Assembly: GCF_018977255.1 (NCBI RefSeq)
Contig: NW_024704742.1
Span: forward strand, 123,816,001 to 123,880,000
Direction: 5' to 3'
Length of the DNA stretch: 64,000 bases
Source of the DNA: Callorhinchus milii
Lineage: Eukaryota
Each line of letters begins with the position of its first letter. Within the stretch, counting starts at the first letter, position 1. The position numbers were made by a program, and so were the translations under genes. This document shows positions 1 to 64,000 of the stretch, piece after piece. Below the pieces are notes generated by a model that saw only the letters and a program-made list of their open reading frames with translations, was not told the DNA's origin and made no database searches.

Positions 1-595
1 CTTTCAGCCCCAAAACTCTGAAATACTCCCTCATTCCCTCCGCCGTGTCCCCTCCCCTTTTTCACGTCCTGCCTGTAAAACTTTCTCTTTGACCGTGCTT
101 ATGGCCACCCTCCCCACCGTCTCAGAGTCAGGCTCTGCCACTGTTAAGCGCTCTGAGATGCTACCCTTCGTGGAGGGTCCTATATAAGTGCAAGTTATTG
201 TCGTAATTAGTATGATTGTGCATGCAAATCGTTTGAGAGAAGCATTGGATAAATGGCATCAATTAAAATAGTGCACTAGAATGTTTCTAACCGTTTTAAG
301 AAATATAAAAGAAGAGTGATGGAAGCAAATAGGCCTTAAATATTTTGTTTATAAAAAAAATCAAGAAACGTGCAACTTGCATTCAATTTTTGATTGTACG
401 GTCCCTCCGCCTCGCCCCCTCCCTTGCCTCCTACTCCTAGCCTTCCCGCCCTCCACCGCTCCTGATCCCAACCACCAGCTCGGGTTCGGATCCCTGACTA
501 CCCAGCGCCTTGGGATGACCTCCTGAAGTGTAAGGTGCTATACAAATGTAATTTGTTGTTGTATTTCCTGTTTTATAAATTCCTGTTTTGATTAG

Positions 596-692
596 GCTCC
601 TGTAAGGACTGGAATCATTTTTAAGGAGCTGAGAGCCTTAATTGACTCTGTTCTCACGAAGAAACTTGAAGATCCAAAATTGTTTCTTGAAG
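596..692 (+). CDS. DHX29: DHX29 (DExH-box helicase 29), penultimate coding exon
   Basis: tag|GCT...GAAG|gtact splice sites; translates APVRTGIIFKELRALIDSVLTKKLEDPKLFLE, matching the recalled human DHX29 C-terminal segment APVKIAVIFKQLRVLIDSVLRKKLENPKMSLE; synteny with CCNO and MCIDAS. Not in the ORF track. Confidence 0.9.
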
Positions 693-1662
693 GTACTTTT
701 TGTTTCTTTATTGCTATTCGTTGAGAATCACTGACTCTAGCTGTGTAAGCATGCTTATATTGTGTAGATTGAATTTCAGTGATTTCTAATGGATTATATC
801 TGAAGAAAATATATGGGGAAGGGGAACGTAAATGAGACTAAAAGGATTGCTTTTAAAAGAGTTAACACAGAGGCAATGTCCTCCACATTGCCCACCCTAG
901 CATCGGCAAGCAGACTTTCAACCTTTCTGCCCACACTTTCTGGAACTCCATTCCGAAATCTCTGAGACACTGGTTCAAGATATGTCTTAACACTTACTTC
1001 ATTGACTGCACTATCGAGAGGGCTATCATAGTAGTGGCTGCAAAACAATTACTATTTAGCTGTTTAATATATTAAGCAATTATTTTAATATATTGGAATA
1101 AATGATCAGTTAAACTTTTCATTACAATCTAAATTTAATCCAGAAATCGCTGTTTCTGTACTTTTAGAATCCAGTTGCTGGTGTGCAGTTTGAATTCCTA
1201 TGCAACATTTTCATTAGACTCTGTAAAATCTTTTGAGATTTTCTCTTCCTTTTACAGTTACCATCTTTGTAAATCTAGATGTATTCAGTTATAGATCTCA
1301 GCCAAATATTAATGAGATTGCAAGTTACATGAACATTGGCATCATTAAGCTGGTAAACCCATTTATCATTTGCAATCTACAGAAGCAGATTATATATACA
1401 GAAACCTTTTTACTGGAGTATTTTAATGCAGTGCATATTCATGGCCCCATTGCAATAGAGAGAACAAACAAACTCAATATAATGCACAGTCTGTGTGGCA
1501 GTGTTGCTATTGTCTGCAGTAAATGAAAAGGCTCAATGTGAAAATGCAAGCAATAGTATGTGGATAGGTCAGTACACTTTTTATATCTAGTTATATACAT
1601 AGGTTATCGACCTTACAAATGCTTTACTCGATCTATTAATTTATTGTTATCTCTCCTTTCAG

Positions 1663-1718
1663 ATGACCAAATAATACAGACCATTGTGCAACTGATCCAA
1701 ACTGAGCACACTAATTGA
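1663..1718 (+). CDS. DHX29: DHX29 last coding exon
   Basis: ctctcctttcag acceptor; phase-1 join gives DDQIIQTIVQLIQTEHTN* (human NDKILQIITELIKTENN*); TGA at 1716-1718. Confidence 0.9.
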
Positions 1719-1879
1719 AAATTTCCTGCCATGCAACATTTCTGTAGAAATGGCAAATAATGTATGCTGGTTATTTTTAAATGTGCATTGGGCACAGAGT
1801 TATACTTGGTTAATTGATGAATGGAATATTGTGATTTTGTTTCTTAGTTATTTTAAAAACAAAATGATGCCTGATTATC

Positions 1880-1885
1880 AATAAA
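1880..1885 (+). terminator. Candidate DHX29 polyadenylation signal
   Basis: First AATAAA downstream of the DHX29 stop, followed by a GT/T-rich stretch; a second AATAAA lies near 2151. Confidence 0.5.
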
Positions 1886-2461
1886 TGTGTTCTTGATCAT
1901 CTAATTGTGGGCATTTATCTGTTACCCATGTACCGAAACAATGAATGTTCATAAAGGTATATGGTGAAGGCGCGCCTATGTAATCTATCAACTTTACTAT
2001 GAAAATGCTAACTAGTATGCTTGAGTGATCTGTCTGACAATACTTTATAAACCAATTCCTTTCATAACTGTTAGTTTTGCTCATTTTTAAAGGAGTTAAA
2101 TCAACATGATAATCACTTTTGATGGTTAGTCTTCCATTTTGGATTCCCAAAATAAAAGGGATGTCAATGCTGAGGAATGCAACACTTTGTCTTTATGCTT
2201 TCTTGGTGAGAGAGAGTACAGATCAAGTGTAGAGTAAAATGTCTTGTATGCTCAACAATATGGCTTTCAATTAGGCTCTTTTTGGATTTTTTCCAGAGTT
2301 AAATGTTAAATCATAAGCAAATTTTCAGATTAACAGGAAAGGACTTGAGTGGTGTAATGGGCTACTGCACTATCCTTTCACTTCCTGGAAGCCAGATCTG
2401 AGTCAGGGGCATGAAAGTCTTTATTTCAAATGATGAATTAACAGCACAAAGTTACCAAAGC

Positions 2462-2878
2462 TGGAGTCCTCTAGCTCAGTGGTTAGAGCACACTCCTCGT
2501 AAGTGAGATACCTGGGTTTGATTCCCGGGAAGGCGAAAGGTTGTGCAAATTTCCTTGCTCCACACACGCACACTTCTGTTTACCTAGGAGTAAGTAGGAA
2601 CCTGGTTGTTAGTTGATTGCCGGATCCCTTTCCAAGGATAATGATTCTTTAAAATTTTAAATATATGTGCAGTCGATTCACATTACAGTATATTCTGTGA
2701 AGAGCTTTGAGACTCTCGAAGACTTAATAAGGTGCTATGTCAAATGCAAGGATTGTTATTATAATAATAATCCTTGCATTTGATATAGCGCTTTACACGT
2801 CTTAACGTCTCAAAGCGCTTCACAGAATAGACTGTAAAGTGAATTGACCGTTTATTTGTGGGCGAAACGCGGCAGCCT
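2462..2878. mobile_element. Two tRNA-derived SINE copies joined tail-to-tail
   Basis: GGAGTCCTCTAGCTCAGTGGTTAGAGC head on +, shared ATT/AAT tails around 2750-2770, then the reverse-complement 3' part of a second copy. Confidence 0.75.
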
Positions 2879-5117
2879 TTATTAATATTGAAACATTAAC
2901 CACTACTTGGAAGTGATGCAGGTAGCTGATGTTTGAAAATAAAAGTCTTGTTTATGTAATAGAATGTACTCTGAGGTGAGTTTAGATCAAGACATAAATG
3001 TATCGTGAGGGAGACCTTTAAATCTATCTAATGTAAAGTAAGGAATGAGAAAAGGACATTTAGGATCTGCTTTTTCCAATATACAATGTTACGATTTGCA
3101 CTTGTCAGATTCACTACAGCATATTTAATGTGCTGATATAGATGAATAACTAAGGGTCAAGTTTCCTTCCAAGGAGAAAAAAAATGAACCTTTGCTGCCG
3201 ACACCCTATGATAATTGAACGATAGGTGAAGGATATCCGTCTACAATTGCAATCCACACTGTCCAGCCCCTAACTGTTGCATTCTGTAAATGACATTTCT
3301 GTGGTCTACAGCTGTGATCTGTTATTGAGATAAGTTCTTGGGAAACGTCTTTGTTCAATCTACTTTCTCGACTTTGCATCACTGCACGTGTGTCTGTCAT
3401 AGAAGTTAACATGACAGTGTAGTCGAGCAGATGTTGAATCAAATTTTTAAAATGCTGATTGTGTTGATGATTCTTTATCTCACGTGACATCAGAATTCTA
3501 GTGCAAACATCTCAGCAAAATGTATCAGTGGGAAATTTATATTGTGTCAAATCCATTTTGTACAATGTGACTGTGCTCCATTGATAGTGAGGGAACGTAA
3601 AACTTGGAATTAGTAATGTTTAGCAAACCTAGTATTTACAGTCTTCACTATAATTGCAGATTCATCAGACATTGGACCTTAAAATGTGGAAATTTTAGAA
3701 GTTTATTTGAACTGTTGCAAATAGAAACGCAGATGGTATGTGCTCTGTTCAATGTGTTCCCTTAAGATTCCTTGAGATGTCTAGCGTTCTTTAAAGGAAA
3801 TGTTTTAATATTATGAAAGAGCTTTTTGGCACTCCGAACACTTAAAGAGCATTAAAAACTAACAGGGATTTGGCTTTAACAAAGCATTGCAGTTATGTTT
3901 CTGGCAGATTCACGGACATCACTGACGATTACTATTTTGGAGCAGCCATGTTTCTCTAGTAATTAGTAAGTAATTTGAGCAGTATGACAAGTGCATTTTT
4001 CTTATTATTATTGGCTGTTCTGAGGGTTTTGAACACAAGCCTGGAGCAATTATATTTACTGTTTATGTGTAGGTTTACTTTCCACCATTAGATGGCAGAG
4101 TAAGTCCAGGTTTGAAATGAACTCGAGTTCCACAGCAAGAAGCTAAAGCGGTGGAGACTTTAATTACAACTGGGCAGTCTTCAGTTTTAAGTTAAAATGA
4201 TTTTGACTCGATCGTCTGCTGCAGTGTGAATGAGACAAGCTTTTAGAATAACTCTACCAGTGCATAATGTAATTGGTAAATATGTTAAAAAAGTTCATAT
4301 CGATTGTGACTTAAAAAAATCAAGTGATCGATCAAATTCTTTCTCAAATTATATTAGGAAGAAAGCAATGCATAAACTAAATTCATATCATATTTTAAAG
4401 AAATATGAAACGTTTGATTCTCAGAACTCAAAAACTCTACCTGACTGGAGTATATAATAAACAATCTGAGCAGTTTCCTTTTGGCAATACAATATTAAAG
4501 AAATAGCATTTAACTAGTGGCTACTTAGGATATTGCCAGTTACAGTAGCTGATAGATAATAGAACTGTGCACATATAATATCTGGCATTTGTCAGATGCT
4601 ACCCAATTTTTGTAAAACCTATCATTTATTTTCCTGACTTTTTAATGATAGCATCAAGTTAACTTTTAAACTGAGTGGAACACCGCATAAAACAAAATTG
4701 GAAAGCCAGCAAGTTCATGGGCCCAATCAAATCAGTTTCGGTAATTGACATTTAAGTTTTAATACAGCCAGTTACAAATTGAGCAGAGCTCTGAATGTTC
4801 AGTGACTGCAATATAAATGATATAAGTTTTGTTAACACTTATATTCATGTATGAAATCATTTACCAAAAATAAAGTGTTACTCAGAGTAAGGAATACAAG
4901 GAGGAAAATTTGTTAGCTCACAGATGTTTGTACTGTATTCTTGAACTGATGCTGCTTAATAAAAGGGTGATGCAAATGGAATGATGTAAGTGATTTGTAA
5001 AAATTTTGTTTTGTTTTAAGCTGGTTGCCTGATACATGCAGAAACCCAATGCTATGCTTGACTATCTAAACACAACTGAGAATTCTACATATGCAGCTAT
5101 ATCTAAATTCCCTAATT

Positions 5118-6005
5118 CAACAACAACAACTTGGATTTATATAGCGCCCTCCACACTGGACGGCGTCTCAGAGCGCTTCACAGTAAAGGATCCCGAGGCC
5201 GAGCCGGGGGATGAGGAGGAAAGTGACCAAAGGCGCAGTCGAAGAGAAAGGTCTTCAGTAGGGACCTGAAAATAGGAAGAGGGGGTGAGGCGAAGGGAGT
5301 GAGGAAGGGGATTCCAGAGTCTCAGGGCATCGTGGTTGAAGGCACGGCCACCGAGAGTGGAGCGGAGGACGAGGAGGAAGCCAGACCTGGAGGAACGAAG
5401 GTAACAGGTATTGTTTTGAGGAGAGAGGAGGGCAGAGAGGTAGGGGTTGCAGAGGAGTGCAGGGATTTGAATACAAGTGAGGATCTTGAAGTCGATCCTC
5501 TCTGGGATCCAGAATTCCAGAAACTATTAGGCACAGATTATCTGGTGTCAAGTCTTGGAGACACCAAAGTGTGTGTTGGGACCACACTACCGATTAGGAC
5601 TTTGGCTTGCAGGGTTATCAGGAGCCACGTGGGAAGAATCTCTGTATCTGGCTGGTCTGCCCCTCCAAGTCCTGGAGCAGAACCTTACCTTAGACTGATC
5701 TGGACATGATAAACACATGGATGAGGATCTCAGCGGCCTGCGAGAAGAGAAACTGGTGGAGCAGGCAATGTTTTGAAGGTTGGGAAAACTGATCGGATCA
5801 GAGCACAGATGTGGGGTTCAAAGGACAGTTAAGAGTTGAAACAAGACATAAATGTTACACACCACCTCCACAAGGTGGAGTGTTCATCACTGTAGGTGCT
5901 CAATGCTGTCAGACCTGAGGTGAGAAGAGCCAAACAGAAGAGCCTCTGGCTTGTCGATGTTCAACTGAAGAAGGAGCTCCTCCACAACTTGATGTCTCAG
6001 GCAAT
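5118..6005 (-). mobile_element. Degenerate L2-clade LINE 3' fragment
   Basis: (CAA)n tail plus the ttatatagcgcc 3'-end motif and similarity to the RT-3'UTR region of the copy at 49665-51004. Confidence 0.65.
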
Positions 6006-6067
6006 CGAGCGGCAGAACAGCAAACACAAACTAGTAGCTACTTAACTTTTTATACAACATGTCCCTT

Positions 6068-6123
6068 ATTGAACTCAGGTCTCTCGCTTGCAAAGCAAGT
6101 GCTCTAACCACTGAGCTACAGGA
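6068..6123 (-). mobile_element. Tailless insertion of the SINE tRNA-like head, flanked by a 28-bp target-site duplication
   Basis: Minus strand reads TCCTGTAGCTCAGTGGTTAGAGCACTTGCTTTGCAAGCGAGAGACCTGAGTTCAAT; exact ACTTAACTTTTTATACAACATGTCCCTT at 6040-6067 and 6124-6151. Confidence 0.85.
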
Positions 6124-7943
6124 ACTTAACTTTTTATACAACATGTCCCTTCAGCTGTTTCCTTACTATGCAATATGACAGCTTTAACAAGATGCTAATG
6201 CACATTTTGAGGACAACACAAAGGCTAAATCCACAGGTGTGGGGCCATTGCACACAGATGTATTTCTATGTACTCGAGATCGAAACATATCTGTTTTAAA
6301 ACAGGCTTTGCATGTAAGCAACTCTCCTCTGAAGAGATTGCAATTTAGAAATGCTGCAGTGAGGATTCAATTTCCTGTGGTATTCACTCAGATTACTAAC
6401 CTAAATTGATGACAGTAACAAGCAGCTGTGGCTGAAGCTAAAGCCCAAATAGTATGCAGGGTTGTAAAGATTCACACCTGTCATCTGTCAATTATATGTG
6501 CGAGTGGTTAAGAGAGCTATGTGTCTGATCCCTGCAGACGAGAGGTGAGTGTGCACCTGATTCCTACCTAACCTAATATTCACCCTTGCCCCTCAAACTC
6601 ACAATGTGACCCTGACTTCAGACTTCAAGAATACATAAATTGTATTCCCAAGACGAATCCCAATACTGTAATAATCCAAATATATCATGTTTTGAGTTAA
6701 TCTTTAATGAAACAATAATGGTCTCTATGCTCGTATATTAAAGAATGATTCATGACTTTGCACAGATTCATATCTGCAGACAAGTCATGATAAAAATATT
6801 ATCTAGTGAGGAGCTGGATTTCTTTTGAGAAATAAGAGCTCCAACTGATAATGACTGACAGAGCAACAGTGTCAGTTTCACAGAAATGAGTGTGAACGAT
6901 ACAGTTCTAGACAGGGATCTAAGTCCACCATTATTCCAAAACTAACTGTCCCAAACTCTACTTGTTTAAAATCAGAATTATAAGATTAAATAACAAGCCA
7001 ACAAGCCAACTAACAAAGTAAAAGACAATACAGGACAACCTTGTTATAAGGTAGCGGCTAAGGAACAGAAAAATACAACTAGTGGTGCTCACTTGAGAAA
7101 GGTTGTCAGTAAGAGTTTGTGGTCATAACATTACCGATCATATAACCAGTGTGCGCAACTATTGTAGGATTTGGGTAGGCAGATAACCAAATGCCTGTGG
7201 TACAGTATTGTGATGAGAGAATTTGAAGCATGACGATAGGATTTGAGACTTGCTAATGGGATTTAAAACATTATAAGCAAATCCATGTTATAGTGAGGGG
7301 TGTAAAAGGGTTCTTCTGTGTATCGATGAAAAGAATAATCTTGTGCCTTGATTTGCACATTGGTGCCACAGCACAAACACAATCCTTCACTGGAGTGTTC
7401 CTGATCTTTATACCACGCTTGGGGGTGTCCCACGTAAGGTCAGGTGTACCTCTACAGTGTGAACCCTTGGGCTAACTTCATGCATATCTTCTCAGCTGGT
7501 TCTAGAGTGAAAACTAAAGAAGTTGCTATTAGGTCACCTGGAAGCAGCCCATACACCACCGTCATAGCCATTCTACCAGTGTCCTGGCCAGCGGTTCTCT
7601 AAATTAATTGATTATTCACTCATGGCTGTTTGTGAGATCTTGAAGATGCAAATAATTGCTGCATTTGACTACAAAATAGCCACTGGACTTGACAGTAATA
7701 AGTTATGAAGCACTTTGAGACCTTCCATTATAAGGCTCTTTCTCCTCTTATGGATTACCGAATTGCACGCATGAGTTACTGAATTGAATTCTAACTTCAA
7801 GAGTGGAGAAATGATTTACACCAAGTGCCATGCCTAAACAACAACAACAAATTACATTTGTATAGTGCATTTCACGTCAGGAGGACGTCCCAAGGTGCTG
7901 AAACAATGAAAGTATAGATAACACCGGTACAGTCTCTTTCATA

Positions 7944-8154
7944 ACAAAAACAGAAGTCGCCTGGAACACTCAGCAGGTCAGGCAACATCGACGGAGAAAG
8001 AAAAGTGAGTCAATGTTTCGGGTAAAGGACCCGAAACTTTGACTCACTTTCCTTTCTCCATAGATGCTGCCTGACCTGCTGAGGGTTCCCAGCGACTTCT
8101 GTTTTTGTTTCAGATTTCCAGCATCTACAGTATTCTGTGCTTTTTTTTTACAGG
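7944..8154. mobile_element. Palindromic (fold-back) non-autonomous element with 12-bp TSD, probably Penelope-like-element related
   Basis: About 80-bp inverted arms (7943-8023 and 8029-8109) with a 5-nt loop; GTCTCTTTCATA duplicated at 7932-7943 and 8155-8166. The family assignment is from recall of shark palindromic repeats. Confidence 0.7.
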
Positions 8155-9091
8155 GTCTCTTTCATATTTAAAATCTGGGTATCAAAATAATAATAATAAT
8201 AATAATCCTTGCATTTTGTATAGCGCCTTATCAATTGTTGAGACGTCTCAAAGCCCTTCACAGAATATATTGTGAAGAGGGTTGACTGTATTAATTGGGC
8301 GAAATGTGCACAAATTGCCAAAGGTTTTTGATGCCTTTTCTTCATTGGGTTATACTGTCTGCATAGGCTATTAATAAATGTTAAACTGCATGGAAAATGT
8401 AACGTGCCACATGCATTGCCGTTCTACACTGGGCACATATTCATATCATTACCCCACTGTTGAACGAGGGACTGTTCTTGCTCCTTGGAGGGTAAAAAGA
8501 ACTTAGTTCTTTTTTAAAAAAAAATTTTCAAAAAGAAAAGAAAAAGAATGCTTTAAAGAACCATATTTGTCATTTTACATCACAATTACATGCAGGCACC
8601 ACTGAGACACTTTCAGGCTGCTCCTGTGTTGTTTTTTGATGTAAATTGCTTCACTTAAATGCAAATTGCATTATTTCTTTGTTGCTACAGTGTTGGAAAG
8701 TTTAATAGTAAATTTTGAACCACGACAATATACTCATTTAACATTCCTTACTGCTTTAGGTATATCTTCATGACCTCTTGCATTTATGCATCATAAAATG
8801 AACCCTATCATTTGTCTGATAAGGTTTGAACAAAGATGTATGTGTGAAGCACAGTTCTAAATTATTACAGCACTGTCTGTCCGTGCTACACAAGTATTTA
8901 TATGTGCAATAAAACATAACTGCTTTTCAAAGGTAATTTGGTTGTGATGGCCTATATACTATCACAACTAAATGACCTTGAGGTGATATCCTGATGCGTG
9001 AACGTTACAACACTTTAGACAGTTCTGCAGCTTGTGAGTGCCTCGTCTTATTTCCCAGACAGGGATACTGTCAATTTCGTTATCAGATCTT

Positions 9092-9430
9092 GAGCTTTCT
9101 CCAATGGCTCAATATACCTTGTTGAGTGAGTAGCTGAGCCATACAAGACAGTGAAGCTCTTAAATTCAATCATCCATCAATCCTATGCCTGAGTTCACCT
9201 TATCTGATCTCAGCTGTAATGGCAGTCCCAGACATACTACATTTTCAGGTTAGGAGGTAAATAGTCTCCAGAGAAAATCAGCCTGCGTGTTCTATGTAGT
9301 GGAGATGCACATGTATGATCATTGGGTAATGTCAGAATTATGTGTGGCTTTTATGCCCTGGCCCAAATAGGCTCCTGACAAGTAATTGTCAAACTTTACA
9401 TGACAGTAAAGGTTAGGCAAGATGCCTGAT
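9092..9430 (+). mobile_element. Ancient AmnSINE2-like SINE, degenerate
   Basis: Ordered motifs ctgagccataca...tgagtt...ctgatctcagc...gaaaatcagcc...tgccc...aatag resemble the recalled AmnSINE2 consensus; related copies at 42488-42900 and 56690-56910. Confidence 0.5.
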
Positions 9431-11414
9431 GTCCAAAATTTCTCACAGTATTAGCTTTAAGAACATTGTCTTAAAATTTAAGATCATGTTGAAAATTCAG
9501 AAATGTCTTAAATTCAATCTTAATTTGAAAACTTGGTTTTCTGCAGTTCTTCAAAAGAATTGTGTAAAATCATCTTGCAGATTCAGCCTGGCAATTAAAT
9601 TTAATGTTTTAGAGATTCTTTGATTCTGGTGCCTTAGCTGTTTTGTTGTATCTCTGTACTTTTCTTCAGTGGGAAGTTTAATATACTGCATTCTCTTTAA
9701 TATGATACCTGTGCTATTTGGGATATATTGACAAACCCATCTAATAGCAGTAGTTCAAAAATGAACAGAGTTTGGAGCATCCTTAAGTTTGGTCTCATAT
9801 TTTGAGATTCCTGGCCTTTTTAGTTATTACTTACTGCACCTTGTAATTTTATTGAATCTTCAAAACTACATGGAGGTATCAAATAATGCATATTTTTGGC
9901 GTAAGTGCAGTGATTCTATACAGGAACTTCAGTATCAATGGAATGCTTGAAAATAAGAGCTTTGTATCAGACATTTTTTAAAACAAATTGTATAACCCTT
10001 ATCTAACTGAATGCAAAATATTTGTTTTCCCCTTTTTATTGCAAGAGTTCACTGATGCTGGCCCAGGATAACCCTTCCCACCACCCACAGAAAGAGAAAT
10101 GATTCACACAGTTCCAGAATTGATTAAACCTTAAAGTGTTAGATTGTCGGCTTTTGTTTAAGGAAAGGAAATAATGATTTAATGATAGGTTATAGAATGG
10201 CACAGCTTAAAGACCTATTGTAAAATCTTAAGGAAGTTCATACATGTGTTAATGGAATGCAAAAGGCCTTGTGAAGTCATTGACATGGGTATTGTAGGAG
10301 CAATTTAATTGGGTATTGATGGACAAAATGTTCTGGTTAAGAGGTGTTCCTTTATAAGAAGAGAATGGTAAAGGTTATTAGTGTACTGCTGCACAGTTAA
10401 ATTCCACGGAACATGCTTCAGACACCATTCAATTAGAAAATACTGAAACTTAGGTCAAGTGGCTCTAAATCAGCTCCCATAGTGGTTCAAAGCTTCCACC
10501 CCGCTAAACTCCTGCGTCCACTCTGATTCCTCTCTATAACATACGCCACCAAAGAGTTGTTTTGCAGAGGAGACAGATTTTGGGTACTGTATCAATGTAA
10601 GAATTTTTCTCTGTTTGGAGAAATTGATTTCTAAATGTTACTTTTCTCTATTTCTAGAAAAAAAGCCTGCATTTTCATGGTCCCTGGTCAAACGTAATTA
10701 AAGACAGTTTAATAACTATTTTTATAAGTAAATGCTACAGCCATTTTGTACCAACAATATCTCACTGACAACCATGAAGTGAATGACCAATTAATCTGGA
10801 TTATTATTGACCATGACAGCAGAAGAAACTCCCTTTCATTTCAAACAGTGACATGAGAACCTTAACATAAACCTGAAAATCAAGCAGGTCATCCAAAGAT
10901 TGGCACTTCTGACAATGCAGTGCTCCCCAGTACTGCACTGAAATATCAGACTGGACTATAATAACATACCCAATGTGGGGTTTCAATCATTCTCCTTGCT
11001 GGTAACTATTACTAACTGTTTTTTGTAAGTAAATCCTACAGCTATTTTGCACCAACAACATCCTGAACAGTATGGTTTCTGTACTTATGTACATTTCTCT
11101 AACTTTGAATATTTTTTTAATTTGCAAAAGCCCATAGAAGATATAGGGTGGTTTGGAAAAGATTCAGAAATAGATTTCAAATACTAAAGCAGACAGTTTG
11201 ATGTTTAATTATTTTTTTCCCTCACTGGATGAAATAATGATGATGTCCATTGAGAATTACTAACTGAATTTTTTGTCTAATAGTCCTACACTTTCCAGTT
11301 TTATTATACTAACATTATTGAATTTAATATTAATCCTAATAATTCACACATTTGGCATAATGCCTTTTAAGACAGTGGGATATAACAAGGCACTTTACAG
11401 CATGTACTGTGTGT

Positions 11415-11424
11415 GTGTCGCAGT

Positions 11425-11455
<31 letters not shown>

Positions 11456-11795
11456 GTGGGTTCAAATCCCACGTTGGGGGCAATGACACTCCATTGCAAT
11501 GCTGGACTATGTAGCTTTATCGGAGGTGCTGTCCTTCGGATGAGATGTGAAACCGAAATCCCACGGTACTATTCGAAAAGAGAAGGAAGTTTCTCCTGGT
11601 GTCCTGCCCAACAATCCCCCAAATAAAATTGGTCAATCAATCCTTGGCTGTTTATGGGACATTGCTGTGCGCAACTGGCTGACACATTTCACCCACAAGA
11701 TACACAGTTAAACTACTTATCCTGTGTAGCGCTTTGAGACATCTCAATGACATGAGTGATGATAAGGCACTGTATAAAATTTAAGGATTATTATT
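11415..11795 (+). mobile_element. Older Deu-domain SINE (SacSINE1-like head)
   Basis: gtggtagcactcttgcctctgagtcagaaggttgtgggttcaaatcccac head, Deu core tgctgtgcgcaa(c/t)tggctg and LINE-like tail; similar copies at about 21510-21930 and 62910-63510. Confidence 0.65.
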
Positions 11796-12239
11796 CATAG
11801 AATCATAGAATTATACATCACAGAAGGAGGTCATTTGGCCCATCATGTCTGTGCCCACGTAGTATTACTGTAAATTATTACTGTAAAGAAGTGACTGTGT
11901 ATTTTTGTGGGTGAACGTGGCTGCCATTTATGCACAGGAAAGTCCCACAAACAGCCATAAAGCCAATGACCAATTTTATTTGGGAGATTGTTGGCCAGGG
12001 AGAAACTTTCCTTCCCTTTGAAACCATTGAAATTCTGTTTGAAACTTTCAAAGAAATGTTGTGTGGTGGTTTTTTTTTTTCCAGCTCTCAGAAAGGGACT
12101 ATGCAGAGAATGGACAAACTAACAATCCGGTGCAATTAGCCGAAGATGGGAATTGAAATAAAACATTGAAAAGCTGGTTTGACTGTGTGTTCTCGTTGGC
12201 ATTGAGAGAACAGCTTTGCCTCTGCATTAGCTGTTAATC

Positions 12240-12620
12240 CCACAAAAACCCAGTGAGGCGTTAACGGTGCAGTCGGGATCTGATTAGCTGTTTGCTGGAA
12301 GGGTCCTGGTGTGTGTGTGGGGGGGGGGGTGTGGGATGTGTGGCGGCTCAGATTGCAACCCGCCTGTTTTGCACAGAAGACCTACCAACTCTCTCGGTGC
12401 CTGGAGTCTGGCATCGCTCCCCAGGGGAGGCTTTGCTCGCAGTGTACAGCGCGCCAACTCCCGCTTCCCCTTTTTAATCCCAACGCACCACCACTGAGAA
12501 ACTGTCAGCACAGGGAAAGCACAGTGAGATCCCCCCGGACTGACCAGCCACCGTCTGCAGACGGCCAAAGCTGCCCTCCTTCCCGTTGCAATTGCTTTCC
12601 AAAGTGCAGAGCAAAACTTT
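12240..12620. promoter_or_regulatory. Candidate CCNO upstream enhancer (E2F and MYB motifs)
   Basis: Non-repeat, CpG-retaining island with TAACGG (12262-12267), GCGCGCCAA (12449-12457), CCGTTG (12583-12588) and the palindrome CCGTCTGCAGACGG (12551-12564). Confidence 0.4.
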
Positions 12621-14031
12621 TATCTCCTGCTATTAATTGCGCTTATTTGTTACCATTGCGCCTTTCTCGAACCCACAAGTGTTTTGTTTTCGCTGATGAA
12701 CCTCATACCATCTGCAATGCTGAAAGCTTCGATTTTCCTTATCTTGTTCTTTTTTTTGGGGGGGGGGTTCTGTTTTTTTGGGGCCGTTTTACCTCTCATT
12801 CAACAACATCCTCTGATCGATATTACGTACCGATTCAGTCCTCAGCAATGCACAGCTCAGGTTGATAAATGGGCTTTATCTTGAAAGGTGATCCATTGAA
12901 TGTCCCCCACCTTTGAGCTACAGCTGTTATTATTGTGCTGTGTGTGTGGAGGGTGTGTGTGTGGAGGGTGGGGGGGGGTGTGCGGTTAATACGTTATTTT
13001 TCGTTAAATGCTATCGATATTACGCGCTGCTATCGTTAGAATAACTATTGAAACGATGGTGCAATTTACCAAATCATTAGTGCAGTGTATGTGATTTGCT
13101 AACCTCGCACATCCCCCCCACACCCCCATCCCCCCCCCCAAAAAAAAAACCACAGTGCAATTGTGACATATATTGAATCTGGGACATATTTACACAACGT
13201 CTGGTTATTTTCTCACATATTGACACATTTAAGTTTTCTCTAAAATGATTATCTCTCCTTCAATTCCTTCATTATTCACATTTTTCCGGATCCTTTTGTT
13301 TTGATGATGGTAATGGACATATCAAGGTCTCGTGGCTTTTTTGTACGATAATCAAGTCATCCCAGAGAATCGCTGCACTTTAATCCAATGGTTTCCTCCT
13401 GCACTCTGTTCGTTAATGTCATTAAACGTAACTTTGGCAAAGTTGAATGGATGCCACCATATAATCTGTGATACTCATACAGGACATTATTCTGTGAAGC
13501 GCTTTGAGACGTCTCAACGACGTGATAAGGTGCTATTTCGAATAAAAGGATTATTATTATTATGAATAATAATACCTGTTTTCCACACCGGAAGTTGTTC
13601 CAACTCACTGAATAACGCTCTTGCACAGTCAACGAGAATACTAATTAATAATCCTTGAATTTGATATAGCGCTTTATCCGATAGTTGAGGCGTCTCAAAG
13701 CGCTTCACAGAATATACGATAAAGTGAATTGACTTATACTTTGAAAAAATTAAATGTTTTGATTGATTTTACTGTAAAATCATGTGAAACGATTTGAGAC
13801 CCCCCGACCCCCCAACAGCCCCCCAACACAGACACAACACATGAAAAGCACTCCGTGGATTGTAAGGATCATTACTGTTATAATGGTTTACTTTATCGGG
13901 ATGGGTTTATCTGGTGTGTGGGCAACACTCTGTGCAGAGTAAGTGCTGAACCCCACAGTCGGTGGTGGAGAAAACAAAGTGCTGGGATTATTGTAGTCCA
14001 ATCAGGACCTTGTGGGAGCTTTACTGTTGGG

Positions 14032-14050
14032 CAGAGAGACAGACACACAC

Positions 14051-14089
<39 letters not shown>

Positions 14090-14216
14090 CACAGAGACAG
14101 ACAGACAGACACACACACACAGAGACAGACACACACACACAGACAGACAGACACACACACACACACACACACAAACAGACACAGGCAGACACAAAAACAC
14201 AGAGAGACAGGCAGAC

Positions 14217-14295
<79 letters not shown>

Positions 14296-14388
14296 CAGGC
14301 AGAGAGACACAGAGAGACAGACAGACAGACACAGGCAGACAGACACAGAGAGACAGACACACAGACAGACAGACACACAGACAGACAC

Positions 14389-14425
<37 letters not shown>

Positions 14426-14516
14426 GACACACACACACACACAGACAGACACACACACACACACACAGACAGACAGATACAGACAGACAGACACAGACAC
14501 ACACACAGACAGACAC

Positions 14517-14548
<32 letters not shown>

Positions 14549-15361
14549 CACAGAGAGAGAGACAGACACACACACAGGCAGACATAGGCAGACACAAAAA
14601 CACAGAGAGACAGGCAGACACAGACAGACAGACACACACGCAGACAGACACACACACACACACAGACAGACACAGACAGATAGACAGACACAGACAGACA
14701 GACACAGACAGACACAGACACACACACACAGAGACAGACACACACACAGAGAGACAGACACACACACACACACAGAAAGACACACACACACACAGACAGA
14801 CACACAGACAGACAGACACACACACAGAGACAGACACACACACAGAGACAGACACACACACACAGAGAGACAGACACACACAGAGACAGACAGACACACA
14901 GAGACAGACACACACACAGAGACAGACACACACACACAGAGACAGACACACAGACAGACAGACACACACACACACAGGCAGACATAGGCAGACACAAAAA
15001 CACAGAGAGACAGGCAGACACAGACAGACAGACACACTCACAGACACACACAGACAGTGACAGACAGACACAGACAGACAGACACACTCACAGACACACA
15101 CAGACAGTGACAGACAGACACAGACAGACAGACAAACAGACAGACACAGGCAGACAGACACAGAGAGACAGACAGACAGACAGACAGACACACAGACACA
15201 CAGACAGACAGACAGACACACAGACAGACAGACACAGATACACAGACCCATACGAACACACACACACAGACAGACAGACACAGATACACAGACACACACA
15301 CACACAGACAGACACACAGACAGACAGACACAGACAGACAGACAGACACACACACACACAC

Positions 15362-15392
<31 letters not shown>

Positions 15393-15435
15393 CACACACA
15401 CAGACAGACAGACAGACAGACACACACACACACAC

Positions 15436-15466
<31 letters not shown>

Positions 15467-15543
15467 CACACAGACAGACAGACAGACAGACACACACACA
15501 CACACACAGACAGACAGACAGACAGACAGACACACACACACAC

Positions 15544-15582
<39 letters not shown>

Positions 15583-15793
15583 CACACACACAGACAGACA
15601 GACAGACAGACACACACACACACACACACACAGACAGACAGACACACACACAGACACACACACAGACAGACAGACAGACACACACACACACACACACACA
15701 GACACACACACAGACAGACAGACAGACACACACACACACACACAGACAGACAGACAGACACACACACACACACACACACAGACAGACAGACAG
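14032..15793. repeat. 1.76-kb compound (CAGA)n/(CA)n microsatellite
   Basis: Directly visible; includes a recurring higher-order unit (caggcagac...acaaaaacacagagagacaggcag) at about 14182, 14575 and 14975. Confidence 0.98.
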
Positions 15794-15975
15794 CGGCTGA
15801 AATTGACACCTTGAAGCCGTTGCCATGCGACGGAGGGGACGCGTGTGAGCGCTGTAACCGCTGTGACTGACGGACGGAGCGGAGGGACCGCCTTTGCGGC
15901 CAATTTGTTTTCAAACATTCAGAGACTGAGAGCGGCGGATTAACCGGGAAACCGCCGCTCCCCCACAGTGCCGAG
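15794..15975 (+). promoter_or_regulatory. CpG-rich promoter-like island upstream of CCNO
   Basis: X-box-like GTTGCCATGCGAC (15819-15831) overlapping MYB-like CCGTTG, two TAACCG motifs, CCAAT near 15900; dense CpG between two simple repeats. Confidence 0.55.
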
Positions 15976-16038
15976 AGAGAGAGAGAGAGAGAGAGAGCAT
16001 CACCGACACCACCGACACCGGCACCACCGGCAGCAGCT

Positions 16039-16858
16039 CCCACCCCCCCCAACACACACCCCCCCACCCACCCCCCCCCCCCAACACACCACACCTCACT
16101 ACACCCCCCACCCCCCCCCCAACACACACACCTCACTACACCCCCCACCCCCCCCCAACACACACACAACACACCTCACCCCCCCCCCCACTACACACAC
16201 ACATACACCCACCCACCACCCCCCCCCCTACACCCCCCCCCCACTACACCCCACCCCCACACACCCACCTCCCCCCCCCCACACACACACTTCACTACAC
16301 CCCCCCCCACTACACACACACATACACACCCCCCACCCCCCCCACTACACCCCCCCCACTACACCCCACCCCACACACCCACCTCCCCCCCCCCACACAC
16401 ACCTCACTACACCCTCCCCCACTACACACACACACACATACACACCCCCCACCCCCCCCACTACACACACTCCACCACTCACACACCCCCCACCCCCCCC
16501 ACTACACCCCACCCCACCCCCCCCCACACACACACACACCTCACCCCCCCCCCCTACACATACACTACACACCTCCACCCCACAACCCCCCCCCACACAC
16601 ACACCTCACCCCCCACCCCCCCCACTACACCCCCCCCCACACACACACATACACACACCCCGCAACACACACACACACACCCAACACACACTTCACTAAA
16701 CACCCACACGCCCACCCCACCACCCTCCCCCCCACCAGCCCCCTCCCACCACACCCTCCCCCCACCCCCCCCCACCCCCCCCCCCCCACCCCACCCACTA
16801 CACCCCCCCCCCCACTACACCCCCCCCCCTCCACCCCACCACCCCCCCCGCCCACCCC
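16039..16858. repeat. C-rich low-complexity tract (poly-C runs with CA)
   Basis: Directly visible; i-motif potential on + and G-quadruplex potential on -. Confidence 0.95.
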
Positions 16859-16906
16859 AATAATAACAGTAACCACAGTCCGGGGGATGGGCCAATAAGC
16901 TGAGGC

Positions 16907-17007
16907 TGGGGGTGGTGTGTGTGGGGGTGTGTGGGTGTGTGTGTGTGGGGTGTGTGGGTGGGGTGTGTGTGTGGGGGTGTGTAGGTGTGTGTGTGGTGGG
17001 GGGGGGG
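16907..17007. repeat. G/GT-rich tract just upstream of the CCNO start codon
   Basis: Directly visible; compositionally the reverse complement of the 16039-16858 tract. Confidence 0.9.
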
Positions 17008-17055
17008 ACCTGCCATGCAGTGACCATGTACGCCCTGTGCCGGGCTGCAGCGGCC

Positions 17056-17457
17056 ATGGTGGCACAGCCCGCGGTCCCGGGGCAGGTCCGGGGCAGTCCG
17101 GCCAAGAGGAAGCGCCCGGGCTCCGGCCAAGAGGACGTCACCCCCGAGGACAGGGCTGAGATGACCTGCGGCAGCGCCAACACCAGAGCCCCCGTCAAGA
17201 AGCCCAAGTGCCCGCGGCACAGGAAGCAGGACCTGGTCTCCAGGGCTGGAGAGCCCGGGAGCCGCCCGGACCAGCCCAGTCCCTCGGGCTCTGCAGACCC
17301 GGGCAGCCCGGCTCTCGGCTCCGGGTGGTCGCCCCCCGGACCGACCACCGGGCTGGACCTGCAGAACTTCAGGGAGTACGGAGAGAAGTGCTTCCTCTTC
17401 AAGCGGGAGTCCGAGAAGAGGTTTCATCCGCGGAACTGCCTGGCACAGCAGCCCCAG
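17056..17457 (+). CDS. CCNO: Cyclin O, coding exon 1
   Basis: GCCATGG start (MVAQ, cf. human MVTP; an in-frame ATG at 17026 is an alternative); RAPVKK and LDLQNFREYG...FHPRNCLAQQPQ match human RAPVKK and LDLQTFRDYG...FHPREALARQPQ; donor cag|gtgagg. Join 17056-17457, 19040-19225, 20262-20744 = 356 aa. Confidence 0.92.
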
Positions 17458-17948
17458 GTGAGGGGGAGAGGGGGGGGGACAGGGGGGGGGGGGACAGGGG
17501 GAGACAGGGGCGGGGGGGGACAGGGGGAGACAGGGGGAGACAGGGGGAGAGGGGGGAGACGGGGGAGAGGGGCAGAGGGGGGGAGACAGGGGCGTGAGGG
17601 GGGGGACAGGGGGAGACAGGGGGAGAGGGGGGGGAGACAGGGGGAGAGGGGGGGGAGACAGGGGGGAGACAGGGGGGGGGAGATGGGGGGAGACAGGGGG
17701 AGACGGGGGAGACAGGGGGAGAGGGGGGGGAGACAGGGGGAGAGGGGGGGGAGACAGGGGGAGAGGAGGGGGAGACAGGGGGAGAGGAGGGGGAGACAGG
17801 GGGAGAGGGGGAGACAGGGAGAGGGGGAGAGAGGGACAGGGGGAGAGGGGAGAGACAGGGGGAGAGGGAGAGGGGAAGAGGTAGAGAGGGAGAGGGGGAA
17901 CAGGTGAGAGAGAGAGAAAGAGAGAGAGAGGAAGAGAAAACGAGAGAG
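17458..17948. repeat. G-rich polypurine tract (GGGGGAGACA-like units) at the start of CCNO intron 1
   Basis: Directly visible; many G4-G9 runs on the non-template strand. Confidence 0.95.
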
Positions 17949-18318
17949 CGCCTTTCTGGTAACGTTATAGACACAGCGATAGTCGTTGCTCTACAGAAAC
18001 GTTATTATACTTATTTTTATTATCGTTGTTATACTATTATTGTATTAGCAACTCTTAGACATCAACCCCCCCCCTCCCCCCCCCCCCTCCCTCCCCTCCA
18101 TTCCTCTCTCCCCTCCATTCCTCCTCCTCTTCGGCAGTGAGTTTATGACAGAATCGTGGCTTTTGTAAACTTTTAAACGCGACAACAACAACAACAACAA
18201 CAACCCCAAAGAGTTCTTGTTTGAGTCGCGTTATACGTTTGCAAACAGAACGTTATTTTCCTTCAGACCGGCGCTGACCGTCGGGGCTTCTTTGCTGCGC
18301 TGTTTGCAACAACTTTTT

Positions 18319-18625
18319 ATCCTCGCATTTGATATAGCGCTTTTCACGTCGGGAGGACGTCCCAAAGCGCTTCACAGAACACACTGCAAAGTGAATTGAC
18401 TGTATATTTGTGGGCGAACGCGGCAGCCGATTGCGCACAGCAGTGTCCCACAAACCGTCGTAGATTGAAAATGACCAATTTATTATTGTTTTGGGTTTTT
18501 GGAGGGATTGTTATTAGGCTCTGTGTGGAGTAAGGAAACTTGCCCAAGGTTTCGCCCTCTGCCTGGGATTGAACTCAGGTCTCGCTTGCAATTCGAGTGC
18601 TCTAACCACTGAGCTACAGGACTCC
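18319..18625 (-). mobile_element. Near full-length tRNA(Ala)-derived Deu-domain SINE in CCNO intron 1
   Basis: Reverse complement of the 45636 and 53418 copies, head GGAGTCCTGTAGCTCAGTGG. Confidence 0.9.
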
Positions 18626-18787
18626 TACTTGGCTTGGGGTCGCCCACAGCCCCGGCTTCTGTGGGCAGACACACCTGTCTTGTGGACAGACAGGCAGACA
18701 GATAGGTTTGTCTGCCCACAAAAAGCACATCCTAAAAGTGACACCCGGCGCTCCCCGAGTGGCTTTGGTCTGACCGCTGCTCTGCAT

Positions 18788-19003
18788 CCACACACAGAGC
18801 CTAATAATAATCACTCCAAAAAAACAAAACAATAATAAATTGGTCATTTTCAATCCACCACTGTTTGTGGGACACTGCTGTGCGCAATTGGCTGCCGTGT
18901 TCGCCCACAAATATACTTTACAGTATATTCTGTGAAGCTCTTTGGGACGTCTAGAAGACGTGAAAAGCACTATATCAAATGCAAGGATTATTATTATTAT
19001 TAT
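18788..19003 (+). mobile_element. Headless Deu-SINE copy, inverted relative to 18319-18625
   Basis: Same body and tail with (ATT)n end, about 35 nt before the CCNO exon 2 acceptor. Confidence 0.88.
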
Positions 19004-19039
19004 TTTTACATCAGTCCTGTTGTTGCACTCTCTTCACAG

Positions 19040-19225
19040 GTAACCTCAGAAGACAGATGCAAACTGGTCAGCTGGCTGATCCCCGTGCACAGGTACTTTG
19101 GCTTCTCCTTCGAGTCAATGTGCCTGACCGTGAACATCATGGACCGCTTCCTGCAAACCACACCGGTGGCTTCCGATTGCTTCCAGCTTATTGGAGTCAC
19201 CTCACTTCTCCTCGCGTGTAAACAG
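19040..19225 (+). CDS. CCNO: Cyclin O, coding exon 2 (cyclin box)
   Basis: cag|GTA...AAACAG|gtgagt; [62 protein letters not shown] is near-identical to human CCNO; 186 nt, phase 0/0. Confidence 0.97.
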
Positions 19226-20261
19226 GTGAGTGAGTGCAGTGTGCACGAACCCCCCCCCTCCCACCCTACACTCCTCACGAATTACTCGTTCAGGTCAACA
19301 CAGGATCTTTTTTTAAAAAAAACTTCTTGGCTATTATTGGTATAGAGAGCGAGGCAAGTAACTCTCCACGTTTAGGAAGCGTAGAGTTGCACACACACAA
19401 CCATCACCACCACCGACAACCAGTAAAATGTATGGATCCAAAACATTCCCCCCCCACCAACCCCTTTTTTTTACTTCTCATGTCTAGGTTTTGCAGACTC
19501 TATAAACCTTGATAAACTGACCACTCATTATGTATGATCCTACTTGGTGTTGGCAAAGTACACAGCCATGATGGTGGTGGGGGGCTGTTGGGAGGGGTCA
19601 AAGCTAAGTCATCTCAAATAAATATCTGTACTTTCTTAACCCTGGTTGTTATCCTTTTCATCTTCCAATTTAGCAGTAAATTGCAGTATGCCTGACTTTA
19701 GTTTTTCCAATGCTGCAAAACGTTATTTGTTATTGGTTACTTTTTTTAATGACAAGTGTCGTAAATAAAGCATGCATTTTATAGAAAACCTACAATACTC
19801 GAAATGTCTCCAAGCCTTTTAGGATAATTATTATCTAACAATGACTAGATGGCGTAGTGACTGTTATCGTGAGTAAATCTGTACTTTGAGGAAAGTTGAA
19901 ACATCAACAACTCGCGCCTTTCACATCAATGGCAAATGCACTGTAAGTAAGTATCAAGAACACAGGCAAAAATAAGCGTCTTAAACTTGGTAAAGCATTG
20001 GAAGTATGCCCTCTACTAAACAATCATATGACAGATTATTTAAGGTGGAGTTGTCCCCCCCACACCCCCAACTCCCTCCCCCCAGTGTGAGGGCTGAAAT
20101 CCACATTGAAGGCAGCAGTAGCTATTCCTAGATATCACTTAACTCTGGTATTTTGACTAATATTGGTTTAAACAGCTGGAGGAATAACTAGTGGGCAAAG
20201 GATGCAGGATCGCATTGTATCCCTATTTGTCATCTAACCACCTTCTCCCCCCTCGTTGCAG

Positions 20262-20744
20262 GTTGAAGTTTACCCTCCTAGGGTTAAACAGCTGCTGTCC
20301 CTTTGCTGTGACGCCTTCACTGGGGAACAGCTCCGTAACCTGGAGTGCATCATCCTGATCAAACTCAACTTCCAGCTGGCGGCTCCAGGGCTGGACTTCT
20401 TCCTGGAGTATTACAGCGAGGCCAGCGGGGAGGGGCAGGAGGTGTGCAGTGCCCGGGCTGCCAGCACCCAGGGCCTGGCCAGACAGATCGCCCAGCTCAG
20501 CCTGGCTGATTACTCCTTCAATGGCTACCCTCCCTCCCTGCTGGCCATGGCTGCTCTCAGATTGGCCGAGCGCATGTTTCAGCACCAGGAAGGCACCAGT
20601 GAGCAGCCCAACCATGACACAGCCTGCGCCCTGGAGGACTGTGTGGAGAGACTCAAGCTGCTGGTGGCTCTGAATGAGGAGTCGCTGGTATCCCTCCTGA
20701 CATTGGAGCTGACACACAAGGAAGAGCTCAGCGCTGAGTTATAA
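20262..20744 (+). CDS. CCNO: Cyclin O, coding exon 3
   Basis: ttgcag|GTT; VEVYPPRVKQLLSLCC...LSLADYSFNGYPPSLLA...ALEDCVERLKLLVALN matches the human CCNO C-terminal cyclin fold; TAA ends at 20744. Confidence 0.97.
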   Translation, partial: VEVYPPRVKQLLSLCCDAFTGEQLRNLECIILIKLNFQLAAPGLDFFLEYYSEASGEGQEVCSARAASTQGLARQIAQLSLADYSFNGYPPSLLAMAALRLAERMFQHQEGTSEQPNHDTACALEDCVERLKLLVALNEESLVSLLTLELTHKEELSAEL

Positions 20745-21416
20745 GGCGATTGATTCATTCACACTCTCACACACTGTATTGCTAACACTGCGATATTGTT
20801 GTTCAAGGAGGTTTCGTCCCCCCATCAAGCCATATCGATTAAGCCCATAAAATACACAGTCAATCCACTTCACAGTATATCCTGTGAAGCGTTTTGAGAT
20901 GTCTCAACAACGTGATAAGGAGCTATATCCAATGCAAGGATTATTATTATCAATGAATAGTCCGAATTATAGTCACTTGTATCAAATCTGAGCAAATATC
21001 ATCAGTCGCCACATCGCGTAGAGACACTAATAAATGGAGATTAATGTTAACTGTTTGTTTACATTTATGAAATGTGAACCTTTTATTTCTGTTCCTGACA
21101 TCACAGTGTATTATTTAGTTTATGTAGGTAAAGGAAGAATGATGGAAAGATTAAATTCAAAATGGGGAAAGGTCACTGAGGTCTGAACAATTGGTACATC
21201 CACTTCGAAGTCAACCTCCTTATTCGGAACAAACAATATCCATATCTAATGCACTGATACTTAATGTCTAACAATAGTACTGTAACTGTAAATAGTGTAC
21301 ATGGTGATTTATGTATTTTATTTGTTGTAAGAAACTAAATTCACCAGGAGCAGTGAATTAATGTGGTTAACCGTTTAAATTATACCTTTCCATTTAATGT
21401 ACTCAAGTATATCTGC

Positions 21417-21422
21417 AATAAA
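21417..21422 (+). terminator. Candidate CCNO polyadenylation signal
   Basis: AATAAA after an AU-rich 3' UTR that contains a Pumilio-type TGTAAATA at 21287-21294; an earlier AATAAA near 21029 is an alternative. Confidence 0.5.
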
Positions 21423-23199
21423 CGTGACTTGTTATTACAAATCTCATTTCAAGTTTCACTTCTTTTAAAGAAAAATGAACTCAGAGATGAAAGTGTATTT
21501 CATCGAGTGTCAGCCTGACACAGTTGGTAGCACTCTCACCTCTGAGATAGAAGATTGTTGATTCAAGCCCCATGTCAGGACTTGGAACTCATAGAGCTGA
21601 CACTCTAATGCAGTGCTGGGGGTATGCTTCATTGTTGGAGGTACCATCATTTGGATGAGATGTAAAACCAAAGTCCCTTCTGTCTGTTCATTAAAGATCC
21701 CATGACACCATTTGCAAAGAGAAGGGAATGTTTCCCAGTGTCCTGGCCAACAACCCCCCAAATAAAATTGATCATTCTATTTGTGGCTGCTTGTGGGACA
21801 TTTCTGTAATAATTGATTGCTGTGTTTGCCCACAAAGTACACAGCCACAGCCATTTTATAGTATATCCTGTGAAGCGCTTTGGGAAGTTTCCAAGTGTGA
21901 AAGGCCCTATACCAAATGCAAGGATTATTATTAAACATCTTCCACCACTGAAACCCTTTCATCGAAGCTCCTCCCGGGTCAAGTGCTGTGTAATCTGATT
22001 TCAGTAATCTGGGCAATATTTGCACAAAACAATTTGCACAGATTCTTATTGGTATAAATCCTGCATACATTCTCATCAGAACACTAGCTAACAATCCCCC
22101 AATTAAAATTGGTCGCTCACTCCATGGCTGCTTTTGGCACATTGCTTTGTGCGAAATTGGCTGCCAGATTCATCTACAAAGTGTACAAAGTCATGACACT
22201 TCAAAGTAAAAATCTTATGAAGCTCTTCGGCCTTTGAGATACCCCAACACCATAAGGCACCACATCAAATACAAGGATTATTATTATAAATGTTTGTATA
22301 TTATAAATGGGGGAAGAATGCATTAGGTTGGTTATTATACATTTTTCAGCATATCTTTTCTTAAAGCAGTGAAATTGGGGGCCCTTAATTGGGGTCACGA
22401 TTCCCCAGCAGCGTATTACTTCTGTTTAGCTTGGTATCTGATGTGGGTATTAAGCGACCCATCGTCGTGCTTAACAGTATCCACGCCAAAGTACTGAGAG
22501 TTTAATATATCTGTGGATATTTCTGTTTGAATTGTTTGAATCCCATAGAGTTTAGGTACAAGTTGCAAGACCCGAGGCAAAGGGACCCCAGAATGTGCTT
22601 TGGAGTGAGGACTCCTGGAGTTTATCGATTAAAATTTCACGGGAATCAGTATCAAGATGTACAATACATGAATTGTATCAAGAAAAGGGTGATGGAAATT
22701 GACGCTAACATATATTTGAAGAAATACTGACTCCGGCACAGCTATAGGAAATCATCTTATCACAATATTTCATATAAGTACATTTGTGGGGAAGGACCTC
22801 TAAGTGGTCTTCTAGAAATCTTTCACACAACTGCATAAATCCAGTCTTTATTTTTTATTGACATCAAATTACAGCAACTGATTCGGTTTCATTTCGTCGC
22901 TTTCAATGATCCACAAACGAGCGCAGTTTAAGCCCAACAAACATTAAGAGAGGTGAAGGCGATCAATTCACTTTACAGTGTATCCTGTGAAGCGCTTTGG
23001 GACGTCCTGAAGACGTGAAAAGCGCTATATCAAATGCAAGGATTATTATTATTATTATTAAGACATTGGGTGAAAATAATTCCGACCAAATTCGATTCGT
23101 ACCTGATTCCTTAAACAGGTGTTAGCACAACGTGGGAGTAGGAGAAGCTTTAGCAGTGCATTAGTGATCATGAAACAAGAAGCCCAGAGACATGAAGAT

Positions 23200-23515
23200 A
23201 AAAGTAGCAGATTTGGCGCTGTTTTTTTTTTGCACAGCTCTGGGATCGGGACTCAACGCCTTTTTTTTTCTTCCAGTTCCAGTTCCAGTTAAAAGCCGCA
23301 TTTCTGCACATTTCTGCGCGGGAGTCGGCAAAAAAAAAAAAAGTGCGGTTGTGGCGCCAATCAATTAGAAAAGGGCGCAATTGCCGAGTGTTACAGCAGA
23401 TGAAATAAAATAGGTTCCCCTCCCCTCCCCCCCCCCACCCACCCCCCCCCCCCCCCCTCCCAGGAGAATTGGCTGCTTTAAATTTCCCGCCCTCCCCGAG
23501 CACAGATTGCCTGGT
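23200..23515 (+). promoter_or_regulatory. MCIDAS proximal promoter with clustered E2F and CCAAT motifs
   Basis: TTTGGCGC (23212-23219), GCGCGGGA (about 23316), TGGCGCCAAT (23352-23361), ATTGG (23468-23472), TTTAAA and TTTCCCGC (23483-23490), in CpG-rich sequence 0.6-0.9 kb upstream of the ATG. Confidence 0.65.
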
Positions 23516-23518
23516 CCT

Positions 23519-23794
23519 TGTGTGTGTGAGTGTGTGTGAGTGAGTGAGTGAGTGTGTGAGTGAGTGTGTGAGTGAGTGAGTGTGTGTGAGTGAGTGTGTG
23601 TGTGAGTGAGTGTGTGAGTGTGTGAGTGAGAGTGTGTGTGTGTGTGTGTGAGTGTGTGTGTGTGTGAGTGAGTGTGTGTGAGTGAGTGAGTGAGTGAGTG
23701 TGTGTGAGTGGTGAGTGAGTGTGTGAGTGAGTGAGTGAGTGAGTGTGTGAGTGTGAGTGTGTGTGTGTGAGTGAGTGAGTGTGTGAGTGAGTGA
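23519..23794. repeat. (GT)n/(GTGA)n microsatellite in the probable MCIDAS 5' leader
   Basis: Directly visible. Confidence 0.95.
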
Positions 23795-24108
23795 GGCGCC
23801 ACCTCTGTGTTTGGAGGTTATTGCCGCTCCTGTGCCACATCTCCAGGGACGCTTCTCCCTGGAGACCAGCGAGAGAAGGGGCAGAGAGTGGAGGGACGGT
23901 CCATGTCCTCTGTATAAGACCCACGTTTGCCAATCGGTGGTCATTTTTTTTTCTCGCAGCTTTTAAACTCTTTTAAGGGATAAATTAGCAACGGATTGAA
24001 ATTGAGCTTAAAGACGTTCAGAGGCACCGCGTCTGCACTTTGATGGTGAACACAGTGCAGTGCAGTGCAGTGCAGGTGGTTTTATTTTTGGTTCAAAAGT
24101 CAGTGGGG

Positions 24109-24210
24109 ATGCAGAATGGAAGGAAGGTATTCGGAGAAAGTTATCCCAATAGGATGGTGCATCTGCCCAGTCAAATATCAGACAAGAAGCACCCGAAATT
24201 TGAAAAGAAG
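24109..24210 (+). CDS. MCIDAS: Multicilin, coding exon 1
   Basis: MQNGRKVFGESYPNRMVHLPSQISDKKHPKFEKK (human MQ...RRAFDSICPNRMLALPGR...KPERK); donor aag|gtaaat. An in-frame upstream ATG exists at 24043. The 7-exon join gives 385 aa. Confidence 0.85.
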
Positions 24211-24713
24211 GTAAATATTTCTACTTCGTTGAGTTATGGCTTCTGGCCGTTGCTTAACGAGAGAGGTTAAACATTGATGGCCATTTATTGAGGTTTACAC
24301 ATTTCAAGTCATATTTAATGTTATTGTGCAAATAAATGTCGACGTGCAATCACTAAAGGATCGGTAATTTGATCGGAACATTTATTTTAATATAAATTCA
24401 AGTCGTTTGAACAGATGTAAACTGTTACAGTATCATAGCTTTGGGTTAATATCAGTCTCTTATCTCGACTTGACACATCACTGGAGCTTCCTGTCTACGC
24501 TCTTCACATTGTTAGTGAAGTTCTGATGATAGGACACTTTATTGAACTGTTGGCTCCTTTGCATTCTACCTATTTAACATTTTTGTAGTTGTGCAAGGTT
24601 CAGAGTTTCATCCTTAGATATGTACAACCTTACAACCTGAGCAGTATTGTATATGTTGTCTGCAACTGACATACTGACTCTGCATCTCTATTATACTCTG
24701 CTGTGCTGTACAG

Positions 24714-24795
24714 AAAGATCAACACAAGTCACACAGAACAAGCGACTTGCAGGTGACCGTTCTTTCCGAGGTAACGGGGATTGCAGCAAACCCAG
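24714..24795 (+). CDS. MCIDAS: Multicilin, coding exon 2 (divergent)
   Basis: tacag|AAA...CCAG|gtacag; 82 nt, phase 0 to 1 as required to join exons 1 and 3; KDQHKSHRTSDLQVTVLSEVTGIAANP has only weak similarity to human. Confidence 0.6.
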
Positions 24796-24892
24796 GTACA
24801 GTCATTGCATGTTGTTATAAATCATGGACAGAGAGCTGTTCATCAACACACATTGCTACTCTCCTGTAAACCTCGCACCGCTTTGCTTTTAG

Positions 24893-24987
24893 CATTCGTG
24901 ACTATAGATGAAACTGTGTGGCAGGATTTGGCGGATTGCACATCATCAGTTCTACATCATGAAGCTTCAATTGAACCCATTCAGCAG
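24893..24987 (+). CDS. MCIDAS: Multicilin, coding exon 3
   Basis: ttttag|CA...CAGCAG|gtaagt; FVTIDETVWQDLADCTS matches human LTTIDLQDLADCSS. Confidence 0.88.
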
Positions 24988-27900
24988 GTAAGTGTAACAG
25001 CAATGTCAGTAGCAATCCACTGTTTCTGTACCTGTCCACCTTTGTGTGTCAGCCTGACTGTGTTGGGGGCTGCATTGGCAAGAGTTGGTGCTCTTCCAAT
25101 GAGATAAGCTAAGGTCTTGTCTACCTGCTCAGGTGGATGTTAGAGATCCTTTGAACAGAGAAGGGAGTCTTGGCCAACAATCAATTCATGGCTGTTTGTG
25201 GGAGATTGCTATACACACATTGGCTAATACATTTACCTGTAAAAATACACAGTCACCACACTTTGCAGTGTATCCTATGAGATGTTTCCAATGATGTGAT
25301 GACACTGTATCAAATGCAAGGTTTACTATTTGTACAGGTACAGAAAATATATTAACACACTGGCGTGAGAGAGTTTCTAGCTGCAATCTTACTTGTTGAA
25401 CTAATGACGTCATCAAGGCTATTCGATTTGGAGCAAACAAAAAGTAAAATTAAGTAAGCTTTCCATCAAAAATCTAAAACACCAACTTGCACTTATATAG
25501 CGCCTTCCAGCAGGGTGAGCGCTTAACAGTGGCAGAGCCTGACTCGAGCTGGGGGGGATGGGGGGGGGGGGGGAGCGGTGAGGGGGTGAGGGCGGTGGGG
25601 GGTGGGAAGTGACCTTAAGTATGGTCGAAAAGGAAGGCTTTCAGGTGGGACTCAAAAACGTGGAGAGACTGCACAAGGCGGAAACCAATGCAAAATGTTT
25701 AAAAACACAGTGTAATCAGCTCAATCTGTTATCTAGAGCAAAATATCATGGTTGTTTGCCGAATACACCAAAGATATTATCATAAACGTTGCAGTATATT
25801 TTGTTAATTATCTTATCACTTGAGATAATAACCACATCTTTGATAAATGTGATTGAGAGATAGTCGATAATAGGACTTCTGTGTGGGTGTGACCCCTCAC
25901 CTCATCCAGTGAGAGAGGCTAATCACAAAGCCACCATTGCAAGCACATGGAGCATAGCAACTGGAGAATGATTTACAGGATACCAATGTATTCAAAAAGA
26001 AAATTCAGAGCCGTGCCCATATGCCATTAACTATTATGCTCACTGAAAGTCTTATTAATGACTTTCAATCATATTTATCAACAATATGTTAATGAACGCG
26101 TCATAAATTGCAAATTTCGCTTCATCGTTTCATTTTTAAAACATGAATTTTTCAGGTCACTAATGAAATAATGTGGTGTTAGGTGTGAGTATATATGAAT
26201 AATCTGTGAGCCCACAAAAGACACAGTCAATCCATTTTACCTTACGTGCTTCAGATGAGATATTAAACCAGGGTCCCATCTGCCTGTTCAGGTAGACGTT
26301 TAAGATTCCACGGCACTCTTCAAAAAGAGAAGGGAGTTTCTCCCAGCGTCTTGGTCAAAAATCCCCAAAATAAAATTGGACACTTACTCCATAGCTGTTT
26401 GCGGGACATGGTGTGCGCAACTAGCTGCCACATTTCGCCCACACAATACGCAGTCCTCTGCTTTCAATATATCTTGTGAAGTACTTCCAATGAAGTGATA
26501 AGATGTTATATCAAATCCAAGGATTATTATTATTATTTACAGTATATCCTGTGAAGCGCTTTGAGATGTCTCAATGATATGATAAAGCACTATATCAAAT
26601 GCAAGTATTATTATATCTGAGTAAGTGAGTATAATCTCCTATCATTTACATTTTACTGTGTCAACCCAATTATTGATAGACTACCTGTTTTTAAAATCCT
26701 TTCATCGGGTCTCAAGAATAAAATTTGGAAGAGTGCCAACTCAAAATGGAATGAGGTTTAAGCTATTTGCCAAAATAATTTTACAATAATGTTACAGATT
26801 TAAAACAAATCATCACTTCAATTTCATAAGCAGCAACCATTCAGTGTAGTTCTCTTCATTTCAACTGAACTGATCACACAAATATATCAACTTTTCTTCG
26901 ATCTTTGTATTAAGTCGTAACATAAAATAGTTGCCTAGTTTTATGGCAAAAATGCAATATCTTTATCTTAAGATGAGGCAATCAGTTCTTTTCTGCTAAG
27001 AAAATATTGAACAGAACAGCATTTCACTTCTCAAGAGAAATTAGTCAAGATTGATTCAGGAGCTGTCTGTCAATTGCTTTACTGATTCACTGACATGAAG
27101 GTGCTATATAAATAATAATAATACTTGCATTTCATATAGCACCTTATCATGTCATTGAGACATCTCAATGTGTTTCACAGGATATACTGTAAAGTTCACT
27201 GAATGTGTGTTTTGTGGGTGAAATGAGGCAGCCAATTGCACACAGCAGCGTCCTACTAACAGTCATGGATTTATGAAGTGACTAATTTTTTTAAGTAACA
27301 TTAAATAGTAAAAAAAATTAAAATGAATGTTGCAGCTATAATGCAACAACAACAATAATATCTTACATTTATGTAACACTTTTCACATTGTAGGACATCT
27401 CAAATAGTCCTCATTACAGATAAATAAATTAATTAGAACTAATTATTTACAAACAGATTACTCTTGTGGTATTATTTAAATGCTCAATGAGACCACGGGA
27501 GTACCCACAAGGTAATTGTAGCTGGCAATGAGATACAATTTATAATTCAATCAAAATACTCTCCTGGTATTGTGGACTGTGCACAAAATGTTATGAGCTG
27601 TTAACATCAGTAGAAACTAAAGATTAAATTTCAGTCTTAAACTCTCTGAGAGATAGATCCTAAATAGTTTAGTTCAAACAATAATTTGACTTTGCTTATT
27701 GCTACTATGAGTGGTTTAACCCACCCACTTTCAACAACAGCAGCAATAATTTATATTATTTGTTTGGTCAGTCAGATGTCTACATACCCATCAGAAACAA
27801 CAACTTAAATTTGTTTAGTGCCTTTCACTTCGGGAGAGCATGCTAAAGTGCTGGACAGTCAAGGATTTGCACCCAAGCTGAGCGGAGGGAGCGGACAGGT

Positions 27901-29636
27901 CAGTATGGAGATAGAGGTAGGGAGGAGCACATTAGGCCATGGAGATCCGCCAATTACAGCCATGTTGGGAGGAGGTAGAGGGGTGGAGCCAAGTTGGCCA
28001 AATCCTGATCTCGAACCCCCCTCACCCCACCCAATCTTTTGACTCCAAATCTATTCCTGGACCTGATGGAGGTGAACAAAATGATGAATTATAATGTTAC
28101 CTGAACAGACAGGTGGGATTACTGTTCATTGGAAGAGTTGTTCAACATATTGTGCAATCTGGAAGCTGAGAAGAAAGATCAGCATTTAAATGGTTAAAGT
28201 ACTTCAGATCTGGATACAGGGATTAAGACACCAGTGAAAACTGCAAGCGCTCCTATAGCAACTATTAGAACACAGACCTGCATCAATCATTTACATTAGG
28301 AAGATAGGCTCCTTAAATTGCATTGACAAATATTCCACTTTAACTGCCATTGTACACCTTTATACTGTACTTCACAAGACAAACACTGGGATTACTTTGT
28401 AACGAACAATGAAAGTACCAATGGGCAGAGTTTGACTGTTACATGGGGGGAGGAGGGGGCACTGAAATGAGAATGGTGTGGGGGGTGGGGAGGGGCAGAA
28501 AAAAAATCAGGCAATGAGTCTTGGGGGGCACTGGAGGCCTCAGTGGTTCCAGCGGCAGTACCCGGGTGGGAATCTGCGGCTGCTCATGGATTTTCAGCAT
28601 TTTTCAGCAAAGGAACCAGTCATACAGCAAAATATCTGGTCTGTTTGTGGGGACTGCAGGCCTCCACGTTTCACCCACAAAATGTACAGTCAATTTACTT
28701 TACAGAAGCGCTCTGGGACGCCACCCCACATGAAGAGCGTTATATAAATGCAAGTTGTTGTTGTTGTCTCCAGGCATCACCTCACCCTTGTACACACACG
28801 CTCCACCCAGTTCACTGCACAAACACAGCAACAGCAACAGGCGGTTGTTGGATTTGTGTCAGTGCTCAGGGCAAAGGAAACCCTGCAGATCCAAGACACG
28901 GTGAATTTTTGGGGGTGAGGGGTGAGGTGAGGTGGGGGGGGGTGTGCTTAGCCACTTCAAGCCCCAGTCAAACTCCACCTACAAAAGCATCTTTGATCAT
29001 GCAGTTAATTCCATTCATGCTGATACGGTACCTAAAAGCAGCCTGAAAAATTCCATGGCAGAATACACAAGGGCAGGGGTTAGCTTTGAAATCCCCGAGT
29101 GAGTTTAATATTACAGCGAAGTCCGTACAAAACGCTGATAGTGCTGTGGGGCTTTGATACTGCAACCCACTCCCACATACCAGTCCTTCTGTCTTGGGAA
29201 TGGTTCACCTGTTGCTAAAGATATGTACAACATACGCAGGGTAAGTAGCTTAACTCCTAAAGTCACCTCAAAAGAGTGAGATAAATATTTTATGTTTCGT
29301 ATTTACAACAACAACTTGCATTTATATAGCATACCTCACACAGGTTAGTGTTCCAGAGCACTTGAAAGCGGAGGTAATGGGGGTACAGGATGAACTGCTT
29401 CCACCCCCTGCCCCTAGATTTTAGGTGTATGTTTGGCACTTTTACCTCCTGCTCCAGATCTCTTCCCATTGCTCTGTGCATCGCCCTGTGCCACATGTAA
29501 CTTCGTGAGAGGCAACGCAGAGAACGAGAGGAAGAGAACCAGAGTGAGGGGTATGAGGCAGGGTGCAGAGCGATGGGAAGGTGGCACCACTAATGGCTTG
29601 TCATTGAGAACACTGACTCGAGGGCTTCCTTCTGTT

Positions 29637-30548
29637 TATACAACAACAAAAAACAGAATAACATTTGTATAGCGCCTTTTACGTCGGGAGGACATCCCAA
29701 GGCGCTGGACAATCAATGCTTTGGACCCGAGCTGGGGGTCAGAATCGGGCAGGATGGAGGGCAGGGGGGGAAGGAGGGTGATCGAAGGCATGATCGAAGA
29801 GGAGGGTCTTGAGATGGATCTTGAAGGGAGGGGGTGAGGCAGAGGGACTCTGCGATGGTGTTCCAGAGGGTGGGAGCAGAGGGCTGAAGGCCCATCCACC
29901 AATGGTGAGGTGGTGAACGTGAAGCAGGCTGGAGCCCACTGAGTGGAGGGAGTGGGCAGGTTGTTAGGGGGTTAGGAGGTCACAGAGGTAGGGGGGAGCA
30001 AGGCATTGGAGGGCTTTGAGGGTGAGGACCAGGATCTTGAACTGTATCCTCTGTGTGATGGGAAGCCAGTAGAGTCGCACGAGGATGGGGGTGATAGGGT
30101 CATGGAACCTGGTGCGGGAGAGGACATGGGCTGCAGAGTTCTGGAATATCTGCAGCCTATGTAGAGAGGAGTTGGGGAGACAATCAGGGCGTTTTCATAG
30201 TCAAGCTTGCATGTTATGAATGCTTATATGAGGGTTTCAGCGGCCTGGGGTGTGAGACAGTGGTGGAGCCGGGCGATGTTGCAGAGGTGGGGCAAGGCAG
30301 AGCGGCGCATGGCTCAGATGTGGGGTAGAATGGATAGTTGAGGGTCAAACACGATGCCAAGGTTCTGGACTGGCTTAGCAAGGTGGAGTGTGCTTCCTCG
30401 GATGGTGATACTGTCAGTGCCTGAAGTGTGGAGGCGCTGACAGGACCCTACCAGGAGGACCTCGGTCTTGTTAACGTCCAACTGACGAAAATTAGCTCTC
30501 ATCCAGGACTTGATGTCTGACAGACATTCTGTCAGTGGTCCTGGAGTC
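29637..30548 (-). mobile_element. L2 LINE 3' fragment in MCIDAS intron 3
   Basis: LTECLSDIKSWMRANFRQLDVNKTEVLLVGS...VQNLGIVFD RT C-terminal motif plus 3' UTR and tail. Confidence 0.88.
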
Positions 30549-32119
30549 AAGGGTACATCTAGAATAACTCTACCCATTAGGGCTTTGATTCCAGGGTTAA
30601 CAGGAGATGAGTGGGAAGAATTCCTACCCAGAATAACTGTCCCTCCAACTACTACCGCTGAGGCAGGCTGGCCGTCAAGCAGTGCTGTAGAATAGACTGC
30701 AGACCTGTCCGGATCAAGAACCGTCAGATCCATGGTACTCCACAATTTGCACTATTAATAATAGTAATAATAATAATAATTTGATCACTCAATCCACGAC
30801 TGTTTGCGGGACACTGCTGTGTGCAATTGGTTGCCCCGTTTCACCCACAAAATGCACAGTCAATTCACTTTACAGTATATTCTGTCAAGCGCTTTGAGAC
30901 ATCTCGACGATGTGATTAGGCGCCATATCAAATGCAAGGATCATTATTCTCAGTCTTATACTAAACTCAGGTGATTGCACTACACATTGTAATCTCCGGG
31001 CTCGTGCGTGTCGGGCTGTTGGCTTCTGCGGAAGGTGGAAAGGCGGAATGGATTGGGGTTTCTGCGGGGATGCAAATGAATCACAAGTTGTCGGACAAGA
31101 ACTGCAGCAGGTCAATAATAAACCGGGTGGGTGGTGTCTGAGCTGTGGGTGTTGGGGCTTCTTTGGAAGATTGGCATTACGTAAATCTGGGCGGACAGGA
31201 GGGTGTGGCAGAAAGGTTTGCCTGGAGTGAGTGCCAAGCCTGAGCCTGAGGGGGAGAGGCCGGGCTGATCTCTGGAAGTGTTTGCTTTAGTGTGAAGGTA
31301 TTTGCGAGGAGGAGCAGGTGCCCTGTGGTTGGCTGTGTGGCCGCCCCCGGGTAGAGGAGCAGCCAAGTTGTCTGTGCGGAGGCTCATGCGGAACGAGTGG
31401 CAGTTCGCGTAACGCGTGCCAACCACCCCCTCAGCTCAGCTCAGCTCAGCTCAGCTCAGCAGCAAACTCCCGACAGAGACCAGGAGACGATAGAGCAGAT
31501 CTCACACACACACAGCCCCGGGTTTATTGAAGCCCGGAGTCAAGAGTGGGGCACTGGGTACCAGCGCAGGTCGCCACCAACATCCACCCACATCCCCTTG
31601 AGGGTCAGACACCTCGGACACTTACGCACTCTCACGCGTCTCTCCCTCACCCTCCAGGGGCAGTGTAAGCGTTTTTTTTTGTTGGGTTCAGAAAACCGTT
31701 GCTATTCTCCCCAACCGGGCAGTTTGATCGCTGCCACGTTGACTCGAAGAAGCAAAGCAAACACCAAAACAGTCTGTTACTCCCAAAGCAGCGATAGTCC
31801 CCTCTGTAGGCAAACCACAGGCTCTCCACCTCGACAGCTCTATCAATGGCACTCCAGACTTGTTACATGCAGTTTCCTCAATGGGGCTTTGAATTCCGGG
31901 TATGTACCTGTTCTCTTTTTTTTTTATGCAATGCAATTAATCTTTGCGTATGTCGTTAGGTATATGCACGACACATGCACACGCCGACAGGGCTGTTATG
32001 CAAATCCGGTATCGATTGCGGATCGCACAGAGAAATTGTCCTCTGTCATCATTACGCAGAGTCGGTGCAAGATTTCGATAAATGTAATATTTTGATGCTA
32101 CGAGTTCCATTATTTACTT

Positions 32120-32151
<32 letters not shown>

Positions 32152-32155
32152 GCAG

Positions 32156-32225
32156 AGCCAATCCCTGCACGAAACACCTGATTTTGACCTGCAGGATTTC
32201 GAAGATGTTGATATTCTCATGTGTG
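32156..32225 (+). CDS. MCIDAS: Multicilin, coding exon 4
   Basis: ttgcag|AGC...TGTG|gtaagt; SQSLHETPDFDLQDFEDVDILMC (human [24 protein letters not shown]); 70 nt, phase 0 to 1. Confidence 0.88.
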
Positions 32226-32990
32226 GTAAGTCTGCGTGATTTCGTTCGGGTCCAATGTCACACACGTCGTTGCAGAGCAGTAAGTAAGTGGGTGTCTGTA
32301 ACCCACAGACGTGTTCCATCAGTCGTTGCCACTGGAAACAAAACAAAACCCAATCGGTGAAACGTGTTTTAAGAAAGCAGTTGCTTAAAATCCTCCCTAC
32401 CTCCTGCTGCAAGTGTCTGTCCTTGCGATGTGTAGCTGTGTTGCAACACTCTTCCCTAAGTTTGGACGATTTGCGAAAGCAATTCACGATCACACTTCAA
32501 TTTCAATCGCTATTTTCTCACGGGCACCGTCTGCTCCAACGACACGTTTTATTGAACACACACCGAGAGACAGCGGAGTCGGATGAACACAGCGCGTAAC
32601 GTGTTGCTCTCGCACAGCAAACGGAGCGATTGAGAATCTCTCTGTGAGGCTTTTCCTCGCAAAATACGCAGCGAGACAGTGAACTGGAGACAGTGAACTG
32701 TGGCGAATGCAATTACACGGGAACCTTCAGGTCACATCTCTGTGTCTGTCGGTGAGGTGTTCACTCAGTCAGTAACATTCCTGCCGAAGGTTTGCTGACA
32801 GCCAACCAAAACACCACCACCTCTGTCCCACCTGCAACAGGTGCCATCGATGCTCCTCGCTGCCCCCCAACGCTACATTCATTAGCCTAAAAAGGTAACG
32901 AACACTGACAGTAATTGCACAGAGCCCCGAGTTTTCTTCCTCGTGTTAAAACCAAATGAGAGACACCACACCTGTATCTTCTGCCCACAG

Positions 32991-33223
32991 ACCCCACCTA
33001 TTTGATGCACCCCCTGCCCCTGGCCGTGTCGGAGCTGCCGCTCTCTGACTGCTGTGTGGCTGATTTTGAAGCCTGTATTTCTACCTCAATCCCTGACACC
33101 GACGACCCTCTGATGCAGATGAATCTGCAGACGGACCACACGCAGCCGCCAGAGCAGTTCTGGAAAGATGTGGCAGAAGAAAATCAGAAAGCACTGGGGG
33201 ACGCGCTGGAAGAAAATGAACAA
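32991..33223 (+). CDS. MCIDAS: Multicilin, coding exon 5 (start of geminin-type coiled coil)
   Basis: cacag|AC...CAA|gtaaga; PPEQFWKDVAEENQKALGDALEENEQ (human [26 protein letters not shown]). Confidence 0.95.
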
Positions 33224-34678
33224 GTAAGAAAGATGAAGGCATTTCCTCCTCTCTTGTAGATAATGTCAGATTGGCTCAGTTGGTGAGCACTCTGCACCTC
33301 TGGATCAGATGATTTGGGTTCAACCCCCATGTTGAGAATCGAGCTCATAGACCAGACTAACACCCCCCTGCATCTGTCACCTTTAAAATGCACAGTCACT
33401 ACAGTCACCACACTTTACATTAAATAGCATAAAATGCTTTAAGAAGTCCTCCTGATATGAAAGGTGCTGCATCAAATGCAAGGACTGTTGCTTTCCTTTA
33501 TTTAAGACATTAAACCAAGGTCCTATTTGGTTGCCCAGGTGAACATTAACACTCCCATGCCCATCATTCAAAAAGAGAAAGGAATTTCTCCCAATGCCCT
33601 CATGGACAATCCAGATAAATACATTCTTCACTTCATGGCTATTTGTTGGACTTTGCTTTGGTACTAATTGGTTCTCACAATTGCCTAAAAATACACAGTT
33701 ACTACATTTGCCTACAAATACAGCAATCACCTGTGAAACACTTTGAAATATTTTGATCTTGTAGGCGCTATATTGGTTGAAAGAATTATTTATTATATGC
33801 TCACTGTAACATTGTTGACGATTGTATAATGTTGACATAGATATATAGATATTGTGAACAATTACCGAAATCTGAATGAACAGCAAATTCAACAGGTATT
33901 TTGTCAAACCAAAATCATGCTTACTATCAAAGTTAGCTGGTCTTTGCTAAATATTTGTGTGTGTGTGTAAATTTCACATATTTAGCATGACTGGCTAGCA
34001 TTGCTAAGCAACAACGACTAAACTTCCTTTCTCGAGACCCAACAACCAACTGGCTTTGTGGAACAGTGCTGTGCGCAAAATAAGAATTTGAAATCCTAAT
34101 TATTTTACACGAATACGGACCTTGTAAAATTCTCCCCTATTACAAAGATAATGGTAGAGTTTTATACACCAATGTTGAATTAAAACATTACTTATATGTC
34201 AAATATGAATGAAGATATCCTAATTTGAATGCAATTTCAACCCAATTATTAAGGTTCACTTCATTCATACCCTTTAGGATCTTGAACACTTCAACAAAAA
34301 TGCCCCATTAGCTTTCTATAATGTAAATACTTTATAGCTTCTCCTCATAATTCAGGTACTCAATTCCAGTTATTAATCTAGTTGTGCTTCACTGTAGGGG
34401 GAAGAGAAGGGCATGGCAAAGGGCTGGCACTCTCGAGTGGGAAACAACATGGCTAGCTAGTATTGTGTGATACAATAGTGATGGTATAATACTTGATAGA
34501 GGAAAATTTTGGTTACATCTGTATATTGTATTTTGTGTGACAATTGGTGTGACATTCTGTTTTCTTATCCACAATTGGAATGATCTCAATTAGTGAGATA
34601 TCCGGTTCAATATGATATCATTAAATTAGTTACCATCTGAAATAACTGGCTAAATCTGAAATGTGCTTTCCTTTTCAG

Positions 34679-34789
34679 TTGCACGTCACTTTAGAAAGAA
34701 AACAATATGAAATTGTGTCTCTGAAGGAAAGAAATATCCAGCTGAAGGAACTTGCCAGCAAAGCTAAACATCTGGCATCTATACTTGAT
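34679..34789 (+). CDS. MCIDAS: Multicilin, coding exon 6 (coiled coil)
   Basis: tttcag|TTG...GAT|gtaagt; [37 protein letters not shown]; 111 nt. Confidence 0.96.
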
Positions 34790-35039
34790 GTAAGTTTTTT
34801 TAGAAGCATTTGTCAGGGAAAGTGCATAGTTTCACCACTAGGGACATCATTAATAAGGAAACAAAATAAATGAGATAAGGAAATGGGCCAGTCAAGCCTT
34901 CTCCCTTCTCAGGCCATGCTAAACCTAATTTATGGCTGACTTCACCCCCACCTGCTTTATCTCTTCAGCATACAGAGTCCTCGCATTCCAATGTTAATCA
35001 AGGAAACTTCATAATATTCTCCCATGTGGATTATTGGTT

Positions 35040-35620
35040 TGGCTATGCTAACTCTGCTTGTAGGCCTTCCAAACTCTTCCTTCCACAAGCTGCAGATTAT
35101 TCAGAACTCTGCAGCTTGTGTCCTCTCCCACCCAAGCTTTGTGACCCTATCACCCCCATCCTTGCCCGGCTCCACTGGCTACCCATCCTACAAAGGATAG
35201 AGTTTAAAATCCTCGTCCTCACTTTCAAAGCCCTTCACGGCCTTGCTCCTCCCTATCTCTGTGATTTGCTAACCCCATATAGACCAGTCTGCTCCCTCCG
35301 CTCAGCAGACTCCCCCCAGCCTTTCTGTCCTGCCCACCATCAGCGGTTGGTCCTTCAGCCTCTTTGTCCCCACCCTTTGGAACTCCATCCCACGGTGTGT
35401 TCACCTCCTCCCCCCCCCCCCCACCCTTTGCCTCCTTCAATGCACTTCTCAAGACCCTCCTCTGAGCATGCCTTTGGTCACCTTCCTTCCCTTGCCCTCC
35501 CTGCCCTCCATCCCTCCTGATCCCAACCCCCAGCTCAGGGACAAATCTCTGACAGTCCAGGACCTTGGGATCTCCTCCCAGCGTGAAAGGCGCTATACAA
35601 ATGTCATTTGTTGTTGTTAT
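35040..35620 (+). mobile_element. L2 LINE 3' fragment in MCIDAS intron 6
   Basis: PITPILARLHWLPILQRIEFKILVLTFKALHGLAPPYLCDLL L2 ORF2 C-terminal motif and (TTG)n tail. Confidence 0.9.
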
Positions 35621-37373
35621 TCAAACATTGGATCAAAGAAGCAACAGGTCACCACAGGATTCACGAACAGCAACTCAGAGTTTACAATGGCAAATAGAAG
35701 AATGTGTGTGCAGTTGTTTGTGTGTGATAAAGAGAGAGAGTGTCTCTCACACAATACTGTGTACACCTGGGTGGGTTGTGTTGATTCTCTCTCATACAAT
35801 ACAACAGCAACAACTTGCATTTATAAAAATAATAATCCTTGCATTTGATATAGTGCTTTTCACGTCTTCTCAACGTCTCAAAGCGCTTCACAGAATAGAC
35901 TGTAAAATGCATTGACCGTGTATTTGTGGGCATTTATGTTGCAATCACACGGATAGCATCCCGGAGCGCTTGACAGTGGCAGAGTCTGATGCTGAATTGG
36001 GGAAGAGGGAGATGACCGTAAGCACGATCAAAAAGGAAGGTGTTTAGGTGGGATTTGAAAGTGGGGGTGGGGGCACAGAGGGATGGAGGGGGCAAGGCAG
36101 AGGGATTGAGGGTGAGAGAAGTGGCAAAGTTGAAAACAAAACTAGAACACTACCATCAGAATAAGAGTGCCAGGATCACACATGCATCAGTTATTTCACA
36201 CTACAGAACAAACCAAACACAGGTCTATTTGTGGAGGAAGGATGAAAAAAATGCACCTGTGCTCTTCAAACAAGACAACCACAAAGTAGACCACACAATA
36301 CAAAGTGGTTTAATGTGTGGTGACTCAATGGAGATCTACAGTAGCAGCAGCTCATGAAAAGATCAGAGCCACAATTTGTTTAGTGTTGCACATAACATAC
36401 AGCTTCAGAAAAGGCCATTCAACCCATTAAGCTGCTCCATCTATAGACCAATCCCATGGTGAATTTCCTAGTCTTCATACCTCAATCTCTTGGGGATGTG
36501 GGAAGCTCTGCCGCAATATATTTTTAATCCCAAAAACATGCAAGTTAAAGACTCCGAAGAAAGCATGAATGTAAAAATGTCAAATGGTCCATTAATATCA
36601 TTCCTTCCACAGACAATGCAAAACGTATTGTAAGGCAGACTCCACACACCCACTCTATCTTTTGGGAGAAAAGTTTGTGTAGATATCCCTTGATCCCTAA
36701 GGGTAATCAAGTTAAAAATCTAGAATATTCATCCATCTCTGCCATTTGACATATCTTCCATTGAGCGAAATAAGTGACACACAGAATTTATGGTATTAGT
36801 TAGTAAAACAATTTGCAATATGATTCTCTCTGATGTTCCTATCAGTAAAAAAATCAAGAAAAAACAAGTCATCATATTTTAATTTATGTAGAAATATACA
36901 TTAATGTCGACCCTACATTACAATGGGTCAGGCTATAGTCCATTTGCTGGTCAGCACTTCTGAGTCAGGATCCAATGACATCATCACTGCTATATCACAA
37001 GCATTACCAGTGATTTCTAGAATATTAGGGGGATATCTGGAGACTCACACTATGGGCTTGAAGCCAAGAAAGAACTGCACACTGTGGGTACACACTGCAC
37101 ACACCCTATATGTGGTCCTGTAGTACACCAAAGTGCAGGACAAAGATATTCGGCTATATTTTATACACACCCTGGATTATATTTCAGGGTAGCTTGGCAT
37201 TGAAGTAATGTTGTTAAATGACTCAAACTTCACTCTTTTGCTTTATAATATTATCTCAAACCGATCACATCATTGTACCAAGCTCTACATTGTTTGTTAA
37301 CTGGTATTGCTGATGTAATGCAGCTCTGAGTGAGATGCCTCATTAATGGAATGTACTTTTGATCCTTAATTAG

Positions 37374-37838
37374 AAAGTAATGAAGCAGGAAAGTCAAGCT
37401 CCCAGTGAAGTTCTGCCTGAGACCTTTCCCCTGAGATCTCCAACTAAACGCCAAAGGTTTGACGACCCTTACTTTGGTAACCAGGACTGTGAAAACGTGG
37501 ATGAGATTTTAAGAGATATCTCAGAAAAATGCAACGCAGCTTTGCAGACATTTAATGGTACAGACTATGAACATTTCAAGGCAACTGTTAACTCAGGAGA
37601 AACTAGTTACAATGAAAGCAAGGAGACCATCAACATGTATGGGAGTTTCAGTGGATTACAAACATCCACAGCCTGCAGCACTGTAAACTTGAGCAACAGT
37701 GACCTGGACAGTGACACATCTTTTAAAACTTCAATTCGTGACCATTGCACAATAAGAACATTAGCATTTCCTCAAGGCAATGCATTCACCACCAGGACAC
37801 ATAATGGTGGTTTCAAATTCCGATGGAGTCCCAGCTGA
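37374..37838 (+). CDS. MCIDAS: Multicilin, coding exon 7 (TIRT domain)
   Basis: ttag|AAAGTAATG; ends SFKTSIRDHCTIRTLAFPQGNAFTTRTHNGGFKFRWSPS*, the diagnostic MCIDAS TIRT domain that binds E2F4/5-DP1. Confidence 0.97.
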   Translation, partial: KVMKQESQAPSEVLPETFPLRSPTKRQRFDDPYFGNQDCENVDEILRDISEKCNAALQTFNGTDYEHFKATVNSGETSYNESKETINMYGSFSGLQTSTACSTVNLSNSDLDSDTSFKTSIRDHCTIRTLAFPQGNAFTTRTHNGGFKFRWSPS

Positions 37839-37846
37839 AATGAGGA

Positions 37847-37869
37847 TGATCAGCTAACTACACTGACCA
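37847..37869 (+). promoter_or_regulatory. Extensively complementary miR-34b/c and miR-449 binding site in the MCIDAS 3' UTR
   Basis: ATCAGCTAACTACACTG (37849-37865) is the exact reverse complement of nt 4-20 of miR-34c-5p (AGGCAGUGUAGUUAGCUGAUUGC), followed by a 1-nt bulge and CC-A. Confidence 0.75.
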
Positions 37870-37936
37870 GTGGGATCTAATTGATTTAACATTATTAATT
37901 GCTGCACATCAGCAAGCTCTCTATGCAACTATTTTG

Positions 37937-37944
37937 CACTGCCA
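37937..37944 (+). promoter_or_regulatory. Canonical miR-34/449 8mer seed site in the MCIDAS 3' UTR
   Basis: CACTGCCA, complementary to seed GGCAGUG plus a t1 A. Confidence 0.65.
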
Positions 37945-38751
37945 GCACTTAAAAATGACTAAATTATCCCCAAGTAGAGTTTATGTTCAGTTTCAAATAA
38001 TATTACAATGTTTTGGGATGTATTGTAAAAATATAATGTAACAAATATACATTTTAAGTTTTTTTTTATACAGGAAGTCTTGAAGTCATTTGCGATTTAA
38101 AATATACTGTATTGATATGTTTGAAGATCTTATAAACAAAGTAAATTATTGGCTATATATATTTGTCTTGTCAATTCTGTGGCTTAATTTTGTTAGGATA
38201 GTGATAATGTAAGGGGTGTATTGTAGTTTGTGTCAGTGTATGTAACAAAGAAGAAATACAAATCACAGCACATCTTGTTATGGTGGAAGTACTTGTTATT
38301 CATTATTGCTCTGCATGTCCATACACATAGGAGTGATGTGGTTCAAATACTGCTTGATCTGTTACCTTAAAATGGGGCAAAGAATAGTTTTAGGTTCAGA
38401 ATAATGATGACCGAGCTATTCAACTCTGTTACAACCTCGACACAATTTGTAAGATTAGGAATAGTGAAAAATAAGTGCTTTGAGATGTGTCACTTTACAG
38501 CATATTTATAGTATATCCTGTGAAGTGATTTGAGACATCGCAACAACATGATAAGGTGTCATATCAAATGCAAGGATTATTATTATTTTTGCATTGCCTG
38601 TAAGAATATACAGCACAATGAAATCTACAGCAACAACACAATTGCATTTGTATAGCGCCTTTCACACCGGGAGGACTTCCCAAGGCGCTGGAAGTGTTGC
38701 AAATGAAGATTATTGCAGCCAGTAACCGTAAATACAATACAAAATATCACA

Positions 38752-39650
38752 CAAAGTTACATTTGTAAAGCGCCTTTCAGGGAGGGAGGACATCCCGAGG
38801 TGCTGAACAGTTAAGGATTAGGTATTAGGAAGCGTGTAGGGAAAAGAGGATAGGTGAGTGGCTGAAGGCATGGACGAAGAGGAGGGTCTTGAGGCTTGCC
38901 CTGAAGGAGGCAAGGGAGAGAACGAGACAAAGACAATATGGGGTGGAGTTCCAGAGGGTGGGGGCAGTGAGGCTAAAGGCCCGACTGCAGATGGTGTGCC
39001 GGGCAGGAGAACATGGGCCAGGCTGGAGCCTGCTGACTGGAGGGAGTGGACAGGTTGCTAAGGAGTTAGCAGGTCAGAGATGGGGAGACAAAGTGGAGCT
39101 GGTATGAGAACCAGTAGAGGACAGATCCTTGAAGGTTGAAGTGGAAGGAGATGTGATGGAGGAGGATAGAGTGGTCCACAGTGTCGAAGACAACAGAGAG
39201 GTCAAGGAGGATGAGGAGACAGAGGGAACCCTCGTCACAGATGGACAGAATGTCATTTGTCACCTTGATCCGGCTGTTTCCTTGCTGTGGGCAACACGGA
39301 AACCCGATTGGGTGGGGGGGGGGGGAGTTGTGAAGGAAATGGCAGGAGAGGAAGATGTGAAGCTGGGAAACAACTCTTTCAAGGAGCTTGGAAAGGAAAG
39401 GGAGGTTGGAGATAGGGTTGTAGTTTGTCAGCAGGGATGGGTTCAGGGAAGGTTTTTTTATGATAGGGGTGATGACAGCTGTTTTTAAGGGAGGTTGGGG
39501 GGAACGGTGCCAGTTGACAAGGAGAGGTTGATGAGGTCTGAGAGTAAAGGGGCGGGAGGTGGAGCTGCGAGTTAAGGAGAGGTGTAGGGCTGGGATCGAG
39601 GGAGCAGGTAGTGGGCTTCAAATGTTGAATGAAGTACATAGATGGATTGA
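38752..39650 (-). mobile_element. Internally deleted L2 LINE
   Basis: TNDIL...LLILLDLSVVFDTVDHSILL RT motif and TTCSLDPSPTPLL upstream motif joined to a 3' UTR. Confidence 0.85.
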
Positions 39651-40206
39651 GGGACATTTCACAATGGTCTTCTGACTCTTCTCCCGATGACTGAAATTCT
39701 GGAAAAGACCCTGGGCTTCAAAAATCTTGTGTCTGTTGGCTAGGAGTTACCTCTACCATTGTTACCTTGAAAAACTGTTATTATGTTAAACATTTTGTGA
39801 TTTAGTTCAAAAGACCATAGGAAGTGGCCATGAACTGCAGTTCATCTCAGAATTAATAAGAGGAACATGCTTCAAAAATCTTTATTAGAAATAGAAGAAT
39901 TTGGGCCTCAGATATCTCTTGTTTTAAATTTAAAAATTATACGGCCTTTTAGAAGTCTTTCATTCAGTCTGAAAGTTGGCTTACTGCAATTGTTTTTCGG
40001 TGCTTCGGTAAAATCATTCTCCACATAAAAATCAAATTTAAGTGTGTTTTCCAAACTTCTGCACAACCATAAATTTTAAGGCAATGGTGTCACTTCATCA
40101 AAGAACATGAGAAATTTGGGGTAACCTGTTTGAAAGAAAAGAACATAAGAATAAATTACATGGAGACACCTGTTGTACTGTATTTCTTTTTGGTTAGCCA
40201 GGTATC

Positions 40207-40610
40207 CAATAACAACAATAACAGCAAATTGCATTGAAATAGTGCCTTTCACAATAGGAGTCGCAAGGCGCTGGACAGTGAAGGCTTTGCACTCAACCCA
40301 GGGTTGGAATCAAGATGAGTAGAGAGCAAAGGGGGAGGGATGAGTGTGGGAAGATGACCAAAAGCGTGGTCAAAGAGGAAGGTATTGAGATGGACCTTGA
40401 AGGTGGTTAAGGGAAGGGGTGAGTCATAGGGACTCTGGGATGGAGTTCCAGAGAATGGAGGCAGATAGGCTGAAAGCCCAACTGCCAATAGTGGAACGGG
40501 TGACATGAAGCAGATTGGTGCGTGTTGACTGGAGGAAGTGGATGGGTTTTTAAGGTTTGAGAAGGTAACAGAGGAAGGGTGGGGCAAGACCATGGAGGGA
40601 TTTAAATGTG
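40207..40610 (-). mobile_element. L2 LINE 3' end
   Basis: FKVHLNTFLFDHAF C-terminal motif and tail. Confidence 0.8.
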
Positions 40611-41259
40611 CATCGTTCAAAAGCACTGTGGTATGAACACTTCTTGCTGATGCCTTGCAATGTGCTTCTCATCCAATACAATTTCAAGCAACAGATTGTA
40701 CTGTATGTGGTTGGTAACAATGTTTGCCGTTCCTGTAGAGTGCTTTGGGTAAATTAATATTTGAGTGCCACATTAGGTAAACCATTCTGTAAACAATTGT
40801 GTTTGTGTTTGCATGTGGAGCATTGCCAAATACAGTGTGTGTATGATGATGATGAATAATTGACAGCAGAGGTATGTGTAAGTCACGTAAAGTCCAGATT
40901 CGTTTGTAAACATTTGCTTACCCTTTATTTGCCTTCAAAACATTTTTTATTCTCAACAAGAGAACCTACATTTACCCACACTGTACAAGAAATAGACAAT
41001 AGTTTGCTTTGGCTCAGTCATTTGACATCTATTAAGAACTCCCTAGCACTCCTCTGGAGAGCACTACACCTGTTTAAACAGCTACTGCTAATAGCTAATT
41101 ATATTATTTAATGTGTTATTTGTTGCAAAGAACCTATTCATACTTTCATTGAATGTCACATTTTTTGTAAGAAAGATATTGGAGGAGTTGGTGTACATTG
41201 AGACTGCAATAATGGCTATGTACAGCTGCTGCTGCTATACCAAAGAATAGTTGGACATT

Positions 41260-41584
41260 ATAATAATAATATAATAATAATAATCCTTGCATTTGATATA
41301 GCGCTTTTCACGTCTTCTTGACGTCTCAAAGCGCTTCACAGAATAGACTGTAAAGTGAATTGCCCGTATATTTGTGGGCGAAACGCGGCAGCCAATTGCG
41401 CACAGCAATGTCTCACAAACAGTCGTGGATTGAAAATGACCAATTTATTATTGTTTTGTTTTGGAGATATTATTATTAGGCGTGTGGAGTAAGGAAACTT
41501 GCCCAAGGTTTCACCCTGCCTGGAATTGAACCCAGGTGACTCGCTTGCAAGGTGAGTGCTCTAACCACTGAGCGACAGGACTCC
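41260..41584 (-). mobile_element. Full-length tRNA(Ala)-derived Deu-SINE
   Basis: Head, Deu core and (ATT)n tail present in reverse complement. Confidence 0.9.
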
Positions 41585-42487
41585 GTTCAGTGGTAAATGT
41601 TGATATATATAAAAATCAGAGATTCAAGACAATCCCCACTTTTTTCATTTACATGTATTTATTAAAATATATTGATGCATATTAACATTTTCAGATTTTA
41701 TTTTAATTTTCTTGCACAAGGAATGGAATATTTCTGGCGAGTTGTTTATTGTAGATTATGTGCCAGAGCTGAGTCTATCAGATGAACTACAACAAGGAAG
41801 GACATCTCATGGATTTGATGCTACCTCCACTTGGCTGGCTCCAGTCTCCTCTTTGTCTCTCGTGCCTTCCGTTCCACCATCGGTGGCCGTTCCTTCAGCC
41901 TCCACACCTCAAAACTCTGGAACTCTCTCTGTCAATCTCTTCCCCTTGCTCCGCACTCCCTACCTTCAAATCCTGCCTAATTGTGCTTTCTGATTGTGCT
42001 TACAGTCACCAGCCTCTCCCCCTGGCTCGGTGTCAGACTCCACCACTGTCAAGCGCTCTGGAGCGCTACCCTGAGTGATAGGTGCTATATAAGTACAAAT
42101 TGTTGTTGTTGTTTTGCTAGGAGGACAGAAGGAGGGATTGTGAAAGGGGAAGAGGACAACAGACAAGTGTTTTCCACAACCTGACCCCTGTTCCAGGAAT
42201 TCTTGTTCAACAAGTATTGGTTCACTCTACTTGAAGTATCATCTGCTCTTTATTGTCTCTTCTCATCTCTGTTGAGGTGATGCCCTACGTAGAGGGAGGT
42301 AAACTTGTAACTTCCAGTTGGTGACAACTCTGCATCCCACAGCATCTCCTCTACTAACTTGAGCAGAGCTCATTGCATGAACACTTCCTTCCAGAGCTCC
42401 GCTATTCAAATGTTAGTGAAGATCTGGCAGAATTAATGAACCCTTTCAATAGTTATAAAATTTAGCCTATCGAATTATTTTTTTCTA

Positions 42488-42900
42488 ATTTTTCTCCCCA
42501 CTGGATTATGCCTATCTATTCTTAGTCTGACCTCCTTTGCTGGCATGTGATTCTATGGGCACCTGATGCCCTCTACGGATCTTACAAGAGGGGTATAGGA
42601 GGGGAGGAAGCTTGTGGAATACCTGATCCCATTGTGTTGTGTTCAGTATAATTCAATATATCATGCCCAATGGCCATTGTTCATGTTTGAGCTTTGGCAA
42701 TGAGTGTCAACAGGTCACTCAACTGGAGAGGGCAGTACAGCCAAGCTTGACCTGTCCCCAGCTGGGAGCCACACATGCAACCTGTAGACAGTGCTAAAGA
42801 GGAACCAGAAGCAGGACCCCTGACTGGTTTTCCCCTCTCTAATCTTGGGAAGCCTGGGACCAATTCAGACCCAACATGCAAATATTGCATTCAAGCAGTA
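42488..42900 (-). mobile_element. Ancient AmnSINE2-like SINE, degenerate
   Basis: tggccatt-ttcatgt-tgagc...gagtgtc..cagg...gagggca..acagcc...ctgactggttttcccctc resembles the reverse complement of the recalled consensus. Confidence 0.5.
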
Positions 42901-45129
42901 CGAACTACAGCATATAATATAACTGTCTCACTAACTGCCATGGATACTCACCCATCATCTGCACTAAACGCCATACTCCCAGTTCTATGCAGGCTCCACT
43001 ATCTATACTATACTGACTTCCTATCACCAAGCGGATCGATTTCAAGATCCTCACACTCGTCTTCAAATCCTTTCATGCCCTGGCACCTCCCTACCTCTCC
43101 AACTTTTTACTCCCCAATCCACTACCCGCTTCCTCTGCTCGACTGGCTCTGGCCTCCTACATGTCCTCGTGCCTTCCATTCCTTTGCTTTCAGCCATTAT
43201 GCCCCAAAACTCTGGACACTTTTCCTCTGTCCCTTCACCTTGCCCCCTCCTTCCCCATCTTCGAGTTGCGCCTGAAGACCTTTCTCTTCCACTGTGCCTA
43301 CAGCCACCCCCGCCCAGCTTGAAGTCGTGCTCCACCACTGTAAAGCGCTCTGGGATGCTACCCTGCGTAAGGGGTGCTATATAAATACAAGTTGTTTTTT
43401 TTGGATGTTGCTCTACAATAAACACACCATATATTCTTCATGACATGTCAAATGGCTGTGAGGGATATTGTGAACACAGCCTCCAGTAATGATGTAAACC
43501 TTGATTTGCATCAAGCTGATTTTTAAATGAGTCCAGTGTCATGGCCTCAACCACACTTCCTGGTAATCTGTTCCAGTTGTTAATTAACCTCTGGGTAAAG
43601 AATTACTTCCCGGTGTCTGTTCTGAAATTGCCTTTTGCAACTCATTGTCTTATGATTTAAACAGTGTTTCTTTTGGTTAGAACAAAGAAGAGCAGTAAGA
43701 ATGACAGAGCACAGTGAGGATGTTTAGAATTACTTTGGAATCAGTGAAGAAGCAGACGGATGGAAGACACAGGGACTCTTTTAGCAAAGGGAAGCTAAGG
43801 TCAATACAGACCTGCAAATAAACTGTGTAAACTTTTGCACCAAAGTGATATGGGCCAAAAGAGATGTTCCCATTGGGAAAAAGACTTTGGTAACAGTATA
43901 CCGGAACAGCAGGTCCACTTAAATGCAAAGAATAGATTAATAACTGATTCAGGGAGTCAGTTAAATAACCATGCAATCATTGGATTAGGAATGAAGGAGG
44001 TAATAGAGTAAGATTACCAAATTACATTATTCATGCGGAATGCATGAACAGAATCTTGACACGTGCAGAATTATTGGGATCTAATATGGTCTGTTATGAG
44101 AGACACACTTGAGTCAGGATAAGGATTTTTGGGTTAAGATATGTGGCGTTTCTTAACCATTTTCTTGTGTTAATTAACACAAAGAATGTGGTAGGATATT
44201 GCAAACTGTATGTGAGACTCTCAGCCTGGTTTGGGTACTCTTGTTGGTTTCAGCACCCGGTGAACCAAACAAAAAGGGGGCAGCCTAGTTATTTTACTGT
44301 GTTTATTTTTCGACCATTTGCTTCCAGTGTGAAAATCTACTGATAGCTCATAAACTAAAAGAAAATTGGTCACTCAATCCACAACTGCTTTTGGGACACT
44401 GCTGTGTGCAATTGGCTGCCGTGTTTCGCCCACAAAATACACAGTCAATCCTCTTTACAGTATATTCTGTGAAGCATTTTGAGATGTCTCAATGACATGG
44501 TAAGGATCTATATCAAATGCAAGGATTTTATTTTTAGTTATTATTATTATTGAACAATTGATATTTATTTAGTGGTAAGAAGTTCTATGTGTCACACAAC
44601 AAATGCTTCACACAAAGCAAATAATTCTGCCCAAGATTCTACCTCTGGCAGAATGATGATAGTTATATTTATCTGTTTAATTTATTCCAATTTTAATGGT
44701 AATTTTACAAGGTCCACACAAGTTTAGAGATTAACTCAAAATGATTTTGAAGCCTCTTGCTTGAGTTATTTTTTAAGCTGATTAATTGAAAATTACTCAA
44801 GTAAAAACAAATGAAAGGTGTGTTTGTTTAAGAAACATATTTCTGGAATGGCAATTTTACAATGGCAAATAAGATTTGTATATAAATATAGGATGCATGA
44901 CAGGGAATAGTGATTTATTGGGATATAAACCATTGCAGGGCTGAAACATCTCCCACATGTTTGTGCCACACACGAACAATAGATATATTATTCTGGTGAG
45001 TGAACATTGGGTAAATCAATGTCACTAATTAGCTATCCACTGTTTCCCATGTGTATGCTTAAAGGGATACTGTCTCAAAGATACTTGGAAAAACCTTTTC
45101 TATATGTTCTATGTATGCAATACAATGCC

Positions 45130-45500
45130 AATTTACAATTATATAGGGCCTTTCATGTCGGGAGGCGGTCCCAAGGCGCTGGACAGTCCAAAATTCGCAC
45201 CCGAGCCATGTGTGGGGGCTGGAGGGGTATAGGGCGAGGGGGCGAGGAGGGAAAGATGGCTAAAAGTATGGTCAAAGAGGAAGGTCTTTAGGTGGACCTT
45301 GAAGGTGGTGAGGGTAAGGGATAGTTCTTGGGAGTTTGGGATGGAGTTCCAGAGAATGGGGCAGATATGCTGATAGGCTGACCGCTGATGGTGGGGCAGG
45401 GGACTTAAGCAAGCCATTTCTCACTGAATGGAGTGGGTGACGTTGGTAGGATTTGAGGAGATCGCAGAGGTAGGGTGGGGCAAAGCCATAGAGGGATTTA
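45130..45500 (-). mobile_element. L2 LINE 3' end
   Basis: LWNSIP...FKVHLKTFLFDHTF motif. Confidence 0.8.
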
Positions 45501-45635
45501 GGTTAGAACACCATTTGCCTCACAATGCATTATAGGATCAGTTGTATGTTGAAACCATGGTGAAATTAACACAGAACTTGAAAGATCCCTTCTGTGTACC
45601 TGCAGGATTTGTTATGTATGATTCATTTTACTCGT

Positions 45636-45974
45636 GGAGTCCTGTAGCTCAGTGGTTAGAGCACTCGCTTTGCAAGCGAGAGACCTGAGTTCAATTCCAC
45701 GCAGGTCAGGGCGAAACCTTGGGCAAGTTTCCTTACTCCACATGCCTAATAATAATCCCTCCAAAACCAAAAACAATAATAAATTGGTCATTTTCAATCT
45801 ATGCCTGTTTGTGGGACATTGCTGTGCGCAATTGGCTGCCGCGTTCGCCCACAAATATACAGTCAATTCATTTTACAGTGTGTTCTGTGAAGCGCTTTGG
45901 GATGTCCTCCCGACGTGAAAAGCGCCATATCAAATGCAAGGATTATTATTATAATTATTATTATTATTATTATT
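45636..45974 (+). mobile_element. Full-length tRNA(Ala)-derived Deu-SINE
   Basis: A-box TAGCTCAGTGG, anticodon arm CTCGC-TTTGCAA-GCGAG, B-box GAGTTCAATTCC, Deu core TGCTGTGCGCAATTGGCTGCC, LINE-like tail AGCGCCATATCAAATGCAAGG(ATT)n. Many more partial copies occur (e.g. about 8190, 20850, 22965, 26200, 27115, 30760, 35830, 44365, 46295, 60750, 61270). Confidence 0.92.
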
Positions 45975-47828
45975 TTCACAAGTTTGGCCCATGAGCATAA
46001 AAAAGCTTTGAGACATTTATTATGGAAAAAACAAACATCATAATCAGTGGGCTACTCAAACATTTTTGGATGGGGGGGATCAGTCGGGTATGTGGAAACC
46101 TGCAGAAACCCATCACCATGTTTAAGGGTATCCAAGCATACATTGGTTATCGTGCATTTCTGGGGATTCTGCACCCTTGCCTATTACACATATCTTCTAT
46201 GGAAGAAAGTAGCACAGGAATCACAACATAATTAGGTTGACTTACACAGAGTCAAGTTAGAAGGCAGAAACAGGCCATTCATCTTAATGTTTAGAGCACT
46301 TGCTTCGCAAACAAGAGGACCTTGGTTTGGTTCCTGGCAGGGCGAAACATTGGGCAAGTTTCCTTACTCCACAAGCTACTGTTTACCTAGCAGTAAGTAG
46401 GAATCTGGTTGTTAGTCGATTGCGGATTGCTTTTCCGGGGGGAATTATCCCTTCAAAAAAAGTAATAATAATTTGGTCACTCATCCCACAACTGTTTGTG
46501 GGACACTGCTGTGTGCAATTGGCTGCTATGTTTCTCCCACAAAACATACAGTCAATTCACTATACAGTATATTCTGTAAAACACTTTGAGATGTCTCGAA
46601 GAAGTGATAAGGCGCTATATCAAATGCAAGGATTATTATTATTCGGCCCAACTAGTCTGTGCCTATATTTATGAGCCACATGCCTCCTAATTCCCGCTTT
46701 CCCTTCCCCCCTCAAATATGTAAAAAGAGGGGAATAGGAGGATTGGGAGTTCTTGTGGAATTTACTTATTGTAATTTGAACAATATTTTCCCAAACTTTG
46801 ATGGGTCACCTGCTGGATTTTCAGAACAGTTCAAAGAAATCTGATTGGACAACAAATCAAAATTCATATATTTAAATGCATCCAATAGTGAACAATATCA
46901 AAATACAGCATACGTATTACGGTAGCTTGAAAATAACTGACAAACTTACTGAAAGCATAGAAAGCTGTTTAAATAAAGCAGTTAAAATGAGATGTTAGTC
47001 CTGGATTCTTTTCTTGTAGCACAGATCGAGGCAAGATTAACCTGTTTACTCTTCTGCAGACCCACCATGAACTGTTACACTATTTTCAGTCAACAATTCC
47101 AATATATTTCACACAATGCTATGAATGCAGTCGAATGCAACAACAATAGCGTTGCAATTAATCAAAATTCTTTAAGTGCTACCTTCAGTAGAAAAGAAGT
47201 TAATGAACGGAAAAACTTCATTTGGAATGGAATTATTTGTTCAGCGCATTAATTAAACAATTTATGGAATATCTTTGAAACTGTTTCATAGACTTGAAAA
47301 CTTTGGGTGATAAGTACATTTAGAGCTTGATTTTCTAAATTTTCATCTTCTTTCTACAATTCCTGGACTAAATTCCTAAATGTAACTTACTTCAAGAAGG
47401 ATCGTTTCCTCTGAGTGTCAGCTGTAAGGATCCCACCCGATTTAGTCCTCAGCAACCTCAGCTAGGTTCCCTAGATGTACAAGCACCAAAGCCTTTCATT
47501 CTGGCATAAGCTAATGCTAAATGACTTATCCTATCCAAGAATTGCTGATACAGGAAGTGGAAACTTTTATGCTGGTACTTGGAGTCCTATCTTCTGTTCT
47601 TCAGCTGAAAAGTAATAACTTGCATTTGGACCTTCCACATCGGGAGGACGTTTTAAAGCATTTCACAAGATATATTGTAAAGTATAATGACTGTGTATTG
47701 TGTAGGCAAATGCAGCAGCTGATTTGTTCACAGCAATGTGCCATAAACAACCATGAAACAGATGATTAATTTTATTTTGGGAATTCGTGGCTAACTCCCT
47801 TCTTTTTTCGATTAGGGCCATGGACTCA

Positions 47829-48478
47829 TACAACAACAACAAAATTATATTTGTAAAGCGCCTTTCACATTGAGAGGCTATCCCAAGTTGCTGGAGAGAC
47901 AAAATTACGGACCTGAGCTGGAGGTAGGGTTGGGGGAGGGTGGAGGGCAGTGGGGGGAAGCAGGGAGATTGAAAGCACGTTCGAAGAGGAGGGTCTTGAG
48001 ATGGGTCTTGAAGGTGGCGAGGGAGGGGGCGAGATGGAGGAACTGCGGGATGGAGTTCCAGAGGGTGGGGGCAGAGTGGCACCAATAGTTGGGTGAGCAA
48101 GGCGGGGGATGTGAAACAGAGCAGAGCCCACTGAACGGAGGGAGCAAACAGGATGGTAGGGGGTTAGGAGGTCGTAGAGGTAGGGGGAAGCAAGACCATG
48201 GAGGGCTTTGAAGGTGAGGACCAGGATCTTGAACTGTATCCTCTGTGTGATGGGAAGCCAGTGGAGTTGGGTAAGGATGGGGGTGCCTGGTACGGGAGTG
48301 GACACGGGCCGCAGAGTTCTGGATGATCTGCAGCCTATGGAGGGAGGAGTTGGGGAGGCCGACAAGCAGTGAGTTAGTATAGTTGAGCCTTGATGTAATG
48401 AAAGCGTGTATGAGGGTTTCGGTGGCCTGATGCGTGAGACAGCAAGAGGGAGCATATAGATATTGAAGAGGAGGGGAG
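47829..48478 (-). mobile_element. L2 LINE 3' fragment
   Basis: ETLIHAFITSRLNYTNSLLVGLP...LHWLPITQRIQFKILVLTFKALHGLA motifs. Confidence 0.9.
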
Positions 48479-49664
48479 ACCACTTGCATTTATATATGCC
48501 CTTCACGTGGAGTAGTGTCCTGAAGCAGTTAACAGTGGCAGAGTGTCACGCCGAGTTGGGGGGAGGGAGGAGGTGACCACGAGTCAAGATCTAAAAGAAG
48601 GGAAGGAAGCAGCAAGGCGGAGAGATTGGGGGAACAAGTTCCAAAGCTTCAGGACATAGTGGCTGAATACACAACTGCCGATGGTGGAGCGAAGGGAGTT
48701 CTTGGTACCTACCTTGGAGCCAACTGAACTCTCAGGAGTCAGTTCAGCTCCAACTGGATAACCTTAACTCACCCTCTGTGGCAGTCTTGGAAGTCCATTT
48801 CCTGAGCCAGTGGGGTCTGCAGAACTCCAAGGGACTGCTGATGACAACACCGCTGGCTCATCGGTAGGACTTGGAAGGGCAGAACAGTCACTATTGGCAG
48901 GGACTCTTTCAACTCAGCTCTGATTAACCCTGAAAGTGAAAGCACTACCCATTAGGACAAGCAGTGGGAAAGCTTGCCAGATAGTGATATAAATGGTAAA
49001 CTATGTGGTTGTAATTGGTTAGACACCAGCAGTACACCAACGCACATTCTGGAGTCCCCAAATCTTGGCTTCTGCCAACCTGGCCTAATACTTTCCAGAA
49101 TTAGGTAAGCAGGATGCATCCCACCAGGAAAAGAGTACACACATTCCTCTCCAACAATCTATCTCTGGGATTTCCATGTGTAGGTGGGATGCATGAAATT
49201 CTCAGTTTGGTTTGGATACTCTAAAGCACGGTGATGGGTTTCTGCATGTGTCGGCTCTCGGCTGACCAAAAATAAGTGTAAACATGATAGGTAAATGACC
49301 AATTTAGGTATTTTTCATCCCCAATTGGACTTAAATAACAGTTCAGGAGCTCTCCAACTGTGCTTGAGTAAGAAAGCACTCGTATGTTTATAATAACAGT
49401 TATATGAATGGACTTAATGCTGTGCAATCAAAGCTCATGGACTTTCTATAGCTTTTGCTAGAAAGAAAAGAACTGTAATCTATGTTGATATGAATAGAAT
49501 AATATTGTGTTTTCACCTTCAAATTAATAACACCAGCATTGATAATAAAATCATACAAAGCTTACAGAGTGCAATTAATGCTCCCTACTTCCTGATTCCA
49601 ACCGAATAACATGGTAGTAGTCTACTGACTGAATAACACATATGTATTTTACATTGGATGCTGT

Positions 49665-51004
49665 TTGGTAGCCACCCTCAGCACAGAAACAGCCCAGATC
49701 AAAGTGACCAATGACATTCTGTCCACCTGCAACCAGGGATCTCTCTGCCTCCTCGTCCTCCTTGACCTCTCTGCTCACACCGTTGACCACTCTATCCTCT
49801 TCCACCGCCTCTACTCTCAACTCAACCTTCACAGCTCTGTCCTTGACTGGTTTAGACCGTACCTCTCACACTGCCTCCACTTCATCTCCACAGACGGTTT
49901 CTCCTCTAGCCCCCGCACCGTTTCGTGCGGCGTTCCTCAGGGCTCTGTCCTTGGTCCCCTCCTCTTCAATATCTATATGCTCCCTCTTGGTGACATCATC
50001 CACAGACATGGAGTAAACTTTCACATGTATGCGGATGACACCCAATTCTACCTCTCTGCCTCCACCCTTGACTCCAGGACCACTGCTGTGCTGACAGAAT
50101 GTCTGTCGGACATCAAGTCCTGGATCAGAACTAACTTTCTTCAGTTGAACGTCAACAAGACCGAGGCTCTGCTGATTGGCTCCTGTCAGCGCCTTCTCAC
50201 TGCAGGCGCTGACAGCATCACCATCCATGGTTGCACACTCCACCTTGCTAAGCCAGTCCGGAACCTTGTGGCATCTTGTTTGACCCTTAACTATCCTTTC
50301 TACTCCTCATCTGCACCATGACCTGCTCTGCCTTCCCCCACCTCCGCAACATCACCCGGCTCCGCCACTGCCTCACACCACAGGCTGCCAAAGCACTCAT
50401 ACACACCTTCATTACATCGAGGCTTGATTATGCAAACTCATTGGTTGTCGGCCTCCCCAACTCCTCCCTCCACAGGCTGCAGATCATCCAGAACTCTGTG
50501 GCCTGTGTCCTCTCCCCACCAGGCTCTGTGACCCTATCACCCCCATCCTTGCCCAACTTCACTGGCTTCCTATCACATAGTGGATACAGTTCAAGATCCT
50601 GGTCCTCACCTTCAAAGCCCTCCATGATCTTGCTCCCCCCTACCTCTGTGTGACCTCCTAACCCCCTACCATCCTATTCACTCCCTCTGCTCAGCAGGTT
50701 CCTGCCTGCTTCACGTCACCTGCCTCACTCGCCCCAATATTGGCAGACCTTCTGCCACTCTGGCCCCACCCTCAGGAACTCCATCTCGCAGTCCCTCCGC
50801 CTTGACCCCTCGCTTGTCTCCTTCAAGACCCATCGCAAGACCCTCCTCTTTGATCATGACTTTGATCTCCCTGCTTTTCCCCTGCCCTCCACCCTCTCCA
50901 ATTCCGACCACCAGCTCGGGTCTAAAAATCTGTCTGTCCAGCTCCTTGGGATGTCCTCCTCACGTAAAAGGCACTTTACAAATGTAATTTTGTTGTTGTT
51001 GTTG
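49665..51004 (+). mobile_element. 5'-truncated L2-clade LINE (RT domain, frameshifted) with (TTG)n tail
   Basis: LLDLSA...GVPQGSVLGPLLFNIYMLPLG...HMYADDTQFY...LNVNKTE RT motifs, ITSRLDYANSL downstream, frameshift near 50270. Confidence 0.95.
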
Positions 51005-51404
51005 CTTAAAATGATGGTTATGTTGGTGCTGATAATTTCATTGTTATTAAACAGAAGTACCCTAATGTACATCCCATGATCTCCAAGCCTTGGCTCTGCG
51101 ACTAGTAATTTCTGAATAGGTAAACAGGCTGGGTCCCACCAAGGAGAGAGTGTGGCCTCCATTCTAGACAAGGAATAGATATAGATTGCTTGCATATATG
51201 GAATTGAGTCTTAGGTTTGGATGCTTTTATGCATGGTGATGGGTTTCTCTTTGTGTCAAATTTTTTTTTGTCAGCTGGGTGTCTGAACCGATGACCATGC
51301 TTAAGAGTATCAAACCAAACTGAGAATTCCATGCATCCCACCAAACGTGGCAATTCCAGAGATAGATTGTTCGAAAGGAATGTGCACTCTCTCCCTGGAG
51401 AGAT

Positions 51405-51648
51405 AAATAATAAAATAATAATCCTTGCATTTGATATAGCGCTTTTCACGTCGGGAGGACGTCCCAAAGCGCTTCACAGAATATACTGTAAAGTGAATTG
51501 ACTGTATATTTGTGGGCGAACGCGGCAGCCAATTGCGCACAGCAATGCCCACAAACAGTCATGAATTGAAAATGACCAATTTTTATTATTGTTTTTGTTT
51601 TTTGGAGGGATTATTATTAGGCGTGTGGAGTAAGGAAACTTGCCCAAG
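51405..51648 (-). mobile_element. 5'-truncated Deu-SINE nested in an older repeat
   Basis: Body and tail only; the host repeat resumes at GGATGCATCCTGC after the insertion. Confidence 0.88.
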
Positions 51649-52635
51649 GATGCATCCTGCTAACCTAATTCCAGAAAGTATTGGGTAAGATGTGTGTTAG
51701 ATGCCTGTATGACAAACAAAAAACTTCTGAAATGCAGTATGTAAAGAAGTATTTAAGACCGTAAGTGAATTGTGGTTGTCTGGGTCGCTGCGAGAGAAAA
51801 ACTTGTCAACACATTACACACAGGTATTTGCTGCTGGCACAAGGTTAGATGCCCTGGGTAGATTTGAAGGCCCGGTCATTGTTTTGTGATTGAAGTTGTC
51901 ATGTAAACAACTAGCAATTTGGGCAATATTTAATGATTTTATCACTAAATTTATTTCAAGAAAGATTCAGTGATTTGGTGGCAGGACAGTTAATAGTTGA
52001 TTCATTCTTTGCACTACCCTTAGAACTCAAACTAATAGCATTACAAATCTTTTTGTATTGTTTATCAGAATTCTATATGTATTAATATATTGAATTCAGT
52101 CACTTGACCTTTTGTTCACATGATGCTTGCAGGAGTAAACCGCTTGCAGAATTTATTGGCATAGTTGTACATAGAATGGAAACATTAGACATTTAACACC
52201 ACTTGTTAAATAACCACTCAATCCACATTGAATCTCTGCCAATGTTAATGGAATGCAAAGCCACCTGTGCTGGCAAAATGTACTTTGGATTAATTCCAAA
52301 GTAAATGATCTTTTTTGTGATTTATACTTACAATCACGAAAACAAAACTGGCATAGATTTTGCAACTTCCATTTTAATGTGGCGCAGTCAAGAGAAAGAT
52401 AAAGATGGAAACCCCCCTTATATCTGACTGCAAGTAAGCAAGTGGGAAGTATTTCATTCAACAAAGCACAAGGGTTAATGCAGCTACGACATGCAGCTGA
52501 GTATGAGCAAACAGGGAATTGATATTAAACTACATAGTTCCAGTGGGGTAGCTGCCCCAGTAATAGGCTTAATGGACTGAATAGTCTCCTTCTATAGTCT
52601 AATTTTTACGAATATTCTAGTTTTAGATACTTTAT

Positions 52636-53411
52636 TCAACAACAACTTATGTTTAACAATAACATACGGCGCCCTTCATACGGGTAGCATCTCGGAGCAG
52701 TTGACAGTGGCTTGAGGGACATGCAGAAGACCTGTGCCAGGTGAGCAAAGGCAACGGGTAGAAAAGTGGTGTGTGAGCAGATTGGAAAGGGAAGGAGGTG
52801 CCAGTGAAAAGATTTGAAAGTGAGAGTGAGGATCTTGAAATTGTTCTGCAGCAGGGAGTCAGTGGAGCCTGGCAAGATTGGAGTGATGGGAGTGCAGACA
52901 AGTGAGAACATGGAAGAGCAGTTTGAAATCACTTGAACCTTGTTAATAATAATAACCCTTGCTTTTAATTTATTAATTTATTAATTTTATTTATTGTTAA
53001 TAATGGAGTAGGGGAGACCGGACAGGAGTGCATTGGAAAAATCGAGACAGAAAGTGATAAAAGCATGAGTGAGAATTTCAACAGCATTTGAAGTAAATTA
53101 GGGGCAAAGGTGGGCAATGTGATGGAGGTGGAGGAAGGCAGTCCTGGTCTGGGACCATATGTGGAGTGGAAAGATAACTGGGGATCGAAACTGATATCAA
53201 GGTTGTGCACAGGTTTGGTGAGTCTGAAGGGTAGGTAGGGAACATTAAGGAGTTCTGAAGCACAGGTAAGAAGATGTTGATGGGAACCGTCTTGTGTGAC
53301 GTGCATGTATGCTATGAGTAGGAAGTGACATCAGTGGTAACCTGAGGACCCAGAAGTATGGCTTCTGTCTTGTCCGTGTTCAGCTGCAGAAATTTGGCAA
53401 TCATTCAGGCC
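52636..53411 (-). mobile_element. Degenerate L2 fragment interrupted by a SINE
   Basis: PVHNLDISFDPQLSF and FKILTLTFKS motifs; continues after the SINE at 53741. Confidence 0.75.
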
Positions 53412-53417
53412 TTGATT

Positions 53418-53740
53418 GGAGTCCTGTAGCTCAGTGGTTAGAGCACTCGCTTTGCAAGCGAGAGACCTGAGTTCATTTCCAGGCAGGGCAAAACCTTGGG
53501 CAAGTTTCCTTACTCCACACGCCTAATGGTAATCCCTTCAAAAAACCAAAAACAATAATTAAATTGGTCATTTTCAATCTACGACTGTTTGTGGGACATT
53601 GCTGTGCGCAATTGGCTGCCGCGTTCGCCCACAAATATGCAGTCAATTCACTTTACAGTGTGGTCTGTGAAGCGCTTTGGGACGTCCTCCCGACGTGAAA
53701 AGCACTATATCAAATGCAAGGATTATTATTATTATTATTA
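53418..53740 (+). mobile_element. Full-length young Deu-SINE with TTGAT target-site duplication
   Basis: Near-identical to the 45636 copy; TTGAT at 53412-53416 and 53741-53745. Confidence 0.92.
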
Positions 53741-54014
53741 TTGATGTCAGGCAAGCACATAGTCGGAACATTGGTGATCACACAGGTGGTCATCAGTGCG
53801 TAGTTTGCACATGCACAATATGCAGGAAGTGACATCCGCGGGGAATCTTATGCCGTAGAAATCGGCCATTTTCTCCTGGTGCTTCCACTTCTCTTTTTAA
53901 ATAATCATGATATTTTTAACATCCACTTGTATAGACAAACTGGATCTTGGTTTATTGTTTCAACCAAAGGGTAATAACTTTGATAAATGCATTGCTGTGG
54001 ATTGTGGTCTATTA

Positions 54015-54313
54015 AATAATAATAATAATAAATCCTTGCACCTGATATAATACTTTTCATGTCTTCCCGAAGTCTCAAAGCGCTTCACAGAATAGACTGT
54101 GAAGTGAATTGACTGTATATTTGTCGGCGAAATATGGCAGCCAATTGTGTACAGCAGTGTCCCACAAACAGTCGTGGATTGAAATGACCAATTTTTTTTT
54201 GAGGGATTATTATCAAGCATGTGGAGTAAGGAAACTTGCCCAAGATTTCACCCTGCTGGGAATCGAACCCAGGTCCCTCGCTTGCAATGCGAGTGCTCTA
54301 ACCACTGAGCTAC
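54015..54313 (-). mobile_element. Deu-SINE, inverted relative to 53418-53740
   Basis: Reverse complement of head, body and tail. Confidence 0.88.
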
Positions 54314-57300
54314 AAAAACCTACCATCATGAAGAATTAACTTTAAGATCCCCAACCTTACCTTCCAATGCCTTCACTTTACCTCCCCCACTCCATCCCTC
54401 CACTTTGCCAACCCTGGCCTGCTTCATATCCCCATTTCCTGCCTCGCCTGCTCTGCCCACAACTGACAGATGAGATTTCAGCCATTAAGCCCCACACTCT
54501 GCAAATCTCTTCTCAACACTCTCTCCCTCTGCTTTCAAACCCCATCCAAAGATCTATCTCTTTGACTGCAGCGTTGTCCACACCCTCCTATCTACCTTCC
54601 AGCTCAAGTTCCCACCCATCTTTGTAAAGCACTAGGAGACGTTCTTCCTATGTGAAAAGCAATATGAAAGGCGCCACGTAAATGCAAATTATTGTTGTTG
54701 TTCTTGAAGGACAAAGGACATCAGGTTTTGAATGAGAGATTAGAGACCAAGTAATTACCACCCATTCTAGTTACGGATATCCTTGTTGCCAAAGTGAGAA
54801 ACTTTATACGTTGGTCTGGTTCATACCTGGCACACCTATGGAGCTATCAAACTTACTATCCTTTACAATAATTAGAAGCTTAATACAGTCCTTTATTTAA
54901 TTGTTGGATCTAATAGATTATCAATATCAATAACATTCCTTACTCCTTATGCCATGCAACTAAGCATTCCTATTGCTTGATCTTGTTGCTTTATGCCTCA
55001 TTACAATTCAATTAGTAGAGGAAAAAGTAGTGATTTAATAATAAATATTTGTTAGGTCATTTACTGTGTTCTTTCCACGAGTAGACAATTTGTCTATTGT
55101 GTGCTCTTTGTGATGTCCTCCTGTACATGGTCTTTTTCTGTGATACAATCTTACCATTAGGCTCTCTGTGGTAGTGTGCCATGTGCTCTCATTCTGATAG
55201 CTGTACCATAGGTCGATGAGGACCAAATGGATCATATGGATCAAAGAGAATAGTAGAACAAACATTTGAGATTGGAGGTTACTTCAGTGTTAGGGCACTG
55301 AATGTCTCAATTGGGGCGCCCGTGTAAATGTAATATGTCAACTCATTGGGTTGGCTTGAATAATTATATTCAAGTGCTCAATAAAATATTACTTTACTCT
55401 GTAGACTTTAAGGATAAATAGCTGAACAAAAGATTCCTAGAAACTAGGAATGTCTCAAAGATATACTCTCAACCTCATTATTCTGAACAAATCGTTTGTG
55501 ACACAATGATACGTTTAATTTCATTTTGTGATACAAAATGTCATTTACTGTACATTTATAGATTTGCTTTGTACACAATCTGTGTTTACTCACTGCTCAA
55601 AATGTTCCATATTTTCTGTTTTTCACATTTATCTGGTACACAGCATCACACCCTCATTTTATTAATGGCACTGGGTCGACTTGTCTTGATCTTTTAAAAA
55701 CTGAAATGGACAAAAAATAGCACAGGCTAATTCAACTCAGATCATTCATAGTCTAATTGGGAACAATGATGCTTTAGTTTGTTACTCTATAATAGTGCTT
55801 GGAGGAGTGGATTAATAGTATTGAATAAATCTTTATAAAATCTTTATAACCTTTATGCACAAATTGGCTGCCGCGTTTGCCTACAAAATACCCTGTTTTA
55901 ATTTTGGTAAAAAGTCACACCAAATTGCACAAAACGCCTTTTGGCCCATTTGAGACTGAAATTCCACCTGGTTTTAGCTGGAAAAGCCATTTTGTCTTAA
56001 TATTTAAGATCTTGCAAAATTGTGGAAAGTTCTTAAATTCTGTCTTAATAAATCTTGTGCACATTCTGTAATTATGTAGGACTAAAAACTCTGTGTGAAT
56101 ACCTACCAGAACAATTCCAATGAAGATCAGCAAACCAAAATATCCTTCTAAACTCGCTTGTGTTGTAACACGAGGAGCGTTATTACAAAATGTTGTTTTA
56201 GGATGTGGTTTCTTAATCAGATGGTAAATTCCTATTCCCCTGATTTCTCCTAATTCTAATTAAACTAATGTGTGAATCAGTGAAGCAATAAATCAATTCG
56301 GAGACAAAATAGTTGTAGAAAAACATATAATTCTTTCTATATTCTCTGTGTCTCTATGCTTTTTTTTGTTTGGGTGTCTGACACGTGGAAACCCATCACC
56401 ATGCTTAAGAGCATCCAAATTAAACATGCATCCCAACTACACATGGAAAATGTGTTTGGAATGGAATGTGCCCACTCTTCCTTGAGGGATCAACCATGAT
56501 TACCTAATTCCAAAGACTATTAGCCGCAGGTTGGCAAGAACCATTGGGCAACTCAGAGTTTGTATTGGGTGTCCTGCTGGAGTTTAACCAGCTGAAACTG
56601 CATAGCTTTCCTTCTTTGCTTCTATGGAAAAATATTCCATGGTCCGACAATGAGACAAATAGACGATGGAGCGCTGAGGTGTGATTCTTTCTTCACATTG
56701 AGTAAGCTGATCTCAAGTCAGGGCAGTGTTGGGGTGTAACAATTGACATACATGTACTTAGACTATGGAGGTGAAAGAAATTCAACCAGTTTTACCAAGC
56801 ATGGTCATTAACCATTGAACCCTGTTGGAAAGTGGATGGAAGGCACTTGGAACCGTTGAACTGAATGCCACCAAAAGAAACCATCAGAAGGGAATGGAGA
56901 AAATAGAAGTAAAGCAATGTAAAATGCTAGAGCACATCGCTAAATGTACAGTAGCTTTACCTTTTACAAATGGTTAGTGCAAAGACAGACTGTCAGTCAG
57001 AATAAAGGCAAAAATATTTCCTTAACCATGTAATTAATATCACGGATGAAATGCACTGCGTCATGGGAAGGAAGAAAAACATTAGCGGAAAATAGAAATG
57101 CATTTACACAATGCATTCATGCATGACATACTTTAAAGCCGCAGGCAGGACATGCTTCCAGTGTTTTTCATAAAAAAAGCATTACCTTAATATTTCAAGC
57201 CAAAACTGTTCAAGATTGTCCACAAAAAAGATGGCATTGTAAATGCTGGTATTTAAGCCTAGGCTTACTATTTTTTCTCAAAGATTTGTCAGCATCTCCA

Positions 57301-60300
57301 GATATCCTCCCCATGTGAAGGACGCTATATAAATATAATTTGTTGTTGTTGTTGTCCAAGAAAATTGCACGAAAATCATTGTGAAGAGAACAGTATAAAT
57401 CTGGTTTTACACGTGCAAATTTTAAGCAGTGTACACTGGAACTCACTTGCCCAAACCCCCTTGAAGAGGCGATTGAAGCAGAGCTTTGGACTGCACCACT
57501 GAAGTATACATAGTTCTTCCTAGCACTCATATGATTTTTGGAGCAGGGACTATGAATCAGGCTTTCCACTCTGAATAAATTAGCTATTGAACTCATAGGA
57601 GGCGCTTCAGGTGATACGAATGGTGCAATGTGGAAGCATTTCAATCTGTCTATCAAAGGATAGAAACTCATATATTGCAAAGAATTTTCAACCCTCAAAA
57701 TGATTCAGGTGTATTAGAAACACCAAAAAAAGTCAGTACCTTGGCCTAGGACCTGAACACATTTGTAAATGTTTTTAGGGTATCATGAAAAAGGGAGGAA
57801 TAGTCATACTAATGGCATTTTCCTCTAGAATTTAAAAAAAATCCTTGGTTCACAGAACTGGATTTAAAAATGTAGGTAAAAGTGTGCAGGATGAAATTTT
57901 ATCATTTATTTGGCTGCCACATTCGCCTACAAAATAAACGGTCACTCCTCTTTGCTGTAATACCTGAATAAAGTGTTTTGAGACATCCTCCCAAAGTGAA
58001 AGGCGCTATATCAATTGCAAGGATTATTATTATTATCATTACTCTGATGTATCTGTGAATTCCTAGCATATTTGTGAATTCCTATGAAGCTCTTTGAGAC
58101 TTTGGAAGGGAATCTCAAAGAGCTTCGTAGGAATTACTCAAGTGTAGTGACTGCGTATGTTGTAGTTGAACATACATATTGCAAGAGAGCTTCAAATACA
58201 GTAGAATACGTTAGAATATACAGCACAGAGACAGGCCATTCAGCCCAACTGGTCTATGCCACATGCTCCAAATGAAGAAGGTCTTTCAATCCATTTAATC
58301 TCATCCTTCGAAAACACTCATGCTGCTGCAGATCCCAAATACCAACCAGTGAAGTATCAAGCTATTTCAGCCAACGTCACTTCGTCACATGCGTGCAATG
58401 GGATCAATATCTAATTAACATCATTAGCACAAGAAAGGTTGGGAGGAAGAAGGCCCTTTTAGCGCATTTGATCTCAGCCTTTCAGAATACGAATCCTATT
58501 GTCTTGCCACTACAATATCAAGCTGTTTCTCAGATGAGTTACTGTGCTCTTTCTTCAATGACTCTTTCTGTTAATTAATTCCATTTGTTGCTTATCTTCT
58601 TTGTGAAAAAATACTTCCTTGTGTCTTTCCTTAAAGTGTCCATCGAAATTCTGAACCTGTGGTGTCTTGCCGTGGGTTATGTAAAGGTACTGCACTGTTC
58701 TACAACTTTTAAGGGATCATTTTTATAGTGTTTGGGGTAGTTGGTTAGTGAAGTTCTTCTGTGCATGCACTTGGTTATAAAGAAAGAAACTGCATTTTTG
58801 TAGCATCTTACCTCATCAACACAAGCACCATGGGATGTCCTCCTAACGTGAAAGGTGCTGTAACATTATAAATTTGTGTTGTACTGTATCTTAAAGGGCT
58901 CACAGGTAACTACTGCCACATGTAGAGATCTTTTTTGTAGGTAAACATGACAGCCATTTGCACCAGATATAAACTAATGAATCAATAAATAATTTGAATA
59001 ATTTATGACAGGGGAAATGGTCTTTCTATTACAAAGAGCCATGGGATTTTTAACATCCATCTAAATACAGGCAGGTAAGATTTCAGTTCAACAGCTCCTC
59101 TGAAAGAAAGCATCTCCGACAATGTAGTATTCCCCCAGCACTAGATTGTGAACCTAAACTAAATAAGCATCTCGGACAATGTAACACTCTCCTCAGCACT
59201 GCAATAGATTGTAAGCTTATACTTAGCTCAAATTGAGACTTGAACCTACAACCAAATGCTACCGCAGGCTGTATTTATATCAAGAAATAAGAAACGAATT
59301 GAGCCTAATTGACACATATTCAAAATATGTTCTTTGTAAACAGTTACAACATATTAGTTAAATGTGTAGCAGACCTCTTTATAAGTGGTCTACAATGTCT
59401 GATAATGTCAGGTAATCGGGAAATAGAGTTTGACTAATTGTAACTGAATCAGGCAATTCCATCTTTTCAATTAAGCATAGATAACTTTAATAATATTAAT
59501 ACCAAATGGCCTTGTTTTACTGTTCAGTGATTGCAATGTATTAACCAGTACTCTCATAAACTGGCCCTCTAAGGTCTCATTATTGATTAACATTTTGTTT
59601 AATAGTCTATTACTACAGGGGAGTATCCTTTCCATTTACTTGGAATTAGTCATGTTTGTTCAAGTGTGCCTAATACTCAAGCCATTCTAAAGAATGTGTT
59701 AAACATGTGCAGGCTGCAGAACCTGTGTAGTGAGACTGTACGACCCAAGTACAAAACAAATTAAAATATCTAAAATGGTTTTTACTTCATCGTTTTTTTG
59801 TCTCCAATTTCCTCTCCTCCTCCTCCTCCCCTCCTGAACGCTCCTGCTTCCTTCTGCAGTGGTGCAATTGGATGGGCGCCAATTGTCCTCCAACACATTA
59901 CCTCACCTCTTTCACGTGTGAGACTTGGCAGTGAGTGTTAGCAGATTTTTGGAGTGTTAGCAGATGGCGTCAGAGCCGAGGCCATTGCTGTCCTTACCTG
60001 ACATCCATCCAGCAAGGTCCCTAAACAGCAATCAGGAGCCCCTCCTAACCCAGGAGCTTGTTGCCAACTGTAGCAATCCAAATGTGGGCCCGTCTGTGAG
60101 CAGGTACCTGAACTCCGCTTTGGAAGGAAATGTGTTGGAGCAGAATTCACACAGGTCAATGCCACATACTAGAATCCCAGTTTGAGTGACTTGAATTCCT
60201 TGTTAAGAAATATCACAAATTAGACCCCATTGTTTATTTATTTGATCATTTGTCAAGAGCTTACTAACATTAAATATAGTTAAAACATAGAAAGATAATA

Positions 60301-62998
60301 CTTTCATCGGAGGACAATTGAAAGGCCTTTATGTAAGCAAACTTTAGCCTTATGCGTATAACACAACGGTCACGCTCATTGCTAACTAATGCTCAGCTTG
60401 TGCCGTCACACCTGGAAGCTAACATGTTACAATATAAAACAAACACTAGTAACCCGTAATTCAATGGACATACAAATTCTCTCTTTACACATCTATTTAA
60501 CTCCGAAACAAGGCAATAATACAGCAGAGGAAAATCTGCAGTCTAGTCAACATGTGCAAATAAGCTTGGCGCATTCACCCCACATAACAATGACAACAAA
60601 TTGTGTTTATGCCACTGTCCTTCAGGCAGGAAGCGCTAGACAATGTTATAGTTTGATGTCAAGCCGGGGAGAAAGGGAAGGTGACTGGATTCTTAGGAGC
60701 TTATTCTAGATTATGTTATACATATACTCTTCCTTGAGCACCCATACGCCTAATAATAATAATAATAATAATAATAATCCCTCCAAAAAACAAAAACAAT
60801 AATTAAATTGGTCATTTTCAATCTAAGACTGTTTGTGGGACATTGCTGTGCGCAATTGGCTGCCGCGTTCGCCCACAAATATACAGTCAATTCACTTTAC
60901 AGTGTGTTCTGTGAAGCGCTTTGGGACATCCTCCCGACGTGAAAAGCGCTATATCAAATGCAAGGATTATTATTATTATTATATCCTGCGAAGCACTTTG
61001 AGATGTCTCAACAACTTGAAAGGAGCTGTATCAAATGCAAGGATTATTATTATGCTCAAAGTAGATAAAAAACTGATTTCCCAAAAACACAAGAACACCA
61101 GCTCCAGTTCCCCAATTGTTTTCCCCAATTAGATAATCATTTTCAGCTCGTCGATTCCAATGACTTACAAGCATGTGCATGCAAACCTGACTCAGGCCTG
61201 GTCTGACTGTTTTACCACTGTTTTACAAATGATGTTATCATATTAGTTTTAGGTAATCTCATAATGCAATCCTGTAGCTCAGTGAGAGACCTGGCTTTGA
61301 TTCCCAGCAGCGAGAAGTGTTGGGCAAGTTTCCTCACTCCACACACCTCCGTTTACTAGCAGTAAGTAGGAACCCGGTTGTTAGTTGATTTGCAGATCGC
61401 TGTTTATGGGGCTAATAGTTCCATAAAGAAAAATTGGTCACTTCAATCCAGATTGTTTGTGGGACACTGCTGTGCGCAATTGGCTGCCGTGTTTCACCCA
61501 CAAAATATACAGTCAATTCACTTTACAGTATATTCTGTGAAGCGCTTTTAGACATCTTGAAGACATGATAAGGCGCTTTATCAAATGCAAGGATAATTAT
61601 TATTATTAATAATAAGCATGACTAATTTTTCAAAGTGATATCTCCTCAGATTTCACGGCCCTAAGCCATGGCTTAGTTTTTTTATTGATTAATATGGGCC
61701 TGCATTCAGTTAATTAATTATTAATTAATTATTAATTAATAATAATAATTATTATTATTATACAATAATTGAACTTACCAGTTTCTAATTTGAATCAATA
61801 AAAAATGTTATTCATCGTGTTTTACAATTTTCTTTAAATTGAGGAAAATTAATTCCCAATGTTGATTCTTTTTTATTTTTGTTACCATTTTGATCAAGAA
61901 AAACGTCCGGCTTCCAGATCACAAGGTCACCACAGCCATTAGAGGGTAGAGACACTGCCTGAGCATAGTGAGCATGTGCAGCGCACAGCCAAGAAGTGAT
62001 ATCTATGGCAATCTTACAACCTGGAAGTTAGCCAGGTGGCTGTGCTTTCAGCCACTGCACCCCAAAACTCTGGAACACCCTTCCTGTATTCCTCCGTCTT
62101 GCCCTTCGTTTCTCATCTTCAGGTCACTCGTGAAGACATTCCTATTCGACCGTGCTCCCTCCCCCTCCTCCCGGCTTGGTGTCATGTTCTGCCATGGTCA
62201 AAAGCTCTGGGACACTACTCTGCGTGAGGGGCGCTATATAACTCCAATTTGTTGTTGTTGTAGCCAATTTTGTAGTCGAAAAGGTCGCAGAAAAATCCAG
62301 AAAAAATAAACGTCAACTATCTATAGAAATTTTTATAAAATAAAATTGATAAACAGCAACCTTATTATAATTTATAAAACTTATTATAAAACTGTATTAT
62401 AATTTAGTAAATATCATTAAGCAGGTTAAAGATAGAATTTCTTTCCCCTGGGCTCTGTCATACATAGTTAAAAATTTAGCATTTATTATTAAAGATCCCA
62501 TTATCTCCTGTATTGAAACTATTCTTATTTTAGTGAATGGCACTGATTAGACACTGACATAAAAAATGGCAAATTTGAAGAGTTACCTCAGTGGAATATG
62601 TTGCCCCACTGAACAATGTTTAAATATAGTGTAGATTTGCTCCCCTCTCCCCCACACCCCTCACTCCCCAACCACCCCCTACTCAACCCCCTACTCCCAC
62701 CCCCACTCCTGGTCCCCCCACCCCAACCCCAGTGCTCAGATACCAATTTGATGAATATTCAGGAAAAGACAAGGAAGTGAAGACAAATAGGTAGTGGTTA
62801 CAATGTGAATGAGTTTTCACGCACTATTGTTGGGTTCACAACAACAAAGCAAAGATGCCTTCTTTGAGGCATCACAAAGAAGTTAAGCATACTACAAGAT
62901 ATGTATGTTCCTGGCTCAGTAGGTAGCACTCTAAATTCTGAGTCAGAAGGTTGTGGTTCAAGCCCCAGATAAGGACCTGGAACTCATTTAGTCTAAGA

Positions 62999-63184
62999 CA
63001 GGGTTGTCCAACTGGCGGCCTGCGGACCCCATCATCCCACCCCTTCCTCTATTTCACCTGCTCCCTCCATAACCCGTAAATATTATGTTATGTTTCTGTA
63101 AGGGAAATACAAAAATATTGCTTATGCGATGACCCAAGATTGTTTCTCAAATAGGGCATCTGATCCTCAGCAGACATAAGGTTG
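62999..63184. mobile_element. hAT-type MITE nested in an old SINE
   Basis: Left TIR CAGGGTTGTCCAAC-TGGCGGCCTGCGG, eroded right end (AAGGTTG), 8-bp TSD GTCTAAGA at 62991-62998 and 63185-63192. Confidence 0.65.
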
Positions 63185-64000
63185 GTCTAAGATGATACTC
63201 CAATGTCGTGCTGGGGCGTGCTGCATTGTTGGAGGTGCTCTCTTTTGAATGAGATGTTAAACCGAGGTCTTGTCTTACTGCTCCTGGCACTATTCGAAAA
63301 GAGAAGGGTGTTTTAACTGGTGTACTGGCCAACAACGCTCAAATAAAATTGGTCATTCACTTCATGGCTCTTTGTGGAACCTTGCTGTGTGCAAATTGGC
63401 TGCCCATTTGTCCACAAACTACAGTCATTTGACTTTACAGTATATCCTGTGAAGCCCTTTGGGACGGCCTCCTAACATGAAAGGTACTGTACAAAATTCA
63501 AGGATATTTTAATATTTTCTTTCTGAGTGACTTTTATACCCATGAAAGTGAGGAATATCAAAGCACTGGACTCATTTAACAGATTGATGCCGCAATCTGA
63601 AGACGATAAGGCTGATGTTCTGAAAGGACAAAAAGAAATTGTTTGAAAGGTTTTCTTCATACCTCTATTTCTACTCTTGGGATTTTTATCTTCCTATTTT
63701 GAGCTGGATTAAAGTTCAGATTCCTGAAGTAAAACTTAATTCATGCTTTATTAATAATTTAATTTGATATAAAGCCTTATCAAGTTGTTGAGACATCTGT
63801 CCAGCATCTTGGGACGTCCTCTCGATGTGAAAGACACTTAACAAATGTAATCTTGTTGTTGTTGTTGAGACATCTGTGTATTTTGTGGATGAAACGCGGT
63901 AGCCAGATGTGCACAGCAATATCCCACAAACAGTCATGGAGTGAGTGACCGATTTTATTTTGGGGGATTGTTGGCTAGGATACTGGGAGAAATTCCCTTC

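What the first reader, a model, noticed from the sequence alone, without database searches (positions are those of the whole stretch)
37847..37869. Near-perfect miR-34c / miR-449 complementary site just after the MCIDAS stop: candidate slicing or TDMD trigger
Seen: TG-ATCAGCTAACTACACTG-A-CCA begins 9 nt after the TGA. Established (recalled sequences): miR-34c-5p AGGCAGUGUAGUUAGCUGAUUGC pairs with it Watson-Crick over nt 4-20 (17 contiguous, spanning the 10-11 slicing position), G:U at nt 21-22, one bulged target A, then nt 2-3 and a t1 A. miR-449a UGGCAGUGUAUUGUUAGCUGGU also pairs end to end except a 2-nt central miRNA bulge (nt 11-12) and the same seed bulge, which resembles the geometry of target-directed miRNA degradation triggers. 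A specific 17-mer has a chance of about 1 in 1.7e10 per position, and miR-34b/c and miR-449 are the miRNAs of multiciliated cells, with mir-449 encoded in the neighbouring CDC20B in other vertebrates. Inference: a feedback module in which these miRNAs cleave or strongly silence the master regulator's mRNA, and/or MCIDAS mRNA turns over miR-449. Such extensive pairing is rare in animal mRNAs and I do not know of it being described for MCIDAS.
Basis: partly seen in the sequence, partly recalled or inferred. Interest (0 to 1): 0.9.

Follow-up and report, generated by a model that had tools for sequence, protein, structure and literature searches.

The report
Near-perfect miR-34b/c site in MCIDAS
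In the elephant shark, the messenger RNA of MCIDAS, a master switch for multiciliated cells, carries an almost fully matching site for the microRNA miR-34b/c, as do its sister gene GMNC and cyclin D2, which suggests this microRNA may cut these messages rather than merely dampen them, something rare in animals and not yet tested.

Summary
The site is real. It lies 9 nt after the MCIDAS stop and pairs Watson-Crick with nt 4-20 of this genome's own miR-34b/c. The seed is flawed by one bulge, or one mismatch at nt 3. Its location is what is non-random. Only three non-miRNA places in 992 Mb lie within one mismatch of the complement of nt 2-20: this site, the last coding exon of the paralogue GMNC, and the CCND2 3' UTR (inferred), all in sense orientation. 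A canonical 8mer also lies 68 nt downstream. The four catalytic residues of AGO2 are present, and miR-34b/c has three determinants of fast slicing. Best reading: a negative-feedback element, with repression by the whole family at the 8mer and probable slicing by miR-34b/c at the extended site. TDMD is unlikely: the seed is imperfect, and miR-34/449 do not rise in Zswim8-null mouse lung. No cleavage or expression data exist here. The extended site is absent in the one teleost examined, so conservation is open.

The parts
37847..37869 (+). Extended miR-34b/c complementary site in the MCIDAS 3' UTR: nt 4-20 Watson-Crick at 37849-37865, G:U pairs at 37847-37848, bulged A 37866, nt 2-3 at 37867-37868, t1 A 37869; predicted cut between 37858 and 37859
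   Evidence: present in contigs of 4 of 4 DNA runs, t1 polymorphic in 1 of 4
37937..37944 (+).
   Evidence: the only + strand 8mer in the 64-kb window; about 0.0015 expected in 660 nt of this composition
37374..37838 (+). Last coding exon of MCIDAS, with the stop codon at 37836-37838
24109..37838 (+). MCIDAS (multicilin) coding span; exons matched near 24109-24210, 24892-24987, 32171-32224, 32990-33223, 34679-34789 and 37374-37838 (inner borders approximate)
   Evidence: tblastn with shark multicilins
37848..37882 (-). Possible relic of an old tRNA-type SINE: the core motif overlaps the site, with weak likeness over the next 14 nt
   Evidence: flank score reached by 1.3% of random places; no match on the other side
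17341..20741 (+). Cyclin O-like gene upstream of MCIDAS (synteny context)
   Evidence: the name CCNO rests on the fused snake model P0047 and on recalled synteny

Best explanation
The site is a selected miR-34b/c target element that helps end the MCIDAS pulse in differentiating multiciliated cells. (1) Shown in sequence: the MCIDAS 3' UTR carries an 8mer that any miR-34/449 member can use and an extended site that only miR-34b/c pairs without a central gap. (2) Known from mouse and frog: the GEMC1/MCIDAS programme lies upstream of miR-34b/c induction (through p73), and miR-449 shares the locus. (3) Inferred: once miR-34b/c is abundant, AGO2 binds despite the flawed seed, because nt 4-22 pair, and slices between 37858 and 37859. 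miR-449 and miR-34a pair with a central bulge and can only repress. The seed flaw makes the site depend on 3' pairing, and so on which family member is present and how much of it. (4) Inferred: the same miRNA acts in the same way on GMNC (site in the last coding exon, G-G mismatch at nt 6) and on CCND2 (3' UTR, one G:U at nt 11), shutting off both master regulators and a G1 cyclin. The origin of the MCIDAS site is open: exaptation of a SINE motif (about 45%) or point evolution (about 55%).
For: Within one mismatch of the complement of miR-34b/c nt 2-20 the genome holds 5 places: 2 miRNA genes, MCIDAS, CCND2 and GMNC; 0.44 were expected. All 3 of 3 lie in sense orientation in or just after coding exons. 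Leaving out MCIDAS, which was the starting point, the chance of 2 more in mRNA is 1e-4 to 5e-3, for an assumed 3-10% mRNA share and an expected count of 0.44 to 1; this ignores that the genes belong to one pathway. Controls with three other family arms gave 2, 1 and 0 such hits, and 0 of these 3 lay in or within about 3 kb after a coding exon I could recognise by eye. Independent 8mer. The GMNC residues A-N-Y-S-A cover target positions t16 to t2 exactly and are 96-99% conserved in 120 of 266 homologues listed; the neighbours show 51-78% before and 63-72% after. Given the peptide, the codon choice that makes the shark GMNC site has a probability of 4e-4 to 1.5e-3. This genome's AGO2 keeps residues aligned to human E637, F666 and D669, and the motifs that hold D597 and H807 (numbering recalled). 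miR-34b/c has U7, A10 and U17, three determinants of fast slicing, and a G:G at nt 6 does not hinder slicing (PMC11100590, passages and introduction). In mouse, Mcidas and Gmnc mRNAs rise in miR-34/449-null choroid plexus and fall on miR-34b/c re-expression (10.64898/2026.08.30.747939, passages).
Against: There is no cleavage, reporter or expression evidence for this species. The flaw lies at nt 3-4, inside the nt 2-5 region where pairing nucleates, which should slow binding. The extended site is absent from the one teleost-like mcidas examined (best match 7 mismatches in 780 nt of UTR; only a 7mer-m8 225 nt after the stop). The t1 A is polymorphic in 1 of 4 runs. Two departures from perfect pairing (the G at 37848 and the bulged A) are both SINE-consensus letters, and 2 SINE copies have the same shortened spacer. 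The 3'-pairing part lies within 15 nt of the stop (ribosome shadow, recalled) and is predicted to be paired locally. ANYSA lies close to a conserved protein block and may be a protein motif; 13 of 120 homologues, mouse included, have P in place of S before it. The mouse study explains the Mcidas change as indirect, through Gmnc 3' UTR seed sites.
Confidence: 0.5

Rival explanations
1. The site is functional but not sliced. It acts as a 3'-compensatory site that recruits AGO with TNRC6 and adds deadenylation and translational repression to the 8mer, with preference for miR-34b/c.
For: Imperfect seed with long 3' pairing is the geometry of this class. The nearby 8mer works without slicing. miR-449, the more abundant member in mouse lung (7361 against 902 CPM for miR-34c), cannot pair centrally.
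Against: Compensation needs only about nt 13-20. It does not explain unbroken pairing over nt 9-12 at MCIDAS and GMNC, nor full pairing of nt 2-22 at CCND2.
Confidence: 0.24
2. The extended site is a neutral relic of an antisense SINE fragment that drifted into a good match. Only the 8mer regulates MCIDAS.
For: The genome has 136 matches to the shared SINE motif against 0 for the reversed control. Of the first 100 listed, 6 have the 5-nt spacer, and 3 of these (MCIDAS and two SINE copies) begin it with the same four letters. The 14 nt after the site resemble the SINE (1.3% of random places score as high; 11 of 31 SINE copies score lower). The site is absent in a teleost, and t1 is polymorphic.
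Against: The other flank has no SINE likeness (0 of 31 copies score as low), and the 25-nt flank is at chance (26%). The profile matches only 26 positions, 6.3 bits. A neutral relic would have to land 9 nt behind the stop of a multiciliogenesis gene that also has an 8mer. The GMNC and CCND2 sites show no SINE match.
Confidence: 0.17
3. MCIDAS mRNA is a TDMD trigger that turns over miR-449 (central bulge with 3' pairing) through ZSWIM8.
For: Three of four miR-449 arms pair with a 2-nt central bulge and 7-10 pairs at the 3' side. miR-449c was reported as more degraded in control than in ZSWIM8-knockout mouse striatal cells (PMC12144122, passage).
Against: There is no canonical seed match at the extended site. 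In E18.5 mouse lung, control to knockout CPM are 558 to 424 (miR-34b-5p), 902 to 717 (miR-34c-5p), 7361 to 6662 (miR-449a-5p) and 1080 to 1119 (miR-449c-5p), while miR-7a-5p goes from 226 to 3356 (PMC10620050 Table S1; column order inferred from miR-7a and miR-322). Mcidas and Gmnc do not occur in the TDMDfinder supplement. The mouse may simply lack the site.
Confidence: 0.07
4. The site is a decayed inverted copy of a mir-34 gene, or a hairpin gene of its own.
For: It has 17 nt of identity with the miR-34b/c arm.
Against: There is no hairpin on either strand (z -0.15 and -0.42, against -3.7 and -3.1 for the true precursors). There is no Rfam mir-34 match here, and no likeness to the precursor flanks was apparent.
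Confidence: 0.02

Closest known systems
miR-196 site in the HOXB8 3' UTR and other endogenous AGO2-sliced mRNAs (example recalled; PMC11100590 counts 20 miRNAs slicing 24 transcripts in mammals)
   Same: Near-full complementarity across nt 10-11, one flaw in the seed, a developmental regulator as target, and related miRNA genes in the same genomic cluster.
   Different: The flaw is a bulge or mismatch at nt 3-4. Cleavage is not shown. Three genes of one pathway carry such sites, one of them in coding sequence. The MCIDAS site may be SINE-derived and lineage-restricted.
[quoted passage not shown]
   Same: The same miRNA family dampening the top of the multiciliogenesis cascade by negative feedback.
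   Different: Those are TargetScan seed sites tested by luciferase, and Mcidas is treated there as indirect. The passages I saw mention no extended site and no coding-sequence site; the supplementary target table could not be seen.
3'-compensatory sites such as let-7 in lin-41 (recalled)
   Same: An imperfect seed rescued by long 3' pairing, giving specificity for one family member.
   Different: Here central pairing is unbroken, which permits slicing.
TDMD triggers (Cyrano-miR-7, NREP-miR-29b; recalled)
   Same: Long 3' pairing; a central bulge with miR-449.
   Different: The seed match is not canonical, miR-34b/c pairs through the centre, and the family is not ZSWIM8-sensitive in mouse embryonic lung.

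Membership tests
miRNA-directed AGO2 cleavage site | Watson-Crick pairing through nt 9-12 and on to at least nt 16-17 | tested here: met
   nt 4-20 unbroken with the genome's own miR-34b/c
miRNA-directed AGO2 cleavage site | Seed pairing good enough to nucleate | tested here: inconclusive
   nt 4-8 paired; bulge between nt 3 and 4, or a mismatch at nt 3; effect on rate not measurable here
miRNA-directed AGO2 cleavage site | Slicing-competent AGO2 in the species | tested here: met
   Residue level only: E637, F666 and D669 aligned to human AGO2; D597 and H807 motifs seen
miRNA-directed AGO2 cleavage site | Cleavage product opposite nt 10-11 in vivo or in vitro | not testable with these tools
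   needs degradome, RACE or a slicing assay
miRNA-directed AGO2 cleavage site | Site lies in the mature mRNA and is co-expressed with the miRNA | tested here: inconclusive
   It lies 9 nt behind the stop in the terminal coding exon, so it is in the mRNA by anatomy; co-expression was not examined
miRNA-directed AGO2 cleavage site | Conserved above background | tested here: inconclusive
   Absent in one teleost-like lineage; no DNA of other cartilaginous fishes or tetrapods was reachable
TDMD trigger | Canonical seed match | tested here: not met
   Seed interrupted at the extended site
TDMD trigger | Central bulge plus extensive 3' pairing | tested here: inconclusive
   Met for 3 of 4 miR-449 arms and for miR-34a, not met for miR-34b/c
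TDMD trigger | miRNA rises on loss of ZSWIM8 or of the trigger | not testable with these tools
   Not testable in this species; published mouse lung values show no rise; miR-449c was flagged in one mouse cell line
Canonical 8mer seed site (37937-37944) | Match to nt 2-8 plus t1 A in a 3' UTR more than 15 nt from the stop | tested here: met
   99 nt after the stop; the poly(A) site is unknown (no canonical signal before 40150)
SINE-derived sequence | Likeness to the repeat beyond the motif used to find it | tested here: inconclusive
   14-nt flank p about 0.013 (one of four tests); 25-nt flank and the other side at chance
mir-34/449 gene or remnant | Stable precursor hairpin, Rfam match | tested here: not met

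The most novel reading that the evidence does not exclude
miR-34b/c acts as a plant-like slicer on a small regulon (MCIDAS, GMNC, CCND2) that is ancestral to jawed vertebrates. The conserved A-N-Y-S-A peptide of GEMC1 is then the footprint of a cleavage site kept inside coding sequence from sharks to humans, with its G-G mismatch at nt 6. This would give AGO2 catalysis a direct role in ending multiciliated-cell specification, and make synonymous variants in those codons candidate causes of motile ciliopathy.
Probability: 0.2. Interest if true: 0.92.

Novelty: new member of a known kind. Interest (0 to 1): 0.7.

Why it matters
Only about two dozen sliced transcripts are counted in mammals, and how the MCIDAS/GEMC1 pulse is switched off is poorly understood. 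The finding gives exact, cheap tests: three predicted cut positions, a reason why miR-34b/c and miR-449 may not be fully redundant, and a check on five GMNC codons that any vertebrate alignment can settle. If the MCIDAS site came from a SINE, it is also a case of a repeat motif that happens to be pre-adapted as a microRNA target, of which this genome holds many copies.

Tried and rejected
RNA runs: no RNA holder listed; this says nothing about expression. Cross-species DNA: a single-sequence scan of metagenome contigs found 0 relatives among 64 candidates; the alignment scan found 2 of 296, which are 98.8% alike and so count as one lineage; prokaryote genome contigs gave 0 of 188. No read-through or mis-annotated MCIDAS or CCND2 protein showed the site as a peptide (0 of 200 proteins). 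A full-text search for four words of the MCIDAS and GMNC sites found 0 papers, and one zebrafish supplement held no probe sequences. Eight two-mismatch sites with an intact seed (8 of 16) were fetched; none could be tied to a coding gene. The shark and teleost UTRs align only weakly, in an AT-rich stretch away from both seed sites, so the seed sites cannot be called orthologous. A local hairpin spanning the stop codon is not above shuffles. The tool's reversed-pattern control is too low for this motif (0.07 against 0.43 expected at one mismatch), so I used Markov expectations and sister miRNAs instead. Two primary papers (Chen, Sive and Bartel 2017 on the G-G mismatch and teleost Ago2; Becker et al. 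2019 on cleavage rules) were not held. The G-G point rests on PMC11100590; impaired slicing in fish rests on the 2017 title in its reference list and on recall for teleosts. Earlier scan notes held nothing on this site.

Full report
Observation. The window is part of a 992-Mb vertebrate assembly. The ORF ending at 37838 is the last exon of MCIDAS: 100% identical to an elephant-shark multicilin and 63-75% to ten shark and ray multicilins. Earlier exons reach back to 24109, and a cyclin O-like gene lies upstream. The site stands as described, starting at the ninth base after the stop. The genome's own miRNA genes were found with Rfam models: two mir-34b/c hairpins with one 22-nt 5p sequence, one mir-34a, and four mir-449-type arms about 41 kb past the site on the same strand. 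With these, miR-34b/c pairs at nt 4-20 Watson-Crick, nt 21-22 by G:U, and nt 2-3 beyond one bulged A (-33.6 kcal/mol, 0.86 of perfect). A bulge-free register with one mismatch at nt 3 also fits. miR-34a and the miR-449 arms reach 0.45-0.63 and have central gaps. Contigs of four DNA runs of one study cover the site with no gap; one of the four reads G at the t1 position.

Chance. Over both strands an order-3 Markov model expects 0.15 exact 17-mers and 7.8 one-mismatch matches; 1 and 9 non-miRNA matches were found. An old repeat also carries much of the motif: 136 matches against 0 for the reversed control. Its copies align over about 250 nt and show a B-box-like stretch, so it is read as a tRNA-type SINE (family name not determined). 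Two copies have the same shortened spacer as the MCIDAS site, and both the G at 37848 and the bulged A are consensus letters of the repeat. Outside the motif the evidence is thin: the next 14 nt score above 98.7% of random places, the 25-nt flank and the coding-side flank do not, and the profile matches only 26 positions. A SINE origin is therefore possible but not shown. A miRNA-gene remnant is excluded by folding and Rfam.

What makes it non-random. First, a canonical 8mer for the whole family lies at 37937-37944, the only + strand 8mer in the window. Second, a genome-wide search for the complement of miR-34b/c nt 2-20 gave 21 places within two mismatches and 5 within one: the two miRNA genes, MCIDAS, and two more. 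One is in the last coding exon of GMNC, the MCIDAS paralogue; it pairs nt 2-5 and 7-20 with a G-G mismatch at nt 6 and a t1 A. The other lies 1,119 nt after the stop of CCND2 and pairs nt 2-22 with a single G:U at nt 11 (0.95 of perfect). That it is in the UTR is inferred: two weak poly(A) signals lie upstream of it and canonical ones downstream, and the mammalian UTR is at least 1.77 kb long by the site coordinates. Expected count 0.44. Three sister arms gave 2, 1 and 0 one-mismatch hits outside miRNA genes, so three hits alone is only a mild excess. But none of those 3 lay in or near a recognisable coding exon, against 3 of 3 here. Setting MCIDAS aside as the starting point, two more mRNA hits have a probability of 1e-4 to 5e-3 under the assumptions tried. 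Of the 16 two-mismatch places, I fetched the 8 with an intact seed and could tie none to a gene; at least 3 others are SINE copies.

Conservation. For the MCIDAS UTR only one other lineage could be read: two near-identical metagenome contigs with a teleost-like mcidas. It has no extended site and one 7mer-m8 225 nt after the stop. This fits a lineage-restricted site, or loss in teleosts, whose Ago2 slices poorly (recalled; the title cited says 'fish'). For GMNC, the five residues A-N-Y-S-A are encoded by exactly t16 to t2 and are 96-99% conserved in the 120 best of 266 homologues, which include sharks, coelacanth, lungfish, amphibians and amniotes; I saw no teleost label among them. Conservation drops on both sides. 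The serine opposite nt 5-7 is never threonine, the residue a perfect seed would encode. Given the peptide, the shark's codon choice has a probability of about 1e-3. This is suggestive only: a 5-residue protein motif near the conserved block upstream would look the same, and no codons of other species were seen.

Mechanism. The C2 Argonaute is read as AGO2 (best match, solitary position, recalled signature residues) and keeps the four catalytic positions. PMC11100590 (passages and introduction read) names a purine at nt 10 and A or U at nt 7 and 17 as determinants of fast slicing; miR-34b/c has all three. It also reports that a G:G at nt 6 helps, or is neutral when nt 7 is already weak, as here. 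The same text places nucleation at nt 2-5, where the MCIDAS site is flawed, so MCIDAS is the weakest of the three for binding and depends on a high miRNA level. The most likely picture is delayed negative feedback: the MCIDAS/GEMC1 programme induces miR-34b/c (review PMC8834061, passages), the family represses at the 8mer, and miR-34b/c slices at the extended site. The pairing is shown; binding, slicing and the feedback in this species are inferred. TDMD is unlikely: the seed is not canonical, and in Zswim8-null mouse lung miR-34b/c and miR-449a/c do not rise while miR-7a rises about 15-fold (PMC10620050, rows of Table S1). One cell-line study flags miR-449c.

Literature. Ten searches were run (listings and abstract starts). 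I read passages of the 2026 choroid plexus preprint, PMC8182409 (passages and supplement hits), PMC4595761, PMC12492746, PMC8834061, PMC10689204 and PMC12144122; supplement hits of PMC8887481, PMC10620050 and PMC8524669; and a term search of a 2026 AGO2-slicing preprint, which does not mention these genes. None of what I saw describes an extended miR-34/449 site in MCIDAS, GMNC or CCND2. Gmnc is described as a seed-site target in mouse, with Mcidas as indirect. The preprint's table of 197 candidate targets could not be seen, and subscription journals are not covered, so an earlier mention cannot be excluded.

Verdict. The feature is real. It is probably a functional miR-34b/c element (about 75% for either functional reading, 50% with slicing), and it is one of three such sites in one pathway. 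It is of a known kind, but if confirmed it would add new members to a short list, and it is directly testable. The main gap is conservation.

Noticed in passing
L021:1494-1520 minus strand (G000:C11:1505893-1505911), GMNC last coding exon: Near-perfect miR-34b/c site in coding sequence with a G-G mismatch at nt 6; it encodes the conserved peptide A-N-Y-S-A.
   Followed up: partly
L019:1495-1525 minus strand (G000:C5:29539673-29539691), 1,119 nt after the CCND2 stop: Site pairing miR-34b/c nt 2-22 with one G:U at nt 11, with a second 7mer-A1 seed match overlapping its 5' end; the best slicing candidate of the three.
   Followed up: partly
L024-L053 and many other places; window copies near 9123-9391, 42657-42865 and 56623-56837: An old tRNA-type SINE family whose antisense strand carries 12 nt complementary to miR-34b/c nt 9-20 and a near-seed; a genome-wide pool of latent miR-34 sites.
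   Followed up: partly
L004:1509-3040 (G000:C1:123895223-123896803): Four mir-449-type arms in about 1.6 kb, one more than the three of mammals (recalled); they differ at nt 11-13.
   Followed up: partly
L001 and L003 (G000:C25:7676612-7677903): The two mir-34b/c hairpins give the same 22-nt 5p sequence, which doubles the dose of the one family member that pairs without a gap.
   Followed up: yes
L073 (G000:C10:18066948-18066966, minus strand): An 8mer plus pairing to nt 20 with two G:U pairs, a few kb downstream of a GC-rich region; no coding gene recognised.
   Followed up: partly
L064:1030-1038: The teleost-like mcidas 3' UTR has a 7mer-m8 miR-34/449 seed site but no extended site.
   Followed up: yes
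window 37839-40150: No canonical poly(A) signal for 2.3 kb after the MCIDAS stop; the UTR is long or uses a variant signal.
   Followed up: no
window 2465-2536, 6060-6125, 41511-41582, 45638-45709, 53420-53491, 54254-54314: Six tRNA-like matches of similar sequence, probably heads of another, younger SINE family.
   Followed up: no
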